This document shows positions 1 through 64,000 of a stretch of 64,000 nt of DNA, one piece after another (positions within the stretch are counted from its first letter, which is position 1; the number at the start of each line of letters is the position of its first letter). Below the pieces are notes generated by a model, which searched no databases, was not told the DNA's origin, and saw only the letters and a list, made by a program, of their open reading frames with translations. A program made the position numbers and the translations under genes. Where the stretch lies: the NCBI GenBank assembly GCA_964654205.1, contig CAZZHR010000002.1, positions 65,800 through 129,799 on the forward strand, read 5' to 3'. Origin of the DNA: an uncultured Candidatus Saccharibacteria bacterium (lineage in GTDB: Bacteria; Patescibacteriota; Minisyncoccia; Phycocordibacterales; UBA2100).

Positions 1-111
1 AAGTGCCCGATTGCGGTGCCGCTTGAACGTGCATCCGCAATTACCTCACGAAGCGTGCGCATGTCGCCCAGTATACCGCATCGATAAAAGGTCACGTGGT
101 ACAATCCGCTC

Positions 112-1101
112 ATGCAATACGATGTCCTTGCCATCGGCGATCCCGTTATTGACTGCTTTATCAGACTGAAAGACGCGAAAGTCCACTGCAACATCGACAA
201 CGAGGACTGCGAGCTCTGCGTAAAATTCGGCCAAAAAATCCCCTTCGAATTCGCGGTCGAAGTGCCTGCGGTCGGCAATGCGTCGAATGCCGCTGTCGCG
301 TGCGCACGGCTCGGACTCGCATCCGCTTTCCGCGGTTCGGTGGGCGACGATGCCAACGGCCAGCTCATCATCGACACCTTCGCGAAAAACGGCGTCGCAA
401 CCGAACACATCGTGAAAGAGCCGGGCAAGGTGACGAATTACCACTACGTGCTCTGGTACGAGAGTGAGCGCACCATCCTCATCAAGCACGAGCACTTTAC
501 GTACTCGCTCCCGCAGCTCTCCGGTGCGCCGAAATGGATTTATCTCTCATCGCTCGGCGAAGGGACAGAAAAGTACCAGCACGAGATTGCTGCGTATGCG
601 CAAACGAGTGGTTCCAAACTCGCGTTCCAGCCCGGCACGTTCCAGATAAAACTCGGCGCCGACGAGCTCAAAGATATTTATGCGGCGGCAGAGATAAGCT
701 TCTGCAACAAAGAAGAGGCGCAGCAGATTTTGAAGACAGAGGAGAGCGACCTGAGAAAGCTGCTCGACGGAATGAGGAGCTTGGGTGTGAAGCAGATGGT
801 GATTACGGATGGCAGAAATGGCTCCTACGCGATGGATGAAAAGGGCTCCGCCTGGCACATACCCATGTATCCCGACCCGAAGCCGCCAGTGGAGCGCACC
901 GGCGCGGGCGATGCGACAGCCTCAACGACGGTCGCGTACCTGCTCAAAGGTCTTAGTCTCGAAGAAGCTCTCATGCGCGGGCTGATCAATTCGGCATACG
1001 TCGTGCAAGAAATAGGCGCGCAAAAAGGCCTGCTTACGCCGGAGCACATTGAGGAGCTCTACGCCGCCCGCCCCGCCGACTTTAAAGCAACGGCTCTCTA
1101 G
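112..1101 (+). CDS. PfkB-family carbohydrate kinase (ribokinase-like)
   Basis: 329-aa ORF. Has the N-terminal 'VLAIGDPVIDCF' and the C-terminal 'TGAGDA' anion-hole motif typical of the ribokinase/PfkB fold. No competing ORF. Confidence 0.8.
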   Translation: MQYDVLAIGDPVIDCFIRLKDAKVHCNIDNEDCELCVKFGQKIPFEFAVEVPAVGNASNAAVACARLGLASAFRGSVGDDANGQLIIDTFAKNGVATEHIVKEPGKVTNYHYVLWYESERTILIKHEHFTYSLPQLSGAPKWIYLSSLGEGTEKYQHEIAAYAQTSGSKLAFQPGTFQIKLGADELKDIYAAAEISFCNKEEAQQILKTEESDLRKLLDGMRSLGVKQMVITDGRNGSYAMDEKGSAWHIPMYPDPKPPVERTGAGDATASTTVAYLLKGLSLEEALMRGLINSAYVVQEIGAQKGLLTPEHIEELYAARPADFKATAL

Positions 1102-1170
1102 AGCCATTTTCCCAATATTGACTACCCGTCTAGTCGTGGTATAATTGCAAGAGCAGGGAGGCGTTGAACA

Positions 1171-1869
1171 GTGTGGTGGGTGTCACTCGATTTCTCGAAC
1201 CAACGAGGAACTGTGATGCGTATCAAACTGTGGACTATCGAGGCCAGGTTCTTCCGCACCTCGATTCACATGTCTCATTTCTTTGGCGCGCTCATCTTCG
1301 CGATGATCGTGGGTCCGGGAATTGAGATGCAAAGGATCGCCGAGGCGAGAGCCGAGGCGGCCCGTGAGGCGCGACTCGTGCAACTCCGCAAGGACGAGCA
1401 CGAAATCACGTGTCTCACAAACGTTGCTCACCACGAAGCTCGTGGTGAGATGGTGGGCGTGCGCGAGCTGGTCGCAAAGACTGTGCTTGCAATCGCCGGC
1501 GACAGGATGTCGAAGCTGCCGAAGACCGTGTGCGAACTCGCCAGGGTCAAAGGCATGTTCTCGAACATCCGATACGTCGAGGAGCCGCGCTTCGCTGACG
1601 CGAAATGGGCGGCGATTCACGGGGAAATGAGCGAGGTCTACTACGGACCCCGTACACTTCCCCGCGGCTGGGGGTGCGTGCGTGGGTTCCGAGTCTCCGA
1701 CGACCAATTGGAGAAACTCGGTCCCAAGGCGCTCGCACAGCTGGGCTTCACGGTGAACGCGAAGGGATTGAAGTACTTCGCGGCACACCGAGTACCCGTC
1801 GACACTCGCGGTCGCATAACGTTTTATGCACCGCGAGGCGGGTGCAGCGATCCGACTCCAACGACATAG
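1171..1869 (+). CDS. SleB/CwlJ-like cell wall hydrolase (Hydrolase_2 family); start uncertain (possibly Met at 1216)
   Basis: Motif 'CLTNVAHHEARGE' matches the conserved EARGE core of SleB-type hydrolases. A terminator hairpin lies immediately downstream. The overlapping minus-strand ORF 1183..1956 has no recognisable motifs. Confidence 0.5.
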   Translation: MWWVSLDFSNQRGTVMRIKLWTIEARFFRTSIHMSHFFGALIFAMIVGPGIEMQRIAEARAEAAREARLVQLRKDEHEITCLTNVAHHEARGEMVGVRELVAKTVLAIAGDRMSKLPKTVCELARVKGMFSNIRYVEEPRFADAKWAAIHGEMSEVYYGPRTLPRGWGCVRGFRVSDDQLEKLGPKALAQLGFTVNAKGLKYFAAHRVPVDTRGRITFYAPRGGCSDPTPTT

Positions 1870-1897
1870 TTCCTCCGGCCACGTGGCCGGAATTCCT

Positions 1898-1935
1898 GAC
1901 GGCGCCCTCGTGGCGCCGTCTTCTTTTTTTTGCAT
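1898..1935 (+). terminator. Rho-independent terminator (acggcgccctcgtggcgccgt + T8)
   Basis: GC-rich 8-bp stem (ggcgccct/gtggcgcc) followed by 'cttcttttttttg', directly after the 1869 stop. Confidence 0.55.
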
Positions 1936-1958
1936 CCATGCCACTCTGAACCACATCC

Positions 1959-1992
1959 GTACCGATTCCTATCTATAGATAGGAATCGGTAC
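1959..1992. repeat. 34-bp perfect palindrome gtaccgattcctatcta|tagataggaatcggtac
   Basis: Read directly. The two 17-bp arms are exact reverse complements. It lies in the convergent intergenic region between the hydrolase and tktC. Confidence 0.85.
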
Positions 1993-2012
1993 AGGCAGAT
2001 ACTGAAGTGAGT

Positions 2013-2046
2013 AGGGAACAGGGAGAATTAGGGAACCGGGAGAATA
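2013..2046. repeat. Two tandem 17-bp direct repeats (gggaacagggagaatta / gggaaccgggagaatat)
   Basis: Read directly; 14/17 identical, adjacent to the palindrome. Confidence 0.5.
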
Positions 2047-2091
2047 TGGAGACTCGGGGATTCGCATTTCTTAGACCAGGGCGCGGGCGCT

Positions 2092-3099
2092 CTACGTGCG
2101 CCCCCTTCGCGGGATTACATTCTTTACTGCCGCGACAATATCCTTGACGCCGAGTCCGTATGCCTCGATGAGTTCTGCGGCCGTGCCAGACTCCCCGAAC
2201 TCGTCTTGTACCGCGACGAACTCCATCGGTGTCGGGGCTTCGCGCGCGAGCACTTCCGCTATCGCGCCGCCCAGTCCCCCGTTGACCTGATGTTCTTCCA
2301 CAGAGACGACGCAGCCCGCACGCTTCGCTTCGCGCACGATGGTCTCCGCGTCGATTGGTTTTATCGTATGAATATTAGTGACCGTGACCTGCATTCCCTC
2401 TCCTTCTAGCTGCTTCGCAGCTTTGAGCGCACCATGGAGGAGCGAGCCGGTGGCAAAGAGTGCGACCTGCGGAGAATCTGACTGCCATAGAACATTTGCC
2501 TTGCCGAGTGTGAATGGTGTTTCTGGCGTCGTCATCTGCGGCATCTTTTCACGCTCGACGCGGATGTAGACCGGCGTGTTCGTCTTCGCTGCTGCGATGG
2601 TAGCCTTTTTCGCCTCCTCTGCATCACATGGCGAGAGCACTATCATATTGGGCATCGCTCTCATGAGCGCGAGGTCTTCGAGCATCTGGTGCGTCGCGCC
2701 ATCGGGTCCCGTGAGAAGCCCCGCATGGGAGCCGACTATTTTTACCGGCACGTTGTTGAGCGCGATGGTCGTGCGTATCTGCTCCCAGTTGCGCCCGGGT
2801 GAGAACGCCGCGTACGAGGTGCAAAACGGGATTTTCCCGTAGTTCGCCATGCCCGAGGCCACCGTGACGAGATTTTGCTCCGCGACGCCCACTTGGATAA
2901 ACCGTGCAGGGAATTTTTTCGCGAAGAGGTCCATCTTCGTCGACTCAGTGAGGTCTGCCGAAAGCGCGACGATATTTTCATCCGCCTCGCCGGCTACGAC
3001 GAGTCCCTCGCCAAAACCCTGGCGCGTCGGGGAGAGCGTTCCGCCAGCCGGCGGAGCCCCCCAGATGTCCTCGCGCAGCTTCATTTCAGGATTCAACAT
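2092..3099 (-). CDS. tktB: Transketolase, C-terminal (pyrimidine-binding/C-terminal domain) subunit
   Basis: Strong similarity to the transketolase Pyr/C-terminal half ('GPDGATHQ', 'EDLA'). Start trimmed to 'MLNPEMKL'; the ORF-track start at 3174 overlaps the upstream gene. Confidence 0.85.
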   Translation of the reverse strand: MLNPEMKLREDIWGAPPAGGTLSPTRQGFGEGLVVAGEADENIVALSADLTESTKMDLFAKKFPARFIQVGVAEQNLVTVASGMANYGKIPFCTSYAAFSPGRNWEQIRTTIALNNVPVKIVGSHAGLLTGPDGATHQMLEDLALMRAMPNMIVLSPCDAEEAKKATIAAAKTNTPVYIRVEREKMPQMTTPETPFTLGKANVLWQSDSPQVALFATGSLLHGALKAAKQLEGEGMQVTVTNIHTIKPIDAETIVREAKRAGCVVSVEEHQVNGGLGGAIAEVLAREAPTPMEFVAVQDEFGESGTAAELIEAYGLGVKDIVAAVKNVIPRRGRT

Positions 3100-3101
3100 A
3101 T

Positions 3102-3938
3102 TTATTGAGCTACCGCGCGCAACTCTTCGAGGAACTTCGGCGCCTCGTCCTTCGTCGGCGGTTTGCCGTGCCATTTGTAGTCGTTCTCGATACTCTTGAT
3201 GCCCTTCCCTGGCGTCACATGCGCGAGGATGAGCGTCGGCTTGTCCTGGATCGACTTCGCTTCATCGCACGCAGCGATGAACTGCGCGATGTTATGACCA
3301 TCTATCTCTACGACGTGCCAGCCGAATGCCTCGTACTTTGCCCGCATCGGCTCGAGCGACATCACGTCTTCTGTGTTCCCCTCTATCTGGATATTGTTGC
3401 GGTCCATGATGGCGACGAGGTTCGATAATCGATAGTGTCCGGCGAACATCGCGCCCTCCCACGTGTTGCCCTCTTGCTGCTCACCATCGGACATCGCGCA
3501 AAAAATACGGAACTTTTTGTTGTCCATCCGCGCGGCGTACGCATACCCCGCCGCTTGTGAGAGCCCGCTCCCGAGCGGTCCCGAGGTCGTTTCCACACCT
3601 GGCAACTTCTCTCGCTCTGGGTGCCCCTGGAGACGCGAACCGAACTTGCGGAGCGTCAGGCATTCTTCTACCGGAAAGTATCCCGCATGCGCCATCGTCG
3701 CGTAGCGAACCGGCGTGATGTGACCGTTGGAAAGAAACAGGCGGTCACGCTCCTCCCATTCGGGATTCTTCGGGTCGTTTTTGAGTACGTGGAAATAGAG
3801 TGCGGTGAAAATGTCCGTCATGCCTAAGGGGCCGGCTGTGTGCCCCGAACCTGCCGCCGCCAGCATTTCAATAATCGTCTGTCGAACCTTGTTAGCCTGC
3901 TGTTCCAGCCTCTGTATTTCGGCATCCGTAAGAGCCAT
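3102..3938 (-). CDS. tktA: Transketolase, N-terminal (TPP-binding) subunit
   Basis: 'GSGHTAGPLGMTDIF', 'GHPE', 'SDGEQQEG' TPP-binding motifs. Start trimmed to 'MALTDAEIQ'; the upstream 58 codons overlap rpe. Split transketolase as in archaea and many CPR. Confidence 0.85.
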   Translation of the reverse strand: MALTDAEIQRLEQQANKVRQTIIEMLAAAGSGHTAGPLGMTDIFTALYFHVLKNDPKNPEWEERDRLFLSNGHITPVRYATMAHAGYFPVEECLTLRKFGSRLQGHPEREKLPGVETTSGPLGSGLSQAAGYAYAARMDNKKFRIFCAMSDGEQQEGNTWEGAMFAGHYRLSNLVAIMDRNNIQIEGNTEDVMSLEPMRAKYEAFGWHVVEIDGHNIAQFIAACDEAKSIQDKPTLILAHVTPGKGIKSIENDYKWHGKPPTKDEAPKFLEELRAVAQ

Positions 3939-3945
3939 GACGCGA

Positions 3946-4668
3946 TTATACAGTCTCCGCGAGCACGGGGGGTGTGCATCCGCGCATGGCCCTCTCGTGG
4001 AGGCGAGCGAAGGCCTGGGCAGGATTGTCGCTCTTTGAGATTGCCGAGCCCACGCAGAGTCGATTTGCCCCGGCACGTACGAGGTCCTCGATGTTGGACT
4101 CCCCCACGCCACCGTCTACTGCCACCATGAGGTCGGGGTGTTTTGCATGCAGCTCTTCAACTCGTGAAAGCGCGGTGTCATTGAATGGCTGACCCTGGGG
4201 ACCAATCTTCGTTATAGACATCAGAAGCGCGTAATCAATAGCAGAAACAAATTCATCAATAGCAGCGAGTGGCGTATCAATCTTTAGCGCGAGACCAATC
4301 TCATTCGTTCCAGCACTGCGGCACAATGCGATTGTGCGCTGCACATCCTCTGCCGTGTCGAAGGATTCGACATGAAATACGATTCTCTTGAATCCAGCCT
4401 GAGCGAAGCACTCATAAACATCAAGATTCTGTTTTATCATCAAATGCAACTCCATCGAAACACTTCCTCCTAGCCTCAATTGCCGCAATTCCTCAAGCTG
4501 GGTCACATTGTTGAACGGCCATGTCTTTATATCTACGAACACGCCGTCGTCTATATCCACGTGCATCCAGTCGGTGTACGAACCGACGGATTGCACATAC
4601 GAAGCAACGTCGGACCACTCCCTCGGGACAACCGTCGGAAGTATGTGTGGGTCGCAAAGGTACCTCAT
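3946..4668 (-). CDS. rpe: Ribulose-phosphate 3-epimerase
   Basis: TIM-barrel Rpe motifs 'MHVDIDDGVFV', 'HLMI', 'DGGVG'. Probable start 'MRYLCDPHIL'. Confidence 0.85.
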   Translation of the reverse strand: MRYLCDPHILPTVVPREWSDVASYVQSVGSYTDWMHVDIDDGVFVDIKTWPFNNVTQLEELRQLRLGGSVSMELHLMIKQNLDVYECFAQAGFKRIVFHVESFDTAEDVQRTIALCRSAGTNEIGLALKIDTPLAAIDEFVSAIDYALLMSITKIGPQGQPFNDTALSRVEELHAKHPDLMVAVDGGVGESNIEDLVRAGANRLCVGSAISKSDNPAQAFARLHERAMRGCTPPVLAETV

Positions 4669-4670
4669 TT

Positions 4671-5126
4671 TTATTGTGGACCGACTCGGTAGCTGCCGGT
4701 TGGCTCCGTTGATGGAGAAGCACCTTCCGGTACATTGCACGTATCAGCGGGCGACGGTACGCTCGCTTCCATAACCGCACCAATGCAATACGAGACTACA
4801 GCAGAACCAATCGTGTACGGGGTGTAGTTGTAGTTGCTGCCCGTCGACGGGTCGGTAGGTACCTCTGAAATGTAGCTTGGCGCGAGACCCGCAAGAGCGC
4901 CTGGGTACGCGGGCAGTGACTGAGAAGAATAGTAGAGCTCGAGCGCGACTTGGAGCTGCTTGAGGTCCGAGATGCGACGCGTATCGCGCCCCTTCTCTCT
5001 CGCACTATTGAGTGATGCGAGCACAACAGAAGATAGGAGTCCGATGATAGCCACCACGACGAGAAGCTCTATGAGCGTGAACCCTCGCTGGGTGCTACGT
5101 CGCGATATGCGCAAATCTGTTGACAT
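4671..5126 (-). CDS. Type IV pilin / pseudopilin (prepilin N-terminal methylation domain)
   Basis: N-terminus 'QRGFTLIELLVVVAIIGLL' is a class III signal peptide plus conserved Glu5. 151 aa. Confidence 0.8.
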   Translation of the reverse strand: MSTDLRISRRSTQRGFTLIELLVVVAIIGLLSSVVLASLNSAREKGRDTRRISDLKQLQVALELYYSSQSLPAYPGALAGLAPSYISEVPTDPSTGSNYNYTPYTIGSAVVSYCIGAVMEASVPSPADTCNVPEGASPSTEPTGSYRVGPQ

Positions 5127-5129
5127 GAT

Positions 5130-5348
5130 TTATTGCGGAAGGAGAGGGGGCGCGTCAGAACCACCGGTATTGAATAAGAGAAACGCTCCGACGAGCGCCA
5201 GAACACCAATGCCGATGAGTGTATAGATGGCTGTCTGCCTGTCTCCCACGAGTCCCCACGATACGAGCTTGTCCGCAAAGTCGCCGCGTTCCGCAGCGGG
5301 CGGTCTCCCGAATTCGTCGTTGTTGCTGTCAAAACGCATGTCGCTCAT
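5130..5348 (-). CDS. Small hypothetical membrane protein (single TM)
   Basis: 72-aa ORF packed between rpiB and the pilin gene, with a hydrophobic stretch 'IYTLIGIGVLALVGAFLLF'. No recognised family. Confidence 0.35.
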   Translation of the reverse strand: MSDMRFDSNNDEFGRPPAAERGDFADKLVSWGLVGDRQTAIYTLIGIGVLALVGAFLLFNTGGSDAPPLLPQ

Positions 5349-5392
5349 ACCATGAAGTATACCCTGCGACAGGACAAATCAACACGGGTTGC

Positions 5393-5884
5393 TCACAGTT
5401 GCGTGTCGATGCTCGCGATTCGGCGCGCATGGCGTTCATCACCGGAAAAAGGGGCATCGAGCCAATCTTTGACGGCTTTCTTTGCATCGTCTATAGAGAG
5501 GAATCGGGCACCGAGGGAAAGTGCGTTCGCGTTGTTGTGCTCGCGCGTCGAGACTATCATGTTGAATGTCTTCCCTGCCGCATCGGTCTGTGTCGTGACG
5601 CCGCCGTAGTACACAACAGCGCGAACCCCCTTGAATCGGTTTGCGACGATGGCTTCACCTTGTCCCGAACCCCCCAAGATTACTGCTCTGCTGTCGAATC
5701 CACCCGCAACGTCGGCTGAAAGCTTCCGCGCAGCTCCGGCAACGATGCCGGGATAGTCGTCGGCCGCATCGTACGTGGATGCTCCGCAATCTTCTACCTC
5801 GTAGCCAAGCTCGTCTCGTACAAATGCCACGAGCGTATTTTTCAATTCGAACCCCGCGTGGTCTGCGGCGAAATAGACCTTCAT
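5393..5884 (-). CDS. rpiB: Ribose-5-phosphate isomerase B
   Basis: 'MKVYFAADHAGFELK...' is a canonical RpiB/LacAB N-terminus. Start trimmed to MKVYF. Confidence 0.85.
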   Translation of the reverse strand: MKVYFAADHAGFELKNTLVAFVRDELGYEVEDCGASTYDAADDYPGIVAGAARKLSADVAGGFDSRAVILGGSGQGEAIVANRFKGVRAVVYYGGVTTQTDAAGKTFNMIVSTREHNNANALSLGARFLSIDDAKKAVKDWLDAPFSGDERHARRIASIDTQL

Positions 5885-5885
5885 A

Positions 5886-6905
5886 CTACAGTCGCTTCGC
5901 GACTTCACTCACATGCTCGACGAGCGTGTGCACATATCCCATCTCGTTGTCGTACCACGCGAGCACCTTCACGAGCGTGCCATCTACAACACGAGTCATC
6001 GAGAGGTCGGCGATAGAGCCAAATGGCAGTCCAAGGATGTCGCTCGAGACAAGCGGTTCTTCGCTCACAGCGAAGACTCGCTTCCACCTGTCGCTCTGTG
6101 CCGCTGCCTTCAGGGTGGCGTTCACTTCTTCGGCGCTCGTCGCGCGCTTGGCAACAAAAGTGACATCGACGAGAGAGCCCGCGGGTACGGGCACGCGCAC
6201 CGATACGCCGTCGAACTTTCCCGCAAGCTGCGGATATGCAAGCGCAGTCGCCTTCGCAGCACCGGTCGAGGTCGGCACCATATTGAGCGCAGCAGCACGG
6301 CTTTCGCGGAGATCTTTAGACTTGCCGCCATCTACGAGTGCCTGTGATGCGGTGTATGCGTGCGTCGTATTGAGAATCGCTCGCTCGATGCCTATCGCTT
6401 CATCCAAGATGCCCACGAGGGGTGATGCGGCGTTGGTTGTGCAGGAGGCATTCGATGAAATGTCACACGTGCCCTGGCCGGGCAGGCCGAATTTCGATTC
6501 GTTCGCCCCGATGAGTATGGTCTCAAGCCCATCGCCTTTCCCAGGTGCAGAGATGACGACTTTCTTTGCACCCGCGGTGATGTGTCCGCGCGCTTTTTCA
6601 GCATCGGTGAAGAAACCTGTCGATTCGACGACAATGTCGATGCCGAGGTCTTTCCATGGGAGTTTTTCAGGCTCTTTCTCTGCAGTTATACGCACGTTCC
6701 TCCCCCCTATCACGAGCCCGCCATCGCCCACTGCGACTTCGAATTTCGCCTTTCCATAGACAGAATCGTAGGTGAGGAGATACGCGAGGCTCTCCGCGGG
6801 GGTGAGGTCGTTGACCGCGACGAGTTCGAGGCCAGGCCTATCGTGTATCGCCCGCGCGAACCCCCTGCCAATCCTGCCAAATCCATTGATTGCAATTTTT
6901 GCCAT
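5886..6905 (-). CDS. gap: Glyceraldehyde-3-phosphate dehydrogenase
   Basis: 'MAKIAINGFGRIGR' NAD-binding N-terminus, catalytic 'ASCTTN', 'WYDNE'. The ORF-track N-terminal extension (85 aa) was removed. Confidence 0.9.
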   Translation of the reverse strand: MAKIAINGFGRIGRGFARAIHDRPGLELVAVNDLTPAESLAYLLTYDSVYGKAKFEVAVGDGGLVIGGRNVRITAEKEPEKLPWKDLGIDIVVESTGFFTDAEKARGHITAGAKKVVISAPGKGDGLETILIGANESKFGLPGQGTCDISSNASCTTNAASPLVGILDEAIGIERAILNTTHAYTASQALVDGGKSKDLRESRAAALNMVPTSTGAAKATALAYPQLAGKFDGVSVRVPVPAGSLVDVTFVAKRATSAEEVNATLKAAAQSDRWKRVFAVSEEPLVSSDILGLPFGSIADLSMTRVVDGTLVKVLAWYDNEMGYVHTLVEHVSEVAKRL

Positions 6906-7116
6906 GTGGCGAGTATACCACCCGCGCACAGGTGCTCTTGGGGAGATTTCTGGTGTTATTCCGTAGCGGGTGTGGATGTCGCCCCAGACGGTTCTGATGC
7001 TTCGTTGCTCTCTTCCGATTCCGTCCCCTCGTTGGTATCGGAGTCCTCGGATTCGGTACTCGTTGCCGCAGATGGCTCTTCCGGCACCTCTACTTCCCCG
7101 GCGTTGGGGTCGAACA

Positions 7117-7632
7117 CTATGACAGTACGTTCCGCGAACGTCGAAAAAGAACGTACGCACCGAAAAGGAGTAGGGGTGTGAGGATCACACCGCCCACCAA
7201 ATACGGCGCAGGAAAAACACGTTCACCTTCGACGACAGTGATGGAGAACTCGTTCGCGGCAAGCTCCTCGCCGTCTGCCGTTCTGTAACTCACACTCAGC
7301 GCAAACGTACCCTGCTCTGGGAACGTGTAAAGGAGCGTGGTCGGGCCGAAAGTTTGGAAACGGACTCCGGTCGCAAGAAGTGTTTTTCGCTCTCTCATTA
7401 CCCTCACCCACACATGGTCGAAATGCTCGAACGCGAGGTCTTCTTCTGCTCGCAGTTCAAACTCAAACCGTGACGCGCGCCCGGCTTCGAACGTAGGCTC
7501 ATCGTAGCCAATATCAATGAAAAAAGGTGACGATGTGGCTTCGAGGGAGTATCCGAGCGAATGCGCATTGACTATCGAGTAGGGAGCTACCGCGAGGAAA
7601 AGCAGGAGGATGCAGAACAGCACACGCCGCAT
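7117..7632 (-). CDS. Hypothetical secreted/membrane-anchored protein
   Basis: Signal-peptide-like 'MRRVLFCILLLFLAVAPYSIVNA' and a C-terminal TM helix. No family recognised. Confidence 0.4.
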   Translation of the reverse strand: MRRVLFCILLLFLAVAPYSIVNAHSLGYSLEATSSPFFIDIGYDEPTFEAGRASRFEFELRAEEDLAFEHFDHVWVRVMRERKTLLATGVRFQTFGPTTLLYTFPEQGTFALSVSYRTADGEELAANEFSITVVEGERVFPAPYLVGGVILTPLLLFGAYVLFRRSRNVLS

Positions 7633-7649
7633 GTCTGTCAGTCTATCAT

Positions 7650-7874
7650 TCAACGGTTCGCGTGCATCAGGCATTCCGCTCGGACGTACGGCGGAGTCGC
7701 GTCACAGAAATTCCTCAACCTCACAGTCTTTTGCGCATGCTGATGCAAGTCGACTTTTGCATGACCGAGTGCTGTGTCCATTATCCTGCGCGCCCACTCA
7801 AGCATGCGCGCAGCGAGTATCTCGCCGCTCTCGCGGATGAAGTGGGCAACAGCGCTGATAAAGGACTCGTTCAT
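7650..7874 (-). CDS. Possible small ORF (74 aa), unknown
   Basis: Only an ORF in an otherwise unassigned 200-bp gap. No motifs. Confidence 0.2.
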   Translation of the reverse strand: MNESFISAVAHFIRESGEILAARMLEWARRIMDTALGHAKVDLHQHAQKTVRLRNFCDATPPYVRAECLMHANR

Positions 7875-7875
7875 A

Positions 7876-9141
7876 TCAATTTTCAGGTGTGGTGGTCGCT
7901 TGCTGCACTTGTTCGCTCTCTGTAGCCACTGGCTCGGTAGTTGTCGCTGGGATTTCTATCTCCGTACTTCCTGCTTCGGTATTCGTGCTTCCCATTCCAC
8001 TCTCCGTACTCCCCCCTTCGTTCCCTCCGCTCTCATTCGACGCTTCTTCATTCATACCTCCTATTTCGTCTCCTTGTTCTTCTTGGACTTCTTCTTGGGC
8101 AGGCGTGCTCGTTGCCGAAATCGTGTCGCTCGACGCTTCTTCATTCGTACTTCCTCCTTCTCCTGCTGGACTTTCAACGTTCACATTTTCACTTTCAACC
8201 TGCGGCGGAGCCGCCGGCCTCACATTCCCCGCCTCGCTCACTTCGCCACCCGGATTCGCAGCATCACCCACGAGCACGATGCGGCGCACTGTTATCACTG
8301 CACCGCCTGGGTCTGTCGCGCTGTATTCAATCGAGTGCGCAGTCGTCGTCGAGGTATCGATGCCAGTCCATGTCGCTTTCTCGACGCCGTTGATGCGCAT
8401 ATACACGCCCGCGTTGGTCTGGTATGGATCGACGAGTACCGCGCCGAGGTCTGCGTAGCTCGCACCGAGCGGAATACGCGCCGGATTGTTGCCGAGGAGC
8501 TGCAGACCTATCTTGAGCCCGCTCGCGCTCGTACTTCCTGCTTCGTTACTCGTACTTCCGTTTCCGCTTCCATCTGCGGGACCAAAGACCGCGGCCGCTG
8601 CGGCCACCTGCGGCTGGACGACAGGGGTGTAGCCGGGGAGCGTCTCGGTGCTGTCATCGAGGAATTTGCCGATAAGGCCGCCGTACGACGTCGCTACGGT
8701 GAGCTGCGTCACTGCGCTCCGCGCGTTCTCTTGTGTCTTGCTCAGCCGCGAAGCCTCGCGTTCTATCACTTGCCTGAGCTGCTGCGTCACGTACAGGCCG
8801 AGGTCGCGATACTCGCCGAGGTCTGTCTTCGAGACCTGCATCGTTACTTTTTTGATTACGTCCTTCCAGACGTACTCGTCGACATCTATCGTGTGGAATT
8901 CGTACTCTACGAAATAGTCGTTCTCGTCTTCGGTGACCGCGGTGATGACAGCACGCGGGCTGTAGCTCGAGAGGTCCTTGCCGACGAGGTAGGTGTTGTC
9001 CACGGTGAGCACTTCATGCTGCTGCGAGTAGATGGCCTCCGGATTCGTCGCCGCAAAGACCCCCGTGCCGCCTAGAATCAGGATGCCGAGTGCCACCGGC
9101 ACGGCATTGTGATACTGAAAGAAGTGAAGAAGTGGGGTCAT
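7876..9141 (-). CDS. Hypothetical membrane-anchored secreted protein with acidic/low-complexity C-terminal tail
   Basis: N-terminal TM 'VPVALGILILGGTGVFAA', a possible Ig-like segment ('HSIEYSATDPGGAVITV'), and an E/S/T/G-rich tail. The antisense ORFs 7774..9075 and 7889..8458 are low-complexity artefacts. Confidence 0.45.
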   Translation of the reverse strand: MTPLLHFFQYHNAVPVALGILILGGTGVFAATNPEAIYSQQHEVLTVDNTYLVGKDLSSYSPRAVITAVTEDENDYFVEYEFHTIDVDEYVWKDVIKKVTMQVSKTDLGEYRDLGLYVTQQLRQVIEREASRLSKTQENARSAVTQLTVATSYGGLIGKFLDDSTETLPGYTPVVQPQVAAAAAVFGPADGSGNGSTSNEAGSTSASGLKIGLQLLGNNPARIPLGASYADLGAVLVDPYQTNAGVYMRINGVEKATWTGIDTSTTTAHSIEYSATDPGGAVITVRRIVLVGDAANPGGEVSEAGNVRPAAPPQVESENVNVESPAGEGGSTNEEASSDTISATSTPAQEEVQEEQGDEIGGMNEEASNESGGNEGGSTESGMGSTNTEAGSTEIEIPATTTEPVATESEQVQQATTTPEN

Positions 9142-9171
9142 AGGTGAGAGGTTAGAGTTGATAGTTTTTAG
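9141..9171. repeat. Direct repeat copy 1 (taggtgagaggttagagtt..tagtttttag)
   Basis: Matches 9532..9562 (taggtgcgaggttagagttttt-agtttttag). An inverted partial copy 'aaaacctctaacct' lies at 9600..9613. Confidence 0.7.
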
Positions 9172-9598
9172 TTGATAAGGGTGTACGCAACTTCCCGATA
9201 ATCGCCGTAAGCATTCGCTGTACTTCGTCGAGCAATTCGATGGATTTGGAGAAATCTATACTGGGAAAGAGCCGTTGCGCCGCGAGAAGCTGTGTTTCCA
9301 GCTCCGCGGCTGAACCAGCCGAGACGCATAAGAATTGCGCGTAATCCTTCCTTGTCCCCCTCTTTGTACCCTCGGCTATGTTTGAGGGGATTGATATTGC
9401 GGCGCGCCGCATCTGGCTCATCAGACCAAACTGCTCCGACTGTGGGAGTTTCGCGGTATCGCGGTACATCGTTTCGACAAGACTCATAGCCCTCTGCCAC
9501 ACGACCAAATCCTTGAAAGACCGCACAGGGGTAGGTGCGAGGTTAGAGTTTTTAGTTTTTAGGTTTGAGCTGTGTGTCGTTTTCATATTTCTTTTCAC
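9152..9598 (-). CDS. Four-helix-bundle protein (TIGR02436; 23S rRNA intervening-sequence protein family)
   Basis: Characteristic 'DLVVWQRA...QFGLMSQMRRAAISIPSNIAEGTKRGTRKDYAQFLCVSAGSAAELETQLLAA'. The true start may be a GTG near 9523, just inside the upstream direct repeat. Confidence 0.8.
   Translation of the reverse strand: MKRNMKTTHSSNLKTKNSNLAPTPVRSFKDLVVWQRAMSLVETMYRDTAKLPQSEQFGLMSQMRRAAISIPSNIAEGTKRGTRKDYAQFLCVSAGSAAELETQLLAAQRLFPSIDFSKSIELLDEVQRMLTAIIGKLRTPLSTKNYQL
9532..9562. repeat. Direct repeat copy 2 flanking the four-helix-bundle gene
   Basis: See copy 1. It also pairs with 9600..9613 to form a hairpin spanning the annotated start codon. Confidence 0.7.
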
Positions 9599-9611
9599 TA
9601 AAACCTCTAAC

Positions 9612-10112
9612 CTATAAACTCATCACTACCTTCCCAATAATGTCGACTTGTTGAACTGCTCCGAAGACGCGCCCATCGCTGCTCTTGCTGCGATTGTCAC
9701 CGAGCACAAGGTAATCTTCTGGCCCGAGTTGCATACGAAATGCTCCATTGTTCGTCCCGCCTATCATGCTTCCCGTCTCGTACCTCGTACTCTTTCCTTC
9801 GCTATCAGTGACCGTCACTCCATCTTCGCCAAGCTCTACAAGCTCACCGGGCAAGCCAATCACCCGTTTCACTTCAATCACCTCTTTCTGGTGCGGATTG
9901 CGATGCACGAGTATGTCGCCACGGCTAATGTGGAATCGGTGAGTCACCTTTTCGACGATAACAACGTCGTTCGCAGAAAACGTCGGCTCCATCGAGCCGC
10001 CAGAGACCACGTACGGACGGAAAATGAAAACCGAAGACAGCAGCGCGAGCGCAATGACAGTCGCAATCGTCTCTTTGTGCGTTCGTATCGTTGTGTGCAA
10101 TTGGTACGTCAT
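9612..10112 (-). CDS. lepB: Signal peptidase I
   Basis: 'VVSGGSMEPTF' (catalytic Ser), 'KRVIGLPGE', 'GDNRSKSSDGR' boxes. Confidence 0.85.
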   Translation of the reverse strand: MTYQLHTTIRTHKETIATVIALALLSSVFIFRPYVVSGGSMEPTFSANDVVIVEKVTHRFHISRGDILVHRNPHQKEVIEVKRVIGLPGELVELGEDGVTVTDSEGKSTRYETGSMIGGTNNGAFRMQLGPEDYLVLGDNRSKSSDGRVFGAVQQVDIIGKVVMSL

Positions 10113-10114
10113 AT

Positions 10115-13100
10115 CTAAATTTCCATCCCGAGCATGAGCGCGAGGGCTTGGACGAAGCTGTTTGATGTGGCGGCAGGGGCGGCAGAATATTTGAACGGCT
10201 GCTCCGCGAACGCGGCGTAGACCATTGTGTCGCCGCTCGTGTTGAGGAAGGTGGTTCTTAACTTGAAACCATTGGCTAGAGAATCAATGACGTCTGCGGG
10301 TGCCGACTCTTGAGACGAACCATCGGCGCCCAAAACGCCACTTATTGGATTGTAGGTGTTCCTTGTTGTATCCAACATCCACCAACTACCCGTCGTTCCA
10401 ACCGCGGGCTTAAGCATGACAAACCGCGGCTTGAAGCCGGTGTAGACGAACGGACCGTCGGTCGAGCCATTGCCGGTGTAGGAGCCAAATGCCGACATGC
10501 CGGTCGTGGAGGCAAAGAGGTACGCCGCGTACTCGCTCCCGCCACCTACGCCGCCCGGTGTGCTCGAGGAATCGGTGAGTGCGCCGTTCTCCGTAAATGC
10601 TCCGCCTCGCCCCCTGTTGATGTGCCAATTGTCGCTCGTTCCAGAGAAGTACACATCGGGGACGAGTGTGGAACCGACCCCGATGACGGGCACGGGTTCG
10701 CCATTCGCGTCGATGAAGAAGCGCCTATTGGCTTCGACCGAGAGGTCCAGGCTCGTCCCGAACTTTATCCAAAGGTCTTTGATGTCTCCCGTGAGCTTGA
10801 AGCCCGCGTCCGGTTCCGCCCCCACCGCGAAGTTGCCTCTCGTCCAGTCGATCGTGTCGTTGGTAAGCGTGGAGCCGCCCGAATTGAAGTCGCTCACATC
10901 GTTGCGGTAGACCCAGGCGGAGCCGGTGTTTAGGTCGACCGAGAAGAGGTAGTGCACCCAGCCACTCGAGGCGAGCGTCTGCGTCGAGGAGTTCAGGATC
11001 ATGTCGAAGTTGTTGGACGCGTCGAGCCCCACGACCTGGATCACCTGCGTACCCGCCGTGCGTACGATGTAGAAGCCCGTGCCGAGGTCTCCCGTCGCTG
11101 CGATCGTCTGGTTGGTGCTATCTGCGCCCGTAATGTTGACCCAAAAAGAGACAGTTAACCGTTTGCCGTCCACGACGTCTGTGAGGTTTGCACCGCGCGT
11201 GAGGTAATCGTTGGTACCGTCGAAATGCGCGGCGCCGCCTTTGTTCACATCGGCATTCGTCCCCACGGTGAAGGCGCTTGCGGTAGGCGCGGTGTCGTTC
11301 CAGTAGGTCGCGTCGTCGGCAGTCGCAGCTGTGCTGTTGAGCAATAGATAGTCAGTCGCCGGTGCAGATGTATTGGACGAGTGATAGACCGCCCAATCGC
11401 CGGAGCCCGAAGCTTGTGTGTACGAGCGGAGCATCGCGCTCCCCTGATCGGCGATCGCCACGCTTGTGGCAGAGAGCGCCGCAACCGCGGGGTTCGGAGT
11501 CGTGCCGTCGACGATACCGCTCCCGTCGGCCACCTCTCTCCAATCGGTACCGTCGAAGGCGTACACACGGAGCTCGTTGGTCGTTGAGTCCACGAATGCC
11601 ACTCTGTTGCGGCCCAGCGCCGCCATGCCCGTCGAGCCTCCACTCGATTCGATTGTGAGAGAATTGCCCACCTGAGACCAATTCGTGCCGTCGAAATCAT
11701 ACGCGCGCAGCTGCTTTGTCCCCGAGTAGTCGTAGAGGGCTACGCGCGAAGCCGAGAGCGCCGCGAGGGAAGGGAGTGTGATGCCGCTGATGTTGAGCTC
11801 GTTCCCAGTCAGAGTCCAGTTGGTGCCGTCGAAATCATACGCGCGCAAGTCGTCGTTGGTGCCGTCGATAAAGGCTATGCGGTCGGACAGGAGCCCCGCA
11901 AGCGCGGGAGATCCCACGCCCGAGATGTTGAGCTCGTTGCCGGTCAGCGACCATGTAGAGCCGTTGAAATCGTATGCGCGCAAGTCGTCATTCCCGCTGT
12001 CAATAAATGCGACACGGCTCGAAAGCATAGTTGCGAGCGAGGGCGACCCTATACCCGAGATGCTGAGTCCGCTTCCTGTGAGAGACCAATTCGACGAGCT
12101 CAGGTCGTATGCGCGCAAAGACGCATTCCCGAAATCAACATATGCCACCCTCGTCGCGGAGAGCGCGGCAAGCGCGGGAGTATTGATACCGCTTATCGTG
12201 AGGCTGTTGCTCGTCTGTGCCCAGTCTCCGCGCACCTCTTTCACGAGCATGAAGTCCGGCGCTTTACCGAGCGAATGGCTCACCGTCCTGCTCTTACCCG
12301 TCCCCTTGTACGAGACGATGTCGAACCCGGCCTCCGCCGTCTCTTTCCAGAGCCATGAGATGTAGTTCTTGCCGCTCGTGTTGACGTTGGCCGAGCTCGC
12401 GCCGGAGCCGAGGCTGAAGCCGTTGTCGTCGTACGACGTGAGCGATTCCGTGTCGTCGACATCTTCACCGGCGGTCAGATTGGAGCTGAGCCACGCCTGC
12501 ACCCCGCGCAGAGCATCGAAGAGCGCATGGTTGGTCGAAGCGTCGGTACGGTTCTTTATCCACACGAGGTCGGGGCTAAAGCCGGTAACCGTTGTGCTTG
12601 TACCCGTCTGGTAGACAGACTTTGCCGCACCCGTGCCTGCGTACGCGATCGCATCAAAATAATTCTTCGGCACCACCACATCCGGCTCGGGCAAGTTGGC
12701 GGTCGAGAGTGCTTTGAAGCCAGAGGGCGGTTCGTATCTGAAATATCCCCCCGCCGCCGAGTAGTGCGTCGTCGTAGTTGTCCCTGGCTGACCAAAGTTT
12801 ATTGAAGCGCTTGCACCCGTGTAGACGGCGAGTGATGGAAATACAGGGTCAGCTCCGCTGAGTGTGGCGGCAGCTCCTGTGCCTCCTACTGGGTCACCAC
12901 TGTTCTGCCATGTCCCGTTTTTTGAGAAGTAAATCTTCTTGTTATCCAAATCAAGCGCTACACCGACGACATCGTTCGTTGTAAACGTATTGCCGTACGC
13001 GGCATTGGTCCCTCCGTTGTACGTCGTACCATCATGCCCGTAGTAGCTGATGCCCCCATTAGCAGACGAGCCGCCGGGAAATGCGCCGAGTGTCATCGGA

Positions 13101-14242
13101 GTGAACGCTGTGGAAGTTGCAACCCCGACGAGATAAAAATTACTGCCACTACTCTGTGCACCAGCTGTCACTTCCCAATACCATTTACCACTCGTGACAC
13201 CAATAATTGAGAGTGCCGTAAGAAAATTCCCAGCACTATGAGTCATACTCAAGTTGCCTTGAGAAAGAGTCAGCGAAGAGTTTTTGTAAATCGAGTTAAG
13301 TGTCGCAAACGCGTTCGTCGGGGTGTCGATGACTTGGTCGGTTGCGTCGAGGTTGTTGGCGGTCCAGTTGTTGCCGTTGCCGGATGTGTCGGTGCCAAGC
13401 GCCGCACTGTTGCCAAAGGCGAGCTTGAAGCCATTTGTCCCATACGTGCCCGTGTACGACTTCGGCCGCCAGTATCCATTGGCGTCGTACTCGCCGAAAG
13501 AGGTGGGCGTGAGCGCCTGCCCGTCGACAAAATGTAGGTCGGAGAGGTAGACATCAATCGAGCAACATGCACCCCCTTGTTGCTGACCGATACGATTGTT
13601 CGCATTGGCGAGCGCGAATTGGTACTCAGCGTTTTGTGCGGGATAATTCGCAGCGTCAAACGCCGTAATCTGCATCCCATCGATGTACATCTTCACTCTA
13701 TTCGCTGCAGTCGCATCTGTCGTGTCCCACACAACTACGACATGCATCCATTTTGATGGATCGCGAAAAAGTGCCGAGCTGCGAAGTTCGGCGGAAGTAG
13801 CCCCGCCGAAGGCGAAACTCAGGTTGTCCGCTGCAGCGCCGCCCGCCCCGAATTCAAGCCACGAAGAATTGCTCGACGAACCATCGTAGCCGGCAACTAT
13901 CGTTTGTCTCGTCCCCAAATTCCCCCTTTTTATCCACGTAGATATCGTTCCCTTCTTACGGTCAGCGGGTGCACCGGAGAATGTCTTGCTTAGGTTTGCA
14001 CTGTCATCGTCGTTGAAGCGAGCGCTGTTCGCGATCGTGTACGCCGCCTCCGCCTGCGGGAGTGTGAGAAGCGCAAACTGCGCGCCAAACCACGCCAGCG
14101 CGACAATCGCCGCCACAACCACCCGCCACCTCCACAGCCCGTTCAAAGCGTTCAAGGAGGCGTGCAAGGGGCGCCCTTGCACATGTGCAAGGGCGCCCCT
14201 TGCGCCGGAGATTTTGAGAAACTTGGTGAAGAGATTACTCAT
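10115..14242 (-). CDS. Giant (about 1375 aa) secreted multi-domain protein: LamG-like – SPRY/B30.2 – six ~45-aa tandem repeats – LamG-like
   Basis: N-terminal hydrophobic signal/anchor. SPRY signature 'SGKWYWEVT...NDVVGVALDLDNKKIYFSKNG'. Two concanavalin-A-like (LamG) segments. Six tandem repeats 'LRAYDFDGTNW.LTGNELNISG'. The first ~15 codons overlap the REP-like palindrome, so the true start may be an alternative codon downstream. Confidence 0.75.
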   Translation of the reverse strand: MSNLFTKFLKISGARGALAHVQGRPLHASLNALNGLWRWRVVVAAIVALAWFGAQFALLTLPQAEAAYTIANSARFNDDDSANLSKTFSGAPADRKKGTISTWIKRGNLGTRQTIVAGYDGSSSNSSWLEFGAGGAAADNLSFAFGGATSAELRSSALFRDPSKWMHVVVVWDTTDATAANRVKMYIDGMQITAFDAANYPAQNAEYQFALANANNRIGQQQGGACCSIDVYLSDLHFVDGQALTPTSFGEYDANGYWRPKSYTGTYGTNGFKLAFGNSAALGTDTSGNGNNWTANNLDATDQVIDTPTNAFATLNSIYKNSSLTLSQGNLSMTHSAGNFLTALSIIGVTSGKWYWEVTAGAQSSGSNFYLVGVATSTAFTPMTLGAFPGGSSANGGISYYGHDGTTYNGGTNAAYGNTFTTNDVVGVALDLDNKKIYFSKNGTWQNSGDPVGGTGAAATLSGADPVFPSLAVYTGASASINFGQPGTTTTTHYSAAGGYFRYEPPSGFKALSTANLPEPDVVVPKNYFDAIAYAGTGAAKSVYQTGTSTTVTGFSPDLVWIKNRTDASTNHALFDALRGVQAWLSSNLTAGEDVDDTESLTSYDDNGFSLGSGASSANVNTSGKNYISWLWKETAEAGFDIVSYKGTGKSRTVSHSLGKAPDFMLVKEVRGDWAQTSNSLTISGINTPALAALSATRVAYVDFGNASLRAYDLSSSNWSLTGSGLSISGIGSPSLATMLSSRVAFIDSGNDDLRAYDFNGSTWSLTGNELNISGVGSPALAGLLSDRIAFIDGTNDDLRAYDFDGTNWTLTGNELNISGITLPSLAALSASRVALYDYSGTKQLRAYDFDGTNWSQVGNSLTIESSGGSTGMAALGRNRVAFVDSTTNELRVYAFDGTDWREVADGSGIVDGTTPNPAVAALSATSVAIADQGSAMLRSYTQASGSGDWAVYHSSNTSAPATDYLLLNSTAATADDATYWNDTAPTASAFTVGTNADVNKGGAAHFDGTNDYLTRGANLTDVVDGKRLTVSFWVNITGADSTNQTIAATGDLGTGFYIVRTAGTQVIQVVGLDASNNFDMILNSSTQTLASSGWVHYLFSVDLNTGSAWVYRNDVSDFNSGGSTLTNDTIDWTRGNFAVGAEPDAGFKLTGDIKDLWIKFGTSLDLSVEANRRFFIDANGEPVPVIGVGSTLVPDVYFSGTSDNWHINRGRGGAFTENGALTDSSSTPGGVGGGSEYAAYLFASTTGMSAFGSYTGNGSTDGPFVYTGFKPRFVMLKPAVGTTGSWWMLDTTRNTYNPISGVLGADGSSQESAPADVIDSLANGFKLRTTFLNTSGDTMVYAAFAEQPFKYSAAPAATSNSFVQALALMLGMEI
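11540..12250. repeat. Intragenic tandem DNA repeats, period ~135-138 bp (5-6 units)
   Basis: Recurring strings 'gtgccgtcgaaatcatacgcgcgca(g/a)' at about 11685, 11823, 11960 and 12095, encoding the 45-aa protein repeats. Confidence 0.65.
14164..14203. repeat. 40-bp perfect REP-like palindrome gcaaggggcgcccttgcaca|tgtgcaagggcgccccttgc
   Basis: Arms verified base by base. It sits 3' of the transposase gene and overlaps the annotated 5' end of the giant LamG/SPRY ORF. Confidence 0.8.
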
Positions 14243-14901
14243 ACTTCGTCGAGCATTAATTCTCGGACTGTCGATTTCCGTGCGACGATGTCGTCGAAAG
14301 CGTCTTCAACGAAACGCTGGTACTCGCGCGCACTCTTGAAGTGCTCAAGGATTGTTGCCGTATCACACAATCCCCCGGTATCTGGCGAGAGGTACTCGGC
14401 ATAGCTACTATGCGGCCACTTTCGAGCGTCTCGCACAAGCTTCGCCACTTGGGGATTCACATGAATATAGGCCGAGAGGTGTTTGAGTTGCGTATCGTCT
14501 ACCACATGCACGGCCTTGATGCGATCCTGAAATACATGTCCCACATGATCGTACTTGCGATTGAAGTACATCGAGTAGCTCGTCAGTAGTTTCAGAAAAA
14601 GTTTACTAATCGATACATCTTTGTTCTGTCGTATGAGAAAATGGAAATGATTAGGCATAAGACAGTACACAGCAATCGAGAATGCATCTCTTTCGAATGG
14701 CTCGATGCGAATCTGGACGCGCTTCCCGCCGGTGTGCAAGGGCGCCCCTTGCACATCGCGACCGAGAGAGCGCATAAGTCGGTCTAGGAAAACTCGTGCA
14801 TCCTCATCATCTCGAAGGATGTCCATCTTGCCATTGCCGCGGCTGAAGAGGTGGTACCACTCTCCTGTCGAGAACTCTTTGTAGTCGCGTGAATTTGTCA
14901 T
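14239..14901 (-). CDS. tnpA: IS200/IS605-family Y1 HUH transposase (RAYT-like, Y1_Tnp)
   Basis: 'YHLFSRGNGK', HUH motif 'MPNHFHFLI', and C-terminal 'FQDRIKAVHVVDDTQLKHLSAYIHVNP...WPHSSY', the Y1 transposase signature. It carries a ~21-aa in-frame insertion encoded by the REP half-site. Confidence 0.65.
   Translation of the reverse strand: MTNSRDYKEFSTGEWYHLFSRGNGKMDILRDDEDARVFLDRLMRSLGRDVQGAPLHTGGKRVQIRIEPFERDAFSIAVYCLMPNHFHFLIRQNKDVSISKLFLKLLTSYSMYFNRKYDHVGHVFQDRIKAVHVVDDTQLKHLSAYIHVNPQVAKLVRDARKWPHSSYAEYLSPDTGGLCDTATILEHFKSAREYQRFVEDAFDDIVARKSTVRELMLDEV
14731..14756. repeat. Half-copy of the REP-like element (ggtgtgcaagggcgccccttgcacat) inside the transposase CDS
   Basis: Identical to one arm plus the centre of the 14164..14203 palindrome. 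It encodes 'RDVQGAPLHTGG' in frame. Confidence 0.75.
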
Positions 14902-14911
14902 ACTCGATTAG

Positions 14912-17900
14912 TCATCTAAAGCCCGTGGCAGCCGCGCCGAATACGACGAGCGAGCTGGTCGCATTGGTCGCGACAAATGAGACGAGGTCACATTGGTTGG
15001 CCGTCGTGGTGAGTGTCGGTGCGCTTCCACCCTGCCAGCGCACGACCGCTGGCCAGGTCAGTGTGCGGCTTCCCGTGCCGTCTTGGCACACCACGAGACG
15101 GAGGATTTGCCCCGCGATGAAATTGGAGAATGTAATCGTGCGGTTGCCGCCGAGTGTCACCTTCTGCTGGTTGCCTTCAAGCCAGTTGATAGCCACGGTC
15201 GCGCCGTCGGAGAGACTCCTTTCCACCGTGGTGATAGCGCCACCCGCACCCACCGCAAATTTCGCAAACGGCGTCGATGTACCCACACCCACGTTGCCGT
15301 TGGCGTTGATGACAAAGAGGGACTGCGCTGTGGTGGAAGCGACCTGTATGAAGTTGGTCGAGCTATCCTGCGTCTCTATCGTGAGCTTGGCCGCAGGGGT
15401 CGTGGTGCCGATTCCTGCCGCTGTCTCTACATAGAGCTTGCCCGCTCCAGTCGGCGACGTGGGGCAGCCGGATGCGCAGACAAGGAGGTTGTCGTCGGAG
15501 AGCAGAATGTTTTTGTTGGACGTGTGTATCGTAAGGTCGCCAGTCGAGTCCACTTGGAGCGAGGCGACCGTGGAATCATTGTACGAAATCGCTACCTGAG
15601 GATTCGCCGCTGCAGCCGTCACCGAGAACTTGCGGTACGGCGATGTGGTGCCGACACCGAAGAATCCGGCACTCGTGGCGCGCATCACCTCGGTGAGCGC
15701 GCCACTTTGCAGTGTCGAGAACACGAGGTCGCCCTTCCCGAGCCCGCCGAAGTTCTGTTGCAAGATGCTCGTGATTGCAGAAGTCGTCGTACCCGTGCCG
15801 GTGACATCGAGCGCGCGGAATGAGAGCCGCGATGCGGTCGATGTCGCGCTCGCCGCATTGGTGAGGTAGAGCTGGTCGGCGGTCGCGCCGGAAGATGTGT
15901 TGTAGACATCGAGCTTCGTGCCCGGCGTCGTCGTACCGATGCCGACATTGCCCGTGCTGGTGATGCGCATTCGCTCTTGGCTCGACTCATATCCACCAGT
16001 CCTAAACTGAATACTGTCGGAGCCGCCTGATGCAACATTCCCGTTGGTAAAGAGCACCAGACTAGTATTCGAACCGAAACTCGTGTTTCCGCCGAGACCG
16101 TATCCGACACCAGACCCGTACGCACGGAAGTAGCCTGTCGCAGTATCGCTATGTACAGTGTATGTGCTCTGACCATTGCTATTTGCATTCGTCACCGTGA
16201 CCCCGTCGACGCTCGCTACATTGCTGTACACAGTGAGTTTTGTAGACGGAGTCGTCGTCCCTACCCCCACGTTGCCGGTGTTTGTCACCGCAAAGAGCGA
16301 GCTCGTCGCGCTCGCGGTCGAGCTCGCTATCTCGAAGAGCATCGTATTGGTCTCGCCCGACAGTGCGTGCACTGAGAGCTTAGCCCACGGCGACGACGTG
16401 CCGATACCGAAGCGCGCATTGACCGTATCCCACGTGAGCGTACTCGACGCCGCCATCACGCCGCCGTAGTTGAATTGTATGTTGCCGTTGCCGCCTGCCG
16501 GAGCCGAGCCGCCGGATGCGAGGAGGGAGCCGGAGAAGTATGTGTAGACTGCCGAACCATCGACAGCTGTACCCGTTGAAAGCACCGCTGCTTCGAGATA
16601 GTCGGATGTTCCATTCATGTCGACAATGGTGGTTACTTGCGCCGCATCTGCACCACCCGATCGATAGGGACCGTTTGCTATCGCGACACCGTTCTTACGG
16701 ACAGCTGCCTGACAGTTGTTTGTGGTATTTGTACATCCAACAGACGCGACAACGATATACTTGCCGGCTACCGTAGGTGTGAAGCGGTTGGTCGTTAGGT
16801 CAAAATTGTTGTTGGTATCGTAAGTTTCAGTCGTCCAATCGACCACAAGTACCGTATCGCTCACAGTGGTTGTCGCCGACCCATTGCGATGCACATGGAA
16901 CGCTACCGTAGAAGAAGCGGTTCCAACCGTGCGGTTCGTGTAGACCTTGACCGCGAATCCGCCTGCGCCGCCTGCGCCGCCTGCGCCTCCAGTGCCCGCA
17001 TTTCCAGCGCTACCCCCGGAGCCAACGGTGAAATAGAAAGTCCCCGTCGGACTGCCTACAAGCTCGTACGCGTATCCTCCGCCTCCACCTCCGCCTCCAC
17101 TCCATACGTTGTTGAGATCATTGATTCCGCCGCCAGCCCCTCCTCCTCCGAACGCGTTGCCTGCGCCGCCTGCTGCCGTAGTACCCGCTCCGCCACCCCC
17201 ACCGCGGGCACCATTGCCCCCCGCTCCTCCCACTGCGTACAGATCTTGCGTCTCCCCACCATCCGCATCAATACCAAGCGTGAGTCCGCCTGCACCACCA
17301 ACGAGATTTACTTCGCCACCGGAGCCAGAACCGCCAGATGCCGCAGGCCCATTGGAGCCAGACCCACCGCCTCCGCCCGTCGCACTTAAGTGCGGAGAGG
17401 AGCATGCGACAGAATTGCTTCCGAAGCATGTCGTACCTCCTACGCCACCATTGCCGCCGTTGCCTCCACCGCCACCCCCTCCACCGCCGCCCCAAACCTC
17501 CACTTCTATATATGACGTATCGCTCGGGAGCGTGAGCGTGCCACCGGAGAAGCTCGGTGCGCTGCCGGGGTCTCCGGTGAAGACCACCGACGAGGTTCCC
17601 ACAGTGGAAGTCGCGTATGTTCCTATGAGCGTGTTGCCACCACCTCCGCCTCCACTCGAGCCGCTCCCCGTCCCCGCACACTGTCCGCTCGGGAGCAGGA
17701 AGCAGCCGCTCGTGAGTTGGACGCCACCCGCAAAGGTGGATGTTGCCGAGCCGGTGATATTGAGGAGTGTTGATTGAATGCCGCCAGAGAATGTTGTGGT
17801 GGAAGGCGACCCAAACGTCGCTGCGCCGGTGGATGCCGAGAACGAGAGCGCGGCTACCGTAGAAGTCGACGAGTGCGTCGAGGTGGCGAGGTAGAAGGTG

Positions 17901-20900
17901 CTGCCGATGTTGCGGAGTGTCCAGAGATTGCTGCCGAGCCCGTCCGAGAGCGCGAGCTGCGGACCTGTCGAGCTCGCGACCGTAAGAATATGGTACGGTG
18001 TCGTCGTACCGATGCCGAACGTACCGTTGAAATAGCCGAGACCGTTGTCGAGAATGCGGAAGCGCGTCGTCGAGGCGGAGTCGAAGAATTCCGTGAGTAT
18101 GCCCGTGCCCGTCCCAGATCCCTGCACTGAGAGCTTAGCCCACGGTGACGTGGTGCCGATTCCGACGTTGCCCGTCGAACCCTGAATGAGCATTCTCGTC
18201 GCGTAACTCCCGGCCGTTGCGTTGGCCTTGAAATGGAGGTCGCCATTGTTGCCCGTCTGCCCTATCTCCGCCCAGCCCGTGCCAGTACCCGCGCCGCCGG
18301 TCGTGAATATCATGCTGCCGACGTTGCCTGTACCGGCTCTGTTGAGGAAGAGTCGGAAGTCGCCCGACGTGTCAAAGGCCGCACTCGTACCGAAGACGTC
18401 GAGCTTACTCCCCGGCGTCGTCGTACCGATTCCCACGCTGCCGGTGCTCTTTACCGCCAAAAGGTCACCGCCGGATCCGCTCGATGAGTTGAGCTGCAAG
18501 AGGTCCGCGCTGGAACCGGTATGAAGACTTCCAACGATGACGGGCTTCGCGATGTCGTGCTCGTTGTAGATGTTGAAGATACCTGTAAAGGTCGGGGAGG
18601 TTTTGCCAAAACCGATCTCCCCCGTGGGACTGACGATGAAGGCGTTGACGCCGTCGGTCCTGTTCTGGAAGAAGAGCGCCCCAGCAGGAGTATTGCCGCT
18701 ATCCCCCGCGAGGAAGCCCCATTTCTTACCGCCGGAGTCCGTATTCTGGAGATTGAACCACGGATCGCTGCCGCTCACATGGAACTTCGCGTCGCTTGAA
18801 GCTGCGCCCACGCCGAGCAGACCCTGCACGAGTAGGTTACCTGTCGTCGTCGCGCCGCCTGAGATCGTGAGGCCGCCCGCCTGTGTGCCGTCGCCGATGG
18901 TGGAACTTGCTGTGACACCGAGGCCGCCAGTTACAGCGAGTGTGGTCCACGGACTTACGTTGCCGATACCGACACTTCCACCACCGCTTTGAAGGACGAG
19001 ATTATTCCATGCACCGGCACCGCTGCTCTGTGCGCTGAGTCCAAAATAAGTATTGCCCGTGCTCGCGCCCGACGCTACAAAGAGCACCGAACCGGCTGAA
19101 CCAGAGACCCAATCGCTCGTCGTTATCGCAAGTTGTGAAGGCGCATTACCGCCAGTAATTTGCAACTTACCGTTGGTCGGACTCGCCGTGCCGATACCGA
19201 AGTTGCCGCTGATGCGGTCGACGAAGACGAGCGGCGAGGAGGTACCGACGGTAAAGAGCGAGGTCGATGGCGGCGTCGATGTGCCGACGGCGAGACCGCC
19301 GGAGGCGATTGTGCTCGTCGCCGTCGTCGAAGTGGCGACGAAATATGAAGCGTCGACGAATGACGTAAAGCGAGCATTGCCACTAACGTGAAGCTTATAG
19401 GTGGGAGAGGTATTACCTATACCTACAGAGCCAGCTGTATTGAGGAACAATAAGTCTGTCGCCGCGGCGCCCGTGCTGATGGAAAATCCAGAGCTATCGT
19501 TACCACTGATTCCGACTTTCCATTCTGGAGTCGTACCGCTTCTGACAAAGCTGACATTCGGTGCCACATTTCCGTTTATCAAAATTCCTTGATACGTCGT
19601 TCCTGCAGTCACATGGAGTGGCTGCTGCGGATTTGTTGTTCCAATTCCAACCCGACCGCTTGGGTTCCAAATGCCGGAGCCCGGGAAGAATGCGGTGCCA
19701 GAGACAGAGAGCGCGGTTGAGGACGCATACGGGAACGTGGACGCTGCTGTGGTAGAAGTCGCAGTGAAGATTGGCGCGGTGATGGTGTTGTATGCGGTGA
19801 GTGCGCCGCGCAGGAGTGAGCTGCCCGCGACTGAGAGGTTTCCGCTTGAGTCGATGGTCGTCGTCGCGCTGCCGCCGAAGTACGCAGTGCCAAAGTTGGA
19901 GAAGTTAGTACTCGACGCATTCCCCGAGAATATCTGGAGCGCCGTCCAGTTGTTGGAGACACTTGTGTCCACGGAGCCCCCACCGCCCGTGATACAAGCA
20001 CCGTCTACGGCAAAGCATCCGTCGGCGAGGTTTATTCCATTGGCAAATGTGGTAGTAGCCGAGCCGGTAAAGGTAATATCGCTCAGCGTAGTCCCAGAAA
20101 GGGTACCGCCCGTAATCGTCGAGTCGGAGATATCGACGCTGCTGAGCTGATCGATTTTGTTTGTGTGCGCGACCGTCTGATACACATTGGTAATACTTGC
20201 CGACTGCGCTGTAGAGACACCGGCGACGAGGCTTGTGAGTCGCTGTTCCACGGCTGCGATCCGCGTATCGAGGTCGGCATCCGTGATGCCGCCGACAGAT
20301 GCAACTATGCGCTCGGTCTCGACGATACGTTCAACGACTCGTTCGTTTGTCACCACAGTCGATGTGCTCACAACAACAGGCGTTTGCTGCGATTGCGCTA
20401 CGATAACCTGTGCGCGTTCATACGGATCCATCGTGTCGATGAATCCCGCATCGAGCGGTGTAAGTGCGAGCGAGTTCGTCGCGTCACTCGGGAACACGAT
20501 GTTGTAGACGAACGTGTCGACGCTCGTGTTGACTGCCTTCGCGATGGTGCGCAGCGCATCAGGGAAGAAAGAAAGTGTCGCGCTCGATACTTGTGCGAGC
20601 GCGACCTCGGGATTCTCAACCGCATAGTACGTCGCATCACTCGCCGCGCGCACCGCGCGCGTCGCCACTTCATCAACTCGTACGAGCGACTGCGCGACGC
20701 TCGCCGCCATCTCGCGCGTAGTCTCCGCTGCAAACCGCGCATAGGCTGGGTCGACAAACGCATACGTGCCAAATGTCATGGTGAACGCAACGAGCATCGC
20801 GACAAACTTCTGCAGAAACTCCGTCGCGGGAGAAATCGTGTACACCGGCACGTGCACATGTGCGTGACTCAAAGTACGAGCAACCGCCTCGTGCACGCCC

Positions 20901-21349
20901 GACGGCGCCGCTGCGATAGACGGCATCGCGTGAGCGACCTTCGCGCTCTGCGCCACCGCCGCAGCCTTCAATTTTTCCTGCACATGCTTCGCGTGCGCCG
21001 CCAACGTCTTCGTCACAGGTATTTGTCCGCTCACAGAAAGGGCGCTCTCGACACTCTTTACACTTTCAGATTTCAACTTTATATCTTGTGGCTTATTCTC
21101 CACCCCGTGATATTCACGCACCCGTTCATCCGACAGCTGCTCCCTGCGGATGGTTTTCGCATGCTCTTGCTCCACGAGGTATTTTTGGAGCGAGCCCTCA
21201 TCGACGTACCAGTTCTTGCCGATTCTTCTACCGCGAAGCCTTCCATCACGGCAAAGACGAGCGATGTAGTCGCGAGAGAGCCCTGCACTGGATGAAGCAT
21301 CCCCGGCCGAGAGGTGCTTCTGCCCGTCGAAATATATTTCGTTGCTCAT
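14912..21349 (-). CDS. Giant (about 2146 aa) membrane-anchored surface fibre protein: N-terminal HTH_17-like domain – TM helix – Gly/Ser/Thr-rich tail-fibre-like repeats
   Basis: Start trimmed to 'MSNEIYFDGQKHLSAGDASSSAGLSRDYIARLCRDGRLRGRRIGKNWYVDEGSL' (excisionase/HTH_17-like). TM helix 'FVAMLVAFTMTFGTYAFV'. At least 14 repeats of 'VGIGTT.P..KL.V'. Poly-Gly block 'YIEVEVWGGGGGGGGGG'. Antisense Arg-rich ORFs are artefacts. Confidence 0.75.
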   Translation of the reverse strand: MSNEIYFDGQKHLSAGDASSSAGLSRDYIARLCRDGRLRGRRIGKNWYVDEGSLQKYLVEQEHAKTIRREQLSDERVREYHGVENKPQDIKLKSESVKSVESALSVSGQIPVTKTLAAHAKHVQEKLKAAAVAQSAKVAHAMPSIAAAPSGVHEAVARTLSHAHVHVPVYTISPATEFLQKFVAMLVAFTMTFGTYAFVDPAYARFAAETTREMAASVAQSLVRVDEVATRAVRAASDATYYAVENPEVALAQVSSATLSFFPDALRTIAKAVNTSVDTFVYNIVFPSDATNSLALTPLDAGFIDTMDPYERAQVIVAQSQQTPVVVSTSTVVTNERVVERIVETERIVASVGGITDADLDTRIAAVEQRLTSLVAGVSTAQSASITNVYQTVAHTNKIDQLSSVDISDSTITGGTLSGTTLSDITFTGSATTTFANGINLADGCFAVDGACITGGGGSVDTSVSNNWTALQIFSGNASSTNFSNFGTAYFGGSATTTIDSSGNLSVAGSSLLRGALTAYNTITAPIFTATSTTAASTFPYASSTALSVSGTAFFPGSGIWNPSGRVGIGTTNPQQPLHVTAGTTYQGILINGNVAPNVSFVRSGTTPEWKVGISGNDSSGFSISTGAAATDLLFLNTAGSVGIGNTSPTYKLHVSGNARFTSFVDASYFVATSTTATSTIASGGLAVGTSTPPSTSLFTVGTSSPLVFVDRISGNFGIGTASPTNGKLQITGGNAPSQLAITTSDWVSGSAGSVLFVASGASTGNTYFGLSAQSSGAGAWNNLVLQSGGGSVGIGNVSPWTTLAVTGGLGVTASSTIGDGTQAGGLTISGGATTTGNLLVQGLLGVGAASSDAKFHVSGSDPWFNLQNTDSGGKKWGFLAGDSGNTPAGALFFQNRTDGVNAFIVSPTGEIGFGKTSPTFTGIFNIYNEHDIAKPVIVGSLHTGSSADLLQLNSSSGSGGDLLAVKSTGSVGIGTTTPGSKLDVFGTSAAFDTSGDFRLFLNRAGTGNVGSMIFTTGGAGTGTGWAEIGQTGNNGDLHFKANATAGSYATRMLIQGSTGNVGIGTTSPWAKLSVQGSGTGTGILTEFFDSASTTRFRILDNGLGYFNGTFGIGTTTPYHILTVASSTGPQLALSDGLGSNLWTLRNIGSTFYLATSTHSSTSTVAALSFSASTGAATFGSPSTTTFSGGIQSTLLNITGSATSTFAGGVQLTSGCFLLPSGQCAGTGSGSSGGGGGGNTLIGTYATSTVGTSSVVFTGDPGSAPSFSGGTLTLPSDTSYIEVEVWGGGGGGGGGGNGGNGGVGGTTCFGSNSVACSSPHLSATGGGGGSGSNGPAASGGSGSGGEVNLVGGAGGLTLGIDADGGETQDLYAVGGAGGNGARGGGGGAGTTAAGGAGNAFGGGGAGGGINDLNNVWSGGGGGGGGYAYELVGSPTGTFYFTVGSGGSAGNAGTGGAGGAGGAGGFAVKVYTNRTVGTASSTVAFHVHRNGSATTTVSDTVLVVDWTTETYDTNNNFDLTTNRFTPTVAGKYIVVASVGCTNTTNNCQAAVRKNGVAIANGPYRSGGADAAQVTTIVDMNGTSDYLEAAVLSTGTAVDGSAVYTYFSGSLLASGGSAPAGGNGNIQFNYGGVMAASSTLTWDTVNARFGIGTSSPWAKLSVHALSGETNTMLFEIASSTASATSSLFAVTNTGNVGVGTTTPSTKLTVYSNVASVDGVTVTNANSNGQSTYTVHSDTATGYFRAYGSGVGYGLGGNTSFGSNTSLVLFTNGNVASGGSDSIQFRTGGYESSQERMRITSTGNVGIGTTTPGTKLDVYNTSSGATADQLYLTNAASATSTASRLSFRALDVTGTGTTTSAITSILQQNFGGLGKGDLVFSTLQSGALTEVMRATSAGFFGVGTTSPYRKFSVTAAAANPQVAISYNDSTVASLQVDSTGDLTIHTSNKNILLSDDNLLVCASGCPTSPTGAGKLYVETAAGIGTTTPAAKLTIETQDSSTNFIQVASTTAQSLFVINANGNVGVGTSTPFAKFAVGAGGAITTVERSLSDGATVAINWLEGNQQKVTLGGNRTITFSNFIAGQILRLVVCQDGTGSRTLTWPAVVRWQGGSAPTLTTTANQCDLVSFVATNATSSLVVFGAAATGFR

Positions 21350-21649
21350 GAGCGATGATGCCTGTGGCCGGACGCACGATTTATCTAATATTCTACTACT
21401 CTTTTCGCCAATTGGACGTGTATCGGACACTATTACGTGTGGACAAGCCTAAGCAGAATTTGTACCGGACATTTTTTACATTTTTTCCCACAAGTTCGTA
21501 TCAACGCACAAAAAATTCTCCGTTTTTTTGAAAAAAAGCCTCTTCACTACAACCTCTCACCTCTTACCTACCCCCCTCCTCCCGGCCGACTCGGGCATCC
21601 GAGGAGCGACGTAGAGCGGTATTCCGCGCGTGTGTGGCGCAGAAAATGA

Positions 21650-21672
21650 ACGGCGCCCAATTGGGCGCCGCC
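21650..21672 (-). terminator. Hairpin (ggcgcccaattgggcgcc) downstream of 21696 gene
   Basis: Perfect 7-bp GC stem with a 4-nt loop. The flanking U-tract is weak ('ttcattttc' on the minus strand). Confidence 0.35.
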
Positions 21673-21695
21673 TTAAGGCCTAGTCACTACACGAA

Positions 21696-22697
21696 TCAGC
21701 GCGAATAGCGTACTTCTTTGCTCACGATGGCTTCCAGAAGGTCGATGAGTACTTCGAGGCCACTCGCTGCATTTGCGGTCATGGTCTCAACCGCGCCAAC
21801 ATCTGCCGCCTCGAACATTGCGTAAAGTGATTCACTCTTGATCGACGCAAAGCCATACGACATCACGATGACCACGGTGAGAGCCACGCCCGCTTTTATC
21901 GCCAAAGACTTAGACATTCCGGGCATCCGTCCACGTCGCATGGGTGCCGTCTTGGCCACTGCATGCGGCACAGCACCTGCACGAGCCCGCGTCTCAACAA
22001 TGCGAATCAGTACAGCATTCGGAAGCGGCTCCAACGCCGCGCTTCGCACTTCATCATTCGCCACCGTTTTCACGTCGGCTGTCGCATTTTGAGTGTCGCC
22101 CTTCAGCTGAGGTTTGTTCACCATTGGCATAAGATGCTTCTCGTCCCGGATGTAGGTGTAGTACGAGGTAGGCCTCTCATCTGATCTCAGCCCTTGAGGC
22201 ACATTACTCGGTGCCGGTCGTACCAGGCCTACTGCATCCGCCTGGACTGCAGCGAGAAGCGAATCTTTCTGGGATTTATGCGTCAAAAGGCCGTTTCTCT
22301 CGACATACCAGCGATTCCCTATTTGCCGAGAGAGTATTTTGCCGGCCCGAGCGAGCTGACCAATGTAGTCAGGATTGTAGCCTGTCATTTTCGCGGCCTT
22401 TGCCGCCGAGACATAGTCCTTGCCATCGAAGGTAATGAGTGTGTCGGCTGCGTCCACAGGCCGTATAGGGGCTTCTGGTGGCCTTGGGACGAATGAATCA
22501 GCATTGCGCTTGTACGCTTCGAGTGAGGCAGGATTCACGTACCAGAGCCCGCCTACGCGCTGCGCGTCGATGACTCCACCGCGCGCAAGCTGGCCGACGT
22601 AGTCCTGCGCGTAGCCGTATTCCTTTGCCGCGCGCTTCGAAGATATATATGTCGTTCCGCCGAGATATAGCTGATCTGCCATGATGCAAGTATACAA
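21696..22697 (-). CDS. Membrane-anchored protein with two tandem HTH_17-like domains and a C-terminal TM helix (paralogue of the giant protein's N-terminus)
   Basis: 'ISSKRAAKEYGYAQDYVGQLARGGVIDAQRVGGLWYV' and 'VSAAKAAKMTGYNPDYIGQLARAGKILSRQIGNRWYV' (excisionase-type HTH). TM 'LAIKAGVALTVVIVMSYGF' near the C-terminus. Confidence 0.55.
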   Translation of the reverse strand: MYTCIMADQLYLGGTTYISSKRAAKEYGYAQDYVGQLARGGVIDAQRVGGLWYVNPASLEAYKRNADSFVPRPPEAPIRPVDAADTLITFDGKDYVSAAKAAKMTGYNPDYIGQLARAGKILSRQIGNRWYVERNGLLTHKSQKDSLLAAVQADAVGLVRPAPSNVPQGLRSDERPTSYYTYIRDEKHLMPMVNKPQLKGDTQNATADVKTVANDEVRSAALEPLPNAVLIRIVETRARAGAVPHAVAKTAPMRRGRMPGMSKSLAIKAGVALTVVIVMSYGFASIKSESLYAMFEAADVGAVETMTANAASGLEVLIDLLEAIVSKEVRYSR

Positions 22698-22756
22698 TGA
22701 GCCGCATCTCGGCTTCCCGACTTTCCGAGATTATGTGGACAGCGCAGTTCCTTCGC

Positions 22757-24196
22757 TTACCTCATTACCCCTTTTATGAGAAGCTCTCTCAATACCTCGG
22801 GGTCAGCTGAACCTCTGAGCTGTCGCATACACTGTCCTAACAAAAACTCAAGAGCAGCAGCCTTTCCTGCCCTGTAACCAGCCGCTACATTTGGGTTCGC
22901 GTCGATGACGCTCTTTACGACACCCTCCATAAGCACCGTATCAGTCTTCTGCAACAAGTCGTGCTTCTCCGCGATTGCAATTGGATTACCGCCCCCTTGT
23001 ACCATGAGCGCGAGAATATCTTTTGCAGCTCGAGAGGTTACCTTCCTTTCAGCGACAAGGCCGATAAGCTCCGCAAAGCCATGTGCATCAACAGGGATTT
23101 CGGCGCTTAAAATCGAATCTCGCACTTCGATGTCTCGGACAATTTTTACCAAATCATTCGCAATATAGTTACTCGCAATTGCGAGCTGTCCTGCGGCAAG
23201 CTTTGCCGCAACGGCGTCAAAAAATCTTCCGAATCGCTCATCCTTTACGAACGAATCCGCATCCTCAGGCTTCACGCCAGCCGCCTTGTACCGCGCGCGC
23301 CTTTGCGCAGGCAACTCCGGCAACTTTAAATCTTTAAACATTTCTACCTCTGAAAGCCTCAGGCTCGGTAAATCAGGATCCGGGAAGTATCGATAATCTG
23401 CGCTACCTTCTTTGGTACGCTGCGGGAAAGTCGCCTGCTTCGTCTCATCCCAACCGAGTGTCTGCTTGGTAACCTCGCCTCCAGTCTCAAGAAGCTTCGT
23501 CTGGCGCTCTATCTCGTAGCGCACGGCGCGCTCCATCGCATTAAAAGAATTTAGGTTCTTGATCTCTACGTATCCCATGGAGCGCTCCCCCCTTTTCGCC
23601 ACAGAAACGTTTGCTTCTACGCGCATCTCCCCTTTTTCCATGTTTGCCTCGCTCACGCCAAGCGCCCTGAGCAGTAGCTGCAGCTCGCGCGCAAACTCAC
23701 CCGCCTGCTCCGCGCTATGAATCACCGGCTCCGTAACAAGCTCCATAAGCGGGACACCAGCTCTGTTGTAATCGATAGTGGTCTCACCTGACACCTCGTC
23801 GCCTGCCTGCGCAGGTAGGTGCATCGAACTTGCTGTATCTTCCTCCAAGTGTACGCGCGTAATCGCTACACCGGCAAGCTCCCCTCCTGAAACTAGCGGA
23901 TGCTCGTATTGCGAGATTTGATAGCCCTTTGGCAAATCCGGATAGAAATAGTTTTTACGGTCAAACTCTGCGTAGTCTGCGAGCTTCGAGCCAAGCGCAG
24001 TTCCCACACGCAGTACATGCATGACTGCCTGCTTATTTATTACCGGGAGCGTCCCCGGGTGCGCCATGCACACAGGGCAGATGTTTACGTTGGGTCTTGA
24101 TTCATCAGGGTCATTTTTTGAAGCACAAAACATCTTCGTCTCGGTTCGAAGTTCGGCGTGTATTTCGAGGCCTATGGTGGGCACATACTCAGCCAT
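22757..24196 (-). CDS. gatB: Asp-tRNA(Asn)/Glu-tRNA(Gln) amidotransferase subunit B
   Basis: 479 aa, 'PTIGLEIHAEL', 'ICPVCMAHPGTLPV', with the GatB/YqeY C-terminal domain. Confidence 0.9.
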   Translation of the reverse strand: MAEYVPTIGLEIHAELRTETKMFCASKNDPDESRPNVNICPVCMAHPGTLPVINKQAVMHVLRVGTALGSKLADYAEFDRKNYFYPDLPKGYQISQYEHPLVSGGELAGVAITRVHLEEDTASSMHLPAQAGDEVSGETTIDYNRAGVPLMELVTEPVIHSAEQAGEFARELQLLLRALGVSEANMEKGEMRVEANVSVAKRGERSMGYVEIKNLNSFNAMERAVRYEIERQTKLLETGGEVTKQTLGWDETKQATFPQRTKEGSADYRYFPDPDLPSLRLSEVEMFKDLKLPELPAQRRARYKAAGVKPEDADSFVKDERFGRFFDAVAAKLAAGQLAIASNYIANDLVKIVRDIEVRDSILSAEIPVDAHGFAELIGLVAERKVTSRAAKDILALMVQGGGNPIAIAEKHDLLQKTDTVLMEGVVKSVIDANPNVAAGYRAGKAAALEFLLGQCMRQLRGSADPEVLRELLIKGVMR

Positions 24197-24625
24197 ATGG
24201 CGGCATCATACGACCTCTAAGCCATACGCGGAACACCCATAGAGCCAAAGCCCGCCAATCTGTCAGCACCCCACTCGCCCTGCCATTGCCACCCTATTGC
24301 TGCTCACAGATACCGAAGACTCCGCAGCGGCACCCGTTCGTGCTCTGTACTTCGCTCATCGCTCTTCTCCTGATTGCGAACCCTCGGCCTTACGAGTCTA
24401 CCGAGATGCGTCGCTATACAAAGCCATCTCGGATGCCGAGATAATGTACACGGCAGATGCGAATGTTGTGGGTAGTGTGCTGAATCTTGGCCGACGACGA
24501 GCTGCAGTCCGCGTCGCGTTCAGCATGCAAGTGGAGCTACTCAGTACCTCTTGCCTACCATTGCGGCAAGAACGCGTGAAAATATACGCAACATTAATCC
24601 GCTCATGTAAAGAGCGCTTTTCGTG

Positions 24626-27151
24626 CTACACGACAATGCGCCACCCGTCTGCGAGTAGGGGCTCGGCCTTCTTAAATTTCATTTCCTTGGTCTCAGTGCC
24701 ATTCGTAATAATGACTTTGTCGTTGCGACGGTATTCTTTCTTGCCCGCAATGGGCGCTTGTGCGGTGATACTCCGCGCCGCTCGCGATACCGCTTGTTCC
24801 CCCGCCGTCGCCGTGTGCACTCGCGGCGCCGCTCCGATATGTGGAATTAGTGTTCGTACGTGCGCAGCATACGTCTCCTCTAGCTGCTGGAAAAGCCTGC
24901 GACCTTCTTTTTTGTACTCGACGAGCGGATCGCGCTGTCCGTATGCGCGGAGATTCACGCTCGAGCGCAGGTACTCCATAGCTTCGAGATGCTCCACCCA
25001 GAGAAAGTCGATGCCCTGTAAGAGTATGCGGCGCACCGTCGGGACAAACGCATCCGTAAGCTCCTCTTTCTTTTTCTGTATAGCTTGAGCAAGAGCCTCA
25101 TCAGAGAGCGCGAGCCGCTCGAGCTCAGCCAGTACCGCCCCCTCTCCACCCGTCAGGAGGTCACGGCGACGTGTGTAGATGCTCTTGCGCTGGATGTTGA
25201 GCACATCGTCGTATGCGAGCACATGCTTGCGTGAGTCGAAGTGTATCTCCTCTATTCGCGTCTGCGCCTTCTCGAGCGAGCGCGTGATCATTTTGTTGAA
25301 TATCGGCTCGTCCTCGGGAATATTGAAGCTCCCCATCACCCGCTTGATGACGTCGCTCGCAAAAACGCGCATGAGACTGTCCTCAAGCGAAACGTAGAAC
25401 TGTGTCGCACCCGGGTCCCCTTGTCGGCCTGAGCGGCCACGCAGCTGGTTGTCGATGCGGCGCGCTTCGTGGCGCTCGGTGCCGAGCACAAAGAGGCCGC
25501 CGAGACTTTTTACTTCCTCGTAACTCTCCGGTGTCCCTGGATTGCCGCCGAGCTTAATGTCGACGCCTCGGCCGGCCATGTTGGTCGCGATGGTTACCGC
25601 GCCCTTCTTCCCGGCTTGCGCGACGATCTCACCCTCGCGCTCGTGATTCTTTGCGTTGAGCACTTCGTGCGGGATGCCCTCTTGCTTGAAGTACACCGAG
25701 AGCAGCTCGTTCTTTTCCACCGATACGGTACCGATGAGGACGGGCTGCCCCTTCTCGTGCAGCTCGCGCACGCGCTTCGCTATGGCTTTCATCTTGCCGT
25801 TCTCGGTCTGCAGGATGAGGTCGTCGAGGTCTGTTCGCTGAACGGGCTTGTTGGTCGGCACACTCGCTACGTTCAGGCCATATACCTTGTAGAATTCTTC
25901 GGACGAAGTGGCTGCGGTACCCGTCATGCCCGCGAGCTTGTCGTAGAGGCGGAAATAATTCTGGAAAGTTATCGATGCGAAAGTACGGCTCTCCTGTTGG
26001 ACTGAGACACCCTCCTTTGCCTCTATGGCCTGGTGGAGGCCATCAGACCACCTGCGCCCTGGCTGCATGCGACCCGTGAACTCGTCGACAATGATGACAG
26101 TCCCATCTCGCACTACGTAGTCCTTGTCTCGCTCAAAGAGAGCTTTTGCTCTCACGGCGGTCTCGAGGTGATGCACCATCTTGATGCCAGCATCCGTATA
26201 TATATTGTCTATCCCGAGCGCTGCCTGCGCCTTCTCGATACCTGCATCGGTCATCGCTATCTGTTTGTGCTTTTCGTCTACGGTGAAGTCCTCCTCGCGA
26301 ACCATGCCGCGCGCAATCTGCGCGAATCGCCCGTAGAGCGATTCTGCCTGCGAGACGGGTGCCGAGATAATCAGTGGCGTGCGTGCCTCGTCGATGAGGA
26401 TGGAATCTATCTCGTCGACTATTGCGAACCGGTACCCGCCATCCTGCGGGACGCGCTGACGCAAACCTGCTGCCTCGTATTCAAGGTTGTCGCGGAGGTA
26501 GTCGAAGCCGAATTCATTGTTGGTACCGTAGGTGATGTCGGCGGCATATGCTTCCCCGCGCGTACACGGACGAAGGAAATCTCGCGCCACCTTGAAGCTA
26601 CCTTCTGTATCCTGCTGCGCCTCTTCCTCCGCCTTGAGTTCCGGCGGAACATGCGATGGATCGTATATAAATGACGACTCGTGGTTGAGCACTCCCACGG
26701 TGAGGCCGAGTGCATAGTATATTTGCCCCATCCATGCGCCATCGCGGCGCGAGAGGTAGTCGTTGACAGTGATGACATGTACGCCTTTGCCCTCGAGGGC
26801 GTTGAGGTACGCTGGGAGCGTCGCGACGAGTGTCTTGCCCTCGCCCGTGCGCATCTCTGCGATGCCACCCTGGTGGAGTATCATCCCACCGATGAGCTGC
26901 ACGTCGAAGTGACGTTGACCGAGCGTCCTGCGCGACGCCTCCCTCACCGCGGCAAATGCCTCAGGCGCGAGGCTATCAAGGGATTCCCCGCCCGAAATGC
27001 GGACCTTGAATTCCGCGCTCTTTCCCTTGAGCGCCTCGTCGGTGAGCGCCGTAAACGTGTCTTCAAGTGCATTGACAGCAGCCACAATAGGCTGCGCCTT
27101 GCGGAGCGCCGCGACATTGGTATCTCCGAAGAGTCCTTTCCAAAATGACAT
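24626..27151 (-). CDS. secA: Preprotein translocase ATPase SecA
   Basis: DEAD-motor motifs ('MRTGEGKTLVATL', 'VDEIDSILIDEARTPLIIS') and C-terminal domains. Start trimmed to 'MSFWKGLFG'. Confidence 0.9.
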   Translation of the reverse strand: MSFWKGLFGDTNVAALRKAQPIVAAVNALEDTFTALTDEALKGKSAEFKVRISGGESLDSLAPEAFAAVREASRRTLGQRHFDVQLIGGMILHQGGIAEMRTGEGKTLVATLPAYLNALEGKGVHVITVNDYLSRRDGAWMGQIYYALGLTVGVLNHESSFIYDPSHVPPELKAEEEAQQDTEGSFKVARDFLRPCTRGEAYAADITYGTNNEFGFDYLRDNLEYEAAGLRQRVPQDGGYRFAIVDEIDSILIDEARTPLIISAPVSQAESLYGRFAQIARGMVREEDFTVDEKHKQIAMTDAGIEKAQAALGIDNIYTDAGIKMVHHLETAVRAKALFERDKDYVVRDGTVIIVDEFTGRMQPGRRWSDGLHQAIEAKEGVSVQQESRTFASITFQNYFRLYDKLAGMTGTAATSSEEFYKVYGLNVASVPTNKPVQRTDLDDLILQTENGKMKAIAKRVRELHEKGQPVLIGTVSVEKNELLSVYFKQEGIPHEVLNAKNHEREGEIVAQAGKKGAVTIATNMAGRGVDIKLGGNPGTPESYEEVKSLGGLFVLGTERHEARRIDNQLRGRSGRQGDPGATQFYVSLEDSLMRVFASDVIKRVMGSFNIPEDEPIFNKMITRSLEKAQTRIEEIHFDSRKHVLAYDDVLNIQRKSIYTRRRDLLTGGEGAVLAELERLALSDEALAQAIQKKKEELTDAFVPTVRRILLQGIDFLWVEHLEAMEYLRSSVNLRAYGQRDPLVEYKKEGRRLFQQLEETYAAHVRTLIPHIGAAPRVHTATAGEQAVSRAARSITAQAPIAGKKEYRRNDKVIITNGTETKEMKFKKAEPLLADGWRIVV

Positions 27152-27194
27152 GGATACCCATCCTACCACTGTGCGACTTTTCAATCCATGAAAA

Positions 27195-27222
27195 GAAGAA
27201 GCCTCCTTTCGGAGGCTTCTTC
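27195..27222 (-). terminator. Strong intrinsic terminator (gaagaagcctcc-gaaa-ggaggcttcttc + UUUUC)
   Basis: 12-bp perfect stem and 4-nt loop. The minus-strand transcript continues with 'ttttcatgg'. It lies between the polylysine micro-ORF and secA. Confidence 0.65.
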
Positions 27223-27227
27223 GGGAC

Positions 27228-27298
27228 TACGCGCGCTTCTTGCGCTTCGTGGCCTTCTTTTTCTTGGCTGTCTTTTTCGCCTTCTTTTTCTTTGCCAT
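27228..27298 (-). CDS. Polylysine micro-ORF (23 aa: MAKKKKAKKTAKKKKATKRKKRA)
   Basis: ATG at 27298, TAG at 27228..27230, immediately followed by the terminator. About 74% Lys/Arg. No obvious SD sequence. Confidence 0.3.
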
Positions 27299-27758
27299 GG
27301 TCGTAAATATTTTGAGAGTATTAAACTCGACCTTCGCTTCGCGCGCGAAACGCTACAGCGTTTACATAATTATTGCACTCATGCATGTAAAGAAATGTTT
27401 TTTGAAAAAATTGTGTGGATAACTCTTTTATTTTTTAAAATGTATCTCTGATGTAGAAATCAGTTATATGAAATTACTTTCACAGGAAGATATTCAGTAC
27501 GTACTTGAGAAGACATTTCCTTCCGTACACTCCGCGTCGCTCGCCCATACGCAGAAACACCCTTCTGAGGGGTGTTTCTGAAAGACGCACAGCGGAGGAC
27601 GGGTGCGAGCTCCAAAAAAAGTGAAAGTCTTATGTGAGTGCCGCCGCCCTCCGCAATACGCCCTTTTAGTCCTACGACAAAGAGTAACACCCTGTCCTTG
27701 AGTGACAACCTCTATTCGTTGCACACTACTCAGATACGAGACTTGCGTATAATCAGCC

Positions 27759-27776
27759 ATGGCGGATTATAAACAA
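27759..27776. repeat. 18-bp direct repeat atggcggattataaacaa (copy 1, 3' of the PaaX/Cas2-like gene)
   Basis: Exact match to 28457..28474. Read on the minus strand it contains 'TTGTTTATAAT', a sigma70-like -10 element. Confidence 0.75.
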
Positions 27777-27786
27777 GCGCGTGAGC

Positions 27787-28437
27787 CTATCGTTCTCCCA
27801 AACCGAAGTGCACTCGCAAGGGTTTATCGTACTCGATTGCGTCCGCAATAATGTATCTCACCTCCGTTCGCAGCGATGCGTCTAGCTTCAGAAGCGTTAT
27901 GATTTCTTCACAATCATACGGGTGCACCCATACGCTGTTTTGCAATCGGTGAAAACCAAGTCTCTTTAATATTTCGCGTACACGATCTCGCGTAGAGCGC
28001 CGCGCATGCGGAATGTCGAATATCACGACTCGCCAACGTCCGTCCCATCGACGCGGCCTAGGTATTTCTACGGCCGAAAGCCGGATGCGTTCCGCATGTG
28101 ACTTTCCCCTCTCCGTCAGTATGGGGTAACGTTTGCCCGAGTGCCGCATAAACTCGACCATCCCTTTTTTCTTCAATCTCGAGAGTGTCTCCCGCAGCCT
28201 CTGCGTGGGCTGCGGGGGCAGGATTACATCAAGGTGTTCTCTTTTGATGAGCGCAGCGACTTTCGGCGCCATCACCGCTACCGTGAGAATTCCTCCGAGA
28301 GCGAGCGTACCTATCACAGCTCTTTCTATCGATCCGCGTCTCAACCGCAGACGAACTCCACTCTCCTGGGATACGCGCGATTCTTGCTCACGCCTCTTCT
28401 GGGTATTCTGTTTTTGCCGCATGAGTGCATTGTACAA
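27787..28437 (-). CDS. PaaX-like winged-helix regulator with C-terminal Cas2/VapD-like domain
   Basis: N-terminal 'RLRETLSRLKKKGMVEFMRHSGKRYPILTERGK' (PaaX-type wHTH, 'YxLTxxG'). C-terminal 'WRVVIFDIPHARRSTRDRVREILKRLGFHRLQNSVWVHPYDCEEI' matches the Cas2 core pattern (vvvYDI..rRR..v.k.L..yG.RvQnSVF). No cas1 or CRISPR nearby. Confidence 0.5.
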   Translation of the reverse strand: MYNALMRQKQNTQKRREQESRVSQESGVRLRLRRGSIERAVIGTLALGGILTVAVMAPKVAALIKREHLDVILPPQPTQRLRETLSRLKKKGMVEFMRHSGKRYPILTERGKSHAERIRLSAVEIPRPRRWDGRWRVVIFDIPHARRSTRDRVREILKRLGFHRLQNSVWVHPYDCEEIITLLKLDASLRTEVRYIIADAIEYDKPLRVHFGLGER

Positions 28438-28456
28438 ACTTGTTTATAACTCGCTA

Positions 28457-28474
28457 TGGCGGATTATAAACAAT
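28457..28474. promoter_or_regulatory. 18-bp direct repeat copy 2, 20 bp upstream of the 28437 start; putative promoter/operator
   Basis: Exact repeat. The minus strand reads 'ttgtttataatccgccat'. The adjacent 'tgtttataa' forms an inverted repeat with it. Confidence 0.5.
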
Positions 28475-28526
28475 TCAGGAATGTTCCCTTTAGTCCTGTT
28501 GTGCAGTGTGCATAAACTGAATACCG

Positions 28527-28546
28527 CCCTTTCGGGCGGTACTTCA
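28527..28546 (-). terminator. Hairpin ccgccc-tttc-gggcgg downstream of the O-antigen-ligase-like gene
   Basis: 6-bp GC stem. The minus strand is followed by 'tattcagtttatg'. Confidence 0.35.
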
Positions 28547-28622
28547 GCGACTTTCAATCTGCGAGCCACACTTTGTGGCACTCACGTATTCATTATATGT
28601 ACCGCGCAGCGACGCGCAAGTA

Positions 28623-30854
28623 CTAGAGTACTTCGGCCGTACCGGTACGTATCTGCTCAATGACAGGATCCGCCTGCTCTCCAATACCCGGGATAGCGCG
28701 CTTCGCTTCTTCGAGCGCCGCGATCGCCGCCGCGCGATTGCCGGAGAGGTAGTGTATCGCGGCAAGCGTGAAATAGAGCTGCGCATCCTGTGGATTTGCG
28801 CGGATGGCAGCTTCCCAAATCGGCACCGCGCGCACGAGCTGGTTGGTCGAGCGATACGCGGCGAGCACGCGCGAATCGGCCGCCTGGCCTTTCTCGACGT
28901 ATGGTGCGAGCACCTCTTCTCCCTCAGCCATCTGGCCGTTCAAAATGAGCCCAGAGCCGTAAAGCACGGCCGCAGTCGCGAATGACGCGTCGAGTTCGTG
29001 CGCCTGTTTGTAATACGAGAGCGCCGAGGCGGTATCGCCGCGCGCTATCGCGTTCTCCGCAAGCTGGAACATTATTGCCTGCTTTTTCGGAGAGTCTTCG
29101 AGCGCCCGTTCGTACGCTGCCTTCGCATCGTCGTGCAATCCATAGGCTCCATAGAGCACGCCGAGAAAGAGTGGAAAACGCGCATCCAGCGGCGACATGT
29201 CCTCCTGTTTCCGCATTTCCGATTCCGCGAGCGCAAAGAACTGCTGCTTCGTGGCCTCGGGTATGTCGAGCTGGCTCGCCTGTGCTGCCATTTGCGCGAG
29301 CTGCTCCCGGGCTTCCTGCATGCCAAATGTGCCGAGCTCAATCGACTGCCTCATGTACTCCAGATTCGTTGCAATCTGACCCTGCGGTGCGATCGCCTGG
29401 AGCAGAAGCCTGTTCGCAGCGAGCGGCTTTTGGTTGACACCCCATGCGAGGAAAAGCAGCGCGAGTGCACATGCGAGCGCGATGTACGGGATGTACGCAC
29501 GGTTGACTACTGCGCTCCAGAGCACTTTTGCTTCTTGCGCCTTACTGGCTCGATATGCGATAAACGCGAGCACCGTCCCAAAGAGGATGTAGCTTGTCAC
29601 GTTGTCGAAGACGAAGAAGTTGTGCACGAAGTAGCCCGCGAGGAGTCCCGTGAGTATCGAGCGCTCCGCTATCGAGAATCCATCCGGCCGTCCCGTCAAG
29701 ACACTTCGCCAGAGCGCGAATAGCGCAGCGAAGAATATCGAGAGATACGCGAGCAGGCCGAGCGTTCCCCCTGCGACCCACCAGTCGAAAATGATGTTGT
29801 GCACGCGGTCAAACCACGGCTCCTGGCTGTGCATGCGCGGGTCGTAGTACTTGTCGAAAACGAGCGCGTAATTCTCCTGACCCCAGCCCAAAATGGGCTT
29901 CTCCTGTACACCCTGCCATGCCATCTGCCAGTTGATGAATCGCGCCTTCGTCGTCGCGTCGTCGAGTGAGATGGTCGCAAGACGCTGGAGGAAGCCGATG
30001 CGCTGCACCCACGTCTGCTCTTTCACTAAGAAGAACCCGCCGATAATGACGAGGAGCCCTACCACCATCGCCGCCGACGCTCTCCATGCGTTGCGCGAAT
30101 TTTGAGCCTGCATGAGCACGAGCAGCGCGGAAAGGAGCGCGCCGCCGACGAGACCGAGAATCGCACCGCGCGTACCGGTGAGGAGAAGTGCGATGGTGTC
30201 GAGCACAATGATAGAGCCGTACATAAGCGAGATGCCGACGCGCTTTCCCTCGCCCCTTTCCACCCACTGCTGCGCCCAGAGCATCGCCGCGAGGAATATG
30301 TGGAACAGCATGTATGCAGCGAAGTAGATGGGGTTGCCGAATGTCGCGTCGATGCGGCCGCTCAGTCCCGCTGCTCCACCCTGACCGAGTGCAATCTGGC
30401 CGGTAACTTGGAAGAGGCCGTATATCGAGAGGTACGCCGAGACGCCGAGCGTCGTCCACCACAGCCACCGCCAGAGTTTCTCCGTCTGGAGCATCGAGGC
30501 TGCAACCACGGTGTAGACGAGGAGATGGGCAAGCGTCACCCACCCGTCCATGCGCTCGTAGTTGCTCCAGATGCTCTTAAAGGGGTATTCGCCGAAGATG
30601 TCGGCAAGCCCGATGATGGCAACAAATACAGCGAGTGCCGCGAGCACCCATGAGCGCCGGGGTCTATACGCGGGATTGACGAGTGCGAGCGCGAGCCACG
30701 CTGCCGCGCTTATCTCGACAACGATGCGAAAGGCGAAGTTTTTACCCGTGATGTAGGGGAAAAAGAGCGACGAAGTGACGAGGAGGCACACGAAGGGGAG
30801 CGCAAATACGCCAGCAAGGGCAATGAATCGGAGCGTCTTCTCAAGGACAGTCAT
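28623..30854 (-). CDS. O-antigen ligase/polymerase-like (Wzy_C) polytopic membrane protein with C-terminal TPR repeats
   Basis: About 12 TM helices plus a 'RFINWQMAWQGVQEKPILGWGQENYALVF' periplasmic loop typical of the WaaL/Wzy_C family. C-terminal ~250 aa of TPR-like repeats. Start trimmed to 'MTVLEKTL'. Confidence 0.7.
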   Translation of the reverse strand: MTVLEKTLRFIALAGVFALPFVCLLVTSSLFFPYITGKNFAFRIVVEISAAAWLALALVNPAYRPRRSWVLAALAVFVAIIGLADIFGEYPFKSIWSNYERMDGWVTLAHLLVYTVVAASMLQTEKLWRWLWWTTLGVSAYLSIYGLFQVTGQIALGQGGAAGLSGRIDATFGNPIYFAAYMLFHIFLAAMLWAQQWVERGEGKRVGISLMYGSIIVLDTIALLLTGTRGAILGLVGGALLSALLVLMQAQNSRNAWRASAAMVVGLLVIIGGFFLVKEQTWVQRIGFLQRLATISLDDATTKARFINWQMAWQGVQEKPILGWGQENYALVFDKYYDPRMHSQEPWFDRVHNIIFDWWVAGGTLGLLAYLSIFFAALFALWRSVLTGRPDGFSIAERSILTGLLAGYFVHNFFVFDNVTSYILFGTVLAFIAYRASKAQEAKVLWSAVVNRAYIPYIALACALALLFLAWGVNQKPLAANRLLLQAIAPQGQIATNLEYMRQSIELGTFGMQEAREQLAQMAAQASQLDIPEATKQQFFALAESEMRKQEDMSPLDARFPLFLGVLYGAYGLHDDAKAAYERALEDSPKKQAIMFQLAENAIARGDTASALSYYKQAHELDASFATAAVLYGSGLILNGQMAEGEEVLAPYVEKGQAADSRVLAAYRSTNQLVRAVPIWEAAIRANPQDAQLYFTLAAIHYLSGNRAAAIAALEEAKRAIPGIGEQADPVIEQIRTGTAEVL

Positions 30855-30867
30855 AGCCGGGATTCTA

Positions 30868-31686
30868 TCACGAACGCTTCTTGCGCGTCGGCCGGCCATG
30901 GTCGTCTTCGATGCGGACAATGTCCTCCTCATCGAAATCGCCGTATGCGACCTCCACGACGATGCCGCCTTTCTTCGACTCGAGCCTGTGTACCTGTTTC
31001 TTGCCCACACAGTACGTCTCGCCCCTTTTGAGCCTCACCTGCTCCGCTTTGCCCTTTGCATCGTGGAGGGTCGCTAAGGCATCGCCCTCTACAAGGAGCC
31101 AGCACTCGCTGCGACGATGATGGTATTGCAGACTCAACCGACTCTTGGGCTTTATGTAAATGGTCTTGAGATTCCAGTCCTTGCCACTGTCCCAGCCGTA
31201 GTATTCGCCCCACGGCCGTACTGTTTTCTTCACCGGTTTTGCCGCTTTCGCGATCATCCAGGACGAAGACTGTACTTTCCCTCCGTGACCAACTCGGTAC
31301 TTCCGCGCGATGCCGAGCTCGATGCACACAGAGTCCTCTGGCGTATTCGACTGTACCCTGTCGCCGCCATTGGCGAAGACGTGCGGGCGCAGCTTCCGGA
31401 GCGTGCGCGAGACACTCATATCGGGGTCGTTCTCCGCGTGGTCGGTGAGCACCACCTTGTCGACGAACGGGAGCGACCGTATCATCTCTGCGCGCTCTTT
31501 CTCCGGCATAAAAGCGAAACCTTTCTTAGACTTGAGCCAATTGTCATTGTTGATGATGACAACAAGCTTGTCGCCGAGCTTCTTTGCCTCCTTAAACATA
31601 CGCACATGTCCGATATGGAGTGGGTCGAACCCCCCCGACACAGCGACCCATCGAACCTTTTTGCTACCGTATCGTGCCTTGGCCAT
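30868..31686 (-). CDS. Cytidylyltransferase-like (HxGH) nucleotidyltransferase fused to a C-terminal cupin domain
   Basis: 'VAVSGGFDPLHIGHVRMFKEAKKLGD' (HIGH motif). C-terminal 'WGEYYG...LQYHHRRSECWLLVEGDA' is a cupin_2-like domain, as in the type II mannose-6-phosphate isomerase C-terminus. Confidence 0.65.
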   Translation of the reverse strand: MAKARYGSKKVRWVAVSGGFDPLHIGHVRMFKEAKKLGDKLVVIINNDNWLKSKKGFAFMPEKERAEMIRSLPFVDKVVLTDHAENDPDMSVSRTLRKLRPHVFANGGDRVQSNTPEDSVCIELGIARKYRVGHGGKVQSSSWMIAKAAKPVKKTVRPWGEYYGWDSGKDWNLKTIYIKPKSRLSLQYHHRRSECWLLVEGDALATLHDAKGKAEQVRLKRGETYCVGKKQVHRLESKKGGIVVEVAYGDFDEEDIVRIEDDHGRPTRKKRS

Positions 31687-31718
31687 AGTGGCGTCATCCT
31701 AGCAGAGAGGGCGCACGC

Positions 31719-32459
31719 ATGCGAACTCCTCTATATAATAGGGCTGTGGCGCATATATCACTTATCTTACCCGCGATAGACGAGACGAATTCGCTAGAAG
31801 AGACTGTCCGACTTTCACGTAAGGCACTTTCGTCGCACGACCTCGAGTTTCTCATCGTGACATCTCCCGCCTTTACGACAGGTCCTTGTCTTCGCACAAT
31901 CGAGAATCTGACGACCAACAACCCCGACATTCGACACATCGTGCAAACACTGCCGGGTGTCGGCGGCGCCATACGTAATGCGTTCGATGTTGCGAAGGGC
32001 GAATACACGGTACTCATGGCGAGCGACCTTGAGACTGACCCCGTCGCACTTCCGGCACTCATACAAAAATTGGAGGATGGATTCGACATCGCCGCTACGA
32101 CCCGGTGGCGCGGTGGCGCACATTTCGTAGGCTACCATCCTGTGAAACTTGTATTCAACTACGCATTTCAAAAACTATTTCGCATACTCTACTGGACAGA
32201 CCTCACAGACATGACATACGCATACCGCGCGTACCGCACACCAATAGTAAAACGCATCAGGTGGGAAGAAACGCGGCATCCTTTCCTTTTCGAGAGTATC
32301 GTGAAGCCACTGCGGCTGGGGTACAGAGTGACCGAAGTCGACACCTCATGGAAAGCTCGTTCGGAAGGCGTCTCGCACGGACGACTCACGGACACTCTGA
32401 ACTACGCAAAAGTAGGTCTCAGAGTCCGCTTTATGCCCGCGTCGGAGTTGGTATACTAG
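31719..32459 (+). CDS. Family 2 glycosyltransferase (polyprenyl-phosphate sugar transferase-like, ArnC/DPM1-like)
   Basis: GT-A fold, 'ISLILPAIDE' and 'DLETDP' (DxD region), 246 aa. Confidence 0.7.
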   Translation: MRTPLYNRAVAHISLILPAIDETNSLEETVRLSRKALSSHDLEFLIVTSPAFTTGPCLRTIENLTTNNPDIRHIVQTLPGVGGAIRNAFDVAKGEYTVLMASDLETDPVALPALIQKLEDGFDIAATTRWRGGAHFVGYHPVKLVFNYAFQKLFRILYWTDLTDMTYAYRAYRTPIVKRIRWEETRHPFLFESIVKPLRLGYRVTEVDTSWKARSEGVSHGRLTDTLNYAKVGLRVRFMPASELVY

Positions 32460-32559
32460 CCGCAACTCATATGCGTCCAGCTCTCATCACCCCGATACCA
32501 CAATGCTACGCATTGGCTACGGGGCAGGCCGGCGGCATACCTGGTGAGATTTCCTGACT

Positions 32560-33627
32560 ATGAAAAACAAACCGACACTGATTACTGGAGGTTGCGGCTT
32601 CGTTGGACGCCACCTCACGAAAAGCCTCATCGAACGAGGCTATCGAGAAATATGGATTATTGACAACATCGCTCTTGAGAGTGCACACCGTCCACACAGC
32701 TGGCTCTCGGCACGATGGCAAGAGTCCAGTGAGGGCGACGCGCTCATGTATAAGAAAGATGATGTATCGATACGATTCCTCGAGCGCGACGCGCTCGAAG
32801 TGTTCGCTACCCAGCCCGCCGGCGAATTTCCTCAGTTCGGCGATGTCTTCCACCTTGCTTCTATTGTAGGCGGGCGAACGCTTATCGATGGTGACCCCCT
32901 CCTCGTCGCACGTGACCTCGGTATCGATGCCGCGCTATTTCTTTGGCTCTCCCGTGATTCTATGCGCGCCGAACGCGTACTGTACGCTTCATCATCCGCT
33001 GCCTATCCCACGAGACTCCAGGGAGAGAGTGGTGCTGTCGCGCTCAAAGAGTCATTCATAGAATTCTCGGGCGGAACGCTTGGCCAGCCGGACATGACAT
33101 ACGGCTGGGCGAAACTCACCGGCGAGTACCTCGCAAAGCTCGCGCACGAAAAGTACGGCATGCACGTCGCCTGCGTCCGACCATTTTCCGGATATGGGGA
33201 GGATCAAGACCTCACATATCCCACCCCATCTATCGCTCTGCGTGTCGCACGCGGTGACGACCCCATAGAGGTTTGGGGTACCGGTACGCAAGGGCGCGAT
33301 TTCGTGCACATTGACGACTGCGTCGACGCATTCTTCGCTGTACTCGAGAAAGTGTCCGACGGCTCCGCCATCAATATCGGCACTGGGACGCCCACGACAT
33401 TCATTGAATTGATAGAACGCATGCTTACACTCGAAGGTCGTGCAGCAGGAATCAAGCCTCTTTCTGACAAACCGGTCGGAGTGACGACGCGATATGCGGA
33501 CACTACTATGATGGACGAGCGAGTACAGTGGCAGCCGAAAATATCGCTCGACGAGGGACTGCGCCGTGTACTCGACGGTGCGAGACAACGCCTCGCGGGA
33601 AACCCGCTTCCATTCTGCATCGTATGA
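32560..33627 (+). CDS. NAD-dependent epimerase/dehydratase (extended SDR)
   Basis: 'LITGGCGFVGRHL' Rossmann motif plus a YxxxK region. Confidence 0.75.
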   Translation: MKNKPTLITGGCGFVGRHLTKSLIERGYREIWIIDNIALESAHRPHSWLSARWQESSEGDALMYKKDDVSIRFLERDALEVFATQPAGEFPQFGDVFHLASIVGGRTLIDGDPLLVARDLGIDAALFLWLSRDSMRAERVLYASSSAAYPTRLQGESGAVALKESFIEFSGGTLGQPDMTYGWAKLTGEYLAKLAHEKYGMHVACVRPFSGYGEDQDLTYPTPSIALRVARGDDPIEVWGTGTQGRDFVHIDDCVDAFFAVLEKVSDGSAINIGTGTPTTFIELIERMLTLEGRAAGIKPLSDKPVGVTTRYADTTMMDERVQWQPKISLDEGLRRVLDGARQRLAGNPLPFCIV

Positions 33628-34724
33628 AGACGGCAATCGTCACCACAACGATATACGTGCCGAGACTCTTGGCTTCCTATGCCGACGACGCAAAGAAGCA
33701 CGGACACAACCCTATCTTTATCGTAGTCGCGGACAAGAAAACACCGCCGGAGGCCGAGGCGTTCTGCGCAGAACTCGCGAAAACATCGGGGTTTCGCGTC
33801 GAGTACTTTACGGTCGAGCGTCAGGACGAATACCTCTCTCGCTTCCCTGCACTGAAGGCTCACTTACCGTGGAATTGCATCCAGAGGCGCAATGTCGGGC
33901 TCCTCTATGCGTTTGAAGAAGGTTGCGAGACGATTATTACGATTGACGACGACAACTTCCGCGTAACTGAAGACTACATAGGAGCGCATGTTGTCAGCGG
34001 CGAGCGCGAGTGCGACGTAATCTCGACGACAACAGGCTGGCTCAACGTGTGTACTACTCTGAAAGAAAAGCACGGCCGGACTTTCTATCACCGCGGCTTC
34101 CCCCTCGAGAAGCGTCATCTTGAAGAAAACTGGAAGACACAAACACAGACCGTGCGGCCAGTCGTCAACGCCGGTCTCTGGCTCGGCGACCCGGACGTCG
34201 ACGCCATGGAGCGGCTCTACTGGTCCAATGAGCCGACAGAAGCGACCGAATACACAAGCACGCAAAACTACGCTCCGTCAAAGGGCATATGGACGCCTTT
34301 CAATTCACAGAACACCGCCATTGCGCGCCGAGCTATCCCCGCGTATTTTCTCAGTCCCATGGTCGGCCGGTACGATGACATTTGGGCCGCCTACATCATC
34401 AAAAGAATCGCGGACCACCTTGGCGAGTCCATCGTTTTCGGCGAACCTATCGTTCGACAAGAGCGGAACCCGCACAACTATTGGAAAGATCTCGACAATG
34501 AACGCTACGGGCATGCGCTCACTCTTCGTTTTACGCAGGTGCTCGATTCGATTGACCTAGAGGGAAAGGATTACGGCGAGTGCTACGCGGAACTCGTCGA
34601 CTCGCTGCCGACTACATTTACGTCGCTTGGCAAACTCTCCGACGTGGAGGACGCGTTCGTCGCCGGGTATTTTGAGGGTATGAGAGTATGGCGCGAGACA
34701 TTCCCTACCCAGCCCGGACAGTAA
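33624..34724 (+). CDS. Putative glycosyltransferase (RGP/GT75-like; DxD 'ITIDDDNF')
   Basis: Start trimmed to 'MKTAIVTTTIYVP' (ATGA overlap with the upstream stop). Weak resemblance to reversibly-glycosylated-polypeptide-type transferases. Confidence 0.4.
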   Translation: MKTAIVTTTIYVPRLLASYADDAKKHGHNPIFIVVADKKTPPEAEAFCAELAKTSGFRVEYFTVERQDEYLSRFPALKAHLPWNCIQRRNVGLLYAFEEGCETIITIDDDNFRVTEDYIGAHVVSGERECDVISTTTGWLNVCTTLKEKHGRTFYHRGFPLEKRHLEENWKTQTQTVRPVVNAGLWLGDPDVDAMERLYWSNEPTEATEYTSTQNYAPSKGIWTPFNSQNTAIARRAIPAYFLSPMVGRYDDIWAAYIIKRIADHLGESIVFGEPIVRQERNPHNYWKDLDNERYGHALTLRFTQVLDSIDLEGKDYGECYAELVDSLPTTFTSLGKLSDVEDAFVAGYFEGMRVWRETFPTQPGQ

Positions 34725-35055
34725 CGACGACACCAAGCAGTATCATCGCCAGGCCTATGGCCTGGAAAAGGGTGATGCGCTCGCCGAGGAGAATCGCTGC
34801 ACCTGTAGTGAGCACAAACGTCATACCTATCATAATGGGGTAGCCTACGGCGAGCGGCACAGAGCGCAGCGCGAGGAGGTAGAAACCGAGATTGAGTGCA
34901 AAGAGGACAGCAGCGCTCGCAGCGTACAGATGAGCAGCCGTGAACTCAAACCTAAACAATGCAGAAAAGGAAAACTGATTCGCAGCAGCAAACTTGAGCA
35001 GCACGTTCGCTGCAGCGTTGAGCGTGAAAGCGAGTGCGAGAAACATTAGGTTCAT
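34705..35055 (-). CDS. Small 4-TM SMR/EamA-like transporter (ArnE/ArnF-like flippase subunit candidate)
   Basis: 116 aa, four hydrophobic helices. Size and topology are typical of SMR/ArnE-F proteins. Confidence 0.5.
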   Translation of the reverse strand: MNLMFLALAFTLNAAANVLLKFAAANQFSFSALFRFEFTAAHLYAASAAVLFALNLGFYLLALRSVPLAVGYPIMIGMTFVLTTGAAILLGERITLFQAIGLAMILLGVVVTVRAG

Positions 35056-35069
35056 AGCGTAAGTCTATA

Positions 35070-36614
35070 CTATTCGTCCGACGGTAGCGTGCGCCAAATA
35101 CCGATACCTTTCTCGCCGCCTACCCTATGAATCTCCGAAAGATTCGCCCATGGGCTCTCGACACCCAAGAACTGCCTGTAACGATACTGGATATAGAGAT
35201 CAAAATCTGCAAGATAACCAATATGCTCCTCATCGAGATACGCCCAGAGTCTGCGCTCTCGGAGAGCAGAGGCCGCTTCATTGTTCACAAGCCCGTCGAG
35301 ATTAACGATTCTATGCTCGGAGAAATAGGCTTGCACGCCCGCGTTGAATACACCTATCGTAGAATTCTCGGGCAGGTTCTCGTTCATCCAATGCGCAGCC
35401 TCGTACATGACAAGTTGCTGCGACTGCGCATACCGAAGATCTTTTTCCCAAGCGAAAACAAAAAGGGCTCCGACAGCAAGCGCACAAACTGCTGACGGGA
35501 GTGGTCGCAGCCACCCCCCTTCCCGCCACCTTCCGAGCATCCAGGCTACGAATAGGACGAAGAAGATATTGAACGCCACAAAGTACCATTCTCGAAACGT
35601 CCATCGAATGCTCGCGCTGGTTATGAAATGAAGCAATGTCCCCGCAAAAAGAAAAGCTTCTACTGGCATTTTCAGATTCACAAACCGCTCTCGTGCAGAG
35701 ATTGCCCACGCAATAACTGCACCAATAAACATGAGCGCCAAGAGAGGCGCGCCAGTTTGGTCGATAACCTGGCGTACTGCGCGCTCTGTCATGTATACGA
35801 CTGCTTTCATCTGCACGAAAAGACCCTCTCCGTTGTCTACTTTCACCAATTCATGATTTACGATAGTTGAGGAAACAGACGAAGATGTGAACAGCATGCC
35901 GAAATTCACGAAATTCCACGCAAGCCACGGTGCAACAAAGACTGTCGCTACTAGGCCAGCAGCAATTGAGTGTCGAATACCGACTACGAAGCCGTGTCGA
36001 TACATTAGAAACACGAAAAAGAGCAAGAGGTAGAATACATTGTCGAGTCGGGCAAGCATGAGGAGACCCGCCGCGGCTCCGACGAACAGAAGTCGAAGCA
36101 TTGTCGGCGACTCACTGTAACGGACAGCGGCGAGCACGGTAGTAGATAGAAGCGCCAATGACAGCGGCGTTTCAAGTCCTGACGACATTCCGTAGAGGAC
36201 AAATGGATTGAAGAGCCAGAGTGCTAGTGCACTGGCTTGTACCCAGACACTATTCGTGTACCGGCGCAGAATGAATAAAAGGGTCACTGCGGTCAATGCG
36301 CTCAGAAGCACCGAGAGTGCAAGCGCCGCCCGGACGGGTTCGATATCCATTTCACTGCCCGTGGAAAATATTGAGAAGATTCCCGTGAGCATGACGAGCC
36401 AAAGCGGATGAAATCCATTCGTCGGATTCTCGCCGTCAAAGGTCACGCCGTTCCCCTCAATGATATTGCGCGCGATTTGGAAATAGTAGAATGAATCATC
36501 AGGGATAAGATCCGAGAGCCAGAAAGAGAGCGGCTGAAAGACCATCCACAGCTGGAGTATTAAGCCGACTGCAACAGTCAGGTACGGCAGCGGTCGCGCA
36601 GTCATACGAGTCAA
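35070..36614 (-). CDS. Polytopic membrane glycosyltransferase-like protein (GT-C fold, ArnT/PMT-like)
   Basis: At least 12 TM helices. N-terminal 'DDSFYYFQIARNI' resembles the DE/DD loop motif of GT-C (GT39/GT83) enzymes. Confidence 0.5.
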   Translation of the reverse strand: MTRMTARPLPYLTVAVGLILQLWMVFQPLSFWLSDLIPDDSFYYFQIARNIIEGNGVTFDGENPTNGFHPLWLVMLTGIFSIFSTGSEMDIEPVRAALALSVLLSALTAVTLLFILRRYTNSVWVQASALALWLFNPFVLYGMSSGLETPLSLALLSTTVLAAVRYSESPTMLRLLFVGAAAGLLMLARLDNVFYLLLFFVFLMYRHGFVVGIRHSIAAGLVATVFVAPWLAWNFVNFGMLFTSSSVSSTIVNHELVKVDNGEGLFVQMKAVVYMTERAVRQVIDQTGAPLLALMFIGAVIAWAISARERFVNLKMPVEAFLFAGTLLHFITSASIRWTFREWYFVAFNIFFVLFVAWMLGRWREGGWLRPLPSAVCALAVGALFVFAWEKDLRYAQSQQLVMYEAAHWMNENLPENSTIGVFNAGVQAYFSEHRIVNLDGLVNNEAASALRERRLWAYLDEEHIGYLADFDLYIQYRYRQFLGVESPWANLSEIHRVGGEKGIGIWRTLPSDE

Positions 36615-36650
36615 TGGATTCTAGCGAGTACAGTATGGCATACTACCCGC

Positions 36651-37913
36651 ATGAAACAACGCCTGCTGGGACTGATAGATCAGGCGAGCGGGTTGCTCCG
36701 CACGGATCTCCGCTATTCGATGTCGGGCGGCTTTTTTCTTACGGCCATGCAAATCACGAGCGCTATCATCAGCTTTGGCCTCACAGTAGCGTTCGCCAAC
36801 CTGCTCCCGGTTGATACATATGGTACGTACCGGTACATGCTCGCAGCATACGCCATCCTTTCCATCTTCGCGCTCCCAGGCATAGAGACCGCCCTCATGC
36901 GAGCAGTATCCGTCGGCAAGGAAGGTGCGTTCGCAGAAAGTCTGCGGACCAAATTCCGGTGGGGATTACTAGGCTCGCTCGCCGCCGTCTTCTACGCTGG
37001 TTATCTTTTCTCTCAGGACAGCATGGTAATGGCCGGCCTTTTCATTGTCGTTGCACTCATGCTCCCGGCGATGGAATCCCTAGCCCTGTACAGCACCTTC
37101 TTCAACGGCAAGAAGCTTTTTCGACAGTGGGCTGCGTTCGATATTGCCGCGCAGCTGCTGTCAGTAACGGCGCTCGTTGGGGCGATGATCGCTACGAAAA
37201 ACATCGTAGCGCTCCTGCTCGCCTACTTCCTGCCATACATCATCGTCCGCGTAATCGGAAGCTGGTACGTGAAGGAGTATCACGTGACAAGCGACACACC
37301 AGACAGCGAGCTCATGCCGTACGCTAAATCTGTTACATTCTTTCAAATCATTTCGAAGATTTCTTCCTCGCTCGACCAAATAGTCCTCTACCACGTGCTA
37401 GGTCCCGCGCAGGTCGCCATCTATTCGCTCGCGATGGCTATCCCGAATCGGGCTCAGGGATTATTCAAAATCAGCGGTATTCTCGCGTTCCCCAAATTCG
37501 CCGCCCGAACGAGCGGAGAAGTCGTGTATACGCTACCGAGAAAGATGCTTCTTTTCGGTGCCGGCATCATGCTTGTGTGTGTGGTGTACGTGCTTATAGC
37601 GCCGTACCTATTTGCACTTCTCTTCCCACAATATATGGCATCTCTCACCTACTCGCAGGTCGCGATATTCTTTACACTTTCTGCCGTGACCTACCCGTTT
37701 AGTTCGTTCCTATTTTCGCATAAAAGACTCGCGGAGAATTACGCAATCTCGCTCGGGAGCTTCTTCAGTAAAATTATTGCGCTCGCCGTATTCGTTCCTT
37801 TTTACGGTATCTGGGGCGCGATTATTAGCGTCCTAGTCGCGTCCGCTACCACAACCACGATATCGGTCATCGTACTGTGGCGCGAGCGACGCAGCTCTCC
37901 TGTCGCTTCCTAG
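36651..37913 (+). CDS. Polysaccharide biosynthesis protein / Wzx-type flippase (MOP superfamily)
   Basis: 420 aa with about 12-14 TM helices, a Polysacc_synt-like profile. Confidence 0.65.
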   Translation: MKQRLLGLIDQASGLLRTDLRYSMSGGFFLTAMQITSAIISFGLTVAFANLLPVDTYGTYRYMLAAYAILSIFALPGIETALMRAVSVGKEGAFAESLRTKFRWGLLGSLAAVFYAGYLFSQDSMVMAGLFIVVALMLPAMESLALYSTFFNGKKLFRQWAAFDIAAQLLSVTALVGAMIATKNIVALLLAYFLPYIIVRVIGSWYVKEYHVTSDTPDSELMPYAKSVTFFQIISKISSSLDQIVLYHVLGPAQVAIYSLAMAIPNRAQGLFKISGILAFPKFAARTSGEVVYTLPRKMLLFGAGIMLVCVVYVLIAPYLFALLFPQYMASLTYSQVAIFFTLSAVTYPFSSFLFSHKRLAENYAISLGSFFSKIIALAVFVPFYGIWGAIISVLVASATTTTISVIVLWRERRSSPVAS

Positions 37914-38865
37914 CAATGCAGTACAAGGATATGTAGCGCTTTCTTGTCGGGAGCATGACGAGGTAGATGATGATAGCTGGTATCCCAAATAGAACCGCGT
38001 CCTTCATCGACGCAAGTGTCGCAGTAACAGATATGACTCGCTCCTTCGGACTTCCTATATGAATGTGGCCATCATTCCGGAGTGCGCGCTTGGTTTTGTC
38101 GACAAGACCGAAGGAGAATGCTGTGCCATAGAGGAACCGCAACTTCACAATAAGGTAACGCAGCCCACCGAAGTATCGAGTCATGTAGACAATTTCGAAC
38201 CCATGTCGCTCAAGATACATTTGAAGAGAGTGTCTGTCCCAGCACGTGAGGTGTCGGGGTGGAAGGTCGCCGCGCATGAGCCAGTCGGCATGGTGCCTAT
38301 AAGGCATCGACATGGCGACGTATCCCCCATCTCGAAGTGATTGTTTGACCGCTTCGATAAAGTCGGCGTGATTATCGATATGTTCAAACACGTCAAAAAA
38401 TGTTACGAGGTCGAACTTTCTCTCTGGATGCTTGCGCGCATACTCAATGATGTCCCCGAGCTCGACATTGGGCAGTTGAAAAAGTGTGTTCGCGACCCGT
38501 ACCGCATCTCGATCAAAATCCAGCCCATAGGGATCCCATTTTTGAGAACGTGCGTAGTACAGAAAATTGCCCGTCCCACAGCCGACGTCGAGCACGCGGC
38601 CATACATCGGTGCGAGTTTCGAGATAACTTTGAGATGGTTCCAATTCGGCTTCATAAGCGGATCTCTGTTGCGACCGGCGTATCGTGTATCTTTTTCGTA
38701 CCATTCAGCGCCTGGATTTTTCAAAGGGGACCAAAACCACGCATCGCATGTGCCGCAGTCAAAGAGCATATAGGTTATGCCACTATCTTCGTGTGTGCGA
38801 CCGCGCGGTCTCGCATCGGTTGCTCCGCATAAAGGACATATCGATGCAGGTACCGTCTGTGCCAT
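37867..38865 (-). CDS. Class I SAM-dependent methyltransferase with N-terminal Cys4 zinc ribbon and C-terminal TM helix
   Basis: 'CPLCG...CGTC' ribbon and a 'VLDVGCGTGNF' SAM motif I. Start trimmed to 'MAQTVPAS'; the upstream part of the ORF overlaps the divergent gene. Confidence 0.7.
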   Translation of the reverse strand: MAQTVPASICPLCGATDARPRGRTHEDSGITYMLFDCGTCDAWFWSPLKNPGAEWYEKDTRYAGRNRDPLMKPNWNHLKVISKLAPMYGRVLDVGCGTGNFLYYARSQKWDPYGLDFDRDAVRVANTLFQLPNVELGDIIEYARKHPERKFDLVTFFDVFEHIDNHADFIEAVKQSLRDGGYVAMSMPYRHHADWLMRGDLPPRHLTCWDRHSLQMYLERHGFEIVYMTRYFGGLRYLIVKLRFLYGTAFSFGLVDKTKRALRNDGHIHIGSPKERVISVTATLASMKDAVLFGIPAIIIYLVMLPTRKRYISLYCIARKRQESCVARATVR

Positions 38866-38976
38866 ACAAGAAGTGAATGCGTGACACTTTAGCATGAATT
38901 GAACCGAGTGGCTTAGTCTGATAAGGTTGCTCTGGATGGGCTCTTTGACAGAGGGCCGCAACGAAGGGGTGAAACG

Positions 38977-40740
38977 ATGAAGAAAAAGTTCATCCTCGCG
39001 GCTCGCTATTACAGCATCGAGCCGCTGGGGATCCTGTACTTGGCCGGTCTCGTGAAAGCGATGCCGGACTGGGACTGCAAGGTGGTGCTCGTTCGCGAGT
39101 ACAATTTTGAGGAGCTCTACGATGCCGTGCGAAGCTGGCAGCCTGACCTGGTCGGCTTCCAGATCTGGACGGGATACCACATTCCCGCCTTCGCCGCCTG
39201 CGACCGCATACGGGGTATGGGCGTGCCCGTCGTGATAGGCGGCCCGCACGCTACGTACTTCTCGGATGAATGCAAGAAGCATGCAGAGTGGGTAGTCCAA
39301 GGAAGCGGCTTCGGCCTCCTCCAGAAGATACTCACGGGTCTTGGTGGCGGCGTTCACTTCGACAAGTCGGGCCGAGAAGAGGTTTTCCCCCTTCCTGACC
39401 GCGACGTCGTCTACAATGCGTATCCCGAGTTGGGTAACAGCCCGATTAAGAGCATCTTCGGCTCAGTCGGGTGCCCAATGACGTGCACGTACTGTTATGC
39501 GCCCTCGTTCAACGAGATGCATGGTGGCTTCAAACTAACCGTGCGTCCCGTCGACGACATCGTGCGCGAGGCGAAGGCGATCATGGAGCAGTGGCCACTT
39601 CGAATGGTCTACTTCCAGGACGACATTTTCGGGTACAACATCCGTTGGCTCGAGGAGTTCTCCAAGAAGTGGAAATCCGAGGTTGGAGTCCCGTACCACT
39701 GCCAGATCCGATTGGAGCTGACCCGACACGACAAAGGCGATCAGCGCCTAGACCTCTTCGCTGAAGGCGGCTGCAGCGGCATTACGCTCGCGATAGAAAG
39801 TGGCAACGCTTTTCTTCGCGACCGCGTGCTCTTCCGCCACATGCCCGACGAACTCATCGTCGAGGGATGCCGGAAGATCATGGATCGAGGGATGACGCTC
39901 CGGACGGAGCAGATTCTCGCGGTGCCCTTTAGCGACACGGTCACAGACCTCGCGACGCTCGACCTCAATAACCGTATCAGACCTACGATGGCGTGGACAT
40001 CGATCCTCGCCCCCTATGCCGGGACGGACATGGGCACGATCGCGAAGAATTTCGGATTCTATGACGGCAACAACGATGACCTGTCGGAATCTTTCTTCGA
40101 CAGGAGCGTACTCCGACATGTCGAAGGAGGCCCGCGGGACATCGAGGCAATCGTTGAAAAATCCGGAACTCCCGCGAACGTGCACGCGGCGAAGCAACCG
40201 CTTTTGAGCCTTCGGGCGCACAGGCGCAACAGCTACGACGCAGATGTGGTCGACAAGACTGGATTGAAGCACGGCACTATTCGGTATCTGGACCAGGTCG
40301 ACAACGAGAGGTACTGCAGGGACACCGTTCGTCTTCAGCGCCTGTTCAACTGGCTGGCAATGGTGCCGCAGGCAGCGAAGCTCGGACGCATGCTTGTGGA
40401 CATTCCGGAGGAGGAGTGGACATGGGCACGCATCGGCCGCGAGAGCGAGAAGCACCTGCACGATACGGGCGTCGGCGACGTGGAGTCATGGAAGCGCGAG
40501 CTTGCACGCGAAATGTCCGTCGAGGTATTGCCCGAGCCGATCGCTCAAAACATTCCGTTCTTCGCGCACTTCCCTGCGGGAGGCGTGCTCGCGCGGAGCG
40601 TGGTGGAAAAAGATGTCCTGCGTTCCACGAGAACGACGGGCGAGGCACTCGATGAACTCGGGACACTCGCGCGCCGGCACCTCTTCCACTTCGGCCTCTA
40701 CAAGATCGAAGAAGGATTGGCGCCGATCGCAAGTCGCTGA
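38977..40740 (+). CDS. B12-binding radical SAM enzyme (class B)
   Basis: N-terminal cobalamin-binding Rossmann region, then 'CPMTCTYC' (CxxxCxxC) radical-SAM cluster motif. 587 aa. Confidence 0.8.
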   Translation: MKKKFILAARYYSIEPLGILYLAGLVKAMPDWDCKVVLVREYNFEELYDAVRSWQPDLVGFQIWTGYHIPAFAACDRIRGMGVPVVIGGPHATYFSDECKKHAEWVVQGSGFGLLQKILTGLGGGVHFDKSGREEVFPLPDRDVVYNAYPELGNSPIKSIFGSVGCPMTCTYCYAPSFNEMHGGFKLTVRPVDDIVREAKAIMEQWPLRMVYFQDDIFGYNIRWLEEFSKKWKSEVGVPYHCQIRLELTRHDKGDQRLDLFAEGGCSGITLAIESGNAFLRDRVLFRHMPDELIVEGCRKIMDRGMTLRTEQILAVPFSDTVTDLATLDLNNRIRPTMAWTSILAPYAGTDMGTIAKNFGFYDGNNDDLSESFFDRSVLRHVEGGPRDIEAIVEKSGTPANVHAAKQPLLSLRAHRRNSYDADVVDKTGLKHGTIRYLDQVDNERYCRDTVRLQRLFNWLAMVPQAAKLGRMLVDIPEEEWTWARIGRESEKHLHDTGVGDVESWKRELAREMSVEVLPEPIAQNIPFFAHFPAGGVLARSVVEKDVLRSTRTTGEALDELGTLARRHLFHFGLYKIEEGLAPIASR

Positions 40741-40764
40741 ATTCGTTGCTTCACAGTTCTTCCG

Positions 40765-40800
40765 CCCCGGGCTTGTCCCGGGGCCTTTTCTTTTACTACG
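40765..40800 (+). terminator. Intrinsic terminator (gccccgggc-ttgt-cccggggcc + UUUUCUUUU)
   Basis: GC stem followed by 'ttttctttt', after the rSAM stop. Confidence 0.6.
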
Positions 40801-40821
40801 ATTCCTGGCTATACTCGCCGC

Positions 40822-41259
40822 ATGACAAAGAAACACCCTATCACCGTGGTTGTATCCGGAGGTTTCGACCCTGTACATATCGGCCACGTCCGAATGTTTC
40901 GCGAAGCCAAAAAGCTCGGAGACACGCTTATTGTGGTCTTGAATAATGACAATTGGGTGAAGGACAAAAAGGGGTACGTATTCATGCCCGCCAAGGAGCG
41001 GAAAGAAGTTATTGAAAGCATTAAATATGTTGATAAGGTCGCACTCTCATCTCACATACCAGGCGACGCGGACAAGACCATCGCGCGTGAACTGAGGCGT
41101 ATTAGACCCGATATTTTTGCCAATGGTGGTGGTGCGAAGCATATGCCTGGTAATGAACTCGACACCTGTCGTGAACTCGGCATTCAACTCGCTTACGACG
41201 TGGGGGGCAGAAAGAAAGTTCAGTCGAGCTCGCGGCTCGTACAAAATTCAAGGCACTGA
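40822..41259 (+). CDS. Cytidylyltransferase-like (HxGH) nucleotidyltransferase, paralogue of 30868..31686 N-terminal domain
   Basis: 'VVVSGGFDPVHIGHVRMFREAKKLGD', about 60% identical to the other copy over 120 aa. Confidence 0.65.
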   Translation: MTKKHPITVVVSGGFDPVHIGHVRMFREAKKLGDTLIVVLNNDNWVKDKKGYVFMPAKERKEVIESIKYVDKVALSSHIPGDADKTIARELRRIRPDIFANGGGAKHMPGNELDTCRELGIQLAYDVGGRKKVQSSSRLVQNSRH

Positions 41260-41329
41260 TTGACAATAGTGATGTAAATCTGCATAGTTGCACCGGACCA
41301 TCCCGAAACGATTGGTGTGGGAGACAATA

Positions 41330-42205
41330 ATGCTGACATTAGATGCGGCCACGCTGCTCTCGCGAGCTGCGTACGGCCAAGACATGTTCGTCACGGAAGC
41401 CCAGGTGGCAGAGCGCGGCGAGCGACTCGCGATCAATGTTCCGGAAGGGGCGCGCGTCGCCACCAGTCGCGCGGAGCGGTGGGAGCTCTCGGCTACGAAC
41501 AATCCGAAGTGGCGCTGGTCGCAAGGCGGTGCGCTTCCACTCATGCGTCTGCGCGACGCGATCGTCGCTCCGCTTCAGCTCTCGGATTCGACGTTGCCCT
41601 TGTACGCCAATCACCTTACGGCGGCGACAGGGCTCGCGAGCTCACCCGAGGAATGGGTCAATCCCAGACGCCTTATGCGTGAAGCGTTCGAAGAGATCGC
41701 GATCGCGACGCCGACCGGTATAGCGATTCCCATCTTCAACGACCCCGAACTCGACACGCTTTCCTTCGGCACATTACCTGGGGTTCTGTCGCTCATCGAG
41801 ATGCAGAGTGACTTGCCAGACCTCTTCCACCTCGGTGTGTTCAACCGCGTGCGGGCGCAACACCTGCCACTTCGCGGCGAACGCTCGATTAGCGTGAGTA
41901 TTTTCGGAAGGATCGTCTCGCACATGCGAGCGGTCGCGGTCTTGGACGAGACGACGCGCGGAGTCGATATTATGCATGCGTATCAAATCGATCTGCGTGC
42001 GTGGAGGCTCGACGAGATCTCGCTCTTTTGCGCCGAGTCACGCGACGGTGTGCCGACCAATAGTGAGATCGCTTGTCTCGAGTTCAATGACGACTTCGAG
42101 CCTCTGCGAATCATCCGGTCGTTCAAGACAGGCAAGGCGATTGAGGGCACGGGCTCGATGGAGCGGATCTCGCCGGTTCTGAGGGCGACGCTCGCATCGC
42201 TCTGA
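41330..42205 (+). CDS. Hypothetical protein
   Basis: ORF 41288..42205 with probable start 'MLTLDAATLL'. No family recognised. Followed by a terminator. Confidence 0.4.
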   Translation: MLTLDAATLLSRAAYGQDMFVTEAQVAERGERLAINVPEGARVATSRAERWELSATNNPKWRWSQGGALPLMRLRDAIVAPLQLSDSTLPLYANHLTAATGLASSPEEWVNPRRLMREAFEEIAIATPTGIAIPIFNDPELDTLSFGTLPGVLSLIEMQSDLPDLFHLGVFNRVRAQHLPLRGERSISVSIFGRIVSHMRAVAVLDETTRGVDIMHAYQIDLRAWRLDEISLFCAESRDGVPTNSEIACLEFNDDFEPLRIIRSFKTGKAIEGTGSMERISPVLRATLASL

Positions 42206-42215
42206 AGCACACGCA

Positions 42216-42246
42216 ATCTTGCGAGCCCCGGCGACGCCGGGGCTTG
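42216..42246 (+). terminator. Intrinsic terminator (agccccggcg-acg-ccggggct + UGUUCUUUU)
   Basis: Read directly. Confidence 0.55.
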
Positions 42247-42285
42247 TTCTTTTATATGAGCGCGCAATCGGCTACTATGCATGTA

Positions 42286-43419
42286 ATGAACAGAATCAGG
42301 GTCGCCATAATGACCGACGATTTTGATCCGCGACCAGAGCGGACTTTGTACTATCGCCGCCTCATTGAGCGCCTCATTGCATCCCCAGAGCTGGAAGTTA
42401 CCCTCGTCCATGCGAAAGCGGTGCCAGATGAACCGCTCTATGCGCAGACGCGCGAGGTCATCATGCCGCGTGTACAGCTGCCATTCGGTTCGCGATTCGT
42501 GGCATTTTTGCGCTACTGTTTGACCACCGAGGACCGATACGACATCGTGCACTGGCTGAAACCTCGTATTTTTCCTTTCTTCTGGCTTTTCCCAGCGAGG
42601 CGGATCATCGTTATGGCGCATGGCGGTGGTGACGTGTTTGTTCCAGGCATATGGACCCTCTCACGTCGCATATTTAACTGGACAATGATCTATTTTGGCA
42701 ACCGTATCCATACACTTATTGCAGTATCTGAGTACGCGAATAAAGAAATTGTGTACGCTTACAGAGCGCATCCGGAAAAAGTTGTGACCATCTATAACCC
42801 TGTCGATCCTCTGTACACACAGCCCTTTTCAGAAACTGTCGAGGCAGAGATCCGCCGCGAACACGGGCTAAGGGAGCCCTACTTCTTTTCGATAAGCCGA
42901 TTCCGCCTGCATAAAAATATTGGCCGTACTGTCGAGGCATTCGTGAGATACAGGACAGAACATCCCGAGAGTCGTGAACATCTTGCGCTCGGAGGTGGCT
43001 CGCTCGACGAGTTCGAGACGGCGTACGGCCCTCTTCTCGATTCCCCGTATACTAAGGATATCCACTTCCTAGGATATATCCCTTCCGAACATCTCCCAGC
43101 TCTCTACAGAGGCGCCACTGCGCTCGTATTCATATCGCTCAATGAGGGCTTTGGACTACCTGTCGTCGAGGCTATGGCCTGCAAGACGCCTGTCATCGTT
43201 TCGAATGTGACGTCGCTTCCTGAGATTGCAGGCGACGCTGGTGTCATAGTGGATCCGCAGAGCACCAGCGACGTAGCCGCCGCTATGTCCAGGGTCGCTC
43301 TCGATGAGCCATTTAGGAGGCAGCTCGTGGAGCGTGGGTACAAACGCAGTACATTCTTTACGTGGGACAAGAACTTCGCCTCTGTTCTCGCACTCTACAA
43401 ACGCGCTCTCTCTCAATGA
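42286..43419 (+). CDS. Family 4 (GT-B) glycosyltransferase
   Basis: 'EGFGLPVVEAMACKTPVIVSNVTSLPEIAGDAGVIVDP' is the GT4 E-x7-E region. Confidence 0.75.
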   Translation: MNRIRVAIMTDDFDPRPERTLYYRRLIERLIASPELEVTLVHAKAVPDEPLYAQTREVIMPRVQLPFGSRFVAFLRYCLTTEDRYDIVHWLKPRIFPFFWLFPARRIIVMAHGGGDVFVPGIWTLSRRIFNWTMIYFGNRIHTLIAVSEYANKEIVYAYRAHPEKVVTIYNPVDPLYTQPFSETVEAEIRREHGLREPYFFSISRFRLHKNIGRTVEAFVRYRTEHPESREHLALGGGSLDEFETAYGPLLDSPYTKDIHFLGYIPSEHLPALYRGATALVFISLNEGFGLPVVEAMACKTPVIVSNVTSLPEIAGDAGVIVDPQSTSDVAAAMSRVALDEPFRRQLVERGYKRSTFFTWDKNFASVLALYKRALSQ

Positions 43420-43811
43420 CTATGGAACTCCGCACACCACTTCCCGAAGCTCTCGATCGACTCTCAATCCTCACACTCAAGCTCGAACACACACCCGAGA
43501 ATGATCCTCGACGTACGAGCGTGAAGAAGGAATATGATTTTTATCGCGCCGTGGTGGAAAGCTATCGCACGGATGGTACTCCTGTACAGAACGCGTGGCT
43601 CGATGAGCTTGTAGCGGTCAATCGCACATGCTGGGATATGGAGGACGCCATCCGTGAAGGCAAGGAGGGAGGCCTTACACTAGAGGAAGTAGGTAGGCGT
43701 GCGCTTGAACTAAGAGATCTCAATAAACAACGCATCTCCGTGAAGAATCGGATTGCGAAGGAGTGCGGCCTCGACTTTTTCGAGGTCAAAATACGGCACG
43801 CGTCTGAATAG
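43416..43811 (+). CDS. Hypothetical protein (131 aa)
   Basis: ATGA overlap with the upstream GT4. No family recognised. Confidence 0.35.
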   Translation: MTMELRTPLPEALDRLSILTLKLEHTPENDPRRTSVKKEYDFYRAVVESYRTDGTPVQNAWLDELVAVNRTCWDMEDAIREGKEGGLTLEEVGRRALELRDLNKQRISVKNRIAKECGLDFFEVKIRHASE

Positions 43812-43814
43812 CTC

Positions 43815-44942
43815 CTAGGTTCGCTCTAACGCCTCTTTGACAATCTTGATCACGTAATCCACCTCGTTTTTCTTGAGCTTCGCATACATCGGGAGTGACA
43901 CAGTGCTGCCCGCAATCTTCTCCGCTATGGGAAAATCCCGTGTCTTGAATCCGAACTTCTTCTTGTAGAGCGTAAAAAGGTGGATAGGCGGATAGTTGAT
44001 GACGGCGCCAACACCGTGAGTATTCAAGTATGCGAGTACCGCGTCGCGCTTTTTCGCCTCCACCCAAATGGGAAAGAGATGGTATCCGTGAATCGCGCCA
44101 CGAAGCGCCTCCGGCATTTGAATAGCCAGATTCTTGAAACCGGCGCGATACTTTTTTGCCACCGCTTCTCTTTTTGCGCGCGTCGAATCCGCTTTTCTCA
44201 ACTGCGGCAAGAGCATGGCACCCTGTATATTGTTCATGTTTGCTTTCCATCCAGCCACGTTAATATCGTATGTCTTAAGCCCCGTCCTCTCGCGTTGGGC
44301 GAGCTCCGACGTGATGCCATGTGAACGCAATTGACGCATGAGCGCTGCGACATCATCGCTCTGCGTTGCAAACGCCCCGCCTTCGCCGCTTGTAATTCCT
44401 TTTGTCGCATAAAAACTAAAGCAGGCGCCGAATGACTTTTCGCCCGGCCGAATGCCATCGCGCTTAGCCTCAAGAGCATGTGCAGCGTCCTCGATGACAA
44501 TGAGCTTGTTCCTTTTTGCGATGGAAAGGATTTTCTTCATATCAACCATTTGCCCGTACAGATGGACGGGCAGTATGGCTTTAGTGCGCTTCGTAATGGC
44601 TTTTTCTATGAGGTCCGCGTTGATATTGCCCGTATGCGACTCAACATCAACGAAAACCGGTTTTGCTCCGGTCATCAAAATGACATTCGAACTCGCGACA
44701 AACGACATGGGTGTCGTGATGACCTCGTCTCCTTCCCCTACGCCGGCAGCAAGCAGCGCGAGATGCAACGCGCTCGTACAGCTCATAAGCCCGATTGCAT
44801 GTTTTGTGCCAAGGTATCGAGCGAGTGCCTTCTCAAACGCGTCCACGTCCGCGCCTGTCGTGAGGAAAAGTGACTGCAGCACACCATCGACGGCGGCGCG
44901 TTCCTTTTCTCCCACATTATGTTTAAAAAAAGCCACTTTCAT
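43815..44942 (-). CDS. DegT/DnrJ/EryC1/StrS-family PLP-dependent sugar aminotransferase (ArnB-like)
   Basis: 'TSGEGG', a 'SFYATKGIT' lysine region, 375 aa. Confidence 0.85.
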   Translation of the reverse strand: MKVAFFKHNVGEKERAAVDGVLQSLFLTTGADVDAFEKALARYLGTKHAIGLMSCTSALHLALLAAGVGEGDEVITTPMSFVASSNVILMTGAKPVFVDVESHTGNINADLIEKAITKRTKAILPVHLYGQMVDMKKILSIAKRNKLIVIEDAAHALEAKRDGIRPGEKSFGACFSFYATKGITSGEGGAFATQSDDVAALMRQLRSHGITSELAQRERTGLKTYDINVAGWKANMNNIQGAMLLPQLRKADSTRAKREAVAKKYRAGFKNLAIQMPEALRGAIHGYHLFPIWVEAKKRDAVLAYLNTHGVGAVINYPPIHLFTLYKKKFGFKTRDFPIAEKIAGSTVSLPMYAKLKKNEVDYVIKIVKEALERT

Positions 44943-44943
44943 A

Positions 44944-45930
44944 CTAGACCCTTGATACTTCGGAGAATATCTGTTTGAAAACTTCTATATTGTAGTAGCG
45001 CAGATTGGCGTAGTCGAAAGAAGCATCGTAGTGTTCGTCCAAACCTTTCAGTATCGATGCCACGGAGCCAGTTGGTCTAAATTTGAGCTCTTTCTTAGCC
45101 TTTTCTATGGTCGCGGTGTAATTGCGAAGATCTGGTGAGTTGAGTATCTCGAGTGCTATCTCTACACCGTGCTTCTTTTTAAAGTGCGCTTGTATCTCTT
45201 CGGCTACCGCTCCCACTGTGACGTTGCAACTCGCAATGTTAAACGTACCAGAAACAGCTTGTGGTGCCTCGATAGCGAGGATGTACGCCTGCACGGCGTC
45301 ATCCATATCAAGAAGCGGGCGACCTATCTTGGGATTGTCTACGACTATCTTTTTTCTCAGGCGGGCATTTTTGTACATCGCATTCACAAGGAGGTCGAAG
45401 CGCATGCGCGGACTCCAACCTGATACGGTACCTTTCCGAATCGCAATGACCGAAAAATCTTTGCTCGCGAGAGGCATAAGTGCTTGATTCGCCTGCGCCT
45501 TGGACGCGCCATACGGATACGCAGACGTGAGCGGCGCGTTTTCGTCGCACACTTTCCCGTCGGCATTGCCATACACAGAACACGAATCGGCGAATATGAA
45601 TCGATTGACCCCCGCATGGAGAGCTGCAAATGCCGAATACGCTGGAACGCCAAGATTGCTGATAAAGTTGTACGCGCTCGCATACTGCGCCATCGGATCG
45701 CTCGAGAGACCGGCGAGAAATACGACCGTATCAAACCCTTTAAAAAAATCCTGCGGCACCTTGAGTACGTCGGATTTTACTAGTGTTACGGACTCATCGA
45801 GATGGTTCCCAAACCAGCACGGATCGACGACCGTGACTTTGTACCCGCGCTCAAGCAGCTCGGGAACAAGTCTGGTCCCGATGTATCCTGCCCCACCTAT
45901 TACGCACAGGCTTCGAGGGCTCTTTGTCAT
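44944..45930 (-). CDS. NAD-dependent epimerase/dehydratase (SDR)
   Basis: 'CVIGGAGYIGTRL' Rossmann motif. Confidence 0.75.
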   Translation of the reverse strand: MTKSPRSLCVIGGAGYIGTRLVPELLERGYKVTVVDPCWFGNHLDESVTLVKSDVLKVPQDFFKGFDTVVFLAGLSSDPMAQYASAYNFISNLGVPAYSAFAALHAGVNRFIFADSCSVYGNADGKVCDENAPLTSAYPYGASKAQANQALMPLASKDFSVIAIRKGTVSGWSPRMRFDLLVNAMYKNARLRKKIVVDNPKIGRPLLDMDDAVQAYILAIEAPQAVSGTFNIASCNVTVGAVAEEIQAHFKKKHGVEIALEILNSPDLRNYTATIEKAKKELKFRPTGSVASILKGLDEHYDASFDYANLRYYNIEVFKQIFSEVSRV

Positions 45931-45983
45931 GTTGGCTGTATAGTACGCACAATCGTGGTGTAAATCAAACGTACACGTCTCTC

Positions 45984-46649
45984 CTACTGTCCCGTGTCAC
46001 CCTGCTTATATATTTTTAGAATGTACGTGTGTCCATCGTGTGTAAAATGCGCAGGATATCGTTCGTTGTCGACCACTCGAAGCAAGTTGAATTGCTGGAG
46101 AATGGTTTGATGTATGTCGAGTTCGCTATCTTTGGATTTACGCTTCTTGTACCACGTACTTTCCCCCCGCTGCTCTCTCGGCTCATTGTGTGGATATGCA
46201 TCGATGAATTTAAGTGCGAGTTCAATGGTTTTTTGTCCTTGCGCTTGCTTCAGCTCTTCATTGAGTTCATGTCCTTGAAAATGAATAGTGTCCTTATAGT
46301 AGTACGGTCCCGAATCTACTTTTGCCACAGCCTCGAAGAGCGTTACAGGGATATCATTTTTACCCTCCAATATTTGCCAGGTCAGCGGTGAAAATCCTTG
46401 GCCGAGCGGGAGATCGCTCGGGTGAATCACGATGTTGTGCCTGTGTTTTTGTAGCGTGGACTCCGGCACAATCTTGTCGCAGCTAAGTATGAAGAGGATG
46501 TCGCCTTTCTCTATATCATTTTCCACCCCGAAAATTCTTACTGAGTGTCCTCGCGACTCGATGGCCAACTTAAGTTCAGCAATGTAGGGGTGTATCCAGC
46601 TATTTGGATTATCAACGAATATCGATATTGAGAGGTTTTGCTTTGCCAT
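45984..46649 (-). CDS. Sugar N-formyltransferase (Formyl_trans_N; ArnA-N/Fmt-like)
   Basis: 'HRHNIVIHPSDLPLGQGFSPLTWQILEG' matches the HxSLLPxxRG catalytic motif. Start trimmed to 'MAKQNLSISIF'. Confidence 0.7.
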   Translation of the reverse strand: MAKQNLSISIFVDNPNSWIHPYIAELKLAIESRGHSVRIFGVENDIEKGDILFILSCDKIVPESTLQKHRHNIVIHPSDLPLGQGFSPLTWQILEGKNDIPVTLFEAVAKVDSGPYYYKDTIHFQGHELNEELKQAQGQKTIELALKFIDAYPHNEPREQRGESTWYKKRKSKDSELDIHQTILQQFNLLRVVDNERYPAHFTHDGHTYILKIYKQGDTGQ

Positions 46650-46659
46650 AGCGCAATTA

Positions 46660-47793
46660 TCATCGTCGCGAGCGCTTGTGGTCAAGGAGTTGCGAAAAGA
46701 GTCTCGCCAGTGCGGCCGCGGAGTTTTCTATCGTACGGTCGCCGTAGCGCACCCTTGCTTCTCGGGCGAGGCGCGCCATAAGAGCATCATCAGAGAGTGC
46801 GCGAACAAGCGCGCGGGCAAGCCCCTCTACATCTCGAGGCTCCGCGAGAAGTCCTGTTTCTTCGTGCTTTATGACGTCCGGGATACCGCCCACGTTCGAC
46901 GCCACGATGGGTAGATCTGAAAAGAACGCTTCCGCAAGTACCATGCCTTGCCCTTCCCACACCGAAGGAAATACGAAGATGTCCGCACTTCTCATAAGGT
47001 CTGGTACATCTTTGCGGGCGCCTAGGAAGATGACTCTGTGCTCAATGCCGAGTTCTTTTGCCTCCTGTTTGAGCGAGGCTTCAAGCCCACCTATTCCCGC
47101 TATTGCAAAATATGTGTCTGGCTTATCTTTAAGAACCAGCGGCATCGCCCTTAAGAGGTACGTATGACCTTTTTGTTCTATGAGGCGCCCCACTGTGAGT
47201 ACGAAATGCGCACCCTCTGGTATTCCGATTTCGCGCCGTATCTTTACCCTATCTATCGGCGTAGTGAATTTCGAAAGGTCGACCGCGTTCATTGATATTT
47301 CGTGGATTTTCTTTTGGGGAAAACCAATCACATCACGTGCGTAGACAGATATTGCCTGTGTTTGCGAGAGACACGCATCTGTACATTTAGATAAAACCCA
47401 GTCAGTCCAGATGTATTTTTTGGGAAGTGACGGGATGAGGTTCTGTACGGCCGTCACGATAAGTCGCGTACGAGCAAGGAGGGCTGCCAACCTACCGAAG
47501 AGATCCGACATGAACAGTTGTGTGAAGACGACATCAAATTTCTCCCTACGTATGTACCGATATAGTCGAAAGAACCCGGGTACGTCCCAAAAACCCCTGA
47601 AACCGAAATCAATGTATACGACCGACGGTTTCAGCAGGTCTTTGAAGAAAGAGTACTTTTGCTCGGTGCGGAGTGTCGCGACGGTCACATCTACGTCCTT
47701 CTTTTCTAGTTCGTTCGCGAAGTTTACGACGAGCCGTTGTACACCACCGGGCGCGAGCTCATTCGTCAGCAGAAGCAGCTTGAACTTACTCAT
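46660..47793 (-). CDS. Family 4 glycosyltransferase
   Basis: 'EGQGMVLAEAFFSDLPIVASNVGGIPDVI'. Confidence 0.8.
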   Translation of the reverse strand: MSKFKLLLLTNELAPGGVQRLVVNFANELEKKDVDVTVATLRTEQKYSFFKDLLKPSVVYIDFGFRGFWDVPGFFRLYRYIRREKFDVVFTQLFMSDLFGRLAALLARTRLIVTAVQNLIPSLPKKYIWTDWVLSKCTDACLSQTQAISVYARDVIGFPQKKIHEISMNAVDLSKFTTPIDRVKIRREIGIPEGAHFVLTVGRLIEQKGHTYLLRAMPLVLKDKPDTYFAIAGIGGLEASLKQEAKELGIEHRVIFLGARKDVPDLMRSADIFVFPSVWEGQGMVLAEAFFSDLPIVASNVGGIPDVIKHEETGLLAEPRDVEGLARALVRALSDDALMARLAREARVRYGDRTIENSAAALARLFSQLLDHKRSRR

Positions 47794-48419
47794 GAAGAAG
47801 TGCTCTTTACTGCCGCGACGAGGTATCCGAGCGGATAGCGATTGGTTGAGAATGTCTGCTTTTTGTCCAGACCCACGAGCACGTCATCGAGTACAGAACT
47901 CACCAGGCCATGTGCCTGCGCAAGAAGCGGAACCTTCGAAAGAACGTTATGCGCCACGTGGGACGCCGCCGTAAAGGGACCCTTTCCGATAGGCGTTACC
48001 TGCACGTTGTGGAACTCCGCATCCGCGAATATTTTCTTCAGGGTTTCATCAGTGTAGCGAAAGTAATCGTGCGGCGAGGGGTGTACTTGCATGATGAATG
48101 GCACCGCGAGCAGTATCTTCCCGCCGGGCTTGAGTATGCGGCGACACTCTGAAAGGAATTGCTCGTGATTGTAGATGTGCTCCATGATGTTCATGCATAT
48201 GACACCGTCGTACGACGCGTCTGGGAGCGGAAACTTTTCTTCCAGATCGAAAATGTGCTCCGCGCCCGTCTCCCGCGAGAGATTCACGACCTCCACCTTT
48301 TTCTCTCCGCGCAGAAGCGCGTGATAGCCCGAGCGACTATCGCCCCCGACGTCTAACACACGGCCAGTGAGCTCGTGCTTTTCGAGCTCTCTGTACAGTC
48401 GACGTCTCCAGGGACTCAT
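47790..48419 (-). CDS. Class I SAM-dependent methyltransferase
   Basis: 'VLDVGGDSRSGY' motif I and 'LKPGGKILLAVP' post-I. 209 aa. Confidence 0.7.
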   Translation of the reverse strand: MSPWRRRLYRELEKHELTGRVLDVGGDSRSGYHALLRGEKKVEVVNLSRETGAEHIFDLEEKFPLPDASYDGVICMNIMEHIYNHEQFLSECRRILKPGGKILLAVPFIMQVHPSPHDYFRYTDETLKKIFADAEFHNVQVTPIGKGPFTAASHVAHNVLSKVPLLAQAHGLVSSVLDDVLVGLDKKQTFSTNRYPLGYLVAAVKSTSS

Positions 48420-49444
48420 ATATGCATTTCTCTTCTTAGCATCCCGACCAGTGTACCCAAACTATGATCACGCGCCACTTGCTCACGCAGTTCATTCGTG
48501 CCCGCCGAGCCAAGGAACTGCTCGATCCGATCCGACAGCTGATGAGCATCACCCGCTTTGAACCATAGCTTGTCTCCTGCGAATTGCCGATAATCCTCAC
48601 TGCATGCGATGCTTGTGCATCCACAGGCAACCGCTTCGAAGATGGTCTTGTCGAACATACCGCTCGCGCTCGCGTTGACGAATACCTCGTGCACGGAATA
48701 GATAGCTGGCGTTTCGCTGTTCTTCACGCCTGGATAGAATACTACGTTGTCGGAAAGGTTATTCTCGCGGACGAAACGCTTTTGGTCTTCGAGATACCCA
48801 GCACCTTTTGGCAGTGCGTCGCCGTACATCGAAGCCGTAAAATCAATTCCTCTGCTCTTCAAAATCTTGAACGCCTCGAGCATCACGTGGATATTTTTCG
48901 ATGGTGCAATGCGGCCGAGCGAAAGGATACTGCGCGGTTTACGCTCCATCCCAGGCACTGGCCTGAACATATCAGTGTCAATGCCGACAGGCATCAGTAC
49001 ATTCTTTCGATATTTCGCGACGTACGAGCTTTTCGACGTACAGAATGTTTTATGCGAGAGCGCTACGGCTATATCTGTGACAATCCCGGGCGCCCAGTGA
49101 TTGCGCCAGAGATACACGCGCTTGCCCATGAGCCGCCAGAAGATACCGCCGAGCACGACGTACTCCGGATTCATATGTACGAAGACCGCGTCGTACTCGC
49201 GTCGAAGCGTCCACGCGAGTCGATAAAACCGAAGTATATAAAGCAACCGGTTACCACCAGATTCTTTGCCGAGCGAGTACACCTGTACATTCGCCGGGAC
49301 ATCGTGTGCTCCGACACGCAGCCCCACCGCGTGAATGTGCGGGAACTTCGCCGCAAAAGCACGCAGCCACCCATGGAAAAACCCCAACACGGGGTCTTTC
49401 GTATCTATCGCCTGTGTAAACACGAGAAGCCTCGTCCCGTTCAT
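48416..49444 (-). CDS. Family 4 glycosyltransferase
   Basis: GT-B C-terminal 'FEAVACGCTSIACSED'. Its N-terminus is paralogous to the GT domain of the next gene. Confidence 0.7.
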   Translation of the reverse strand: MNGTRLLVFTQAIDTKDPVLGFFHGWLRAFAAKFPHIHAVGLRVGAHDVPANVQVYSLGKESGGNRLLYILRFYRLAWTLRREYDAVFVHMNPEYVVLGGIFWRLMGKRVYLWRNHWAPGIVTDIAVALSHKTFCTSKSSYVAKYRKNVLMPVGIDTDMFRPVPGMERKPRSILSLGRIAPSKNIHVMLEAFKILKSRGIDFTASMYGDALPKGAGYLEDQKRFVRENNLSDNVVFYPGVKNSETPAIYSVHEVFVNASASGMFDKTIFEAVACGCTSIACSEDYRQFAGDKLWFKAGDAHQLSDRIEQFLGSAGTNELREQVARDHSLGTLVGMLRREMHI

Positions 49445-51441
49445 GATGTGTAGTGCGAATGTTCTCCGCCCTCCCTCGTCAACATTTCGAGCATGTTGGG
49501 GACGACAGAGGAGAGCGCGTGCTCGCGGCGCACGTAGGCACGCGCAAGAGCGCGCGCATGCTCGCGCTTCTCTTCCGAGAGCGCGAGCGCGGCCTTGATA
49601 GCTACGGCTACGCTCTCAGGCGTGACTTCCTCGAGGAACAGCCTCGGCTCGATGACCCGTTGCACCTCCTTTTCTGAGGTAATCACAAGACAGCCGGCCG
49701 CCATCGCCTCATAGAGCGTCTTTTTTGAGCCGTGCGCGGAACCCGCGTGAATGAAAATCTCATGCGATGCGTAGATGCCCGGCGTCTTCTCATGGAGCAC
49801 CGTCCCGCGATACGCGACTGCTCCGCTGCGTTCTGCGTCGGTGAACTGGGAGCGGAGCTTCGCCGCGTACGCTTCATCTCCCGGTCGCGGCTCCCCGTAG
49901 ACATCGAGCGAGAAGTTGTGGACGTTCTCGCGCACCTGCGCGGCGGCCGCGATGACCGACTCGAGTCGCTTCGATTGATGGATGCGGCCCATAAAAAGCA
50001 GCGACTCTTTCGGCGCAGAGCGTAATGCGGAATACATGTCCGTATCGATGCCCATCGGGACGTACCGCGCGTGTGCAAGCCGGGCGGCATACGAATCCTT
50101 GCTCGAATAGAAGACGATGTCGGCGAGCTGCATCGCCATGCGCGCCATCCATGTCGCGCGCGCGTCGTTGTGCCAGAAACCGACGCGCTTGCCGAGCAGC
50201 TTCCAGAGCCACCCGCCGACGACGGCAAACTCGGACGAGAGATGGACGAGTACCGCGTCGTACTCGCGGCGATGCTTCCACGCCACGGAAAGCAGGCGCG
50301 CCGAGTACACGAGTCGGCGGAAGAACCGCCCCACGGCCGACATCGATTCCTTGCCGAGACTGTGTTCAGTCACGTTGGGTGGGAGCCCCCTGTCGCCGTA
50401 GCCGAGGCAGACGACGTGCAGCCTGTGTGCGTGACGTGCAAACTCCCTAAGCCAGCCGTGGAAGTAGCCGAGGAGCGGGTCGGAGCGGTCTACCGATTCA
50501 GTGCAGACGAGCACTTTCACCTCGCCGCGCAGCGAGCTCAATTTCGGGAGCTCCATCCGTTCGAACGGCTCTTTGAGCACCGACTTTCCATACACGCCCT
50601 CAAGGAGGTCGAGGTCTTTGCCCGTGCCGCGGAGGAGTTCGATATTTTTACGCTCCATGGCTTCCAAGAGCGCCGTACCTGCTTCATTGCCAATCTTTGT
50701 GCTGTATTCGCCTCGGAGAGCCGCGACATCTTTGATAAAACAGTGGCCGCCCGCGCCGCGTCCGCTTTTGTGTATCGGGCGAGCGTAGCGATTGTTGACG
50801 AGAGGGTCCGCTTCGATGGCGCGCTGAATCATGTGCCAATTGCAGCCGTGGTGCGCCGCGAGGTCGTACATGAGGTTGAAAAAGAGTATTTGCGTGTAGC
50901 CGCTCCCGTTGTGCGAGTACTTGATGATCTCGGCTTCCGTGCTCGAGCATGTCTGCGCATATGGCGCAGTCGGAAGGACAGAGTGGATGAGCGCTGCGGC
51001 AGCCTTCTGCTTCGGCGTGTCTTCTGTGAGCCCTACGATGTTCATAAAAGGATGCGCCGCGTCGTGCGCCGCGGTCGCCTCGCTGAGAAATTCCGGCGAG
51101 TAGATGACTGTCTTGTCGGGGAACTCGGTCTGTAATACTTTTGCAGTGCCAGGCACGATGGTCGATTTTATGACTGCAACTTTGTTTTTTCCCACGAGCT
51201 CAATTGCGGATCGGACGATCGAGTAGTCGAATCCCGATGGCGTGGTCGGAGTCGGCACTGCGATAAAGACGAGGTCGCACTCAAGCACCTTGTCCCTATT
51301 TCGCACATAGGGCTCTTCGAGGGCATAGCGGACGCACGCATAGCCGCGGCGCTCGAAATCGTCGGCATAATTCTTGCCGATGAATCCCTGCCCTATGAAC
51401 CCGATGAGCGGCGTGTCTTTCATGGCGACGTATACTAGCAA
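49441..51441 (-). CDS. Fusion: UDP-glucose/GDP-mannose dehydrogenase-family N-terminal + central domains joined to a GT4 glycosyltransferase
   Basis: 'IGFIGQGFIGKNY', 'FIAVPTP', 'VIKSTIVPGT', 'SPEFLSEA', catalytic 'GGHCFIKD'. About 70 aa later a GT4 domain begins ('DPLLGYFHGWLREF ... EAMAAGCLVITSE'). The canonical UDP-binding C-terminal domain appears absent. Confidence 0.6.
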   Translation of the reverse strand: MLVYVAMKDTPLIGFIGQGFIGKNYADDFERRGYACVRYALEEPYVRNRDKVLECDLVFIAVPTPTTPSGFDYSIVRSAIELVGKNKVAVIKSTIVPGTAKVLQTEFPDKTVIYSPEFLSEATAAHDAAHPFMNIVGLTEDTPKQKAAAALIHSVLPTAPYAQTCSSTEAEIIKYSHNGSGYTQILFFNLMYDLAAHHGCNWHMIQRAIEADPLVNNRYARPIHKSGRGAGGHCFIKDVAALRGEYSTKIGNEAGTALLEAMERKNIELLRGTGKDLDLLEGVYGKSVLKEPFERMELPKLSSLRGEVKVLVCTESVDRSDPLLGYFHGWLREFARHAHRLHVVCLGYGDRGLPPNVTEHSLGKESMSAVGRFFRRLVYSARLLSVAWKHRREYDAVLVHLSSEFAVVGGWLWKLLGKRVGFWHNDARATWMARMAMQLADIVFYSSKDSYAARLAHARYVPMGIDTDMYSALRSAPKESLLFMGRIHQSKRLESVIAAAAQVRENVHNFSLDVYGEPRPGDEAYAAKLRSQFTDAERSGAVAYRGTVLHEKTPGIYASHEIFIHAGSAHGSKKTLYEAMAAGCLVITSEKEVQRVIEPRLFLEEVTPESVAVAIKAALALSEEKREHARALARAYVRREHALSSVVPNMLEMLTREGGEHSHYTS

Positions 51442-52515
51442 TTATCGCACCCCCGCGGAAGCTACATCAGCGCAGTACGCGGATACATAGTCTTCGAAGC
51501 TTTTGTAAGGATAATCGGCCAAGAACGCGTCATAAGGACCCTCGGCAAACCAGCGCTTGAGCGCATCTCTGTAATCCTTTTCTTCTGTGACGATTGCTCC
51601 CGCTTCTCTGGCGATACCCACGTCGGTCGATAGGACCGGCTTCCCGGCAGCGAGCGCCTCGATGATGACGAGGCCATACCCTTCGTAGCGCGACGTGACA
51701 AGCACGAGGTCGGCGAGCGCGTAGTATGGCGCACTGTCTGTCTCGCCCTCAAAAAAGACGCGCTCGGCCACTTTGAGTTCATGAGCGAGCTTGTCGAGGT
51801 ACGGCCGTTCGCTGCCACCACCCACGATGACGAGGCACGCATCCGTCGGTGCCGCAGCCGCGAACGCCCGGAGCGCGAGGCATGGATTCTTTTCCGCCTC
51901 AAAGCGACCTACATAGAGCAGGCGTTTCGAAAACCGGGCAAACTTTTGCACAAGCTCCGTATCGGGTCTCGCATTGCGTACACGATCAATATCGACAAAG
52001 ATGGGCAGCACCGTTATCGGACATGTGAGCTCGAATGTATCCTGCAGTGAGCGCTTAATGCGCTCGGAAACGACACGAACACGTGATGAGCGTTGCAATA
52101 CGATTCCCGCCATACGGACGCGCAATCTGTTGATCCAAGAATGATTCGCATACGCCGGAGAAAGAAAGTCTGTGTGGACTTGCACATGCAGCGGCTTGCC
52201 GACAAAACGTGATATCACGAGTGCCGTGAGCCCAGCCTCGAATGGATCCTGTGCGGATACGACATCCGGCCATGGCAACCGCGTCGCGAGGAGTAGCGCA
52301 TCTATGCTATACAGCAACTTCGAGAACGACCTCGTAGGATGCACATGAAGCGCCCCATCGCGGATTTCTGTGAACCCATCGTTTTCGAGCGAGAAACCAA
52401 TGATGTCGAGTGCGCCGAATTTCTCAGCGTACGCTTTCTGCCGCGCGTATGCGGGAGAGCCGGGCACCAGGATGCCCCGCTTTGACCTGTCGGCTCCGAT
52501 CTGCAAGACATGCAT
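51442..52515 (-). CDS. Family 4 glycosyltransferase
   Basis: 'EGYGLVIIEALAAGKPVLSTDVG'. Confidence 0.75.
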   Translation of the reverse strand: MHVLQIGADRSKRGILVPGSPAYARQKAYAEKFGALDIIGFSLENDGFTEIRDGALHVHPTRSFSKLLYSIDALLLATRLPWPDVVSAQDPFEAGLTALVISRFVGKPLHVQVHTDFLSPAYANHSWINRLRVRMAGIVLQRSSRVRVVSERIKRSLQDTFELTCPITVLPIFVDIDRVRNARPDTELVQKFARFSKRLLYVGRFEAEKNPCLALRAFAAAAPTDACLVIVGGGSERPYLDKLAHELKVAERVFFEGETDSAPYYALADLVLVTSRYEGYGLVIIEALAAGKPVLSTDVGIAREAGAIVTEEKDYRDALKRWFAEGPYDAFLADYPYKSFEDYVSAYCADVASAGVR

Positions 52516-52529
52516 ACCTCTACAGAGTA

Positions 52530-53687
52530 TCAGCGTGCCGTGAGAATGTCCTCATACAATGTGATGAATGAATTCACCACGTTCGTAAGCTGGAACTGTT
52601 TAGACCTCTCATATGCAGACTTGGCCATTTTATTCCGCAGATCAAGGTTCACTAGAAGTTCCCGAATTTTCTCAGAGAATGCGTCTTCGTCACTCGGATC
52701 GACGAGGAAACCCGTAATCCCATCTTGCACCAATTCCGAGCAACCCCCCACATCGGTGGACACAATAGGAAGGCCGAAGTGCATGGCTTCGATGAAGACG
52801 TTGGGGAATCCCTCTTCGAGAGACGCAGACACGTAGAGCGCGGCGCCTTGAAACTGCGCATACACGTCTGCTGACGATAGGCGTCCTGTAAACGTGACCG
52901 GCACTCGGAGCCGCTTTGCTTCTGACTCGGATTCCTCGCGGATCCTGTCCTGGCCGTCACCGATGAGCACGAGATGTGCATGGGGGGTTTTCGCCTTGGC
53001 GAACGCACGGATTATCGTCGGTATTCTTTTGTGCGGAATGAACCGATTCGCTGACACGACGACAGGCTTGCTATCGTGAGTGAATGTCTTGTACCCGCCG
53101 CCCTCGATGTCGAGCGCATTTGGAATGATTCGGATACTCGCATCCTCGCCTGCTATCGCGCGAATGTTCTTCGCACGGAACTGTGAGGGTGCCCACACCA
53201 CAGAAAAAAGCAGAAGGCCGTGGCGTTCTATCCAAGTCAGGAACCTCGAAAAAACCGAGAAAGAGTAGGTGCCGCCGAAGTCACGGCTTTTTACGTCACT
53301 CGTTGCGTATGTTTCCCACACCCAGTCGCCTGCGAACTTTATGATACTGGGCATGCCTGCGATTTTCGCAAAAAGGCCTGCCACGAATGACAGTGCGCTC
53401 ACGCTGTGCGCATGTAGGATGTCCGGTCGCTCACGCACGATGACCCATGCCAGACATGCAGAACCGACGAGCCAGCGGATGGGCTTATCGAGCGGCGTGC
53501 GAGTGTAGCGCCAACGGTATCGGTACACCGTGTATCCGTCTGGATTCGACAACTCAAAGCGATCCCCTACAGTGACAACAACGGGTGTTACGCCCCTATC
53601 ATTGAGTACACGGCAAAGGTGCCACGACTGCGTTGCGGGCCCTCCTATCATGGGTGGGAAAATGGGCGCGTACATCAAGACTTTCAT
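52530..53687 (-). CDS. Family 4 glycosyltransferase
   Basis: 'EEGFPNVFIEAMHFGLPIVSTDVGGCSELV'. Confidence 0.75.
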   Translation of the reverse strand: MKVLMYAPIFPPMIGGPATQSWHLCRVLNDRGVTPVVVTVGDRFELSNPDGYTVYRYRWRYTRTPLDKPIRWLVGSACLAWVIVRERPDILHAHSVSALSFVAGLFAKIAGMPSIIKFAGDWVWETYATSDVKSRDFGGTYSFSVFSRFLTWIERHGLLLFSVVWAPSQFRAKNIRAIAGEDASIRIIPNALDIEGGGYKTFTHDSKPVVVSANRFIPHKRIPTIIRAFAKAKTPHAHLVLIGDGQDRIREESESEAKRLRVPVTFTGRLSSADVYAQFQGAALYVSASLEEGFPNVFIEAMHFGLPIVSTDVGGCSELVQDGITGFLVDPSDEDAFSEKIRELLVNLDLRNKMAKSAYERSKQFQLTNVVNSFITLYEDILTAR

Positions 53688-53762
53688 ATCTCGATACTAT
53701 ACATGCCTCCTCGCCCGCTCATTGTCCCATTCGTCCGACTGTCACCAGCGACCCGAGCTACG

Positions 53763-54818
53763 CTAGCCACGTTTGGTGGCAAATTTTACCTTTTTGAAGT
53801 ACGCCTGCTGAAGGTCGAGTTGCATCTTCTCAAAGGTGCCCGGCGGCAAAGCTTTAGTCGCAGCAATAATACGACGGATACCCTCCTCCAAGGAGACCTC
53901 TGGCGTGAATCCGAGTACTTTCTTTACTTTCTTCATATCTGCAAGCAGTCGGTACGCATAGATCTGAATAGGGACATTTACACGCACGGGCTTCGGAGTC
54001 TTGACTCCGAGCTGCTTAGCAATGATAGCAAGTACGTCATTGAACGTGTGCTCAATGCCGAAGCCAAGGTTCAGTTCGCAGGTCGGGATATTCTTTTCCA
54101 TCGCCATAATGAAAGCGCGGGCTACGTCGTCGACATAGATGAAATCACGCGTCTGCTTGCCGTCGCCCCATATGACCGGCTTCTGTCCGCCCATGAGCGC
54201 CCACGTAAGGAGCGACGTGATGTTGGCATACCCCAGCTTCGTATGCTCTCCGACTCCGTAGACGGAGAATGGTCGGAAGGCGATGCATTTGAAACCCCAC
54301 CTGTTGCTATAGCGCCTTGCTTCAAGTTCGCACCAATGTTTCGAGCCTGCTTTACTGTCGGGCGGATCGATGGGCATGTCCTCGCGAAATGGCACGCGCG
54401 GCGGCTTGTTCCATTCCTCATAGACGGCGGACGTGGATGCCCATACTATCTTTCTTTTCCCATGCTTGCGCATCGCCTCAAGGATTGTCTTGAACCCGCG
54501 CATCGTAAAGTCGCAGGACTCTACGTCGTTCTCTTCGTACATGATGAACGACGACGGCGCAGCGAGATGGATGATATGGTCTGCTTTTGAGACCAAGTCC
54601 GAAACGAGCTTGTAGTCACGGACGTCGCCCTCTTTCCAGGCTATGTGCGGGGAATTGAGTATTTGGTCGCGATTCGAGAACCGGAAATTATCGAGCGCCG
54701 TGACCCGGTATCCCTTTTCGATAAGTTGCCTCACGAGAGAGCGCCCGATAAAACCTGCTGCGCCTGTCACGAATACGTTTTCACGCAGACCAGACTTTTT
54801 TCGAAACTGTTTTTTCAT
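53763..54818 (-). CDS. NAD-dependent epimerase/dehydratase (SDR)
   Basis: 'VFVTGAAGFIGRSLVRQL'. Start probably 'MKKQFRK'. Confidence 0.75.
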   Translation of the reverse strand: MKKQFRKKSGLRENVFVTGAAGFIGRSLVRQLIEKGYRVTALDNFRFSNRDQILNSPHIAWKEGDVRDYKLVSDLVSKADHIIHLAAPSSFIMYEENDVESCDFTMRGFKTILEAMRKHGKRKIVWASTSAVYEEWNKPPRVPFREDMPIDPPDSKAGSKHWCELEARRYSNRWGFKCIAFRPFSVYGVGEHTKLGYANITSLLTWALMGGQKPVIWGDGKQTRDFIYVDDVARAFIMAMEKNIPTCELNLGFGIEHTFNDVLAIIAKQLGVKTPKPVRVNVPIQIYAYRLLADMKKVKKVLGFTPEVSLEEGIRRIIAATKALPPGTFEKMQLDLQQAYFKKVKFATKRG

Positions 54819-55130
54819 ATGGCGAGGATAGTACCATGGCGGCACTCAAAGTAAAACGGGGCGCGAGGGCGCCCCGTTCCAATCTTGGGCAGGCGGGAAC
54901 GCTACCGCGTTGGCGGACCCGCGAGAAGATAGGGACTCCTCAGAATGAGCTCGGTGATGATGAGAGACGACTGAATCCAGGCGATGGCAATGGTAGCCGG
55001 CGCAAGCGTCAGCATTGCGTACTCCTTCATTCCGAACTCGTTTCCTTGGAGAGGAGAGACAAATGGGAACATTACAGCTCCCTCCTTTCCTACCCAATCA
55101 AACACCCATATCGGTGTTCTCACCAGCGAG

Positions 55131-56354
55131 TTATCCCCTGTTCGTCAGTGGGTCGAAAACCTCCCTTTTCATGCGCTCTGCTATCAGACCCCAGTCGTAC
55201 CGCTCCGCCGCAAGCTCCCTGGCGTTCTTTACGATGCGTGCGGTGAGCGACGGCTCACCCATGTAGCGCCGCACAGCTTTAGCGACTGATTCCGGATTGC
55301 TGACTTCGCAGAAGATGCCTGTCGGTTCCATGTCGGGATTTCTCTCCGGGTCGAAAAGAAAATCTGGTATGCCGCCGACCGGAGTCGCCACCACGGGAAT
55401 GCCCGCAGCGAACGCTTCAACAAACGCATTGCCAAAACCCTCGATAAGCGATGGTCGCACAAAAATGTCGCACATTTTGTAGTACGCCGGCAATTCGTCG
55501 TGACCGATGTGCCCCGCAAAAATTACGCGCCCCCGCACGCCAGATTCCTGCGCTATGCGCTCGAGCTTGGCTTCGTCTTCTCCAGAGCCGGCAATGAGCA
55601 GCTTTACATTCTCGGGCAGGTGCGCGAGCGAGCGAATCGTGTCCTCGACACCGCGCGAGAGTACGAGGCGCGATGCGGTGAAGAGGAATACGTCACCCAT
55701 TTTTTTGTCGTACTTTTCCTTCAACGTGAGGAGTTCATCTTCCGGTATCACACGAGAAAACTTCGCCACGTCGACTGCGTTGGGAATCACTGCTACGTGC
55801 CCCTTGTACCCTATGTTCCGCACCTCCCGCTCCAGAAAATGCGATATAACCTTGATGCGGTCGGCTCTATGGTAGACACGTTTGTACAGCCACCACAGCA
55901 CATAGAGAATCGGTCGACGCTTCGGCATGTCGCTAAACGCTCGGCCGTCCTGTAGCTCAAGCACATACGGCGTCTTGGGGTGCAGATAATTGAAGATCAT
56001 GCCCGCGAAACCCGCCTGGTTCGCCATCATCGACCAGACCGTGTCGTACACATACTTCTGGTCGAGCATCATCGCTTTCACAAATGCCGTAAAAGGGAAC
56101 AGTAGCTTGGCGAACTTGAGAGTAAGCGGCATCATGCGATCCGACACCTTTGGATTTGCAGCAGACGGGCCGATGCGGTGAATCGTTATGTTGCCCCGCC
56201 TCTCGACTTTCGGCAGGGCTCTGTCGAAGCGGAGCGTCACCATGTGAAATTCATACTCGCTGGAATCAATGCGGTCGGTAATTTCTTTTATCGCCACCTC
56301 CGCGCCGCCAACGAAGGGATGGTAAGTGAGCGAGATAATCAGAACGCGTCTCAT
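55131..56354 (-). CDS. Family 4 glycosyltransferase
   Basis: 'IEGFGNAFVEAFAAGIPVVATPVGGIPDFL'. Confidence 0.75.
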   Translation of the reverse strand: MRRVLIISLTYHPFVGGAEVAIKEITDRIDSSEYEFHMVTLRFDRALPKVERRGNITIHRIGPSAANPKVSDRMMPLTLKFAKLLFPFTAFVKAMMLDQKYVYDTVWSMMANQAGFAGMIFNYLHPKTPYVLELQDGRAFSDMPKRRPILYVLWWLYKRVYHRADRIKVISHFLEREVRNIGYKGHVAVIPNAVDVAKFSRVIPEDELLTLKEKYDKKMGDVFLFTASRLVLSRGVEDTIRSLAHLPENVKLLIAGSGEDEAKLERIAQESGVRGRVIFAGHIGHDELPAYYKMCDIFVRPSLIEGFGNAFVEAFAAGIPVVATPVGGIPDFLFDPERNPDMEPTGIFCEVSNPESVAKAVRRYMGEPSLTARIVKNARELAAERYDWGLIAERMKREVFDPLTNRG

Positions 56355-57238
56355 GCCTTCTGTGCCTTTAGTGAATCTATATACTGTTTTACCGTCATCT
56401 GCGGCTTCCAGCCGAATTCCTTTTCCACTCGTGTCGTATCGACGATCGAGTCCATGCGGTTCCCCTTCCGCTCCGGCAGCATGACGATGTTGTCAGTAAA
56501 CATCTTCGCGATATCGAGCACCGTGTGCGATTCAGGACTTCCGAGACCGTACTCATCGCCCTGCCCTTTCTCCCCCACATCGACGAGGCCGCGCGCGATG
56601 TCGCCGGCAAAGGTAAAGTTGCGCTTCTGCGTACCAGGTGAGACCACGGTGATGGGCTCGCCTTTCCAGTACTGCGTCTTGAAACGTCCGATGACGCTCG
56701 CATACGGGCCTTCCGCGAGCTCTTGTTTTCCGTACGCATTGTAGAAATACGTGATGGCGTACGGCATGCTGAACCATGTGCCGTAGTTGCGCACGAGTTC
56801 GGTATTGCTCGCCTTCATCCACGCGTAGGGCGATTGGTCGCGCCCCATGCCGCCATCTGAGAACTTGGTCGACGAACCGGCATACACGATTTTGCACTTC
56901 TGGCCAGATAGATTGCGCTTGCGCCAATACTCGAAGACGCGGAACGTGCCGTGGACGTTGCTCTCCCACACGAGCGGCAAGTCGTCGAAGCTTTGTTCGA
57001 CGCGCGAGTACTCGCCGAGATGGAAAATGATAGCGGGGTTTTCTTTGCCGAGAAGCTGTTCGATGTCTTTCGTATGTCCCTCTACGTACTCCGCTCCCGC
57101 GAAATGATTGTCCTTGCTGCCGATGAAGTAATTGTCGAGCGATACCACCCGATACCCCTTTTCGAGGAGCATCTCGATAAGGTGTGAACCAATCAGACCG
57201 GCGCCACCTGTCACAATGACCGTTTTTTTCTCACTCAT
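56351..57238 (-). CDS. UDP-glucuronate decarboxylase-like SDR (UXS/ArnA-C-like)
   Basis: 'VIVTGGAGLIGSHLIEML...VVSLDNYFIGSKDNH' closely matches the UXS signature 'VDNFFTGRKRN'. 295 aa. Confidence 0.65.
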   Translation of the reverse strand: MSEKKTVIVTGGAGLIGSHLIEMLLEKGYRVVSLDNYFIGSKDNHFAGAEYVEGHTKDIEQLLGKENPAIIFHLGEYSRVEQSFDDLPLVWESNVHGTFRVFEYWRKRNLSGQKCKIVYAGSSTKFSDGGMGRDQSPYAWMKASNTELVRNYGTWFSMPYAITYFYNAYGKQELAEGPYASVIGRFKTQYWKGEPITVVSPGTQKRNFTFAGDIARGLVDVGEKGQGDEYGLGSPESHTVLDIAKMFTDNIVMLPERKGNRMDSIVDTTRVEKEFGWKPQMTVKQYIDSLKAQKA

Positions 57239-57275
57239 GTGTTGAAGCGTACAGTGTGTCGTTACAAAAGCAAAG

Positions 57276-57302
57276 TCGCCGTTTTCTCAAACGGCGACTT
57301 GT
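57276..57302 (-). terminator. Hairpin aagtcgccgtt-ttctcaa-aacggcgactt with UUUUG on minus strand
   Basis: 11-bp stem. Downstream of the 57371 gene and upstream of the UXS start. Confidence 0.45.
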
Positions 57303-57370
57303 AACATGTGTCGTTCACTGGCCGCGGAGCTTGCGAATCTCGTCGGAAGTAAGCCCGAGGTCGCTCGGCG

Positions 57371-57868
57371 TCACCACGCCGCTCGCGAGCACATCGTTGC
57401 GTAGGTGGTCGAGCGCATGATCGGGCTCGGCCCAGACTCGCTCGCGGTGATGCGAACGAACTCCATAGCATGCGCAATCACCGCTGCGCGAAAATACGCG
57501 TCCACGACCTGCTTGGGCATGCCGATGTCAGCGTAGCTCAGGCCTTTCCGCAGTAGATCGTCGAGTTCGCGCCGCCCATGATGCGGATATTCGCCCGGAA
57601 GGGTCTGCCACCGATAGATGCAGTAGCGTACGCTGAAGATGTTCGCGCGCTTGCGAGCGCTCTTCAGCATCGTCTGCGTCACCCTGGTGCCGTCACCGAG
57701 GGTTACGACATGACCGTCCTCGATGAGCCGCGAGAAATCTTCGATGAAGTCGGGCATCTTCAGTGTAAACCAGTTCGACCTCTCCGTTGGCCAGAACCCT
57801 TCGCCGGTCGAAAGGAGCTCTTCGAGCTCTTTCGTGTTGTGTCGTGGTCGCAGTTTGGTGACGCTCAT
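57371..57868 (-). CDS. Hypothetical protein (165 aa)
   Basis: Only ORF filling this gap on the gene-bearing strand. No motifs recognised. Confidence 0.35.
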   Translation of the reverse strand: MSVTKLRPRHNTKELEELLSTGEGFWPTERSNWFTLKMPDFIEDFSRLIEDGHVVTLGDGTRVTQTMLKSARKRANIFSVRYCIYRWQTLPGEYPHHGRRELDDLLRKGLSYADIGMPKQVVDAYFRAAVIAHAMEFVRITASESGPSPIMRSTTYATMCSRAAW

Positions 57869-57927
57869 CTGCGCCTCCCGGTTGCCAATACTCCTACCAT
57901 TATACCACGAATGCCAGACTCAAGCAA

Positions 57928-59136
57928 CTACACCGTATCCTCAACGATGCCCCACTCGCCCTGCCGCTTCCGGCGCACCGCCATCACAGCGCCACCAGTG
58001 AGGAGCGCGAGTGCGACGGGAGCAAACCACCACATGCTCATGCCGAACGATGCGCTTGCGGCAGCGACGGTAGGACGCACCACATCCGTGGCCGATTCTG
58101 GTACCACCTCCACCGCTTCAGTTTCCTCGTCGGGGGCAGCGGGAGAGAGTTGCACGGACGCGCGAGATGCGGGCTTAGGCGCTACACTCGACTGCACCGC
58201 TTGGAATTCGCTCGGCGAGGGCGCTGACGCTGGCGCACTCTGTGTGGGCGCATCACCCGCTTTCATCGCGAGTACGCCGTTGGGGTACGCGAGCTCCGCC
58301 TCCGCTCCTGCAAAAAAGCCGAGTGTTTTCGGAGATACCCGCATCGACGAGCCGGCAAGAATGAAGGAGTTGTCGGGCAGAAGAAATTCGCGCATGAATG
58401 CGCGAATAATCCATGAGGATAGGTCGAGATCTCGATCTGCATGGTTCTCGATTATCACGCTTCCGTCGGACTCAGCGCGAAACGCCAGCCGCGCTGGTTC
58501 TGCTGTGACGACGATACGGTCGCTTGCGGACTCAATGTCCTTAGCAACGGAGAGCACGACGACGTATTTCCCAGGGTACTCATAGTGGTGCGTCACGGTC
58601 GCACCTTCTGCCGTACCCCCATCGCCGAAGTTCCAGTTGAACCGCACATTGTCGAGGGGCTCCTTCTTCTTATTGTAGGCGCGTGCGCGATACGTCGTGT
58701 GCGCACCGACGATGACGACTCTGTCCTCGCCCGCGTCGACGAAGACTGAGGGGTCTGGCGGCGCTACGTATGACGAGACGGGTGCAATCTGCTGTGTCGT
58801 CGCTGTGGTCTGGGTATTCGTCGACTGAGTAGTGGTCGTGCTGGTGTCGGTTCCCGATGTTGTCTGTGCTTGTGATGATCCTCCTGGAGCTTCGCCGACG
58901 GTGATGAGATGTTTAAAATTGTCGAAAGTCGACGGTCCGATGCCATTGACATTGATGATGTCCTCAATTGTCGCGAAGGGGCCGTTCGTCGTCCTGTAAT
59001 CGATTATTCTCTGGGCCAAGGTAGGCCCAATGCCCGGGAGAGTATCGAGCGTTGCGAGGTCCGCCGTGTTGATATTGATGAGCGCATGCGCCGGGAGCGG
59101 CGCAAGAAGCAATATGAGTGCGACAAGCCATCGCAT
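57928..59136 (-). CDS. ComEA-like helix-hairpin-helix DNA-binding protein with PKD domain and C-terminal TM anchor
   Basis: Signal peptide 'MRWLVALILLLAPLPAHA', then 'ININTADLATLDTLPGIGPTLAQRIIDYR...FATIEDIINVNGIGPSTF' (ComEA HhH). PKD-like 'RFNWNFGDGGTAEGATVTHHYEYPGKYVVVLSV'. C-terminal TM 'WWFAPVALALLTGGAVMAV'. Confidence 0.65.
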   Translation of the reverse strand: MRWLVALILLLAPLPAHALININTADLATLDTLPGIGPTLAQRIIDYRTTNGPFATIEDIINVNGIGPSTFDNFKHLITVGEAPGGSSQAQTTSGTDTSTTTTQSTNTQTTATTQQIAPVSSYVAPPDPSVFVDAGEDRVVIVGAHTTYRARAYNKKKEPLDNVRFNWNFGDGGTAEGATVTHHYEYPGKYVVVLSVAKDIESASDRIVVTAEPARLAFRAESDGSVIIENHADRDLDLSSWIIRAFMREFLLPDNSFILAGSSMRVSPKTLGFFAGAEAELAYPNGVLAMKAGDAPTQSAPASAPSPSEFQAVQSSVAPKPASRASVQLSPAAPDEETEAVEVVPESATDVVRPTVAAASASFGMSMWWFAPVALALLTGGAVMAVRRKRQGEWGIVEDTV

Positions 59137-59198
59137 GCACGGTATTATGCGACACGAATCAATGAGAGAGTGTTTGACTATTGAATCGCTGTGGATTC

Positions 59199-61079
59199 TC
59201 AGTTAACACCCTTGTCCTTTGTATCGCCGCCGTTGACGACGCGCTGGAGCACTTGGTTGGATACTTCAGGATTCGCTTGTGACCGCTCCCCGGCGTGATT
59301 CTGTTGCATCTCTGTAGGCTTTTGATGCGGCGTCGCATGGCGAGGACCGCCCTGAGACTTATCAAAGCGTTGCTCACCCCGGCCATGATTGTGGTGCGGC
59401 TGGTGGTCGCGCGACTGCTGTTTATGCGCCTGCTTATCGCGCAATAGCTCGAGCGGCGAGCGAGCGGGTGCTTGAGCTGATGAAATACCCTCGGCACGTG
59501 CCTTTTCTATCGCGTCGCGAAGAGAGTTCCGTCCCGCCTCGGCGCGAGGTTGGGTTGTCACCTGCTCGCGCCGCGGCTCCACCCTGGCAATGGTCGGCTG
59601 CAGTACGGGCGCAGGCGCAGGTGACGGGCGCGACTCGCGCAATCTCTCTGCCGGAGAGATGCTCGGGGGAGGTGTAAAGCCACCATTCGGCCGATAGTCG
59701 CGCCGTTCTTTTTTTTCTTTTGGCGGCGGGATGAACTCTTCTTGCTTAGATTTTATGAGCTCCTCTATCTTCGCCCTTGGTACGCCGAAGGCGTGTCGCG
59801 ACGACATGATGACATCGTCGCGGTATGTGATGTTGGGCGGCTCAATAGGCGGTATGGTCTCTGCCGAAAAGGGCGGCGAACCCACACCATCTATCATGAG
59901 CGTGAGGTAAATCTGCCCGAGGCCGAGATTCACGAGGTCCTCCGGTTCGAACGTGGGCTGGAAGACAGTCTCGAGAACTTCCGCGTCGAATGGACCCACC
60001 CGGAAGACAATGAGCGTGCCGACGTTGCCGAAGACCGCGTCGCGGACTTCCTCTTCCATCTGCTCGATGTACTGGTTGGCCAGCGTGAGCGCGAGCTTGT
60101 ACTTGCGGGATTCTGAGAGAATATCGGCGAATGCCTCGTTCATCATCGACTGGAATTCGTCGACATAAAAGTAGAAGCGAGGCAGTTTCGCAAGACGCAT
60201 CGGCGGTTCGTCTGCACGCGACATCGCAGCAAGGTAAATCTTGACGGTGAGCGCCGAGCCGAGGAGAGAGGCGTTCGTCTCGCCCATGCGTCCTTTTGAG
60301 AGATTGACGATGAAGATTTTCTTCTCATCCATCACTTTGCGCAAATCGAAGGAAGATTTTGCCTGGCCTACAATGTTGCGAATGAGAGGGTTTGAGACGA
60401 ATTGGCCGATTTTGTTCTGGATTGCCGGCAGAGCTTCGCGTGTGTATGTGTCGGTAAAATTCGCAAATTCCTCCACCCAGAACGCTTTGACGATAGGGTC
60501 TGAAACCTTTTCAAGCACCGCATTGCGATACGTTTTGTTGATGAGCATGCGGTTCACGTCGAGCAGCGTCGAGCCTGGATACTCGAGGAGTGCGAGCAGA
60601 GTGTTTTGCAAGATATACTCCATGCGGGCGCTCCACGCGTCCACCCAGATGCGTTTGAGTGCCCCCATGAGACCGGAGACGACGAGGTGCCGCTTGTCAT
60701 ACCCCACGTCCTCCATCACGTTGAATCCAAGGGGGTATTCGGTATCAAACGGCGCGAAGTAGATGACATCACTGATACGCTCCTGCGGGATGAAATCGAG
60801 GAGCTTTTCGGCGGTCGAGCCGTGGGGGTCGATAAAGGCGATGCCTTCCCCATTTTGAATATCCTGAATCGCCATGTTCTCGAGCATGGTCGATTTGCCC
60901 ATGCCGGTCTTGCCGATAACATAGATATGCTTTCCGCGGTCTATCGCGCGGATACCGAACATTTCCCTCTTTCCCCGCGTGTGCGTCGATGCGAAGTAGG
61001 TGATTCGCCTATCGTCGTCGAACTGGTCAGGGTGGGGCTTGTGCTCGCCTGAAGCGTGACTGTCGTGGTGCTCAGACAT
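59199..61079 (-). CDS. VirD4/TraD/TraG-family (type IV coupling protein-like) P-loop ATPase with long disordered C-terminal tail
   Basis: Walker A 'IGKTGMGKST', Walker B 'FYVDEF', and 'LTLANQYIEQM...GNVGTLIVFRVGPFDAEVL' resembling the TraG-D_C Q-motif region. C-terminal about 200 aa is P/Q/R/H-rich. Confidence 0.55.
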   Translation of the reverse strand: MSEHHDSHASGEHKPHPDQFDDDRRITYFASTHTRGKREMFGIRAIDRGKHIYVIGKTGMGKSTMLENMAIQDIQNGEGIAFIDPHGSTAEKLLDFIPQERISDVIYFAPFDTEYPLGFNVMEDVGYDKRHLVVSGLMGALKRIWVDAWSARMEYILQNTLLALLEYPGSTLLDVNRMLINKTYRNAVLEKVSDPIVKAFWVEEFANFTDTYTREALPAIQNKIGQFVSNPLIRNIVGQAKSSFDLRKVMDEKKIFIVNLSKGRMGETNASLLGSALTVKIYLAAMSRADEPPMRLAKLPRFYFYVDEFQSMMNEAFADILSESRKYKLALTLANQYIEQMEEEVRDAVFGNVGTLIVFRVGPFDAEVLETVFQPTFEPEDLVNLGLGQIYLTLMIDGVGSPPFSAETIPPIEPPNITYRDDVIMSSRHAFGVPRAKIEELIKSKQEEFIPPPKEKKERRDYRPNGGFTPPPSISPAERLRESRPSPAPAPVLQPTIARVEPRREQVTTQPRAEAGRNSLRDAIEKARAEGISSAQAPARSPLELLRDKQAHKQQSRDHQPHHNHGRGEQRFDKSQGGPRHATPHQKPTEMQQNHAGERSQANPEVSNQVLQRVVNGGDTKDKGVN

Positions 61080-61087
61080 ACGGGAAG

Positions 61088-61194
61088 TATACCCCGTGAG
61101 ATAGGCGCTCCTCCGGTCTTTAATGCAAATTGGAGCAAAGCAGGATCGACCATGTTTCTAGGCTCACCCCGCACGCATATCTCACGGGGTATAC
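61088..61194. repeat. 17-bp perfect inverted repeats (gtataccccgtgagata ... tatctcacggggtatac) separated by 73 bp, plus adjacent hairpin 61196..61222
   Basis: Verified by reverse complement. Lies in the 5' leader/promoter region of the ATPase gene. Confidence 0.7.
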
Positions 61195-61220
61195 CAAGAA
61201 GCGTCCCTCAGGGACGCTTC

Positions 61221-62489
61221 TTATTGCGCCGAGAGCGCCTGTTTCAAGCTGCTGTATCGATTCGCGGGATCCCAGAAGTACCACGAGGTGAGCCCTGCGT
61301 CGTACGTTGCGCGTGTCTGGTCGAGGATGTCTTGCGCGGTATACGTCTTGCCGTAATTAAAATCCTGCAGCCACGGGCGCAGCATCTTGGGGTCATACAC
61401 CGGTTTCTCGTACACTGCCGGCGTCGACGTGCCGATACGCGTAAAGGCGAGCGACGGGACGGTCGTCGTGGGCGCTTTGAGTCGCCGCACCGCTTCGGCC
61501 ATGGATTGGTACACGACTTTGTACGGGTCACTGTTCGGGTCACTCAGTCCTGCAAAGCCCTTGTTGTAGTGCGATGGGTACACCATGGGCGCGATGTAGT
61601 CGAAATATGGAAGCGCGCGCTCGAGCTGTTGGCCGATACCGAGGTCGTCGGTGAGCACGGTCGTGTAGCCAAAGAGGTCTGCGCTCATGACCGGCACGTG
61701 GCCGCCGTGGTGCGCCGTATCAAATCCCTTTACTTGCTTGTGGAGATACGAGAAGAATTTCTCCAGCTCGCCTGCCCGGTCTGTCGAGGGATAGACGATG
61801 TCGCTCATGACGCCGTCGGATGGCCAACGGACGTAATCGTAATTCAGTTCGTCGAAGCCGAGCTCGTAGCTCTCTCGGCTAAGCTCCACAATGTAGTCCC
61901 AGTGCGGCTCCGAATTGACCGCGATAAATGAGAGGCCCTTGTGGTCTTTCCATGGCTCACCGGGCCGCGCCTTCGACTGCACCGCTCGCTCAGGATGCAC
62001 CTTCGACATGAAGGGGTCTTGGAACACCGTGATGCGTCCTATCACGTAGATTCCTTTTTCATGGAGCGTCGCGATGAACTCGCGCATATCGCCCGCTCCG
62101 CACTTGGCGGCATCCCACGCTGGTTTCAATTCCTCACTCTCGGGCTTGAACGCGATGGTACCTGAGTAATCTTTTATATCGATAACGACCGCGTTGAGCT
62201 TCGTCGAGTCCAAGAGTTCTACAAGGGTGTTGCGGAGCGAGGGCGTCCCCACGGCGCACTGCGTCATGTATATCGCGTACATGGGCTCCGGCGCGGCCAC
62301 GTGACTTACGCGCGCCTTCGGAGCCTCGGGAATCACCACCTTCGGCGTACTGGTCGCACCAGCGCGGATAAATTCTGCCGACGGATTAGAGAGAGAAATG
62401 AACACGCCCGCCGCAACGACGGCGGGTGCCGCGATGCCGAGGAAAACGACGCCTATCCTCGACGCGCTCGTTCGTTTAGAGCTGGACAT
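61221..62489 (-). CDS. Putative TIM-barrel glycoside hydrolase (GH114/DUF4015-like) with N-terminal TM anchor
   Basis: TM 'IGVVFLGIAAPAVVAAGVFI', then 'LNAVVIDIKDYSGTIAF...GIYVIGRITVFQD...DELNYDYVRWPSD'. Start chosen at 'MSSSKRT' (the ORF-track start at 62543 overlaps the next gene). Confidence 0.45.
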   Translation of the reverse strand: MSSSKRTSASRIGVVFLGIAAPAVVAAGVFISLSNPSAEFIRAGATSTPKVVIPEAPKARVSHVAAPEPMYAIYMTQCAVGTPSLRNTLVELLDSTKLNAVVIDIKDYSGTIAFKPESEELKPAWDAAKCGAGDMREFIATLHEKGIYVIGRITVFQDPFMSKVHPERAVQSKARPGEPWKDHKGLSFIAVNSEPHWDYIVELSRESYELGFDELNYDYVRWPSDGVMSDIVYPSTDRAGELEKFFSYLHKQVKGFDTAHHGGHVPVMSADLFGYTTVLTDDLGIGQQLERALPYFDYIAPMVYPSHYNKGFAGLSDPNSDPYKVVYQSMAEAVRRLKAPTTTVPSLAFTRIGTSTPAVYEKPVYDPKMLRPWLQDFNYGKTYTAQDILDQTRATYDAGLTSWYFWDPANRYSSLKQALSAQ

Positions 62490-62724
62490 GCTCGTGACGC
62501 GGTTGCGAGACGTTCTCGGTTTCTGGTCGGCGCGGATTCTCAATGTGGCCGTACCTCCTGCGCACTACGATGCCGAGCGCGATGACGAAAACGCCAACAG
62601 CAAAGAAAATCCACGTGTCCCAGGTGTTGGGAAAGCCCAAAAAAGGAAGTGCTGCGACGAGGACGCCGGAGAGCATGATGAGCGCATCGAGTGTCATGTG
62701 GCCTAGTATATAGCCACGCGGCAT
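62476..62724 (-). CDS. Small hypothetical membrane protein (2 TM)
   Basis: 82 aa, 'LIMLSGVLVAALPFLGF' and 'IFFAVGVFVIALGIVV'. Confidence 0.35.
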   Translation of the reverse strand: MPRGYILGHMTLDALIMLSGVLVAALPFLGFPNTWDTWIFFAVGVFVIALGIVVRRRYGHIENPRRPETENVSQPRHEHVQL

Positions 62725-62771
62725 ACGCTCCTAGTGCACAAACATCTTTATAGTCCTGTGTACCCCTCCCT

Positions 62772-62816
62772 CCCATGAGTGACCTCGTAGGTCACTCATG
62801 GGAGGTCACTCATGGG
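62772..62816. repeat. Triple 13-bp element: cccatgagtgacc / ggtcactcatggg (inverted) / ggtcactcatggg (direct)
   Basis: Read directly. An inverted repeat with a 5-nt spacer is followed 1 nt later by a second direct copy. Confidence 0.7.
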
Positions 62817-62823
62817 TGCGCTT

Positions 62824-63549
62824 TTATGCCGAGGACTGCGGCTCGATGATGACGACAAATTCTCCCCGCTCGGCCTTGCGCTTCTTCAGGTCTGCGGCGA
62901 GTTCTTTCGGCGTACCAGAGAGCATTTCTTCATGGAGTTTCGTGAGCTCGCGACCGATGTGCACTTTGCGAACTTTTACCACCTCAAGCTCCGAGAGGAG
63001 CTTCTGAATGCGGTGAGGCGACTCGAAAAGTACGACCGGGATGCCGCCCTGTGGTGAGCCTGGTCGAACCATCGCGGCGACTCTTTTTACAAATGTCTGA
63101 CGTCCTTTTTTGTGCGGCGCGAATCCAAGGAATGCGAACTCCGGCGACGCAAGCCCTGCAATCGAGAGCGCCGCGGTGAGCGAGCTTGGCCCTGGGATTG
63201 CGTCGACGAGTCCGCCGCCCTCGCGCACAAGTGCGACGAGGCGCGCGCCGGGGTCGGATATGCCCGGCGTCCCCGCGTCCGACACGTAGACCACATGCTC
63301 ACCGCTGAGCACGCGCTCGAGCACTTCTTTCGACTTCTTGCCCTCCATCGCCGCATCGAGTCGCTGGAGCGATTTTCTGATGCCATAGTGTGCGAGCAAC
63401 TTCGACACGACACGCGTGTCTTCTGCGTAGATAACACTGCACTCTTTCAAGTTCCACAGCGCCCGGAATGTGATATCGCCCATGTTGCCGATGGGCGTGG
63501 CGACGATAGAGAGTTTCCCCTGCTCGGTCTCCCTTGAGACTTCGTTCAT
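62824..63549 (-). CDS. rsmI: 16S rRNA (cytidine1402-2'-O)-methyltransferase
   Basis: Tetrapyrrole-methylase fold, 'LSIVATPIGNMGDITFRAL', 'YAEDTR', 'SDAGTPGISDPG'. Confidence 0.85.
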   Translation of the reverse strand: MNEVSRETEQGKLSIVATPIGNMGDITFRALWNLKECSVIYAEDTRVVSKLLAHYGIRKSLQRLDAAMEGKKSKEVLERVLSGEHVVYVSDAGTPGISDPGARLVALVREGGGLVDAIPGPSSLTAALSIAGLASPEFAFLGFAPHKKGRQTFVKRVAAMVRPGSPQGGIPVVLFESPHRIQKLLSELEVVKVRKVHIGRELTKLHEEMLSGTPKELAADLKKRKAERGEFVVIIEPQSSA

Positions 63550-63571
63550 ACGCAGACCCTACCACTGATAC

Positions 63572-63612
63572 AAAAAAGAGAGAAGCCGCGGCGCTTTCGC
63601 GCCGCGGCTTCG
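63572..63612 (-). terminator. Strong intrinsic terminator (gaagccgcggcgc-gaaa-gcgccgcggcttc + UCUCUUUUUUG)
   Basis: 13-bp perfect GC-rich stem with a 4-nt loop. The minus-strand U-tract corresponds to plus 63572..63582. Confidence 0.7.
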
Positions 63613-63629
63613 AGACGATGCCGTGATTG

Positions 63630-63869
63630 TTACTTTTTGCCCGGCGTTCCGAGCAGAAGCTCACCGTACTCGACGAGCTTGCGCCGATTTCGCGGCGTCA
63701 GGCCGTCATAGATGACCTGGACTCTCGACGGGGCGTGGTTCTCATGGCACTGCTTGAGCTGCCGCTTCGCGAGCCCAAGTGCGCTTTCAAGCGCGTAGAC
63801 CGCTTTTGAGGCGGAGCGGTCGAGCCCACGGAACCGGTGGGTCACCCTGCGGGTGATTTTTTTCCTTGG
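63630..63869 (-). CDS. Small basic hypothetical protein (about 80 aa, 'MPRKKITRRVTHRF...')
   Basis: The ORF is followed by a strong terminator, so it is probably real. No family recognised; possibly nucleic-acid binding. Confidence 0.35.
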   Translation of the reverse strand, partial: PRKKITRRVTHRFRGLDRSASKAVYALESALGLAKRQLKQCHENHAPSRVQVIYDGLTPRNRRKLVEYGELLLGTPGKK

Positions 63870-64000
63870 CATTTCAACGTTCTCCTCGCTTCCAGCCCCT
63901 ATGGCCGGTATGTTTGTATTATAGCACACCTTGCGGATAATGCAAGTTCGCCCTATTCCTTGCCTTCGTTCTTAGAAATATGCGCAACGAGCGGTGGAAT

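What the first reader, a model, noticed from the sequence alone, without database searches (positions are those of the whole stretch)
9141..9615. Four-helix-bundle (23S-IVS-type) gene as a cassette bounded by ~30-bp direct repeats and a hairpin, outside any rRNA
TIGR02436-type four-helix-bundle genes are classically found inside 23S rRNA intervening sequences. Here one lies between lepB and a secreted-protein gene, precisely bracketed by direct repeats 'taggtg.gaggttagagtt...tagtttttag' (9141-9171, 9532-9562). A third inverted partial copy (9600-9613) forms a hairpin with the second repeat across the annotated start. This looks like the footprint of an IVS-like or miniature mobile element inserted into a protein-coding intergenic region.
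Basis: partly seen in the sequence, partly recalled or inferred. Interest (0 to 1): 0.6.

Follow-up and report, generated by a model that had tools for sequence, protein, structure and literature searches.

The report
IVS-like four-helix-bundle cassette in an operon
A small four-helix-bundle gene, flanked by inverted arrays of 7-base repeats, sits exactly between the stop codon of one ordinary gene and the start codon of the next; it has the same build as the cassettes known from inside 23S ribosomal RNA genes, so such cassettes also colonise protein-coding operons.

Summary
Two 31-nt direct repeats (28/31 identical) and a 17-nt inverted copy lie at the stated coordinates, around a minus-strand TIGR02436/PF05635 gene between lepB and an Ig-like secreted-protein gene. 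No rRNA is in the window.

The direct repeats are not the cassette's boundaries or a target-site footprint. The boundaries are inverted heptamer-repeat arms: a 5' arm at 9596-9616 and a 3' arm at 9141-9171. These arms close the whole 470-nt insert (9142-9611) into one stem. The insert fits flush between the lepB stop and the next gene's ATG. The repeat at 9532-9562 is an extra, lineage-specific copy of the 3' arm.

This build is family-wide: 97 of 134 non-rRNA homologues carry such arms, against 1 of 294 control positions. It matches the Coxiella 23S IVS, which has heptamer repeats and an RNase III-cut stem.

The lepB|Ig-like site is empty in two relatives and holds related cassettes in at least four other lineages. 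Elsewhere, near-identical arm-to-arm units sit in unrelated contexts, and one is inverted in place.

Best reading: a long-resident IVS-type selfish cassette in an mRNA operon. RNase III excision of its RNA is inferred, not shown. How it moves is unknown.

The parts
9612..10112 (-). lepB (signal peptidase I), the upstream co-directional gene. Its stop codon TAG (9612-9614) is the first triplet of the cassette's 5' arm.
   Evidence: PF10502, E = 9e-33. Its C-terminus ...SL* is conserved in relatives that lack the cassette.
9142..9611 (-). The whole insert (470 nt), measured against syntenic empty sites. It runs from the base after the lepB stop codon to the base before the ATG of the next gene.
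   Evidence: In L083, the lepB stop is followed by 5 nt and then the ATG. In L084/L086, stop and start overlap as ATGA.
9596..9616 (-). 5' arm. On the gene strand it reads TATAGGTTAGAGGTTTTAGTG, about 2.5 heptamer units (nAGGTTn). It can pair with either of the two 3'-type arms.
   Evidence: Inverted repeats I1-I4. Closing stem of the MFE and centroid folds. Duplex energy with the terminal arm is -22.8 kcal/mol, with the internal arm -20.3. Only 9 of 3962 random windows pair as well.
9563..9595 (-). Loop/leader between the 5' arm and the internal arm. It contains the in-frame ATG (9584-9586) used by the public gene call (144 aa).
   Evidence: Sequence. L001 gene call of 144 aa. The arm-to-ATG spacing resembles that in L170 and L172.
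9532..9562 (-). Internal extra copy of the 3'-type arm (direct-repeat copy 2). It forms the local hairpin with the 5' arm. It is read in frame if translation starts at ATG 9586, and is leader sequence if translation starts at GTG 9524-9526.
   Evidence: period-7 array at 9547-9566. Absent from same-site cassettes in L170 and L172. Analogous extra arms occur in L173, L174, L175 and L071.
9152..9586 (-). Four-helix-bundle protein gene (TIGR02436 / PF05635). The conserved core SFKDLVVWQ... begins at 9518-9520. The stop codon is TAA at 9152-9154.
   Evidence: Related cassettes at different sites give dN/dS of 0.07.
9141..9171 (-). Terminal 3' arm (direct-repeat copy 1). On the gene strand it reads CTAAAAACTATCAACTCTAACCTCTCACCTA, about 4.4 heptamer units. 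It overlaps the last 6 codons and the stop of the 4HB ORF. Its last base is the A of the next gene's ATG.
   Evidence: period-7 array at 9156-9177.
7876..9141 (-). Downstream co-directional gene: a 421-aa secreted Ig-like (DUF5011-type) protein. In relatives it directly follows lepB.

Best explanation
The region is an IVS-type four-helix-bundle (4HB) cassette living in a protein-coding operon rather than in 23S rRNA.

The unit is 5' arm, short leader, 4HB ORF, 3' arm. The arms are inverted arrays of 7-nt repeats. It sits flush between the stop codon of lepB and the start codon of the next gene, and it is co-transcribed with them.

In the transcript, the two arms pair into a stem of about 18-25 bp that encloses the whole cassette. 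By analogy with the experimentally studied 23S IVSs, RNase III probably cuts this stem. That would release the cassette RNA and leave the flanking cistrons intact, which makes the insertion tolerable.

The 4HB protein is under strong purifying selection. As a homologue of the DGR accessory protein Avd, it most likely binds nucleic acid and serves the cassette's own maintenance or spread.

It gives the 5' arm two alternative partners: a local hairpin or the cassette-closing stem. Such three-arm variants recur in related cassettes.

The cassette has probably sat at the lepB|Ig-like site for a long time and has been cleanly lost from some relatives.

Shown here: the anatomy, the family-wide arm architecture, occupied and empty sites, the same unit in unrelated contexts, and an in-place inversion. 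Inferred only: RNase III processing, the protein's role and the mobility mechanism.
For: 1. Anatomy. The gene belongs to TIGR02436/PF05635. Arms and hairpin are confirmed. The whole-cassette MFE and centroid folds are closed by the 5' arm: terminal 3' arm stem. That duplex is -22.8 kcal/mol, matched by only 0.2% of random windows. Both 3'-type arms show period-7 arrays. No sigma-70-like promoter or terminator lies between lepB and the downstream gene.

2. Family-wide rule. 59 of 83 homologous genes in GTDB genomes have a strong upstream/downstream inverted repeat, against 1 of 294 shifted control positions. After adding metagenome loci the count is 97 of 134. Arm period is 7 in 43 cases and 8 in 35. 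Unit sequences differ by lineage while each stays complementary to its partner. 5' arms are G-rich and C-poor (G:C = 1043:298). None of 14 such loci contains rRNA.

3. Known counterpart. The Coxiella 23S IVS has a 28-bp terminal stem, tandem GACAGAT heptamers upstream of the S23p ATG, and an RNase III cut inside the stem (PMC4990558).

4. Site polymorphism. lepB directly abuts the Ig-like gene in L083 (lepB 77% and Ig-like 74% identical to the window) and in L084-86. The same site holds related cassettes in L170/171, L172, L173 and L175. Conversely, the window's gap|rpiB junction is empty where L003, L006 and L091 carry a cassette.

5. Arms co-evolve. Same-site cassettes use TAGCTTA paired with TAAGCTA, where the window uses TAGGTTA paired with TAACCTA. 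The G-to-C change in one arm is matched in the other.

6. Discrete unit. L028 and L066 share only a 432-nt arm-to-arm segment (92% identical) within 12-kb loci, and the same holds for further pairs. L123 and L131 have the cassette inverted relative to homologous flanks.

7. The protein is selected: dN/dS = 0.07.

8. Operon preference: the upstream neighbour is co-directional in 76 of 96 loci.

9. Three-arm variants occur in L174, L173, L071 and, in mirror form, L175.
Against: - No RNA data exist, so RNase III cleavage is purely an inference. No rnc gene is in the window.
- Mismatches in the arms show no excess of G:U over A:C (44 vs 39). Nothing therefore proves that selection acts on the sense RNA rather than on DNA, or that complementarity is not kept by concerted evolution of the arms.
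- The window's closing stem is weaker than in most family members (ungapped score 11, z = 4.4; 75-77% complementary). It competes with the better local hairpin (16/17).
- The whole-cassette fold is not unusually stable (z = -1.6).
- No near-identical second copy of this cassette was found anywhere, so there is no evidence that this copy is currently mobile.
- No transposase, integrase or reverse transcriptase is linked to it. No target-site duplication can be defined.
Confidence: 0.7

Rival explanations
1. One reading: a miniature mobile element whose ends are the two ~31-nt direct repeats, acting as a target-site duplication or attachment-site-like brackets, recently inserted between lepB and the next gene.
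For: The direct repeat is real and highly non-random. If translation starts at GTG 9524-9526, the repeats do bracket the conserved ORF core. Recombination between two direct arms could in principle pop out a circle carrying the ORF and one arm, leaving a solo hairpin.
Against: - The insert, measured against empty sites, runs from 9142 to 9611. Repeat copy 2 (9532-9562) is therefore internal, about 50 nt from the left end.
- Only 1 of 134 family members has a comparable direct repeat, while 97 have inverted arms.
- Same-site cassettes in L170 and L172 lack the internal copy.
- 31 nt is far longer than any usual target-site duplication, and the empty sites hold no copy of it.
- The nearest relative is only 61-68% identical, so there is no sign of recent insertion.
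Confidence: 0.08
2. The arms work at the DNA level, not the RNA level. They would be terminal inverted repeats or hairpin/cruciform substrates for a trans-acting enzyme, such as an IS200-like Y1 transposase (RAYT-like) or host recombination. Any RNA stem would be incidental.
For: - Arm mismatches show no G:U over A:C bias.
- Arm-to-arm units occur in unrelated contexts, and one cassette is inverted in place. These are DNA events with break-points at the arms.
- A Y1_Tnp ORF lies 5 kb away at 14239-14901, and Y1_Tnp genes lie near the homologous locus in L087/L088.
- Y1 transposases act on single-strand hairpins, insert without target duplication and are strand-specific. That would fit the G-rich/C-poor polarity.
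Against: - IS200/IS605 and REP systems use a separate small hairpin at each end or many dispersed REP copies. Here the two ends pair with each other, and the arm core occurs nowhere else in 64 kb.
- The one experimentally studied member (the Coxiella IVS) is processed as RNA in exactly this stem (PMC4990558).
- The preference for a co-directional upstream gene (76/96) and the flush stop-to-start placement fit a transcript-level constraint.
- This rival is not exclusive of the best explanation. It concerns how the cassette moves rather than how it is tolerated.
Confidence: 0.25
3. It is an ordinary, vertically inherited host gene. The flanking complementary repeats would be a private regulatory structure for translation or mRNA stability, with no selfish or mobile character. 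Its absence from some relatives would be simple gene loss.
For: - The cassette appears old at this site: five lineages are occupied, and the nearest homologues are at the same site.
- The ORF is under purifying selection.
- No mobility gene is attached.
Against: - Losses are exact to the base, restoring stop-start adjacency.
- The same kind of unit sits flush in quite different operons: gap|rpiB, upstream of prfA, rpsG|fusA, between tRNA genes, and in 23S and 16S rRNA (10.1101/2024.02.27.582315).
- 92%-identical units lie in unrelated contexts while host flanks are about 80% identical or unrelated.
- One cassette is inverted in place.
Confidence: 0.1
4. The gene is the Avd accessory protein of a diversity-generating retroelement, and the repeats are template/variable-repeat remnants.
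For: There is a weak bAvd Pfam hit (E = 4e-4, below the cutoff). PF05635 is homologous to Avd (PMC10053308). DGRs are common in Patescibacteria (own knowledge).
Against: - No reverse transcriptase appears among the window ORFs scanned (about 48 of the 58 ORFs of 70 aa or more listed).
- No TR/VR-like repeat pair lies near the gene.
- The repeats are 31 nt of heptamer array, not ~100-nt A-mutated pairs.
- The neighbours are lepB and an Ig-like gene in conserved synteny.
Confidence: 0.02

Closest known systems
23S rRNA intervening sequences that carry an S23p / four-helix-bundle ORF (Coxiella burnetii, Leptospira, Brucella, Xanthomonas; PMC4990558)
   Same: - Same protein family (PF05635/TIGR02436).
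- Same size class: 428-444 nt in Coxiella, 470 nt here.
- Terminal complementary sequences close the whole element into one stem.
- Tandem heptamer repeats lie upstream of the ATG.
- Sporadic presence/absence among relatives.
- No mobility gene.
   Different: - The host site is the intergenic junction of an mRNA operon (lepB|Ig-like gene), not helix 25 or 45 of 23S rRNA.
- The ORF appears selected rather than decaying. dN/dS is 0.07 in related non-rRNA cassettes, whereas the Coxiella ORF is reported to be degenerating.
- An extra internal arm gives an alternative local hairpin.
- RNase III cleavage has not been shown here.
Avd, the accessory variability determinant of diversity-generating retroelements (PDB 4DWL; Pfam bAvd PF22296)
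   Same: Homologous four-helix-bundle fold. The solved relative 2GSC is a pentamer, like Avd. Avd binds a reverse transcriptase and its RNA, which suggests a nucleic-acid-handling role for cassette proteins.
   Different: There is no reverse transcriptase, template repeat or variable repeat nearby. The bAvd score is below threshold (21 bits against 40). The heptamer arms have no DGR counterpart.
Foldback-type elements and MITEs (terminal inverted repeats built from short tandem repeats; non-autonomous)
   Same: The ends are inverted arrays of short tandem units, and no transposase lies inside. Units are discrete, and one is seen inverted in place (L123/L131).
   Different: - It carries a conserved, selected ORF.
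- No target-site duplication can be seen.
- Copy number is one per arm type per genome region. Paralogous cassettes in one locus have different arms.
- Placement is flush between a stop and a start codon.
REP/BIME elements mobilised by RAYT (Y1, IS200-like) transposases
   Same: Intergenic palindromic sequence, with a Y1_Tnp gene in the neighbourhood (14239-14901).
   Different: The arm motif is not dispersed: there is no other copy in 64 kb. The two halves are about 430 nt apart and enclose a gene. No link has been tested.

Membership tests
TIGR02436 / PF05635 four-helix-bundle (23S_rRNA_IVP) protein family | Score above the curated cutoffs of the family models | tested here: met
   TIGR02436: 111.2 bits, cutoff 24. 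PF05635: 109.5 bits, cutoff 33.8. 2GSC: E = 1.7e-22. The conserved SIPSNIAEG motif is present.
S23p-type 23S rRNA intervening sequence (IVS) | Located inside a 23S rRNA gene (helix 25 or 45) | tested here: not met
   No Rfam family reaches its gathering score in the 64-kb window. The flanks are lepB and an Ig-like protein gene.
S23p-type 23S rRNA intervening sequence (IVS) | Terminal complementary sequences that close the element, ORF included, into one stem | tested here: met
   Arms 9597-9622 and 9133-9172 are 75-77% complementary over 24-26 nt. They form the closing stem of the MFE and centroid folds. Duplex energy is -22.8 kcal/mol, in the top 0.2% of random windows.
S23p-type 23S rRNA intervening sequence (IVS) | Tandem heptamer repeats in the 5' part, upstream of the ORF start (as in Coxiella, GACAGAT x3) | tested here: met
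   The 5' arm reads TAGGTTA GAGGTTT TAG. TRF finds period-7 arrays in both 3'-type arms. In the family, arm period is 7 in 43 cases and 8 in 35.
S23p-type 23S rRNA intervening sequence (IVS) | Excised from the primary transcript by RNase III without ligation | not testable with these tools
   No transcript data are available. No rnc gene is among the window ORFs scanned. The rest of the genome was not available.
S23p-type 23S rRNA intervening sequence (IVS) | Sporadic distribution: present or absent at the same site in related organisms | tested here: met
   The site is empty in L083 and L084-86, and occupied in the window, L170/171, L172, L173 and L175.
Diversity-generating retroelement (Avd component) | Adjacent reverse transcriptase and a template/variable repeat pair | tested here: not met
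   No RT domain appears in the window ORFs scanned (about 48 of the 58 ORFs of 70 aa or more listed). No long imperfect repeat pair lies near the gene.
DNA transposon / MITE | Terminal inverted repeats plus a target-site duplication, and multiple near-identical copies | tested here: inconclusive
   Inverted termini are present (TAGGT...ACCTA). No duplication is definable at the junctions. No second copy exists in the window, and no relative above 68% identity exists anywhere searched. Other family members do show the same unit in unrelated contexts.
REP/RAYT system | Many dispersed copies of the palindrome in the same genome, associated with a Y1 transposase | tested here: not met
   The arm core occurs only within the cassette in 64 kb. 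A Y1_Tnp ORF is present at 14239-14901, but no link was found. The whole genome was not available.

The most novel reading that the evidence does not exclude
The ORF-bearing 23S rRNA IVSs would be only the rRNA-resident minority of a large, so far undescribed class of mobile gene cassettes. Each would consist of an Avd-like four-helix-bundle gene enclosed by inverted heptamer or octamer arrays. The class would colonise highly transcribed operons (rRNA, tRNA, ribosomal-protein, glycolytic and secretion genes), inserting flush between a stop and a start codon. It would be excised from transcripts at the arms and would move, invert and be lost at the DNA level through those same arms. The Avd-like protein would act as the cassette's own mobility or maintenance factor, possibly by recruiting a reverse transcriptase or a hairpin-specific enzyme in trans. 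Three-arm forms like the one in this window would be functional states, either an RNA switch or an excision-competent intermediate.
Probability: 0.25. Interest if true: 0.85.

Novelty: new variant of a known kind. Interest (0 to 1): 0.6.

Why it matters
IVSs were found in 23S rRNA over 30 years ago, and their origin, mobility and the role of their conserved ORF remain unexplained (PMC4990558).

The same architecture surrounds most non-rRNA members of this very large gene family. There are thousands of homologues, several per genome in Acidobacteria and Patescibacteria. Clean occupied/empty pairs, in-place inversion and identical units in unrelated contexts can all be read directly from public assemblies. 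That turns the IVS problem into a tractable comparative and experimental one.

It also bears on annotation. These genes have been read as functional partners of whatever operon they sit in; for example, they were reported as cas-associated genes lying between cmr3 and cmr2 (PMC3936711). They may simply be passengers. Their arm-encoded N- and C-terminal tails and start codons are easily miscalled, as with the 144/148-aa call here.

I found no paper in the searchable library that describes the arms around non-rRNA copies. Much of the older subscription literature could not be read, so I cannot claim priority.

Tried and rejected
1. Chance or low complexity was rejected: z = 14, and the 12-mer core is unique to the cassette.
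2. Homology of the direct repeats beyond 31 nt is not significant, so there is no evidence for a larger duplicated segment or a decayed second ORF.
3. The G:U versus A:C mismatch test for sense-RNA selection gave 44 vs 39 and is uninformative.
4. A second copy of this cassette was sought in GTDB genomes, JGI metagenomes, IMG/VR and the 5.8-billion-cluster protein search. The best hits were 60%, 60%, none and 61-68% identical.
5. A DGR was rejected: no RT and no TR/VR.
6. The gene matches no PADLOC defence model.
7. An exact look-up of the 148-aa GTG-start ORF failed because the public gene call uses the ATG start. The locus was recovered through lepB.
8. Organism names could not be obtained from cluster look-up. 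Patescibacteria (Paceibacteria-like) is inferred from the names on homologues.
9. Ralph & McClelland 1993 could not be read.
10. Duplex-energy comparison across same-site cassettes was too noisy to add anything. The repeat finder output is used instead.
11. Paralogous cassettes within single loci are diverged and carry different arms, so no within-contig recent duplication was seen.
Full report
**What is in the sequence**

All genes in this neighbourhood are on the minus strand. In gene order they are:
- a 1375-aa DUF7483/SPRY protein (10115-14242);
- lepB (9612-10112, PF10502);
- a TIGR02436/PF05635 four-helix-bundle (4HB) gene (9152-9586 from the ATG, or to 9598 from an upstream GTG);
- a 421-aa Ig-like secreted protein (7876-9141).

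The closest solved structure to the 4HB protein is the pentameric XCC0516 (2GSC, E = 1.7e-22). The window has no rRNA or tRNA. The same locus exists on a Logan contig (L001), where the gene caller chose the ATG start (144 aa).

- The direct repeats are 9141-9171 and 9532-9562, 28/31 identical. The score is 14 sd above shuffles.
- The homology stops sharply at 31 nt.
- The 12-mer core occurs nowhere else in 64 kb.
- The inverted copy at 9597-9613 pairs 16/17 with 9540-9556 across a 40-nt loop that holds the ATG.
- The same 9597-9622 segment is also complementary to the other repeat copy at 9133-9172 (I1-I3).
- When the whole cassette RNA is folded, that long-range pair is the closing stem of both the MFE and the centroid structure.
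- The duplex energies are -22.8 kcal/mol (long-range) and -20.3 (local). Only 9 of 3962 random windows from this sequence pair as well with the 5' arm.
- TRF finds period-7 arrays in both 3'-type copies.

**What the repeats are**

I fetched 80 genome loci and 80 metagenome loci encoding relatives of the protein. I compared the 150 nt upstream of each gene with the 150 nt downstream.
- The genes are flanked by inverted, not direct, repeats.
- Each arm is a tandem array of 7- or 8-nt units. Examples are (AGGGACTA)n, (CAGGGAA)n, (CAGTACC)n, (TAGAAAA)n, (GGGCAAA)n, (AGGTGTT)n and (TAGCTTA)n, with the reverse complement downstream.
- 59 of 83 instances reach an ungapped score of at least 14, against 1 of 294 positions shifted by 1.5-2.5 kb. 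With the metagenome loci the count is 97 of 134.
- Among the arms, 43 have period 7 and 35 have period 8. Median length is 26 nt.
- The upstream arm is consistently G-rich and C-poor on the gene strand (G:C = 1043:298).
- None of 14 such loci contains rRNA.
- A direct repeat as strong as the window's is exceptional: 1 other case in 134.

On the gene strand, the window's cassette therefore reads as follows:
- 5' arm TATAGGTTAGAGGTTTTAGTG (9616-9596);
- a 33-nt loop/leader containing the ATG;
- an extra 3'-type arm (9562-9532);
- the ORF;
- the terminal 3' arm CTAAAAACTATCAACTCTAACCTCTCACCTA (9171-9141).

**Link to the known IVS**

The experimentally studied Coxiella 23S IVS is 428-444 nt long and encodes a protein of this family. 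It is closed by a 28-bp stem formed by its termini. It has three tandem GACAGAT heptamers just upstream of the ATG, and their number varies between strains. RNase III cuts it inside the stem, at the first heptamer (PMC4990558). The window's unit has the same parts in the same order.

The family is known to occur outside rRNA, for example inside cas operons (PMC3936711). It is also known in both 16S and 23S insertions of CPR bacteria (10.1101/2024.02.27.582315). In ten full-text searches I found no description of the arms around non-rRNA copies. The original Leptospira paper could not be read.

**Occupied and empty sites**

Homologues of the downstream Ig-like protein led to syntenic loci.
- In L083 (lepB 77% and Ig-like 74% identical to the window), lepB is followed by 5 nt and then the ATG.
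- In L084-86 the stop and start overlap as ATGA.
- Against these, the window carries exactly 470 extra bases (9142-9611).
- The lepB stop codon TAG is the first triplet of the 5' arm. The last base of the 3' arm is the A of the downstream ATG.
- If the ancestral junction was an ATGA overlap as in L084, the insert ends are TAGGT...ACCTA with no target duplication. This point is an inference.

The site is not occupied only in the window. The best hits to the window's 4HB protein among 5.8 billion clusters are only 61-68% identical. Of the five I looked up, four sit at the same place:
- after lepB and before the Ig-like gene in L170, L172 and L175;
- before the Ig-like gene in L171 and L173, whose contigs are cut upstream.

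The fifth, L174, is in a different context.

Their arms use the unit TAGCTTA (5') and TAAGCTA (3'), where the window has TAGGTTA and TAACCTA. A change in one arm is thus matched in the other.

lepB identities between the window and those loci (57-68%) are similar to the 4HB identities (61-67%). The most economical reading is therefore an old cassette inherited with its site and lost cleanly at least twice. Repeated gain at a preferred site is not excluded. I put this at roughly 60:40.

The reverse situation also occurs. The window's gap|rpiB junction (TAG-t-ATG, about 5884-5890) is empty where L003, L006 and L091 carry a cassette flush between the same two genes. Other insertion sites seen are upstream of prfA (L012, L092, L098), between rpsG and fusA (L099), and between tRNA genes (L100).

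**Evidence that such cassettes are discrete DNA units**

- In Acidobacteriaceae loci, L028 and L066 share a single 432-nt segment at 92% identity and nothing else in 12 kb. The same holds for L066/L115, L018/L028 and L028/L040.
- In the alignment, homology starts at the first unit of the 5' arm and ends with the 3' arm.
- Copies at different sites are as similar to each other as copies at the same site in different genomes. Shared host flanks are only about 80% identical.
- L123 and L131 have homologous flanks in opposite orientation but the 421-nt cassette in the same orientation. The cassette is therefore inverted in place or was re-inserted.
- The ORF is under purifying selection: dN/dS = 0.07 for L028/L066 and L028/L115.
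- The upstream neighbour is co-directional in 76 of 96 loci.
- The window has no sigma-70-like promoter or terminator between lepB and the downstream gene.

**The internal repeat copy**

Same-site cassettes in L170 and L172 have no internal arm. The copy at 9532-9562 therefore arose later, within the window's lineage.

It is not a one-off kind of event:
- L174 has the same layout: 5' arm 404-430, internal 3'-type arm 452-474, terminal arm 836-862.
- L173 has a 3'-type arm just upstream of its ATG (36-58, matching 418-440).
- The unrelated Terracidiphilus locus L071 has the same arrangement.
- L175 shows the mirror image: an extra 5'-type arm at 598-614 forms a hairpin with the 3' arm.

In L173 and L174 the start codon lies 7-8 nt after the internal arm. 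By analogy, the window's start could be GTG 9524-9526 (...CACCTACCCCT-GTG). On the other hand, the ATG at 9584-9586 sits at the usual distance from the 5' arm, and the internal copy is in frame and open. The start is therefore unresolved.

The internal copy may act as an RNA switch, since local hairpin and closing stem are mutually exclusive. It may mark an excision-competent state, since two direct arms could recombine. Or it may simply be a by-product of turnover in tandem arrays. My data cannot decide between these.

**Mechanism, and what is not shown**

The best-supported account is a selfish, IVS-type cassette tolerated in a polycistronic transcript. Its arms would form a double-stranded stem that RNase III removes, as demonstrated for the rRNA-borne members.

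Consistent with life between translated genes, the arms are enriched in stop codons. On average 1.59 reading frames are stopped per 5' arm, against 0.93 in shuffles. All three frames are stopped in 23% of arms, against 3% expected.

The following are not shown:
- any RNA processing here;
- an rnc gene (none among the window ORFs scanned);
- selection on RNA rather than DNA (G:U versus A:C mismatches are 44 vs 39);
- the mobility mechanism.

A DNA-level role for the arms, possibly with a trans-acting Y1 transposase like the one at 14239-14901, is a live and partly compatible rival. A DGR is excluded. No PADLOC model matches.

**Verdict**

As a single locus, it is a new variant of a known kind. 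The family-wide architecture and its DNA dynamics are the more interesting result and deserve a systematic census.

Noticed in passing
window 5884-5890 (gap stop TAG, t, rpiB ATG; minus strand): This junction is an empty site. In L003, L006 and L091 (Patescibacteria) a 4HB cassette with TAGTTTT-type arms sits flush between the same two genes, gap and rpiB.
   Followed up: yes
L123:2966-3382 versus L131:2964-3382: The flanking 3 kb on each side are homologous in reverse orientation (86-90% identical), while the 421-nt cassette is homologous in the same orientation. The cassette is therefore inverted in place relative to its neighbours, with break-points in the arms.
   Followed up: partly
L028:5950-6381, L066:5951-6381, L115:2949-3392, L018:5942-6378: Arm-to-arm units of about 435 nt are 91-92% identical, yet lie in loci that share no other sequence. 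Copies at different sites are as similar as copies at the same site in different genomes. This implies transposition, transfer or gene conversion among cassettes.
   Followed up: partly
L099:107-469 and L100:3001-3387: These cassettes are inserted between rpsG and fusA (str operon) and between two tRNA genes. Together with the gap|rpiB and prfA sites, this suggests a preference for highly transcribed operons.
   Followed up: partly
L172:588-619: The heptamer array of the 5' arm (TAGCTTT TAGCTTG TAGCTTA CAGCTTG TAG) extends into the last codons of lepB (...VAFSL*). The arm and the host gene's C-terminus therefore overlap.
   Followed up: no
5' arms of 97 homologous loci (for example L018, L029, L081): Arms are enriched in stop codons: 1.59 frames stopped against 0.93 in shuffles, and all three frames stopped in 23% against 3%. 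Many annotated C-terminal tails of these proteins are simply translated arm (for example ...KLKTKNSKL*).
   Followed up: partly
window 14239-14901 (-): A 220-aa ORF has an IS200-like Y1 transposase domain (PF01797, E = 4e-9). It lies between two giant surface-protein genes, 5 kb from the cassette. Y1_Tnp genes also lie near the homologous region in L087/L088. No link to the cassette was established.
   Followed up: partly
window 10115-14242 and 14912-21430 (-): Two giant ORFs of 1375 and 2172 aa. The first has DUF7483 and SPRY domains plus repeated ...LRAYDF... units (DNA repeats at 11651-11982). The second has only a weak HTH_17 hit and 43-55-nt motifs recurring between 15249 and 18448.
   Followed up: no
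window 27787-28437 (-): A 216-aa ORF with a PaaX_M/Cas2-like domain (E = 1.6e-21; Cas2 E = 3e-6). Rfam scans of the window found no CRISPR array.
   Followed up: no
window 31493-31647 and 40846-41000: A 155-nt inverted repeat (72% complementary) that falls in two oppositely oriented cytidylyltransferase-like genes (30868-31686 minus, 40822-41259 plus). Both share the motif GGFDP(L/V)HIGHVRMF(K/R)EAKKLGD. They look like paralogues bracketing a polysaccharide-synthesis cluster.
   Followed up: partly
window 57928-61079 (-): A ComEA-like HHH + PKD protein lies next to a TraG/TrwB-type coupling-protein homologue. This may be part of a DNA-uptake or transfer apparatus.
   Followed up: no

Follow-up and report, generated by a model that had tools for sequence, protein, structure and literature searches.

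What kind of protein is encoded at 10115..14242 in the window (the whole 64-kb stretch of DNA analyzed here), and by what means does it diversify? This open reading frame, which like all features given below lies on the reverse strand, specifies a protein of 1375 amino acids (aa). The original prediction described it as a lectin of linear LamG-SPRY-repeat-LamG order, with near-identical tandem DNA repeats. We favor, with a probability of about 0.62, another reading: a Sec-exported surface adhesin of a CPR bacterium, resembling phage receptor-binding proteins, that diversifies by the insertion of domain cassettes and not by repeat slippage. Best hits and synteny suggest that the bacterium is Kaiserbacteria-like. 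The architecture, nested insertions, predicted propeller fold, repeat divergence, family distribution, and synteny used here were all directly computed.

Pfam searches bore out the SPRY domain and the two Laminin_G_3 domains that had been claimed. The first LamG domain, which is concanavalin-A-like, covers aa 91 to 220 (13583..13972; PF13385, E = 4 × 10−12, 46.9 bits against a cut-off of 27.6) and is also spanned by a match to phrog_27411. The second forms part of a module with a C-terminal extension at aa 1002 to 1236 (10535..11239), in which the PF13385 match (E = 8 × 10−9) covers about aa 1028 to 1180. Note that both Laminin_G_3 domains were found only on scanning segments of the protein. 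The SPRY domain occupies aa 353 to 485 (12788..13186; PF00622, E = 1 × 10−17), and its best sequence relatives in the PDB are the SPRY domains of RanBP9/10 (5 × 10−7) and ryanodine receptors. The name 'B30.2' was not supported, as SPRY alone was matched and the PRY models were not.

The linear order fared less well, since it missed a further domain, DUF7483, that encloses both the repeats and the second LamG. DUF7483 is one domain in three pieces with two nested insertions. Piece 1 lies at aa 523 to 673 (12224..12676; PF24299, 133.5 bits, profile positions 2 to 170; positions 2 to 155 of our custom hidden Markov model, HMM), piece 2 at aa 950 to 1001 (11240..11395; 28.6 bits, profile ~157 to 211), and piece 3, ending in PFKY, at aa 1237 to 1352 (10187..10534; 141.5 bits, profile 212 to 330). 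Piece 3 also matches phrog_24898, 'tail fiber protein' (1 × 10−30). The first insertion, a predicted six-bladed β-propeller at aa 674 to 949 (11396..12223), sits between ...VKEVRGD and WAVYHSS...; the second, the LamG module, sits between ...GTNADVNK and EYAAYLF.... The breaks fall at custom-HMM positions ~136 to 155 and ~195, with exact junctions set by alignment to homologs. DUF7483 is usually uninterrupted (311 to 357 aa), and piece 2 is 80 to 90% identical to homologs in which pieces 1 and 2 are contiguous. In AF2 models the pieces are all-β (pLDDT, 64 to 96). The composite model of aa 521 to 1375 is of low quality as a whole (pLDDT, 60) and establishes neither the insert geometry nor how the three pieces pack. 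We found no PDB relatives of DUF7483 and no paper mentioning the domain.

Homologs bear differing inserts at recurrent DUF7483 sites. Four of them (P0025, P0070, P0090, and P0046) have an insertion at the same site as the second LamG, whose module is 39% identical to the P0025 insert; P0046 also illustrates the variety of inserts, with an LVIVD propeller. In P0188 and P0268, a module resembling the second LamG stands beside propellers. None of the 119 closest family homologs has the six-bladed propeller, whose nesting in DUF7483 is unique to this protein among everything searched. Judged from these alignments, the gene appears to vary on an evolutionary scale by whole-domain insertion or duplication and not by repeat slippage.

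Six tandem units do fill the propeller insertion, as had been claimed, with lengths of 45, 45, 45, 46, 46, and 49 aa and a DNA period of 135 to 147 bp. They are far from near-identical. Pairwise identity is 46 to 69% for DNA and 22 to 68% for protein, the best 59-nt stretch among units reaches only 69 to 76%, and Tandem Repeats Finder (score ≥30) returned no array with a period of ~135 bp. The 25-mers at 11685-11709 and 11823-11847 (units 3 and 4), which were said to differ at one position, are in fact identical; besides this single 25-mer, exact matches between any two units are ≤14 nt. Where two units have the same amino acid, they use the same codon at 135 of 295 positions, against 108 expected from codon usage. 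Concordance this near the expectation indicates that the unit duplications are old, and synonymous sites among units are near saturation. Only the pair of units 3 and 4 stands out, with 19 of 27 codons shared where 10.6 are expected; together with the identical patch, this may mark a duplication that came later or gene conversion over a short tract.

The predicted structure of the repeat region is well defined (AF2 pLDDT, 91.7; pTM, 0.90), with 24 strands. Foldseek retrieved Pizza6, NHL, Kelch, PknD, and fucose-lectin propellers (E values down to 6 × 10−11; TM scores, 0.63 to 0.74). On this model, the six repeats are the blades of one closed six-bladed β-propeller. No Pfam or NCBIfam model matched the repeat above threshold; sister proteins of the module gave sub-threshold Pfam matches to Tectonin, Rax2, and IFT80-propeller. 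The module is present in 1647 representative proteins. Among 178 arrays from 149 diverse proteins, 133 have exactly six units and four have twelve. Given arrays quantized at six and a predicted closed fold, blade copy number is probably structurally fixed. The comparison spans the module family; searches for a close strain returned none.

The LamG-SPRY-DUF7483 core defines a family of more than 5000 homologs that is common to CPR bacteria and marine phages. The SPRY domain had been called eukaryote-like, with horizontal acquisition raised as a point to test; it is instead part of this core, found across prokaryotic and phage proteins, and nothing points to its recent gain by this gene alone. 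Homologs occur in 71 phage records. In marine podo- and siphoviruses, the gene for the protein lies distally in the tail module, following tail, fiber, or internal-virion genes. The 1375-aa protein is 37% identical over 671 aa to the virion structural protein of Roseobacter phage CRP-811, in an alignment that starts exactly at its predicted mature N-terminus.

That N-terminus belongs to a predicted Sec signal peptide or N-terminal anchor at aa 1 to 66 (14045..14242), recognized by Kyte-Doolittle hydropathy and an AxA motif. A long basic n-region is followed by a hydrophobic core at aa 41 to 61 (peak of 2.33 for aa 41 to 59) and then by AEA|AYT, so that the AxA motif directly precedes the conserved mature N-terminus AYTIANSARF, which the alignment sets against residue 10 in the phage homolog. 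The hydrophobic N-terminus and AxA-AYTIANSARF are conserved in the cellular subfamily. Motif and synteny together point to probable cleavage at AEA|AYT, although the hydrophobic core is long (~21 aa) and the segment could remain an uncleaved membrane anchor. At the other end, a 23-aa C-terminal tail, SAAPAATSNSFVQALALMLGMEI (10118..10186), combines an Ala/Ser linker with a hydrophobic motif too short for a transmembrane helix, and it matched no NCBIfam sorting-signal model. Of the family members, 27 (+7) combine such a tail with the N-terminal signal, whereas 49 phage-type members, which end in 'xxAR', have none; there is one exception to this pattern.

The signal peptidase I gene (9612..10112; TIGR02227, 120 bits; PF10502, 9 × 10−33) lies immediately downstream, starting 2 nt past the stop codon, and an S26 gene adjoins the family gene in all seven of seven loci. 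Upstream, a Y1_Tnp (IS200/RAYT-like) gene (14239..14901; PF01797, 4 × 10−9) has a stop codon that overlaps the start codon of our gene by 4 nt. The neighbors originally named thus stand as a signal peptidase I and an IS200-like gene, but not as a 'REP/IS200 element', because the match to NCBIfam REP_Tyr_transpos (RAYT) reaches 52 bits against a cut-off of 80. A Y1_Tnp-like gene recurs at orthologous Kaiserbacteria loci in shuffled positions. Farther upstream in the same cassette is a giant protein of 2172 aa (14912..21430) with weak tail-fiber PHROG matches (1 × 10−13), whose C-terminal part is 50 to 52% identical to giants at orthologous loci. The cassette common to Kaiserbacteria comprises the giant protein, the family gene, signal peptidase I, an Ig-like protein, and GAPDH (77% identical to its ortholog).

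From these features, we infer export with cleavage, surface retention, and an adhesin function. The gene would be co-transcribed with the giant tail fiber–like protein and a dedicated signal peptidase I. Sec would export the product, with cleavage at the AxA motif, and the conserved C-terminal tail may help to retain it on the cell surface. Behind the signal peptide, a LamG-SPRY unit would precede the β-rich DUF7483 with its two extra, predicted ligand-binding modules (propeller and second LamG). The protein would work like a phage receptor-binding protein, its lectin-type heads binding glycans or proteins of partner cells, and the locus would diversify via whole-domain insertion or duplication at a few permissive DUF7483 sites while blade number stays constant. 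A preprint proposes a role in attachment for concanavalin-like lectins of CPR bacteria (bioRxiv 10.1101/2025.02.25.640227). The original proposal of an exported, lectin-like, plausibly host-interacting protein beside signal peptidase I is supported.

Its proposal of recent expansion, with copy number shifting by slipped-strand or recombinational events in a contingency-type variable lectin, is very improbable. The units are tandem and in frame, and the identical patch in units 3 and 4 could be read in its favor, but the diverged DNA, the scarcity of exact inter-unit matches, the preponderance of six-unit arrays, and a predicted closed fold that would be broken by a blade gained or lost all argue against it. 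Variation as the target of a diversity-generating retroelement (DGR) is suggested by an Avd-like four-helix-bundle neighbor of 148 aa, which matches 23S_rRNA_IVP and, weakly, bAvd and DGR Avd models. The Avd matches are far under cut-off, however (18.5 against 80 bits), there is no template/variable-repeat pair in the whole window and no reverse transcriptase among the neighbors scanned, and IVP-type genes are shuffled or missing at orthologous loci; we consider this explanation extremely improbable.

The two remaining alternatives concern function. The gene could belong to an integrated prophage or the remnant of a phage and encode a phage tail fiber or receptor-binding protein, given its matches to phrog_19943, 'virion structural protein' (5 × 10−161), and phrog_24898 (4.5 × 10−53), its homologs in phage tail modules, the tail-fiber matches of the giant neighbor, and a nearby 333-aa protein with an excisionase-like HTH. 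Yet no capsid, portal, terminase, or tail-tube family occurs among the genes scanned at 7117-27184, and the flanking genes are housekeeping ones (GAPDH, GatB, and SecA). Base composition is uniform, with no GC or GC3 anomaly at the gene, the cassette is syntenic over at least seven loci, always with signal peptidase I, and the 49 phage-type members are without the signal peptide and C-terminal tail of the cellular subfamily, which makes a phage origin of this kind quite unlikely. An exported enzyme or substrate-capture protein that degrades glycans or scavenges nutrients, and is no partner-cell adhesin, is also unlikely. LamG/ConA-like folds occur in glucanases too (the 'lectin/glucanase' superfamily), the preprint cited above notes a possible glycoside hydrolase link of such annotations, and DUF7483 has no assigned function. 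However, no catalytic family was matched in Pfam, NCBIfam, or PDB; the matches are to non-catalytic Laminin_G_3, SPRY, and propeller domains, and the closest characterized context is that of phage tail-fiber regions.

The surface adhesin that we favor can be set beside several known systems. Phase-variable or contingency repeat proteins likewise have in-frame tandem repeats within a surface protein, but theirs are near-identical in DNA, whereas the units here are diverged and their number is probably fixed by the predicted fold. Six-bladed propellers such as Pizza6 (designed, and derived from the PknD sensor domain), NHL, Tectonin, and the fucose lectins RSL and AAL share the predicted 6 × 4 strands, and ligand binding on the top face is common among them. 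They differ in sequence (11 to 21% identity), and the propeller described here is nested inside another domain. In Bacillus subtilis, SipW with TasA/TapA is a dedicated signal-peptidase/substrate gene pair, in which, as here, close linkage joins a peptidase gene to genes encoding secreted surface or fiber proteins. By analogy, the signal peptidase I of our locus may be dedicated to the adjoining protein; unlike SipW, it is a bacterial P-type S26A enzyme by its TIGR02227 match, with only 20.8 bits to the SipW type (cut-off, 190).

The Kaiserbacteria proteins QQG37862.1 (HYS26_04540, P0002; 1952 aa) and P0025 (1283 aa) are orthologous to our protein. They share the signal-peptide/AxA-AYTI(A/S)NSARF N-terminus and the C-terminal tail and, in P0025, the LamG insertion site. 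However, none of the Kaiserbacteria orthologs has the propeller, identity is only 46 to 48% over the common parts, and P0002 has a duplicated DUF7483 unit and a ~283-aa insertion at site 22-25. The named phage relatives (PHROG 19943, 27411, and 24898) are CRP-811 gp32, annotated 'virion structural protein', cyanophage SS120-1 YP_007676874, and Pelagibacter phage HTVC011P gp36+gp37, annotated 'tail fiber protein'. They have the same LamG-SPRY-DUF7483 order, with 35 to 39% identity over the core, and their gene position in tail modules suggests that they do the same job, cell-surface receptor binding. They are only ~780 to 800 aa long or split over two genes, and have no signal peptide or C-terminal tail and an unbroken DUF7483, whereas the protein described here is chromosomal, predicted to be exported, and enlarged by two nested domains.

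The minus-strand open reading frame at 10115-14242 encodes 1375 aa, as the original prediction held, and the SPRY and LamG domains of its product were both recovered. The SPRY domain (aa 353-485) contains the strings quoted for it and matches Pfam PF00622 over nearly the whole model (profile positions 1-120 of 121; E = 1e-17; 59.5-64.7 bits against a gathering threshold of 26.3). By sequence, its closest solved structures in the PDB are the SPRY domains of RanBP9/10 and the ryanodine receptor. The two concanavalin-A-like domains, at aa 91-220 and about aa 1028-1180, match Laminin_G_3 (PF13385) at 46.9 and 36.2 bits (gathering threshold 27.6) in segment-wise scans, with neither copy listed when the whole protein is scanned at once. 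The B30.2 label is not supported, because no PRY model matched N-terminal to SPRY: at E ≤ 10, aa 1-330 and 331-520 matched nothing but Laminin_G_3 and SPRY.

The six tandem repeats are also present, each beginning at a conserved Trp (aa 674-718, 719-763, 764-808, 809-854, 855-900, and 901-949; window 11396-12223, minus strand). Their DNA is not near-identical. Tandem Repeats Finder, run on 9500-15000 with a minimum score of 30, returned no array of 135-bp period; whole units share 46-69% pairwise identity in DNA and 22-68% in protein, and the best 59-nt stretch is 69-76% identical. The 25-mer cited as evidence of similarity does exist, without the single mismatch attributed to it: it is identical between units 3 and 4 and codes for a conserved LRAYDFDGT strand. 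All other exact matches between units are 14 nt or shorter. Where units share an amino acid, they use the same codon at 135 of 295 positions, against 108 expected from the codon usage of the gene, and concordance is clearly raised only for units 3 and 4 (19 of 27 versus 10.6 expected). Divergence and codon concordance thus point to ancient duplications and leave room for no more than one recent or converted pair (units 3 and 4).

The repeat region is widely distributed: an exhaustive HMMER search with this region by itself (E ≤ 1e-3) recovered 1647 representative proteins, yet no Pfam model matches it at threshold. Sister proteins gave only sub-threshold matches to Tectonin, Rax2, and IFT80-propeller models. 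When a custom single-unit HMM was applied to the best 149 of these 1647 proteins, exactly six units were counted in 133 of 178 arrays and twelve in 4; arrays of five (13) or seven (9) are most simply detection noise. AlphaFold2, given aa 666-958 and a 24-sequence alignment, predicted 24 β-strands (pLDDT 91.7, pTM 0.90). Foldseek placed this model among six-bladed propellers, including Pizza6, NHL, Kelch, the PknD sensor domain, and the RSL and AAL fucose lectins, with a best E of 6e-11 and TM up to 0.74 (Pizza6). The predicted fold and its placement argue that the six repeats are the four-stranded blades of one closed propeller. Blade number would accordingly be fixed by the fold, and a mechanism based on variation in copy number is disfavored.

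The top Pfam match of the protein is DUF7483 (PF24299; 278 bits in total). Its 330-position profile is covered in full by three pieces, aa 523-673, 950-1001, and 1237-1352 (profile positions 2-170, 157-211, and 212-330). Relatives normally carry this domain uninterrupted over 311-357 aa. Alignment to them places the junctions of the propeller (aa 674-949) between ...VKEVRGD and WAVYHSS..., and those of the second LamG module (aa 1002-1236) between ...GTNADVNK and EYAAYLF.... Both modules are therefore nested within DUF7483, an architecture that the original prediction missed.

Nested insertions recur in the family (among others in P0046, P0002, P0009-P0018, P0055, P0070, and P0090) at about four sites of a custom DUF7483 HMM: ~22-25 (12 proteins), ~55-79 (homologs P0055 and P0046), ~136-155 (the propeller, in the window protein only), and ~190-197 (P0070, P0025, P0090, P0046, and the window protein). 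P0046, at locus L093, carries an LVIVD propeller and a LamG, with its propeller at a different DUF7483 site from that of the window protein. Duplicated SPRY-DUF7483 units were seen in several other homologs. None of the 119 closest family members carries the propeller itself, and DUF7483, SPRY, or the N-terminal LamG region occurs in 0 of the 149 best propeller proteins. DUF7483 and propeller were found together in 0 of 80 metagenome loci and 0 of 6 genome loci. A genome-contig search returned a single family relative (Kaiserbacteria CP066682.1) and propeller-only loci in Rhodospirillales, Saprospiraceae, and Alcanivoracaceae. GC and GC3 of the inserted modules are unremarkable, giving no compositional hint of recent acquisition. 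In two unrelated proteins, P0188 and P0268, a LamG with the C-terminal extension typical of the second LamG module (...SVE.NRR.F....G.P.......P.....SG....W..N.G.GG.F.ENG.L) stands directly before a six-bladed propeller of the same type; the LamG module and the propeller therefore travel together elsewhere too.

We found no paper that mentions DUF7483, and comparison of its profile with PDB sequences gave nothing significant (CanA, E 0.43). We modeled aa 521-1375 with AlphaFold2 using natural DUF7483 rows only. The DUF7483 pieces were predicted as confident β-structure (pLDDT 64-96), and, with no alignment rows for the inserts, the model as a whole was poor; Foldseek found no match to it at E ≤ 0.001. 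The N- and C-terminal halves of the domain (aa 553-640 and 1260-1345) resemble each other and aa 704-790 of phage CRP-811 gp32, and the two halves share the motif GF.P..V.IK...W...D..R....NGFKLR. This likeness between halves suggests that DUF7483 arose by internal duplication.

The whole protein matches more than 5000 proteins, most with a LamG-SPRY-DUF7483 core and several named Candidatus Kaiserbacteria, and we consider it a new architectural variant of this large family. Among PHROGs, it matches phrog_19943 ('virion structural protein', 5e-161) and phrog_24898 ('tail fiber protein', 4.5e-53). The core is encoded in 71 phage genomes, chiefly those of pelagiphages, cyanopodoviruses, and roseophages. 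Because SPRY belongs to a core common to the family and these phages, it is best read as a long-established, integral component of a family shared by prokaryotes and phages, and not as a recent eukaryote-like acquisition.

The gene belongs to a closely packed series on the minus strand. Its overlap with the upstream Y1_Tnp-like gene is 4 nt (ATGA), and the signal peptidase I (S26) gene, correctly named earlier as a neighbor, begins 2 nt past its stop codon. The order is a giant 2172-aa protein, Y1_Tnp, the window protein, S26, a 23S_rRNA_IVP four-helix-bundle protein, 421-aa and 185-aa proteins, and GAPDH, with GatB and SecA further upstream. The same cassette, which spans 7117-21430 (minus strand) in the window, occurs at six other loci (L002, L003, and L092-L095) in Kaiserbacteria-type genomes, including Kaiserbacteria CP066682.1, whose GAPDH is 77% identical. 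Elsewhere it comprises a giant protein (1157 to >2500 aa), the family gene, S26, a ~320-435-aa protein with Ig-like matches at most loci, and often GAPDH and RpiB. At each of the 7 loci examined, S26 and the family gene are no more than one or two genes apart, a linkage suggestive of a dedicated peptidase. Orthologous versions of the family gene (1283, 1366, 1375, 1795, 1952, 2032, and 2133 aa) differ by whole-domain insertions and duplications.

Within this conserved operon, around the family gene, Y1_Tnp/IS200-like (14239-14901), 23S_rRNA_IVP Avd-like (9152-9598), and NYN genes are moved or missing between L002, L003, and L092-L094. These small genes appear to be mobile or to hitch-hike. Their start and stop codons often overlap or abut those of adjoining genes. 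The REP/IS200 element of the original prediction is borne out as far as a Y1_Tnp domain (Pfam, 37 bits versus 23), but not as a RAYT, since by protein score the gene reaches 52.2 bits against an NCBIfam equivalog cut-off of 80. The giant neighbor (14912-21430, minus strand) has weak matches to three tail-fibre PHROGs. It also has an HTH_17-like N-terminal segment, a long Gly-rich stretch, many diverged '...GIGTTxP...' repeat copies (DNA repeat families D1 and D2), and a hydrophobic segment at aa ~205-226 that, by eye, could be a membrane helix. A PADLOC scan for defence systems gave nothing relevant. Elsewhere in the window are a 155-nt inverted repeat (31493-31647 and 40846-41000; 72% complementary, arms 9.2 kb apart) and a 116-nt direct repeat (49101-49216 and 50168-50283; 72% identity, 1067 nt apart).

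The N-terminus of the window protein has a basic n-region, a hydrophobic stretch at aa 41-61, and AEA at 64-66, features conserved in the cellular subfamily. Because the h-region is long, the segment could possibly stay as an uncleaved anchor. Among family members with a recognizable C-terminal PFKY motif, we distinguish two classes. The cellular class, to which the window protein belongs (27 members, plus 7 with a weaker hydrophobic score), has an N-terminal hydrophobic signal followed by AxA-AYTI(A/S)NSARF, and a 17-24-aa C-terminal tail with an Ala/Ser-rich linker, ending ...FLMGMxF or ...FxEF. The 49 phage-type members have neither; they begin at the mature N-terminus and end 'xxAR'. Signal and tail co-occur with one exception. 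Tail bearers include P0003-P0018, P0025, and P0031. In the window protein, the tail is SAAPAATSNSFVQALALMLGMEI (aa 1353-1375; 10118-10186, minus strand), too short for a transmembrane helix. No NCBIfam sorting-signal model matches it, nor does any NCBIfam model match the window protein; the tail may be a new sorting or docking motif.

How should such a protein be understood? The original prediction framed it as a slippage-driven variable lectin with recently expanded repeats. That framing fails on the divergence of the units and on the predicted closed-propeller fold, and the gene should not be listed as a contingency locus. We also reject a variable protein of a diversity-generating retroelement: the window holds no template/variable repeat pair, no reverse transcriptase was found among the neighbors scanned, and the match to the Avd model (18.5 bits) falls far short of its 80-bit cut-off. 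As for an exported enzyme, no catalytic domain was found. A prophage tail fibre or receptor-binding protein would account for the homology to virion and tail-fibre families (phrog_19943, phrog_24898, and CRP-811 gp32). It is nevertheless unlikely, because the gene sits in a syntenic chromosomal cassette and not, like its phage homologs, in a tail module, and because its product bears predicted export signals. Conservation of the cassette, uniform base composition, and the lack of any phage hallmark family among the scanned neighbor genes (7117-27184) likewise point to a conserved chromosomal gene and not a prophage gene.

We tentatively propose, with a probability of roughly 0.3, that a surface attachment protein of Kaiserbacteria-type CPR bacteria is a domesticated phage receptor-binding protein, or else was the source from which phages received theirs. 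The giant tail-fibre-like protein and the Ig-like protein would share a dedicated export cassette with the LamG-SPRY-DUF7483 protein and its own signal peptidase I. The C-terminal tail (...F-L-M-G-M-x-F or F-x-E-F) may distinguish the cellular form, as a sorting or docking element not described before. DUF7483 may serve as a scaffold with about four permissive sites, into which propellers, LamG, and Gly-rich modules may be swapped, changing host specificity. The window protein would be one specificity variant, using a propeller site unused by the other members seen. Apart from this proposal, the protein is most likely exported by Sec, cleaved by the linked signal peptidase, and displayed at the surface, possibly via its C-terminal tail or by associating with the giant fibre-like neighbor. 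If it works as phage receptor-binding proteins do, its two LamG domains, SPRY, and propeller would bind glycans or proteins of partner cells.

The prevailing view is that CPR bacteria live attached to other cells, and to our knowledge few of the molecules responsible have been identified. A conserved cassette that pairs a signal peptidase with phage-fibre-like proteins, and in which the binding modules vary from one related genome to another, is a concrete candidate for a host-recognition apparatus, and its propeller, LamG, and SPRY are candidate constructs for binding studies. The window protein cleanly illustrates the nesting of two domains within DUF7483, itself uncharacterised. We consider the locus of moderate interest for this double nesting, the phage-CPR link, the conserved signal-peptidase cassette, and the undescribed C-terminal tail.

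The proposed mechanism fits the published view that concanavalin-like lectins of CPR bacteria have a role in attachment (10.1101/2025.02.25.640227). DUF7483 also ties CPR surface proteins to abundant marine phages (pelagiphages, cyanopodoviruses, and roseophages), whose homologs are encoded in the tail-fibre region, at the distal end of the tail module. In SS120-1, the homolog comes shortly after an internal virion protein. In HTVC011P, it comes shortly after an internal virion protein and a tail-fibre gene, and two genes divide it between them, gp36 carrying LamG-SPRY and gp37 annotated 'tail fiber protein'. In CRP-811, it follows the tape measure, a tail protein, and a fibre protein, and precedes the lysin. 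This CRP-811 protein, gp32, is 37% identical to the window protein over 671 aa, and in the alignment its residue 10 falls opposite residue 68 of the latter, directly past the predicted AEA|A cleavage site.

Follow-up and report, generated by a model that had tools for sequence, protein, structure and literature searches.

RAYT/REP systems have been described most thoroughly in Proteobacteria, with a few other phyla besides; IS200-type elements are around 700 bp in length, and carry a single tnpA gene and subterminal hairpins. REPtrons, in which a RAYT/TnpA_REP gene is accompanied by its cognate REP or REPIN, have been described previously (Nunvar 2010, PMC2817692; Bertels & Rainey 2011, PMC3116915; Messing 2012, PMC3479197, PDB 4ER8; Bertels 2017, PMC5581495). 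Cognate REPs have also been reported within tnpA_REP genes themselves, in subclass 2.4 and some of subclass 2.8, where they leave the frame unbroken and occupy a peripheral variable region (Quentin et al. 2018, PMC6006769); in-frame REPs in other genes, along with the Rickettsia palindromic elements (RPEs), are covered in Di Nocera 2013 (PMC3733652) and in the RPE work that it cites. Our literature search found no paper tying RAYT or REP to CPR/Patescibacteria.

Here, we describe a HUH/Y1 gene and its palindromes in a 64-kb stretch of DNA (the window; its locus is denoted WIN, and related loci carry L-numbers such as L003 and L112). The locus resembles a REPtron in combining a HUH/Y1 enzyme, with a YIHxNP-type Tyr helix and a RAYT fold, encoded by a single-copy and vertically inherited gene, with short GC-rich palindromes that abut the gene, include an inverted dimer and have a hairpin sequence that co-varies with lineage. 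It differs in that the window hairpin exists in single-digit rather than >100 copies, lacks both a GT[AG]G foot and an upstream copy, and has most of its copies inside genes; in a protein that falls below the NCBIfam RAYT equivalog cutoff; and in a Patescibacteria-type host. As in subclass 2.4, a palindrome, here the presumed cognate one, sits in a variable region of the RAYT gene with the frame kept; here, however, the inserts precede the HUH strand (aa 50-56) or, in relatives, follow the Tyr helix, and the HuH-Y distance is normal, with 58 residues between H87 and Y145 of the window protein, so that this feature of the subclass (PMC6006769) is absent.

Similarly, RPEs and intragenic REPs are palindromes that lie in frame in functional genes, often in N-termini, linkers and loops, as single copies or dimers. 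RPEs are longer, however, and the text of PMC3733652 consulted describes no mobilising enzyme for them, whereas the window element is 19-22 nt and is tied to a RAYT-like gene that is itself a host. With the TnpA enzymes of IS200/IS605 (IS608, ISDra2) the window protein shares the HUH/Y1 fold and, by analogy, may share the recognition of DNA hairpins on single strands; yet those belong to mobile, multi-copy insertion sequences (ISs) with a Y-x3-Q motif and defined left and right ends, whereas the window gene is syntenically fixed.

The window Y1 gene

The gene occupies 14239..14901 on the minus strand (stop codon included) and, by ORF prediction and translation, encodes 220 aa. It had been called a RAYT/IS200-type enzyme of that length, with NHFHFLI and YIHVNP...WPHSSY, in a sequence-only reading, and this is borne out by the ORF, by a Pfam Y1_Tnp match (E 4e-9; 37 bits vs a cutoff of 23) and by the 4ER8 fold. 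On translation, H85-F-H87 of NHFHFLI, the HUH motif, maps to 14641-14649, and the predicted catalytic Tyr145, inside YIHVNP...WPHSSY, to 14467-14469; H85, H87 and Y145 are invariant in an alignment of 40 homologs. With an AF2 model of the protein (pLDDT 87), the best PDB fold match in Foldseek is 4ER8, E. coli TnpA_REP bound to a REP hairpin (E 5e-7, target-normalised TM 0.71), which ranks above the ISDra2 and IS608 TnpA structures, and the family profile run against PDB sequences matches 4ER8 alone. Judged by motif (the YIHxNP..SS extension) and by modelled fold, the predicted enzyme is of RAYT rather than IS200 type. Against NCBIfam REP_Tyr_transpos, the RAYT equivalog (NF047646), it scores 52.2 bits, below the trusted cutoff of 80, with only aa 70-165 aligned; both the Pfam and the NCBIfam alignments begin at aa 70, immediately past the palindrome-bearing loop.

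Palindrome copies in the window

The palindrome unit is a GC-rich sequence of 19-22 nt, with a 9-10 bp stem and a GCG/CGC triloop, present in three copies in the 64 kb. Two of these, at 14162-14182 and 14185-14204, make up a head-to-head, REPIN-like dimer 35 nt past the Y1 stop, the core of which (14164..14203, no strand assigned) is a perfect 40-bp palindrome, as had been noted beforehand, with two 20-nt arms that are 100% complementary and have no spacer. Its predicted fold is a hairpin of ~20 bp (-28 kcal/mol as DNA, -44.6 as RNA, z about -8). An Rfam scan of 13800-15300 returned a sole match, MIR1437 on this hairpin, at 30 bits vs a gathering threshold of 168, which we set aside as chance. 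No T-run follows the hairpin downstream of the Y1 gene.

The third copy lies inside the Y1 gene at 14733..14755 (minus strand; coding strand (T)GTGCAAGGG-GCG-CCCTTGCAC(A)), with a 10-bp stem, a 3-nt loop and, in a 38-nt context, a predicted dG of -13.5 kcal/mol as DNA and -22.1 as RNA. Together with the first downstream copy it forms a perfect inverted repeat of 22 nt, with 549 nt between the two; 14733-14754 is 100% complementary to 14162-14183. The copy is in frame, reads V50-Q-G-A-P-L-H56, and falls in the loop between helix 1 (residues 32-45) and the HUH strand (74-81), just where the sequence-only reading had put it; the insert of ~21 aa proposed there shrinks, however, to the 7 aa that the palindrome encodes, with the rest (..GGKRVQIRIEP) aligning with native loop residues, of a type also present in homologs that have no palindrome. 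Residues 51-60 have a mean pLDDT of 54 in the AF2 model, marking a low-confidence, floppy loop, and a predicted tryptic peptide of the Y1 protein is DVQGAPLHTGGK.

The 19-mer at up to 3 mismatches gives 3 sites in the window vs 0.02 expected, and the relaxed core AAGGGSSSCCCTT at up to 1 mismatch gives the identical 3 sites vs 0.25 expected, such that the three sites are not a product of chance. The palindrome contains no stop codon in any of six frames. No GT[AG]G foot adjoins the hairpins of the window, whose copies begin (T)GTGC; some distant relatives carry GTAG/CTAC (L033, L036). RAYT genes of REPtrons typically have cognate palindromes on either side, in inverted orientation; the Y1 gene of the window has an internal copy and a downstream inverted dimer, with no copy upstream, where the gap to the next gene is only 10 nt.

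A search with the pattern TGCAAGGGSSSCCCTTGCA across 185,579 species genomes (a set of species representatives that does not include the source genome) returned 25 stretches, with at most 3 match regions per genome. Most of these are isolated, in unrelated phyla and, by a back-of-envelope estimate, at about chance level; the remainder form small clusters in Patescibacteria and Saccharibacteria MAGs. The 3 copies in the 64-kb window, every one of them at the Y1 gene, fall short of REP-type abundance (usually >100), and the REP-type distribution that had been anticipated is seen neither in the window nor in the genomes searched; the likeness to REPs holds in structure and in gene association, namely a stable hairpin, an inverted dimer and enrichment in Y1 flanks.

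Neighbouring genes

Downstream of the Y1 gene is a giant surface-type protein gene (10115..14242, minus strand; 1375 aa, with DUF7483 and SPRY domains by Pfam), the ATG of which overlaps the Y1 stop (ATGA). Its N-terminal tail (14159..14242, minus strand) is predicted to read MSNLFTKFLKISG-ARGALAHVQGRPLHA-.., and the dimer, as ..ARGALAHVQGRPLHA.. at 14159-14203, lies within this open frame, ahead of a membrane-spanning or signal segment. The earlier suggestion that the palindrome supplies in-frame codons to the start of this gene therefore agrees with the predicted translation, for which the expected tryptic peptide is GALAHVQGRPLHASLNALNGLWR. The frame runs uninterrupted across the palindromes in 6 different syntenic loci; in L003, L116 and L118 they come after a peptide resembling the tail, MK(S/R)F..KL..FE.

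On the other side, a gene for a 2172-aa protein (14912..21430, minus strand) stops 10 nt short of the Y1 start, too close for an upstream hairpin or IS end to fit in between; giant genes are likewise found upstream in L003 and L113. The downstream giant gene also adjoins Y1 in L003, L112, L114, L116 and L118, five loci in which synteny is conserved; the order giant gene, Y1, giant gene, signal peptidase S26 (9612..10112, minus strand, in the window) is kept at 60-70% aa identity. The Y1 gene, of which there is one in the 64-kb window, is on these grounds vertically inherited in a housekeeping-like manner and, since synteny is conserved, domesticated as opposed to a hopping IS. The Y1/giant-gene link is confined to the close subfamily; distant homologs have varied contexts.

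L003 carries the identical 40-bp dimer in the same place, alongside a Y1 protein that is 69% identical. The N-terminal tail of its S26 ortholog contains a palindrome (L003:17104-17122, ..ERARGALAQQGRPLRK..) that is absent from S26 in the window; at that spot, then, the two genomes differ in whether they carry the element.

Palindromes across the gene family

Perfect GC-rich hairpins with a stem of at least 8 bp were counted in 77 related loci, taking 120 bp as the flank. Their density is 2.51 per kb in Y1 flanks, 0.45 inside the gene and 0.12 elsewhere, a roughly 20-fold excess of flanks over background; 34 of the 77 loci have at least one hairpin, and 61 have no perfect internal one. Copies occur on both sides of the gene in L117, L032, L060, L098 and L069, with one hairpin each side in L117, L069 and L093, and inverted dimers in WIN, L003, L112, L035 and L074.

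The palindromes are locus-specific, and internal copies usually match the flanking ones: TGTGCAAGGG in WIN, L003 and L117, CTCAAGGG in L112, GTCAAGGG in L114 and CAAAGGG in L032, with further matches in L035, L060, L094, L098, L101 and others. The two can also differ (L118), and in L115 and L116 the internal copies are decaying while their flanks stay perfect. Internal copies fall in two hypervariable loops, one before the HUH strand (as in the window) and, in relatives, one after the catalytic-Tyr helix; within these, frame, exact position and number (single or dimer) vary, as does orientation between orthologs. In an alignment of stems, 90% of cells are paired and two-sided changes are seen at 6 of 10 stem pairs, with a covariation of 0.376 vs 0.095 in shuffles, a value reached by 0 of 500.

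Among the 17 closest sequences of alignment A1, about 15 retain the palindrome intact in the same loop (judged by palindrome-type peptides), although the nucleotide sequences diverge by roughly 33% and third positions are 44% identical; the longest stretch that the WIN and L003 genes share without a mismatch coincides exactly with the 22-nt palindrome. Elsewhere in relatives, in-frame copies are found in signal peptidase, a class I aaRS linker, M24 peptidase, sortase and Laminin_G proteins, which supports the earlier reading of in-frame copies in coding sequence. Beyond the Y1 gene, the same DNA element also occurs on the opposite strand and in different frames.

Discussion

Bringing these observations together, we consider it probable that a domesticated RAYT-like enzyme seeds its cognate REP-like hairpin locally, and that in-frame copies survive in tolerant sites; a reading that draws on the anatomy, fold, family-wide recurrence, enrichment, covariation and synteny set out above. 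The ORF would encode a vertically inherited, TnpA_REP-like HUH/Y1 ssDNA endonuclease or transposase of a Patescibacteria-type bacterium, and the hairpin of 19-22 nt would be its cognate REP-like element, in a REPtron layout with a REPIN-like inverted dimer downstream. By analogy with E. coli TnpA_REP, we suggest that the enzyme recognises (and may bind or cut) the folded hairpin on ssDNA and now and then duplicates or relocates it, chiefly to nearby sites, on the assumption that it acts preferentially near its own gene. Surviving copies would be in-frame landings in permissive places, such as the RAYT-like protein's own two surface loops and, in other proteins, inter-domain linkers and cytoplasmic tails at the N-terminus, where a 7-aa insert is presumably neutral; that survivors are in frame would follow from a compact genome and a palindrome free of stops in six frames. 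Turnover, through re-insertion, gene conversion and decay, could then usually keep a genome's internal copies similar to its flanking ones, and stems would drift in sequence from lineage to lineage via compensatory changes.

Several observations sit uneasily with this reading. Copy number is very low, so any mobility must be rare; the window hairpins have no adjoining GT[AG]G foot, and the protein scores under the NCBIfam RAYT equivalog cutoff; and in nearly all close orthologs the palindrome in this loop is still intact, which could reflect selection for a function of the internal copy instead of neutral tolerance.

That last point is at the heart of an alternative that we regard as unlikely, in which the internal hairpin, along with the dimer where the giant gene begins, is a maintained cis-acting site. 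Such a site might control expression of Y1 and the downstream giant gene, via the Y1 protein or a hairpin in mRNA or ssDNA, or might be a programmed substrate for cleavage, deletion or inversion, serving self-limitation or phase variation. The retained palindromes in A1, the 22-nt identity shared with L003, the compensatory changes that preserve stems, the very stable dimer between the Y1 stop and the giant-gene body in several syntenic loci, and the perfect inverted repeats formed by the internal and first downstream copies would all be expected of it. Against this, most related loci (the 61 of 77 above) have no perfect internal hairpin, orthologs do not agree in the frame, precise position, orientation or number of copies, the internal copy is decaying in L115 and L116 and unlike the flanking one in L118, and in-frame copies of the element also lie in unrelated housekeeping genes, for which regulation of this kind is implausible; a non-systematic look noticed no rearranged variants. 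A stronger form, which strikes us as distinctly improbable, would make the hairpins within Y1, and those where the adjacent giant and signal-peptidase genes begin, maintained working sites of a self-targeting switch, with the RAYT-like protein, or mRNA hairpins, throttling the Y1 gene and perhaps also controlling or rearranging the giant surface-protein genes next to it in these episymbiotic bacteria; if true, RAYTs would gain a concrete role in the host. We think it very unlikely that the Y1 gene and hairpins, as left and right ends, constitute a currently mobile, autonomous IS200-like insertion sequence. One tnpA-like gene with hairpins does fit that layout, and L117, L069 and L093 have a hairpin each side; however, the conserved chromosomal position and neighbours, the absence of an upstream hairpin, abutting genes on both sides (10 nt upstream, and the Y1 stop overlapping the next start), the single Y1 copy in 64 kb, a YIHxNP Tyr motif (YIHVN in the window) in place of Y-x3-Q and a fold closest to TnpA_REP, not IS608 or ISDra2 TnpA, led us to reject it.

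We find it extremely unlikely that QGAPL is a native subfamily motif with the palindrome as a by-product of its codons, or that the hairpins are ordinary terminators or regulator sites unconnected with Y1. QGAPL, QGRPL and RAPL peptides fill the same loop in most homologs, with EGAPL also aligned there, and the dimer is placed directly past a gene's end, as a terminator typically would be. Yet all three frames are used at that loop in different loci (AKGRPL, QRRAPS, SRAPLESQGAPL and others), the peptide changes along with the palindrome of each locus, identical DNA turns up beyond the Y1 gene in different frames and on the opposite strand, and the segment is modelled with low confidence; in 10 orthologous loci read, none encodes QGAPL by non-palindromic codons. 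With frame, position and copy number variable, and sequence usually tracking the flanks, it is the DNA palindrome that recurs there, hence the recurrent peptide, and we reject a native motif. An intrinsic terminator is likewise rejected for want of a following T-run, and the enrichment of hairpins specifically in Y1 flanks speaks against any site independent of Y1. A segment native to the subfamily had been named beforehand as what would overturn the insertion: the loop peptide is indeed not private to the window gene, but what is shared is the DNA palindrome.

Returning to the favoured reading of local seeding by a domesticated enzyme, the window locus and about 85 related loci make up a distinct RAYT-like family in Patescibacteria-type (CPR) genomes, one that keeps a handful of cognate hairpins, most of them in predicted coding sequence. 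In-frame sites recur, two in the enzyme's own gene and others in the N-terminal tails of giant surface proteins, providing a compact natural system for asking whether hairpins are tolerated or used. The recurrence is real and family-wide, and a variant of the published in-frame REP phenomenon; because in-frame REPs in RAYT and other genes are already documented, current views are not overturned, and the initial description of such copies as unusual needs tempering, in-frame REPs inside tnpA_REP genes having been published (PMC6006769).

For annotation, the family is of use in assigning gene starts and domains, with QGAPL, QGRPL, ARGALA and ARAPLA peptides to be taken as repeat-derived, and the 40-bp palindrome could explain assembly breaks. 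The Y1 protein was recovered exactly on two short Logan contigs, both of which terminate within that palindrome; these ends are probably assembly breaks, as opposed to evidence of repeats.

The RAYT-like enzyme and its palindrome

The Y1 gene (14239..14901, minus strand) encodes a protein of 220 amino acids, carrying the motifs NHFHFLI (H85-F-H87) and SAYIHVNP...WPHSSY (Y145); 58 residues separate H87 from Y145, a normal HuH-Y distance. Across 40 homologs (44-70% identity) there is little or no variation at H85, H87 or Y145 or in the NP and SSY motifs; homologs come mostly from metagenomes, the few named ones from Paceibacterota, Doudnabacteria, Yanofskybacteria and the 'Patescibacteria group'. 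Pfam Y1_Tnp matches aa 70-147 (E 4e-9), and the NCBIfam model REP_Tyr_transpos matches aa 70-165 at 52 bits, under its cutoff of 80. AlphaFold models the protein with confidence (pLDDT 87, pTM 0.84), in the order strand 15-20, helix 32-45, an ill-defined stretch (mean pLDDT 54 for residues 51-60), strands 74-81 and 86-92 (HUH), and the tyrosine-bearing helix 136-152. Because the best solved fold in a structure search is 4ER8 (E. coli TnpA_REP with a REP hairpin), above the ISDra2 and IS608 transposases, and a family profile finds 4ER8 alone by sequence, we assign the protein, on its predicted fold and profile, as RAYT-like.

Downstream lies a perfect 40-bp palindrome (14164-14203; 20-nt arms, spacer 0), a dimer of the unit whose internal copy, at 14733-14754, is 100% complementary to 14162-14183. 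On the coding strand the unit reads GTGCAAGGG-GCG-CCCTTGCAC. Its stem is 9-10 bp long, and the 3-nt loop (GCG or CGC) is all that differs between its two orientations. The 19-mer at up to three mismatches finds three sites in 64 kb against 0.02 expected, and a relaxed 13-nt core at up to one mismatch finds the same three only, against 0.25; all three sit at the Y1 gene. None of the six frames contains a stop codon (QGAPL, QGRPL, ARGALA, ARAPLA, CKGAPC and CKGRPC), and the internal copy is in frame, giving V50-QGAPL-H56.

Coordinates, complementarity and translation thus bear out what the sequence-only reading had observed: an HUH/Y1 gene, a 40-bp palindrome and an in-frame internal copy. That the insertion lies between helix 1 and the pre-HUH strand is confirmed by the two profile alignments, each of which starts at aa 70, immediately past the palindrome loop. 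Of the insert it had put at about 21 residues, the palindrome encodes only 7; the GGKRVQIRIEPF that comes next aligns with residues of the loop found also in palindrome-free homologs.

The window has two further long, perfect hairpins, at 1959-1992 and 62769-62805, with no relation to that of the Y1 gene: an AT-rich 34-bp palindrome with zero loop (GTACCGATTCCTATCTATAGATAGGAATCGGTAC), and a 17-bp stem after which its 3' arm is repeated (TCACTCATGG).

Recurring DNA at the pre-HUH loop

In most aligned homologs the loop before HUH reads QGAPL, PGRPL, EGAPLA or 'RAPL..QGAPL', which are the palindrome translated in either orientation or as a dimer; the segment is not particular to the window gene. 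We read the DNA of ten orthologous or close loci (the window's own, L003, L112-L118 and L032), and all ten carry a GC-rich palindrome here, with a core CAAGGG-SSS-CCCTTG (some CCAGGG or AAAGGG) and lineage-varying outer stems (TGTGCAAGGG, CTCAAGGG, GTCAAGGG, GGTCAAGGG, GTACCAGGG, GCAAAGGG), the internal copy usually sharing its outer stem with copies flanking the same gene (in L118 the two differ). The window and L003 genes are 67.6% identical in nucleotides (44% at third codon positions), with the 22-nt palindrome as their longest identical run, and the 44-nt downstream dimer is identical in both.

Across 30 palindrome copies, 90% of stem cells are paired, two-sided changes occur at 6 of 10 stem pairs, and covariation scores 0.376, compared with 0.095 for shuffles, none of which (0 of 500) scored as high. 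At this one loop, different loci between them use each of the three reading frames of the element (AKGRPL, QRRAPS, IQGLPLE, TGSRPV, LSGDSRK, LQGQALQ and others), as single or dimer, at varying distance from conserved anchors; on these grounds a native peptide motif was rejected. It is the DNA that recurs here, and the peptide is not conserved. One clade (proteins P0018-P0027) keeps the peptide 'MPRGALGIGSEL' at this site, which may be a decayed palindrome (ARGALA-type reading) fixed as protein sequence.

Distribution across the family

A further set of 80 metagenomic loci (33-52% identity) contains many Y1 genes that have a locus-specific palindrome on either side, at 2-120 bp from the gene end (for example L049, L054, L069, L073, L093, L097, L102, L103 and L108). 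Perfect internal copies occur in about 16 of 77 loci, at two recurrent sites: the loop before HUH (12 distinct loci) and the stretch between YIHxNP and (Y/W)xxSSY (7 loci), with both filled in L060, L094 and L098; the two sites are length-hypervariable even without palindromes. Hairpins (stems of 8 bp or more, 50% GC or higher) number 2.51 per kb in the 120-bp flanks of Y1 genes, 0.45 inside the gene and 0.12 elsewhere.

A second Y1 subfamily (YIHRNP type; palindromes at L016:7220-7238 and 7764-7782 and at L019:5506-5524), from a Patescibacteria MAG and a bin labelled Gammaproteobacteria (a label that may be wrong), carries CTGCAAGGGG(G/C)CCCCTTGCAG in the gene directly after the catalytic Tyr helix, encoding LLQGAPLQ or LLQGGPLQ; L016 also has a copy just upstream of the Y1 start.

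Hairpin copy number is very low, and the element is not a high-copy REP; the genome-wide, REP-type distribution expected earlier is not supported. There are three copies in 64 kb, and searching 185,579 species genomes for TGCAAGGGSSSCCCTTGCA gave 25 stretches, with at most three hit regions per genome. Most stretches are isolated, in unrelated phyla and at about chance by a back-of-envelope estimate, with small clusters in a Patescibacteria MAG, a Saccharibacteria MAG and a 'Gammaproteobacteria' bin in which the same Y1 family is present.

Two short Logan contigs (L001 and L002, from the source samples SRR15237804 and SRR15237806) encode the exact window protein and both end inside the 40-bp palindrome, probably an assembly break; if so, perfect palindromes would fragment assemblies at such loci.

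Neighbouring genes

The order giant protein, Y1, giant DUF7483-type protein, Peptidase_S26 is kept in L003, L112, L114, L116 and L118 and in part in L113, at 60-70% amino-acid identity across syntenic loci. In the window, 10 nt separate the upstream stop from the Y1 gene, whose own stop overlaps the next ATG (ATGA), and the 64 kb hold one Y1 gene. Fixed synteny, abutting neighbours and a single copy fit the housekeeping-like behaviour of RAYTs (PMC5581495), and an autonomous, active IS was rejected on the same grounds.

The dimer lies inside the 1375-aa neighbour's open frame (..ARGALAHVQGRPLHA..), which in six distinct syntenic loci stays open through the palindromes, back to the ATG at the Y1 stop, and similar peptides precede the palindromes (MK(S/R)F..KL..FE in L003, L116 and L118; MSNLFTKFLKIS in the window). 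The palindromes are therefore probably translated, within a cytoplasmic tail ahead of a hydrophobic segment, although starts within or after the hairpin are possible; the earlier proposal that they supply codons to this gene holds as a predicted translation. Elsewhere, in-frame palindromes related to this one occur in a class I Trp/Tyr-type aminoacyl-tRNA synthetase (linker), an M24 peptidase, a sortase (N-terminal region) and a Laminin_G_3 protein (N-terminus and inter-domain linker), and the L003 S26 peptidase has a degenerate dimer in its N-terminal tail that the window ortholog lacks. One surface protein of L114, a Laminin_G_3 protein (3200-5362; palindrome at 3990-4008), shows three palindrome-type peptides, SRGALG, PRAPLA and VQGAPLY, around its N-terminal signal region and a fourth, SGQGAPLT, in the linker that separates Laminin_G repeats.

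Near the giant surface-protein genes, between the S26 peptidase and the next gene, a 148-aa four-helix-bundle protein (9152-9598, minus strand) matches Pfam 23S_rRNA_IVP (E 1e-31) and, weakly, bAvd-like proteins, which accompany diversity-generating retroelements. The 2172-aa giant upstream of the Y1 gene (14912-21430, minus strand) starts with a weak HTH_17-like segment at aa 44-85, under the Pfam cutoff, as does its L003 counterpart; such a start is odd for a presumed surface protein.

Discussion

We propose that this is probably a REPtron-like system in a compact genome, a RAYT-like enzyme with its own hairpin, whose intragenic copies are in-frame survivors. By analogy with E. coli TnpA_REP, which recognises its hairpin on single-stranded DNA (PMC3479197), the enzyme would recognise its own hairpin in that form and copy it occasionally, mainly close by; the only copies to survive selection would be those in frame in loops, tails and linkers that tolerate them, two such places being loops of the enzyme itself, and through turnover the copies within a given genome would mostly stay alike.

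In the main rival reading, hairpins inside the gene and in 5'-proximal position would be functional sites, maintained for autoregulation or programmed cleavage. It draws on the persistence of the internal palindrome in nearly all close orthologs and on the extreme stability of the dimer as RNA (-44.6 kcal/mol, predicted). We think it unlikely, however, as internal and flanking copies vary among loci, internal copies decay (one mismatch in L115; two imperfect copies in L116, whose flanks are perfect) and most family members lack an internal copy. A terminator reading of the hairpins was rejected.

There is firm precedent for REPtrons, REPINs and TIRtrons (PMC2817692, PMC3116915, PMC3733652) and for in-frame intragenic REPs and Rickettsia palindromic elements (PMC3733652). 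Quentin et al. (2018, PMC6006769) describe cognate REPs inserted in tnpA_REP genes of subclass 2.4, and some of 2.8, with the reading frame intact. The overall interpretation of the sequence-only reading is partly supported, and the locus offers a clean family-wide example giving testable predictions rather than a new principle. Compared with Quentin et al. and established REP/RAYT systems, the present case belongs to a Patescibacteria-type lineage, has its inserts ahead of HUH and, in relatives, behind the Tyr helix, the HuH-Y spacing being normal, has a palindrome of single-digit copy number with no GTAG foot, and keeps the Y1 gene in fixed synteny with giant surface-protein genes; our literature search found no paper linking RAYT or REP to CPR.

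Some loci also bear possible marks of exchange. L112 and L115 (P0004 and P0006) are identical in the Y1 C-terminal half and downstream region, including a CTCAAGGG dimer, whereas their N-terminal halves differ, with an internal CTCAAGGG dimer in L112 and an imperfect GTACCAGGG-type copy in L115, which suggests that alleles or lineages have recombined close to the internal palindrome or at it. Downstream of the L113 ortholog (10682-10830), palindromes lie within short tandem units (CAAGGTGGTCAAGTGG..); these palindromes are hybrids with mismatched arms (GGTCAAGGG / CCCTTGCAC), and look as if two palindrome variants had recombined.
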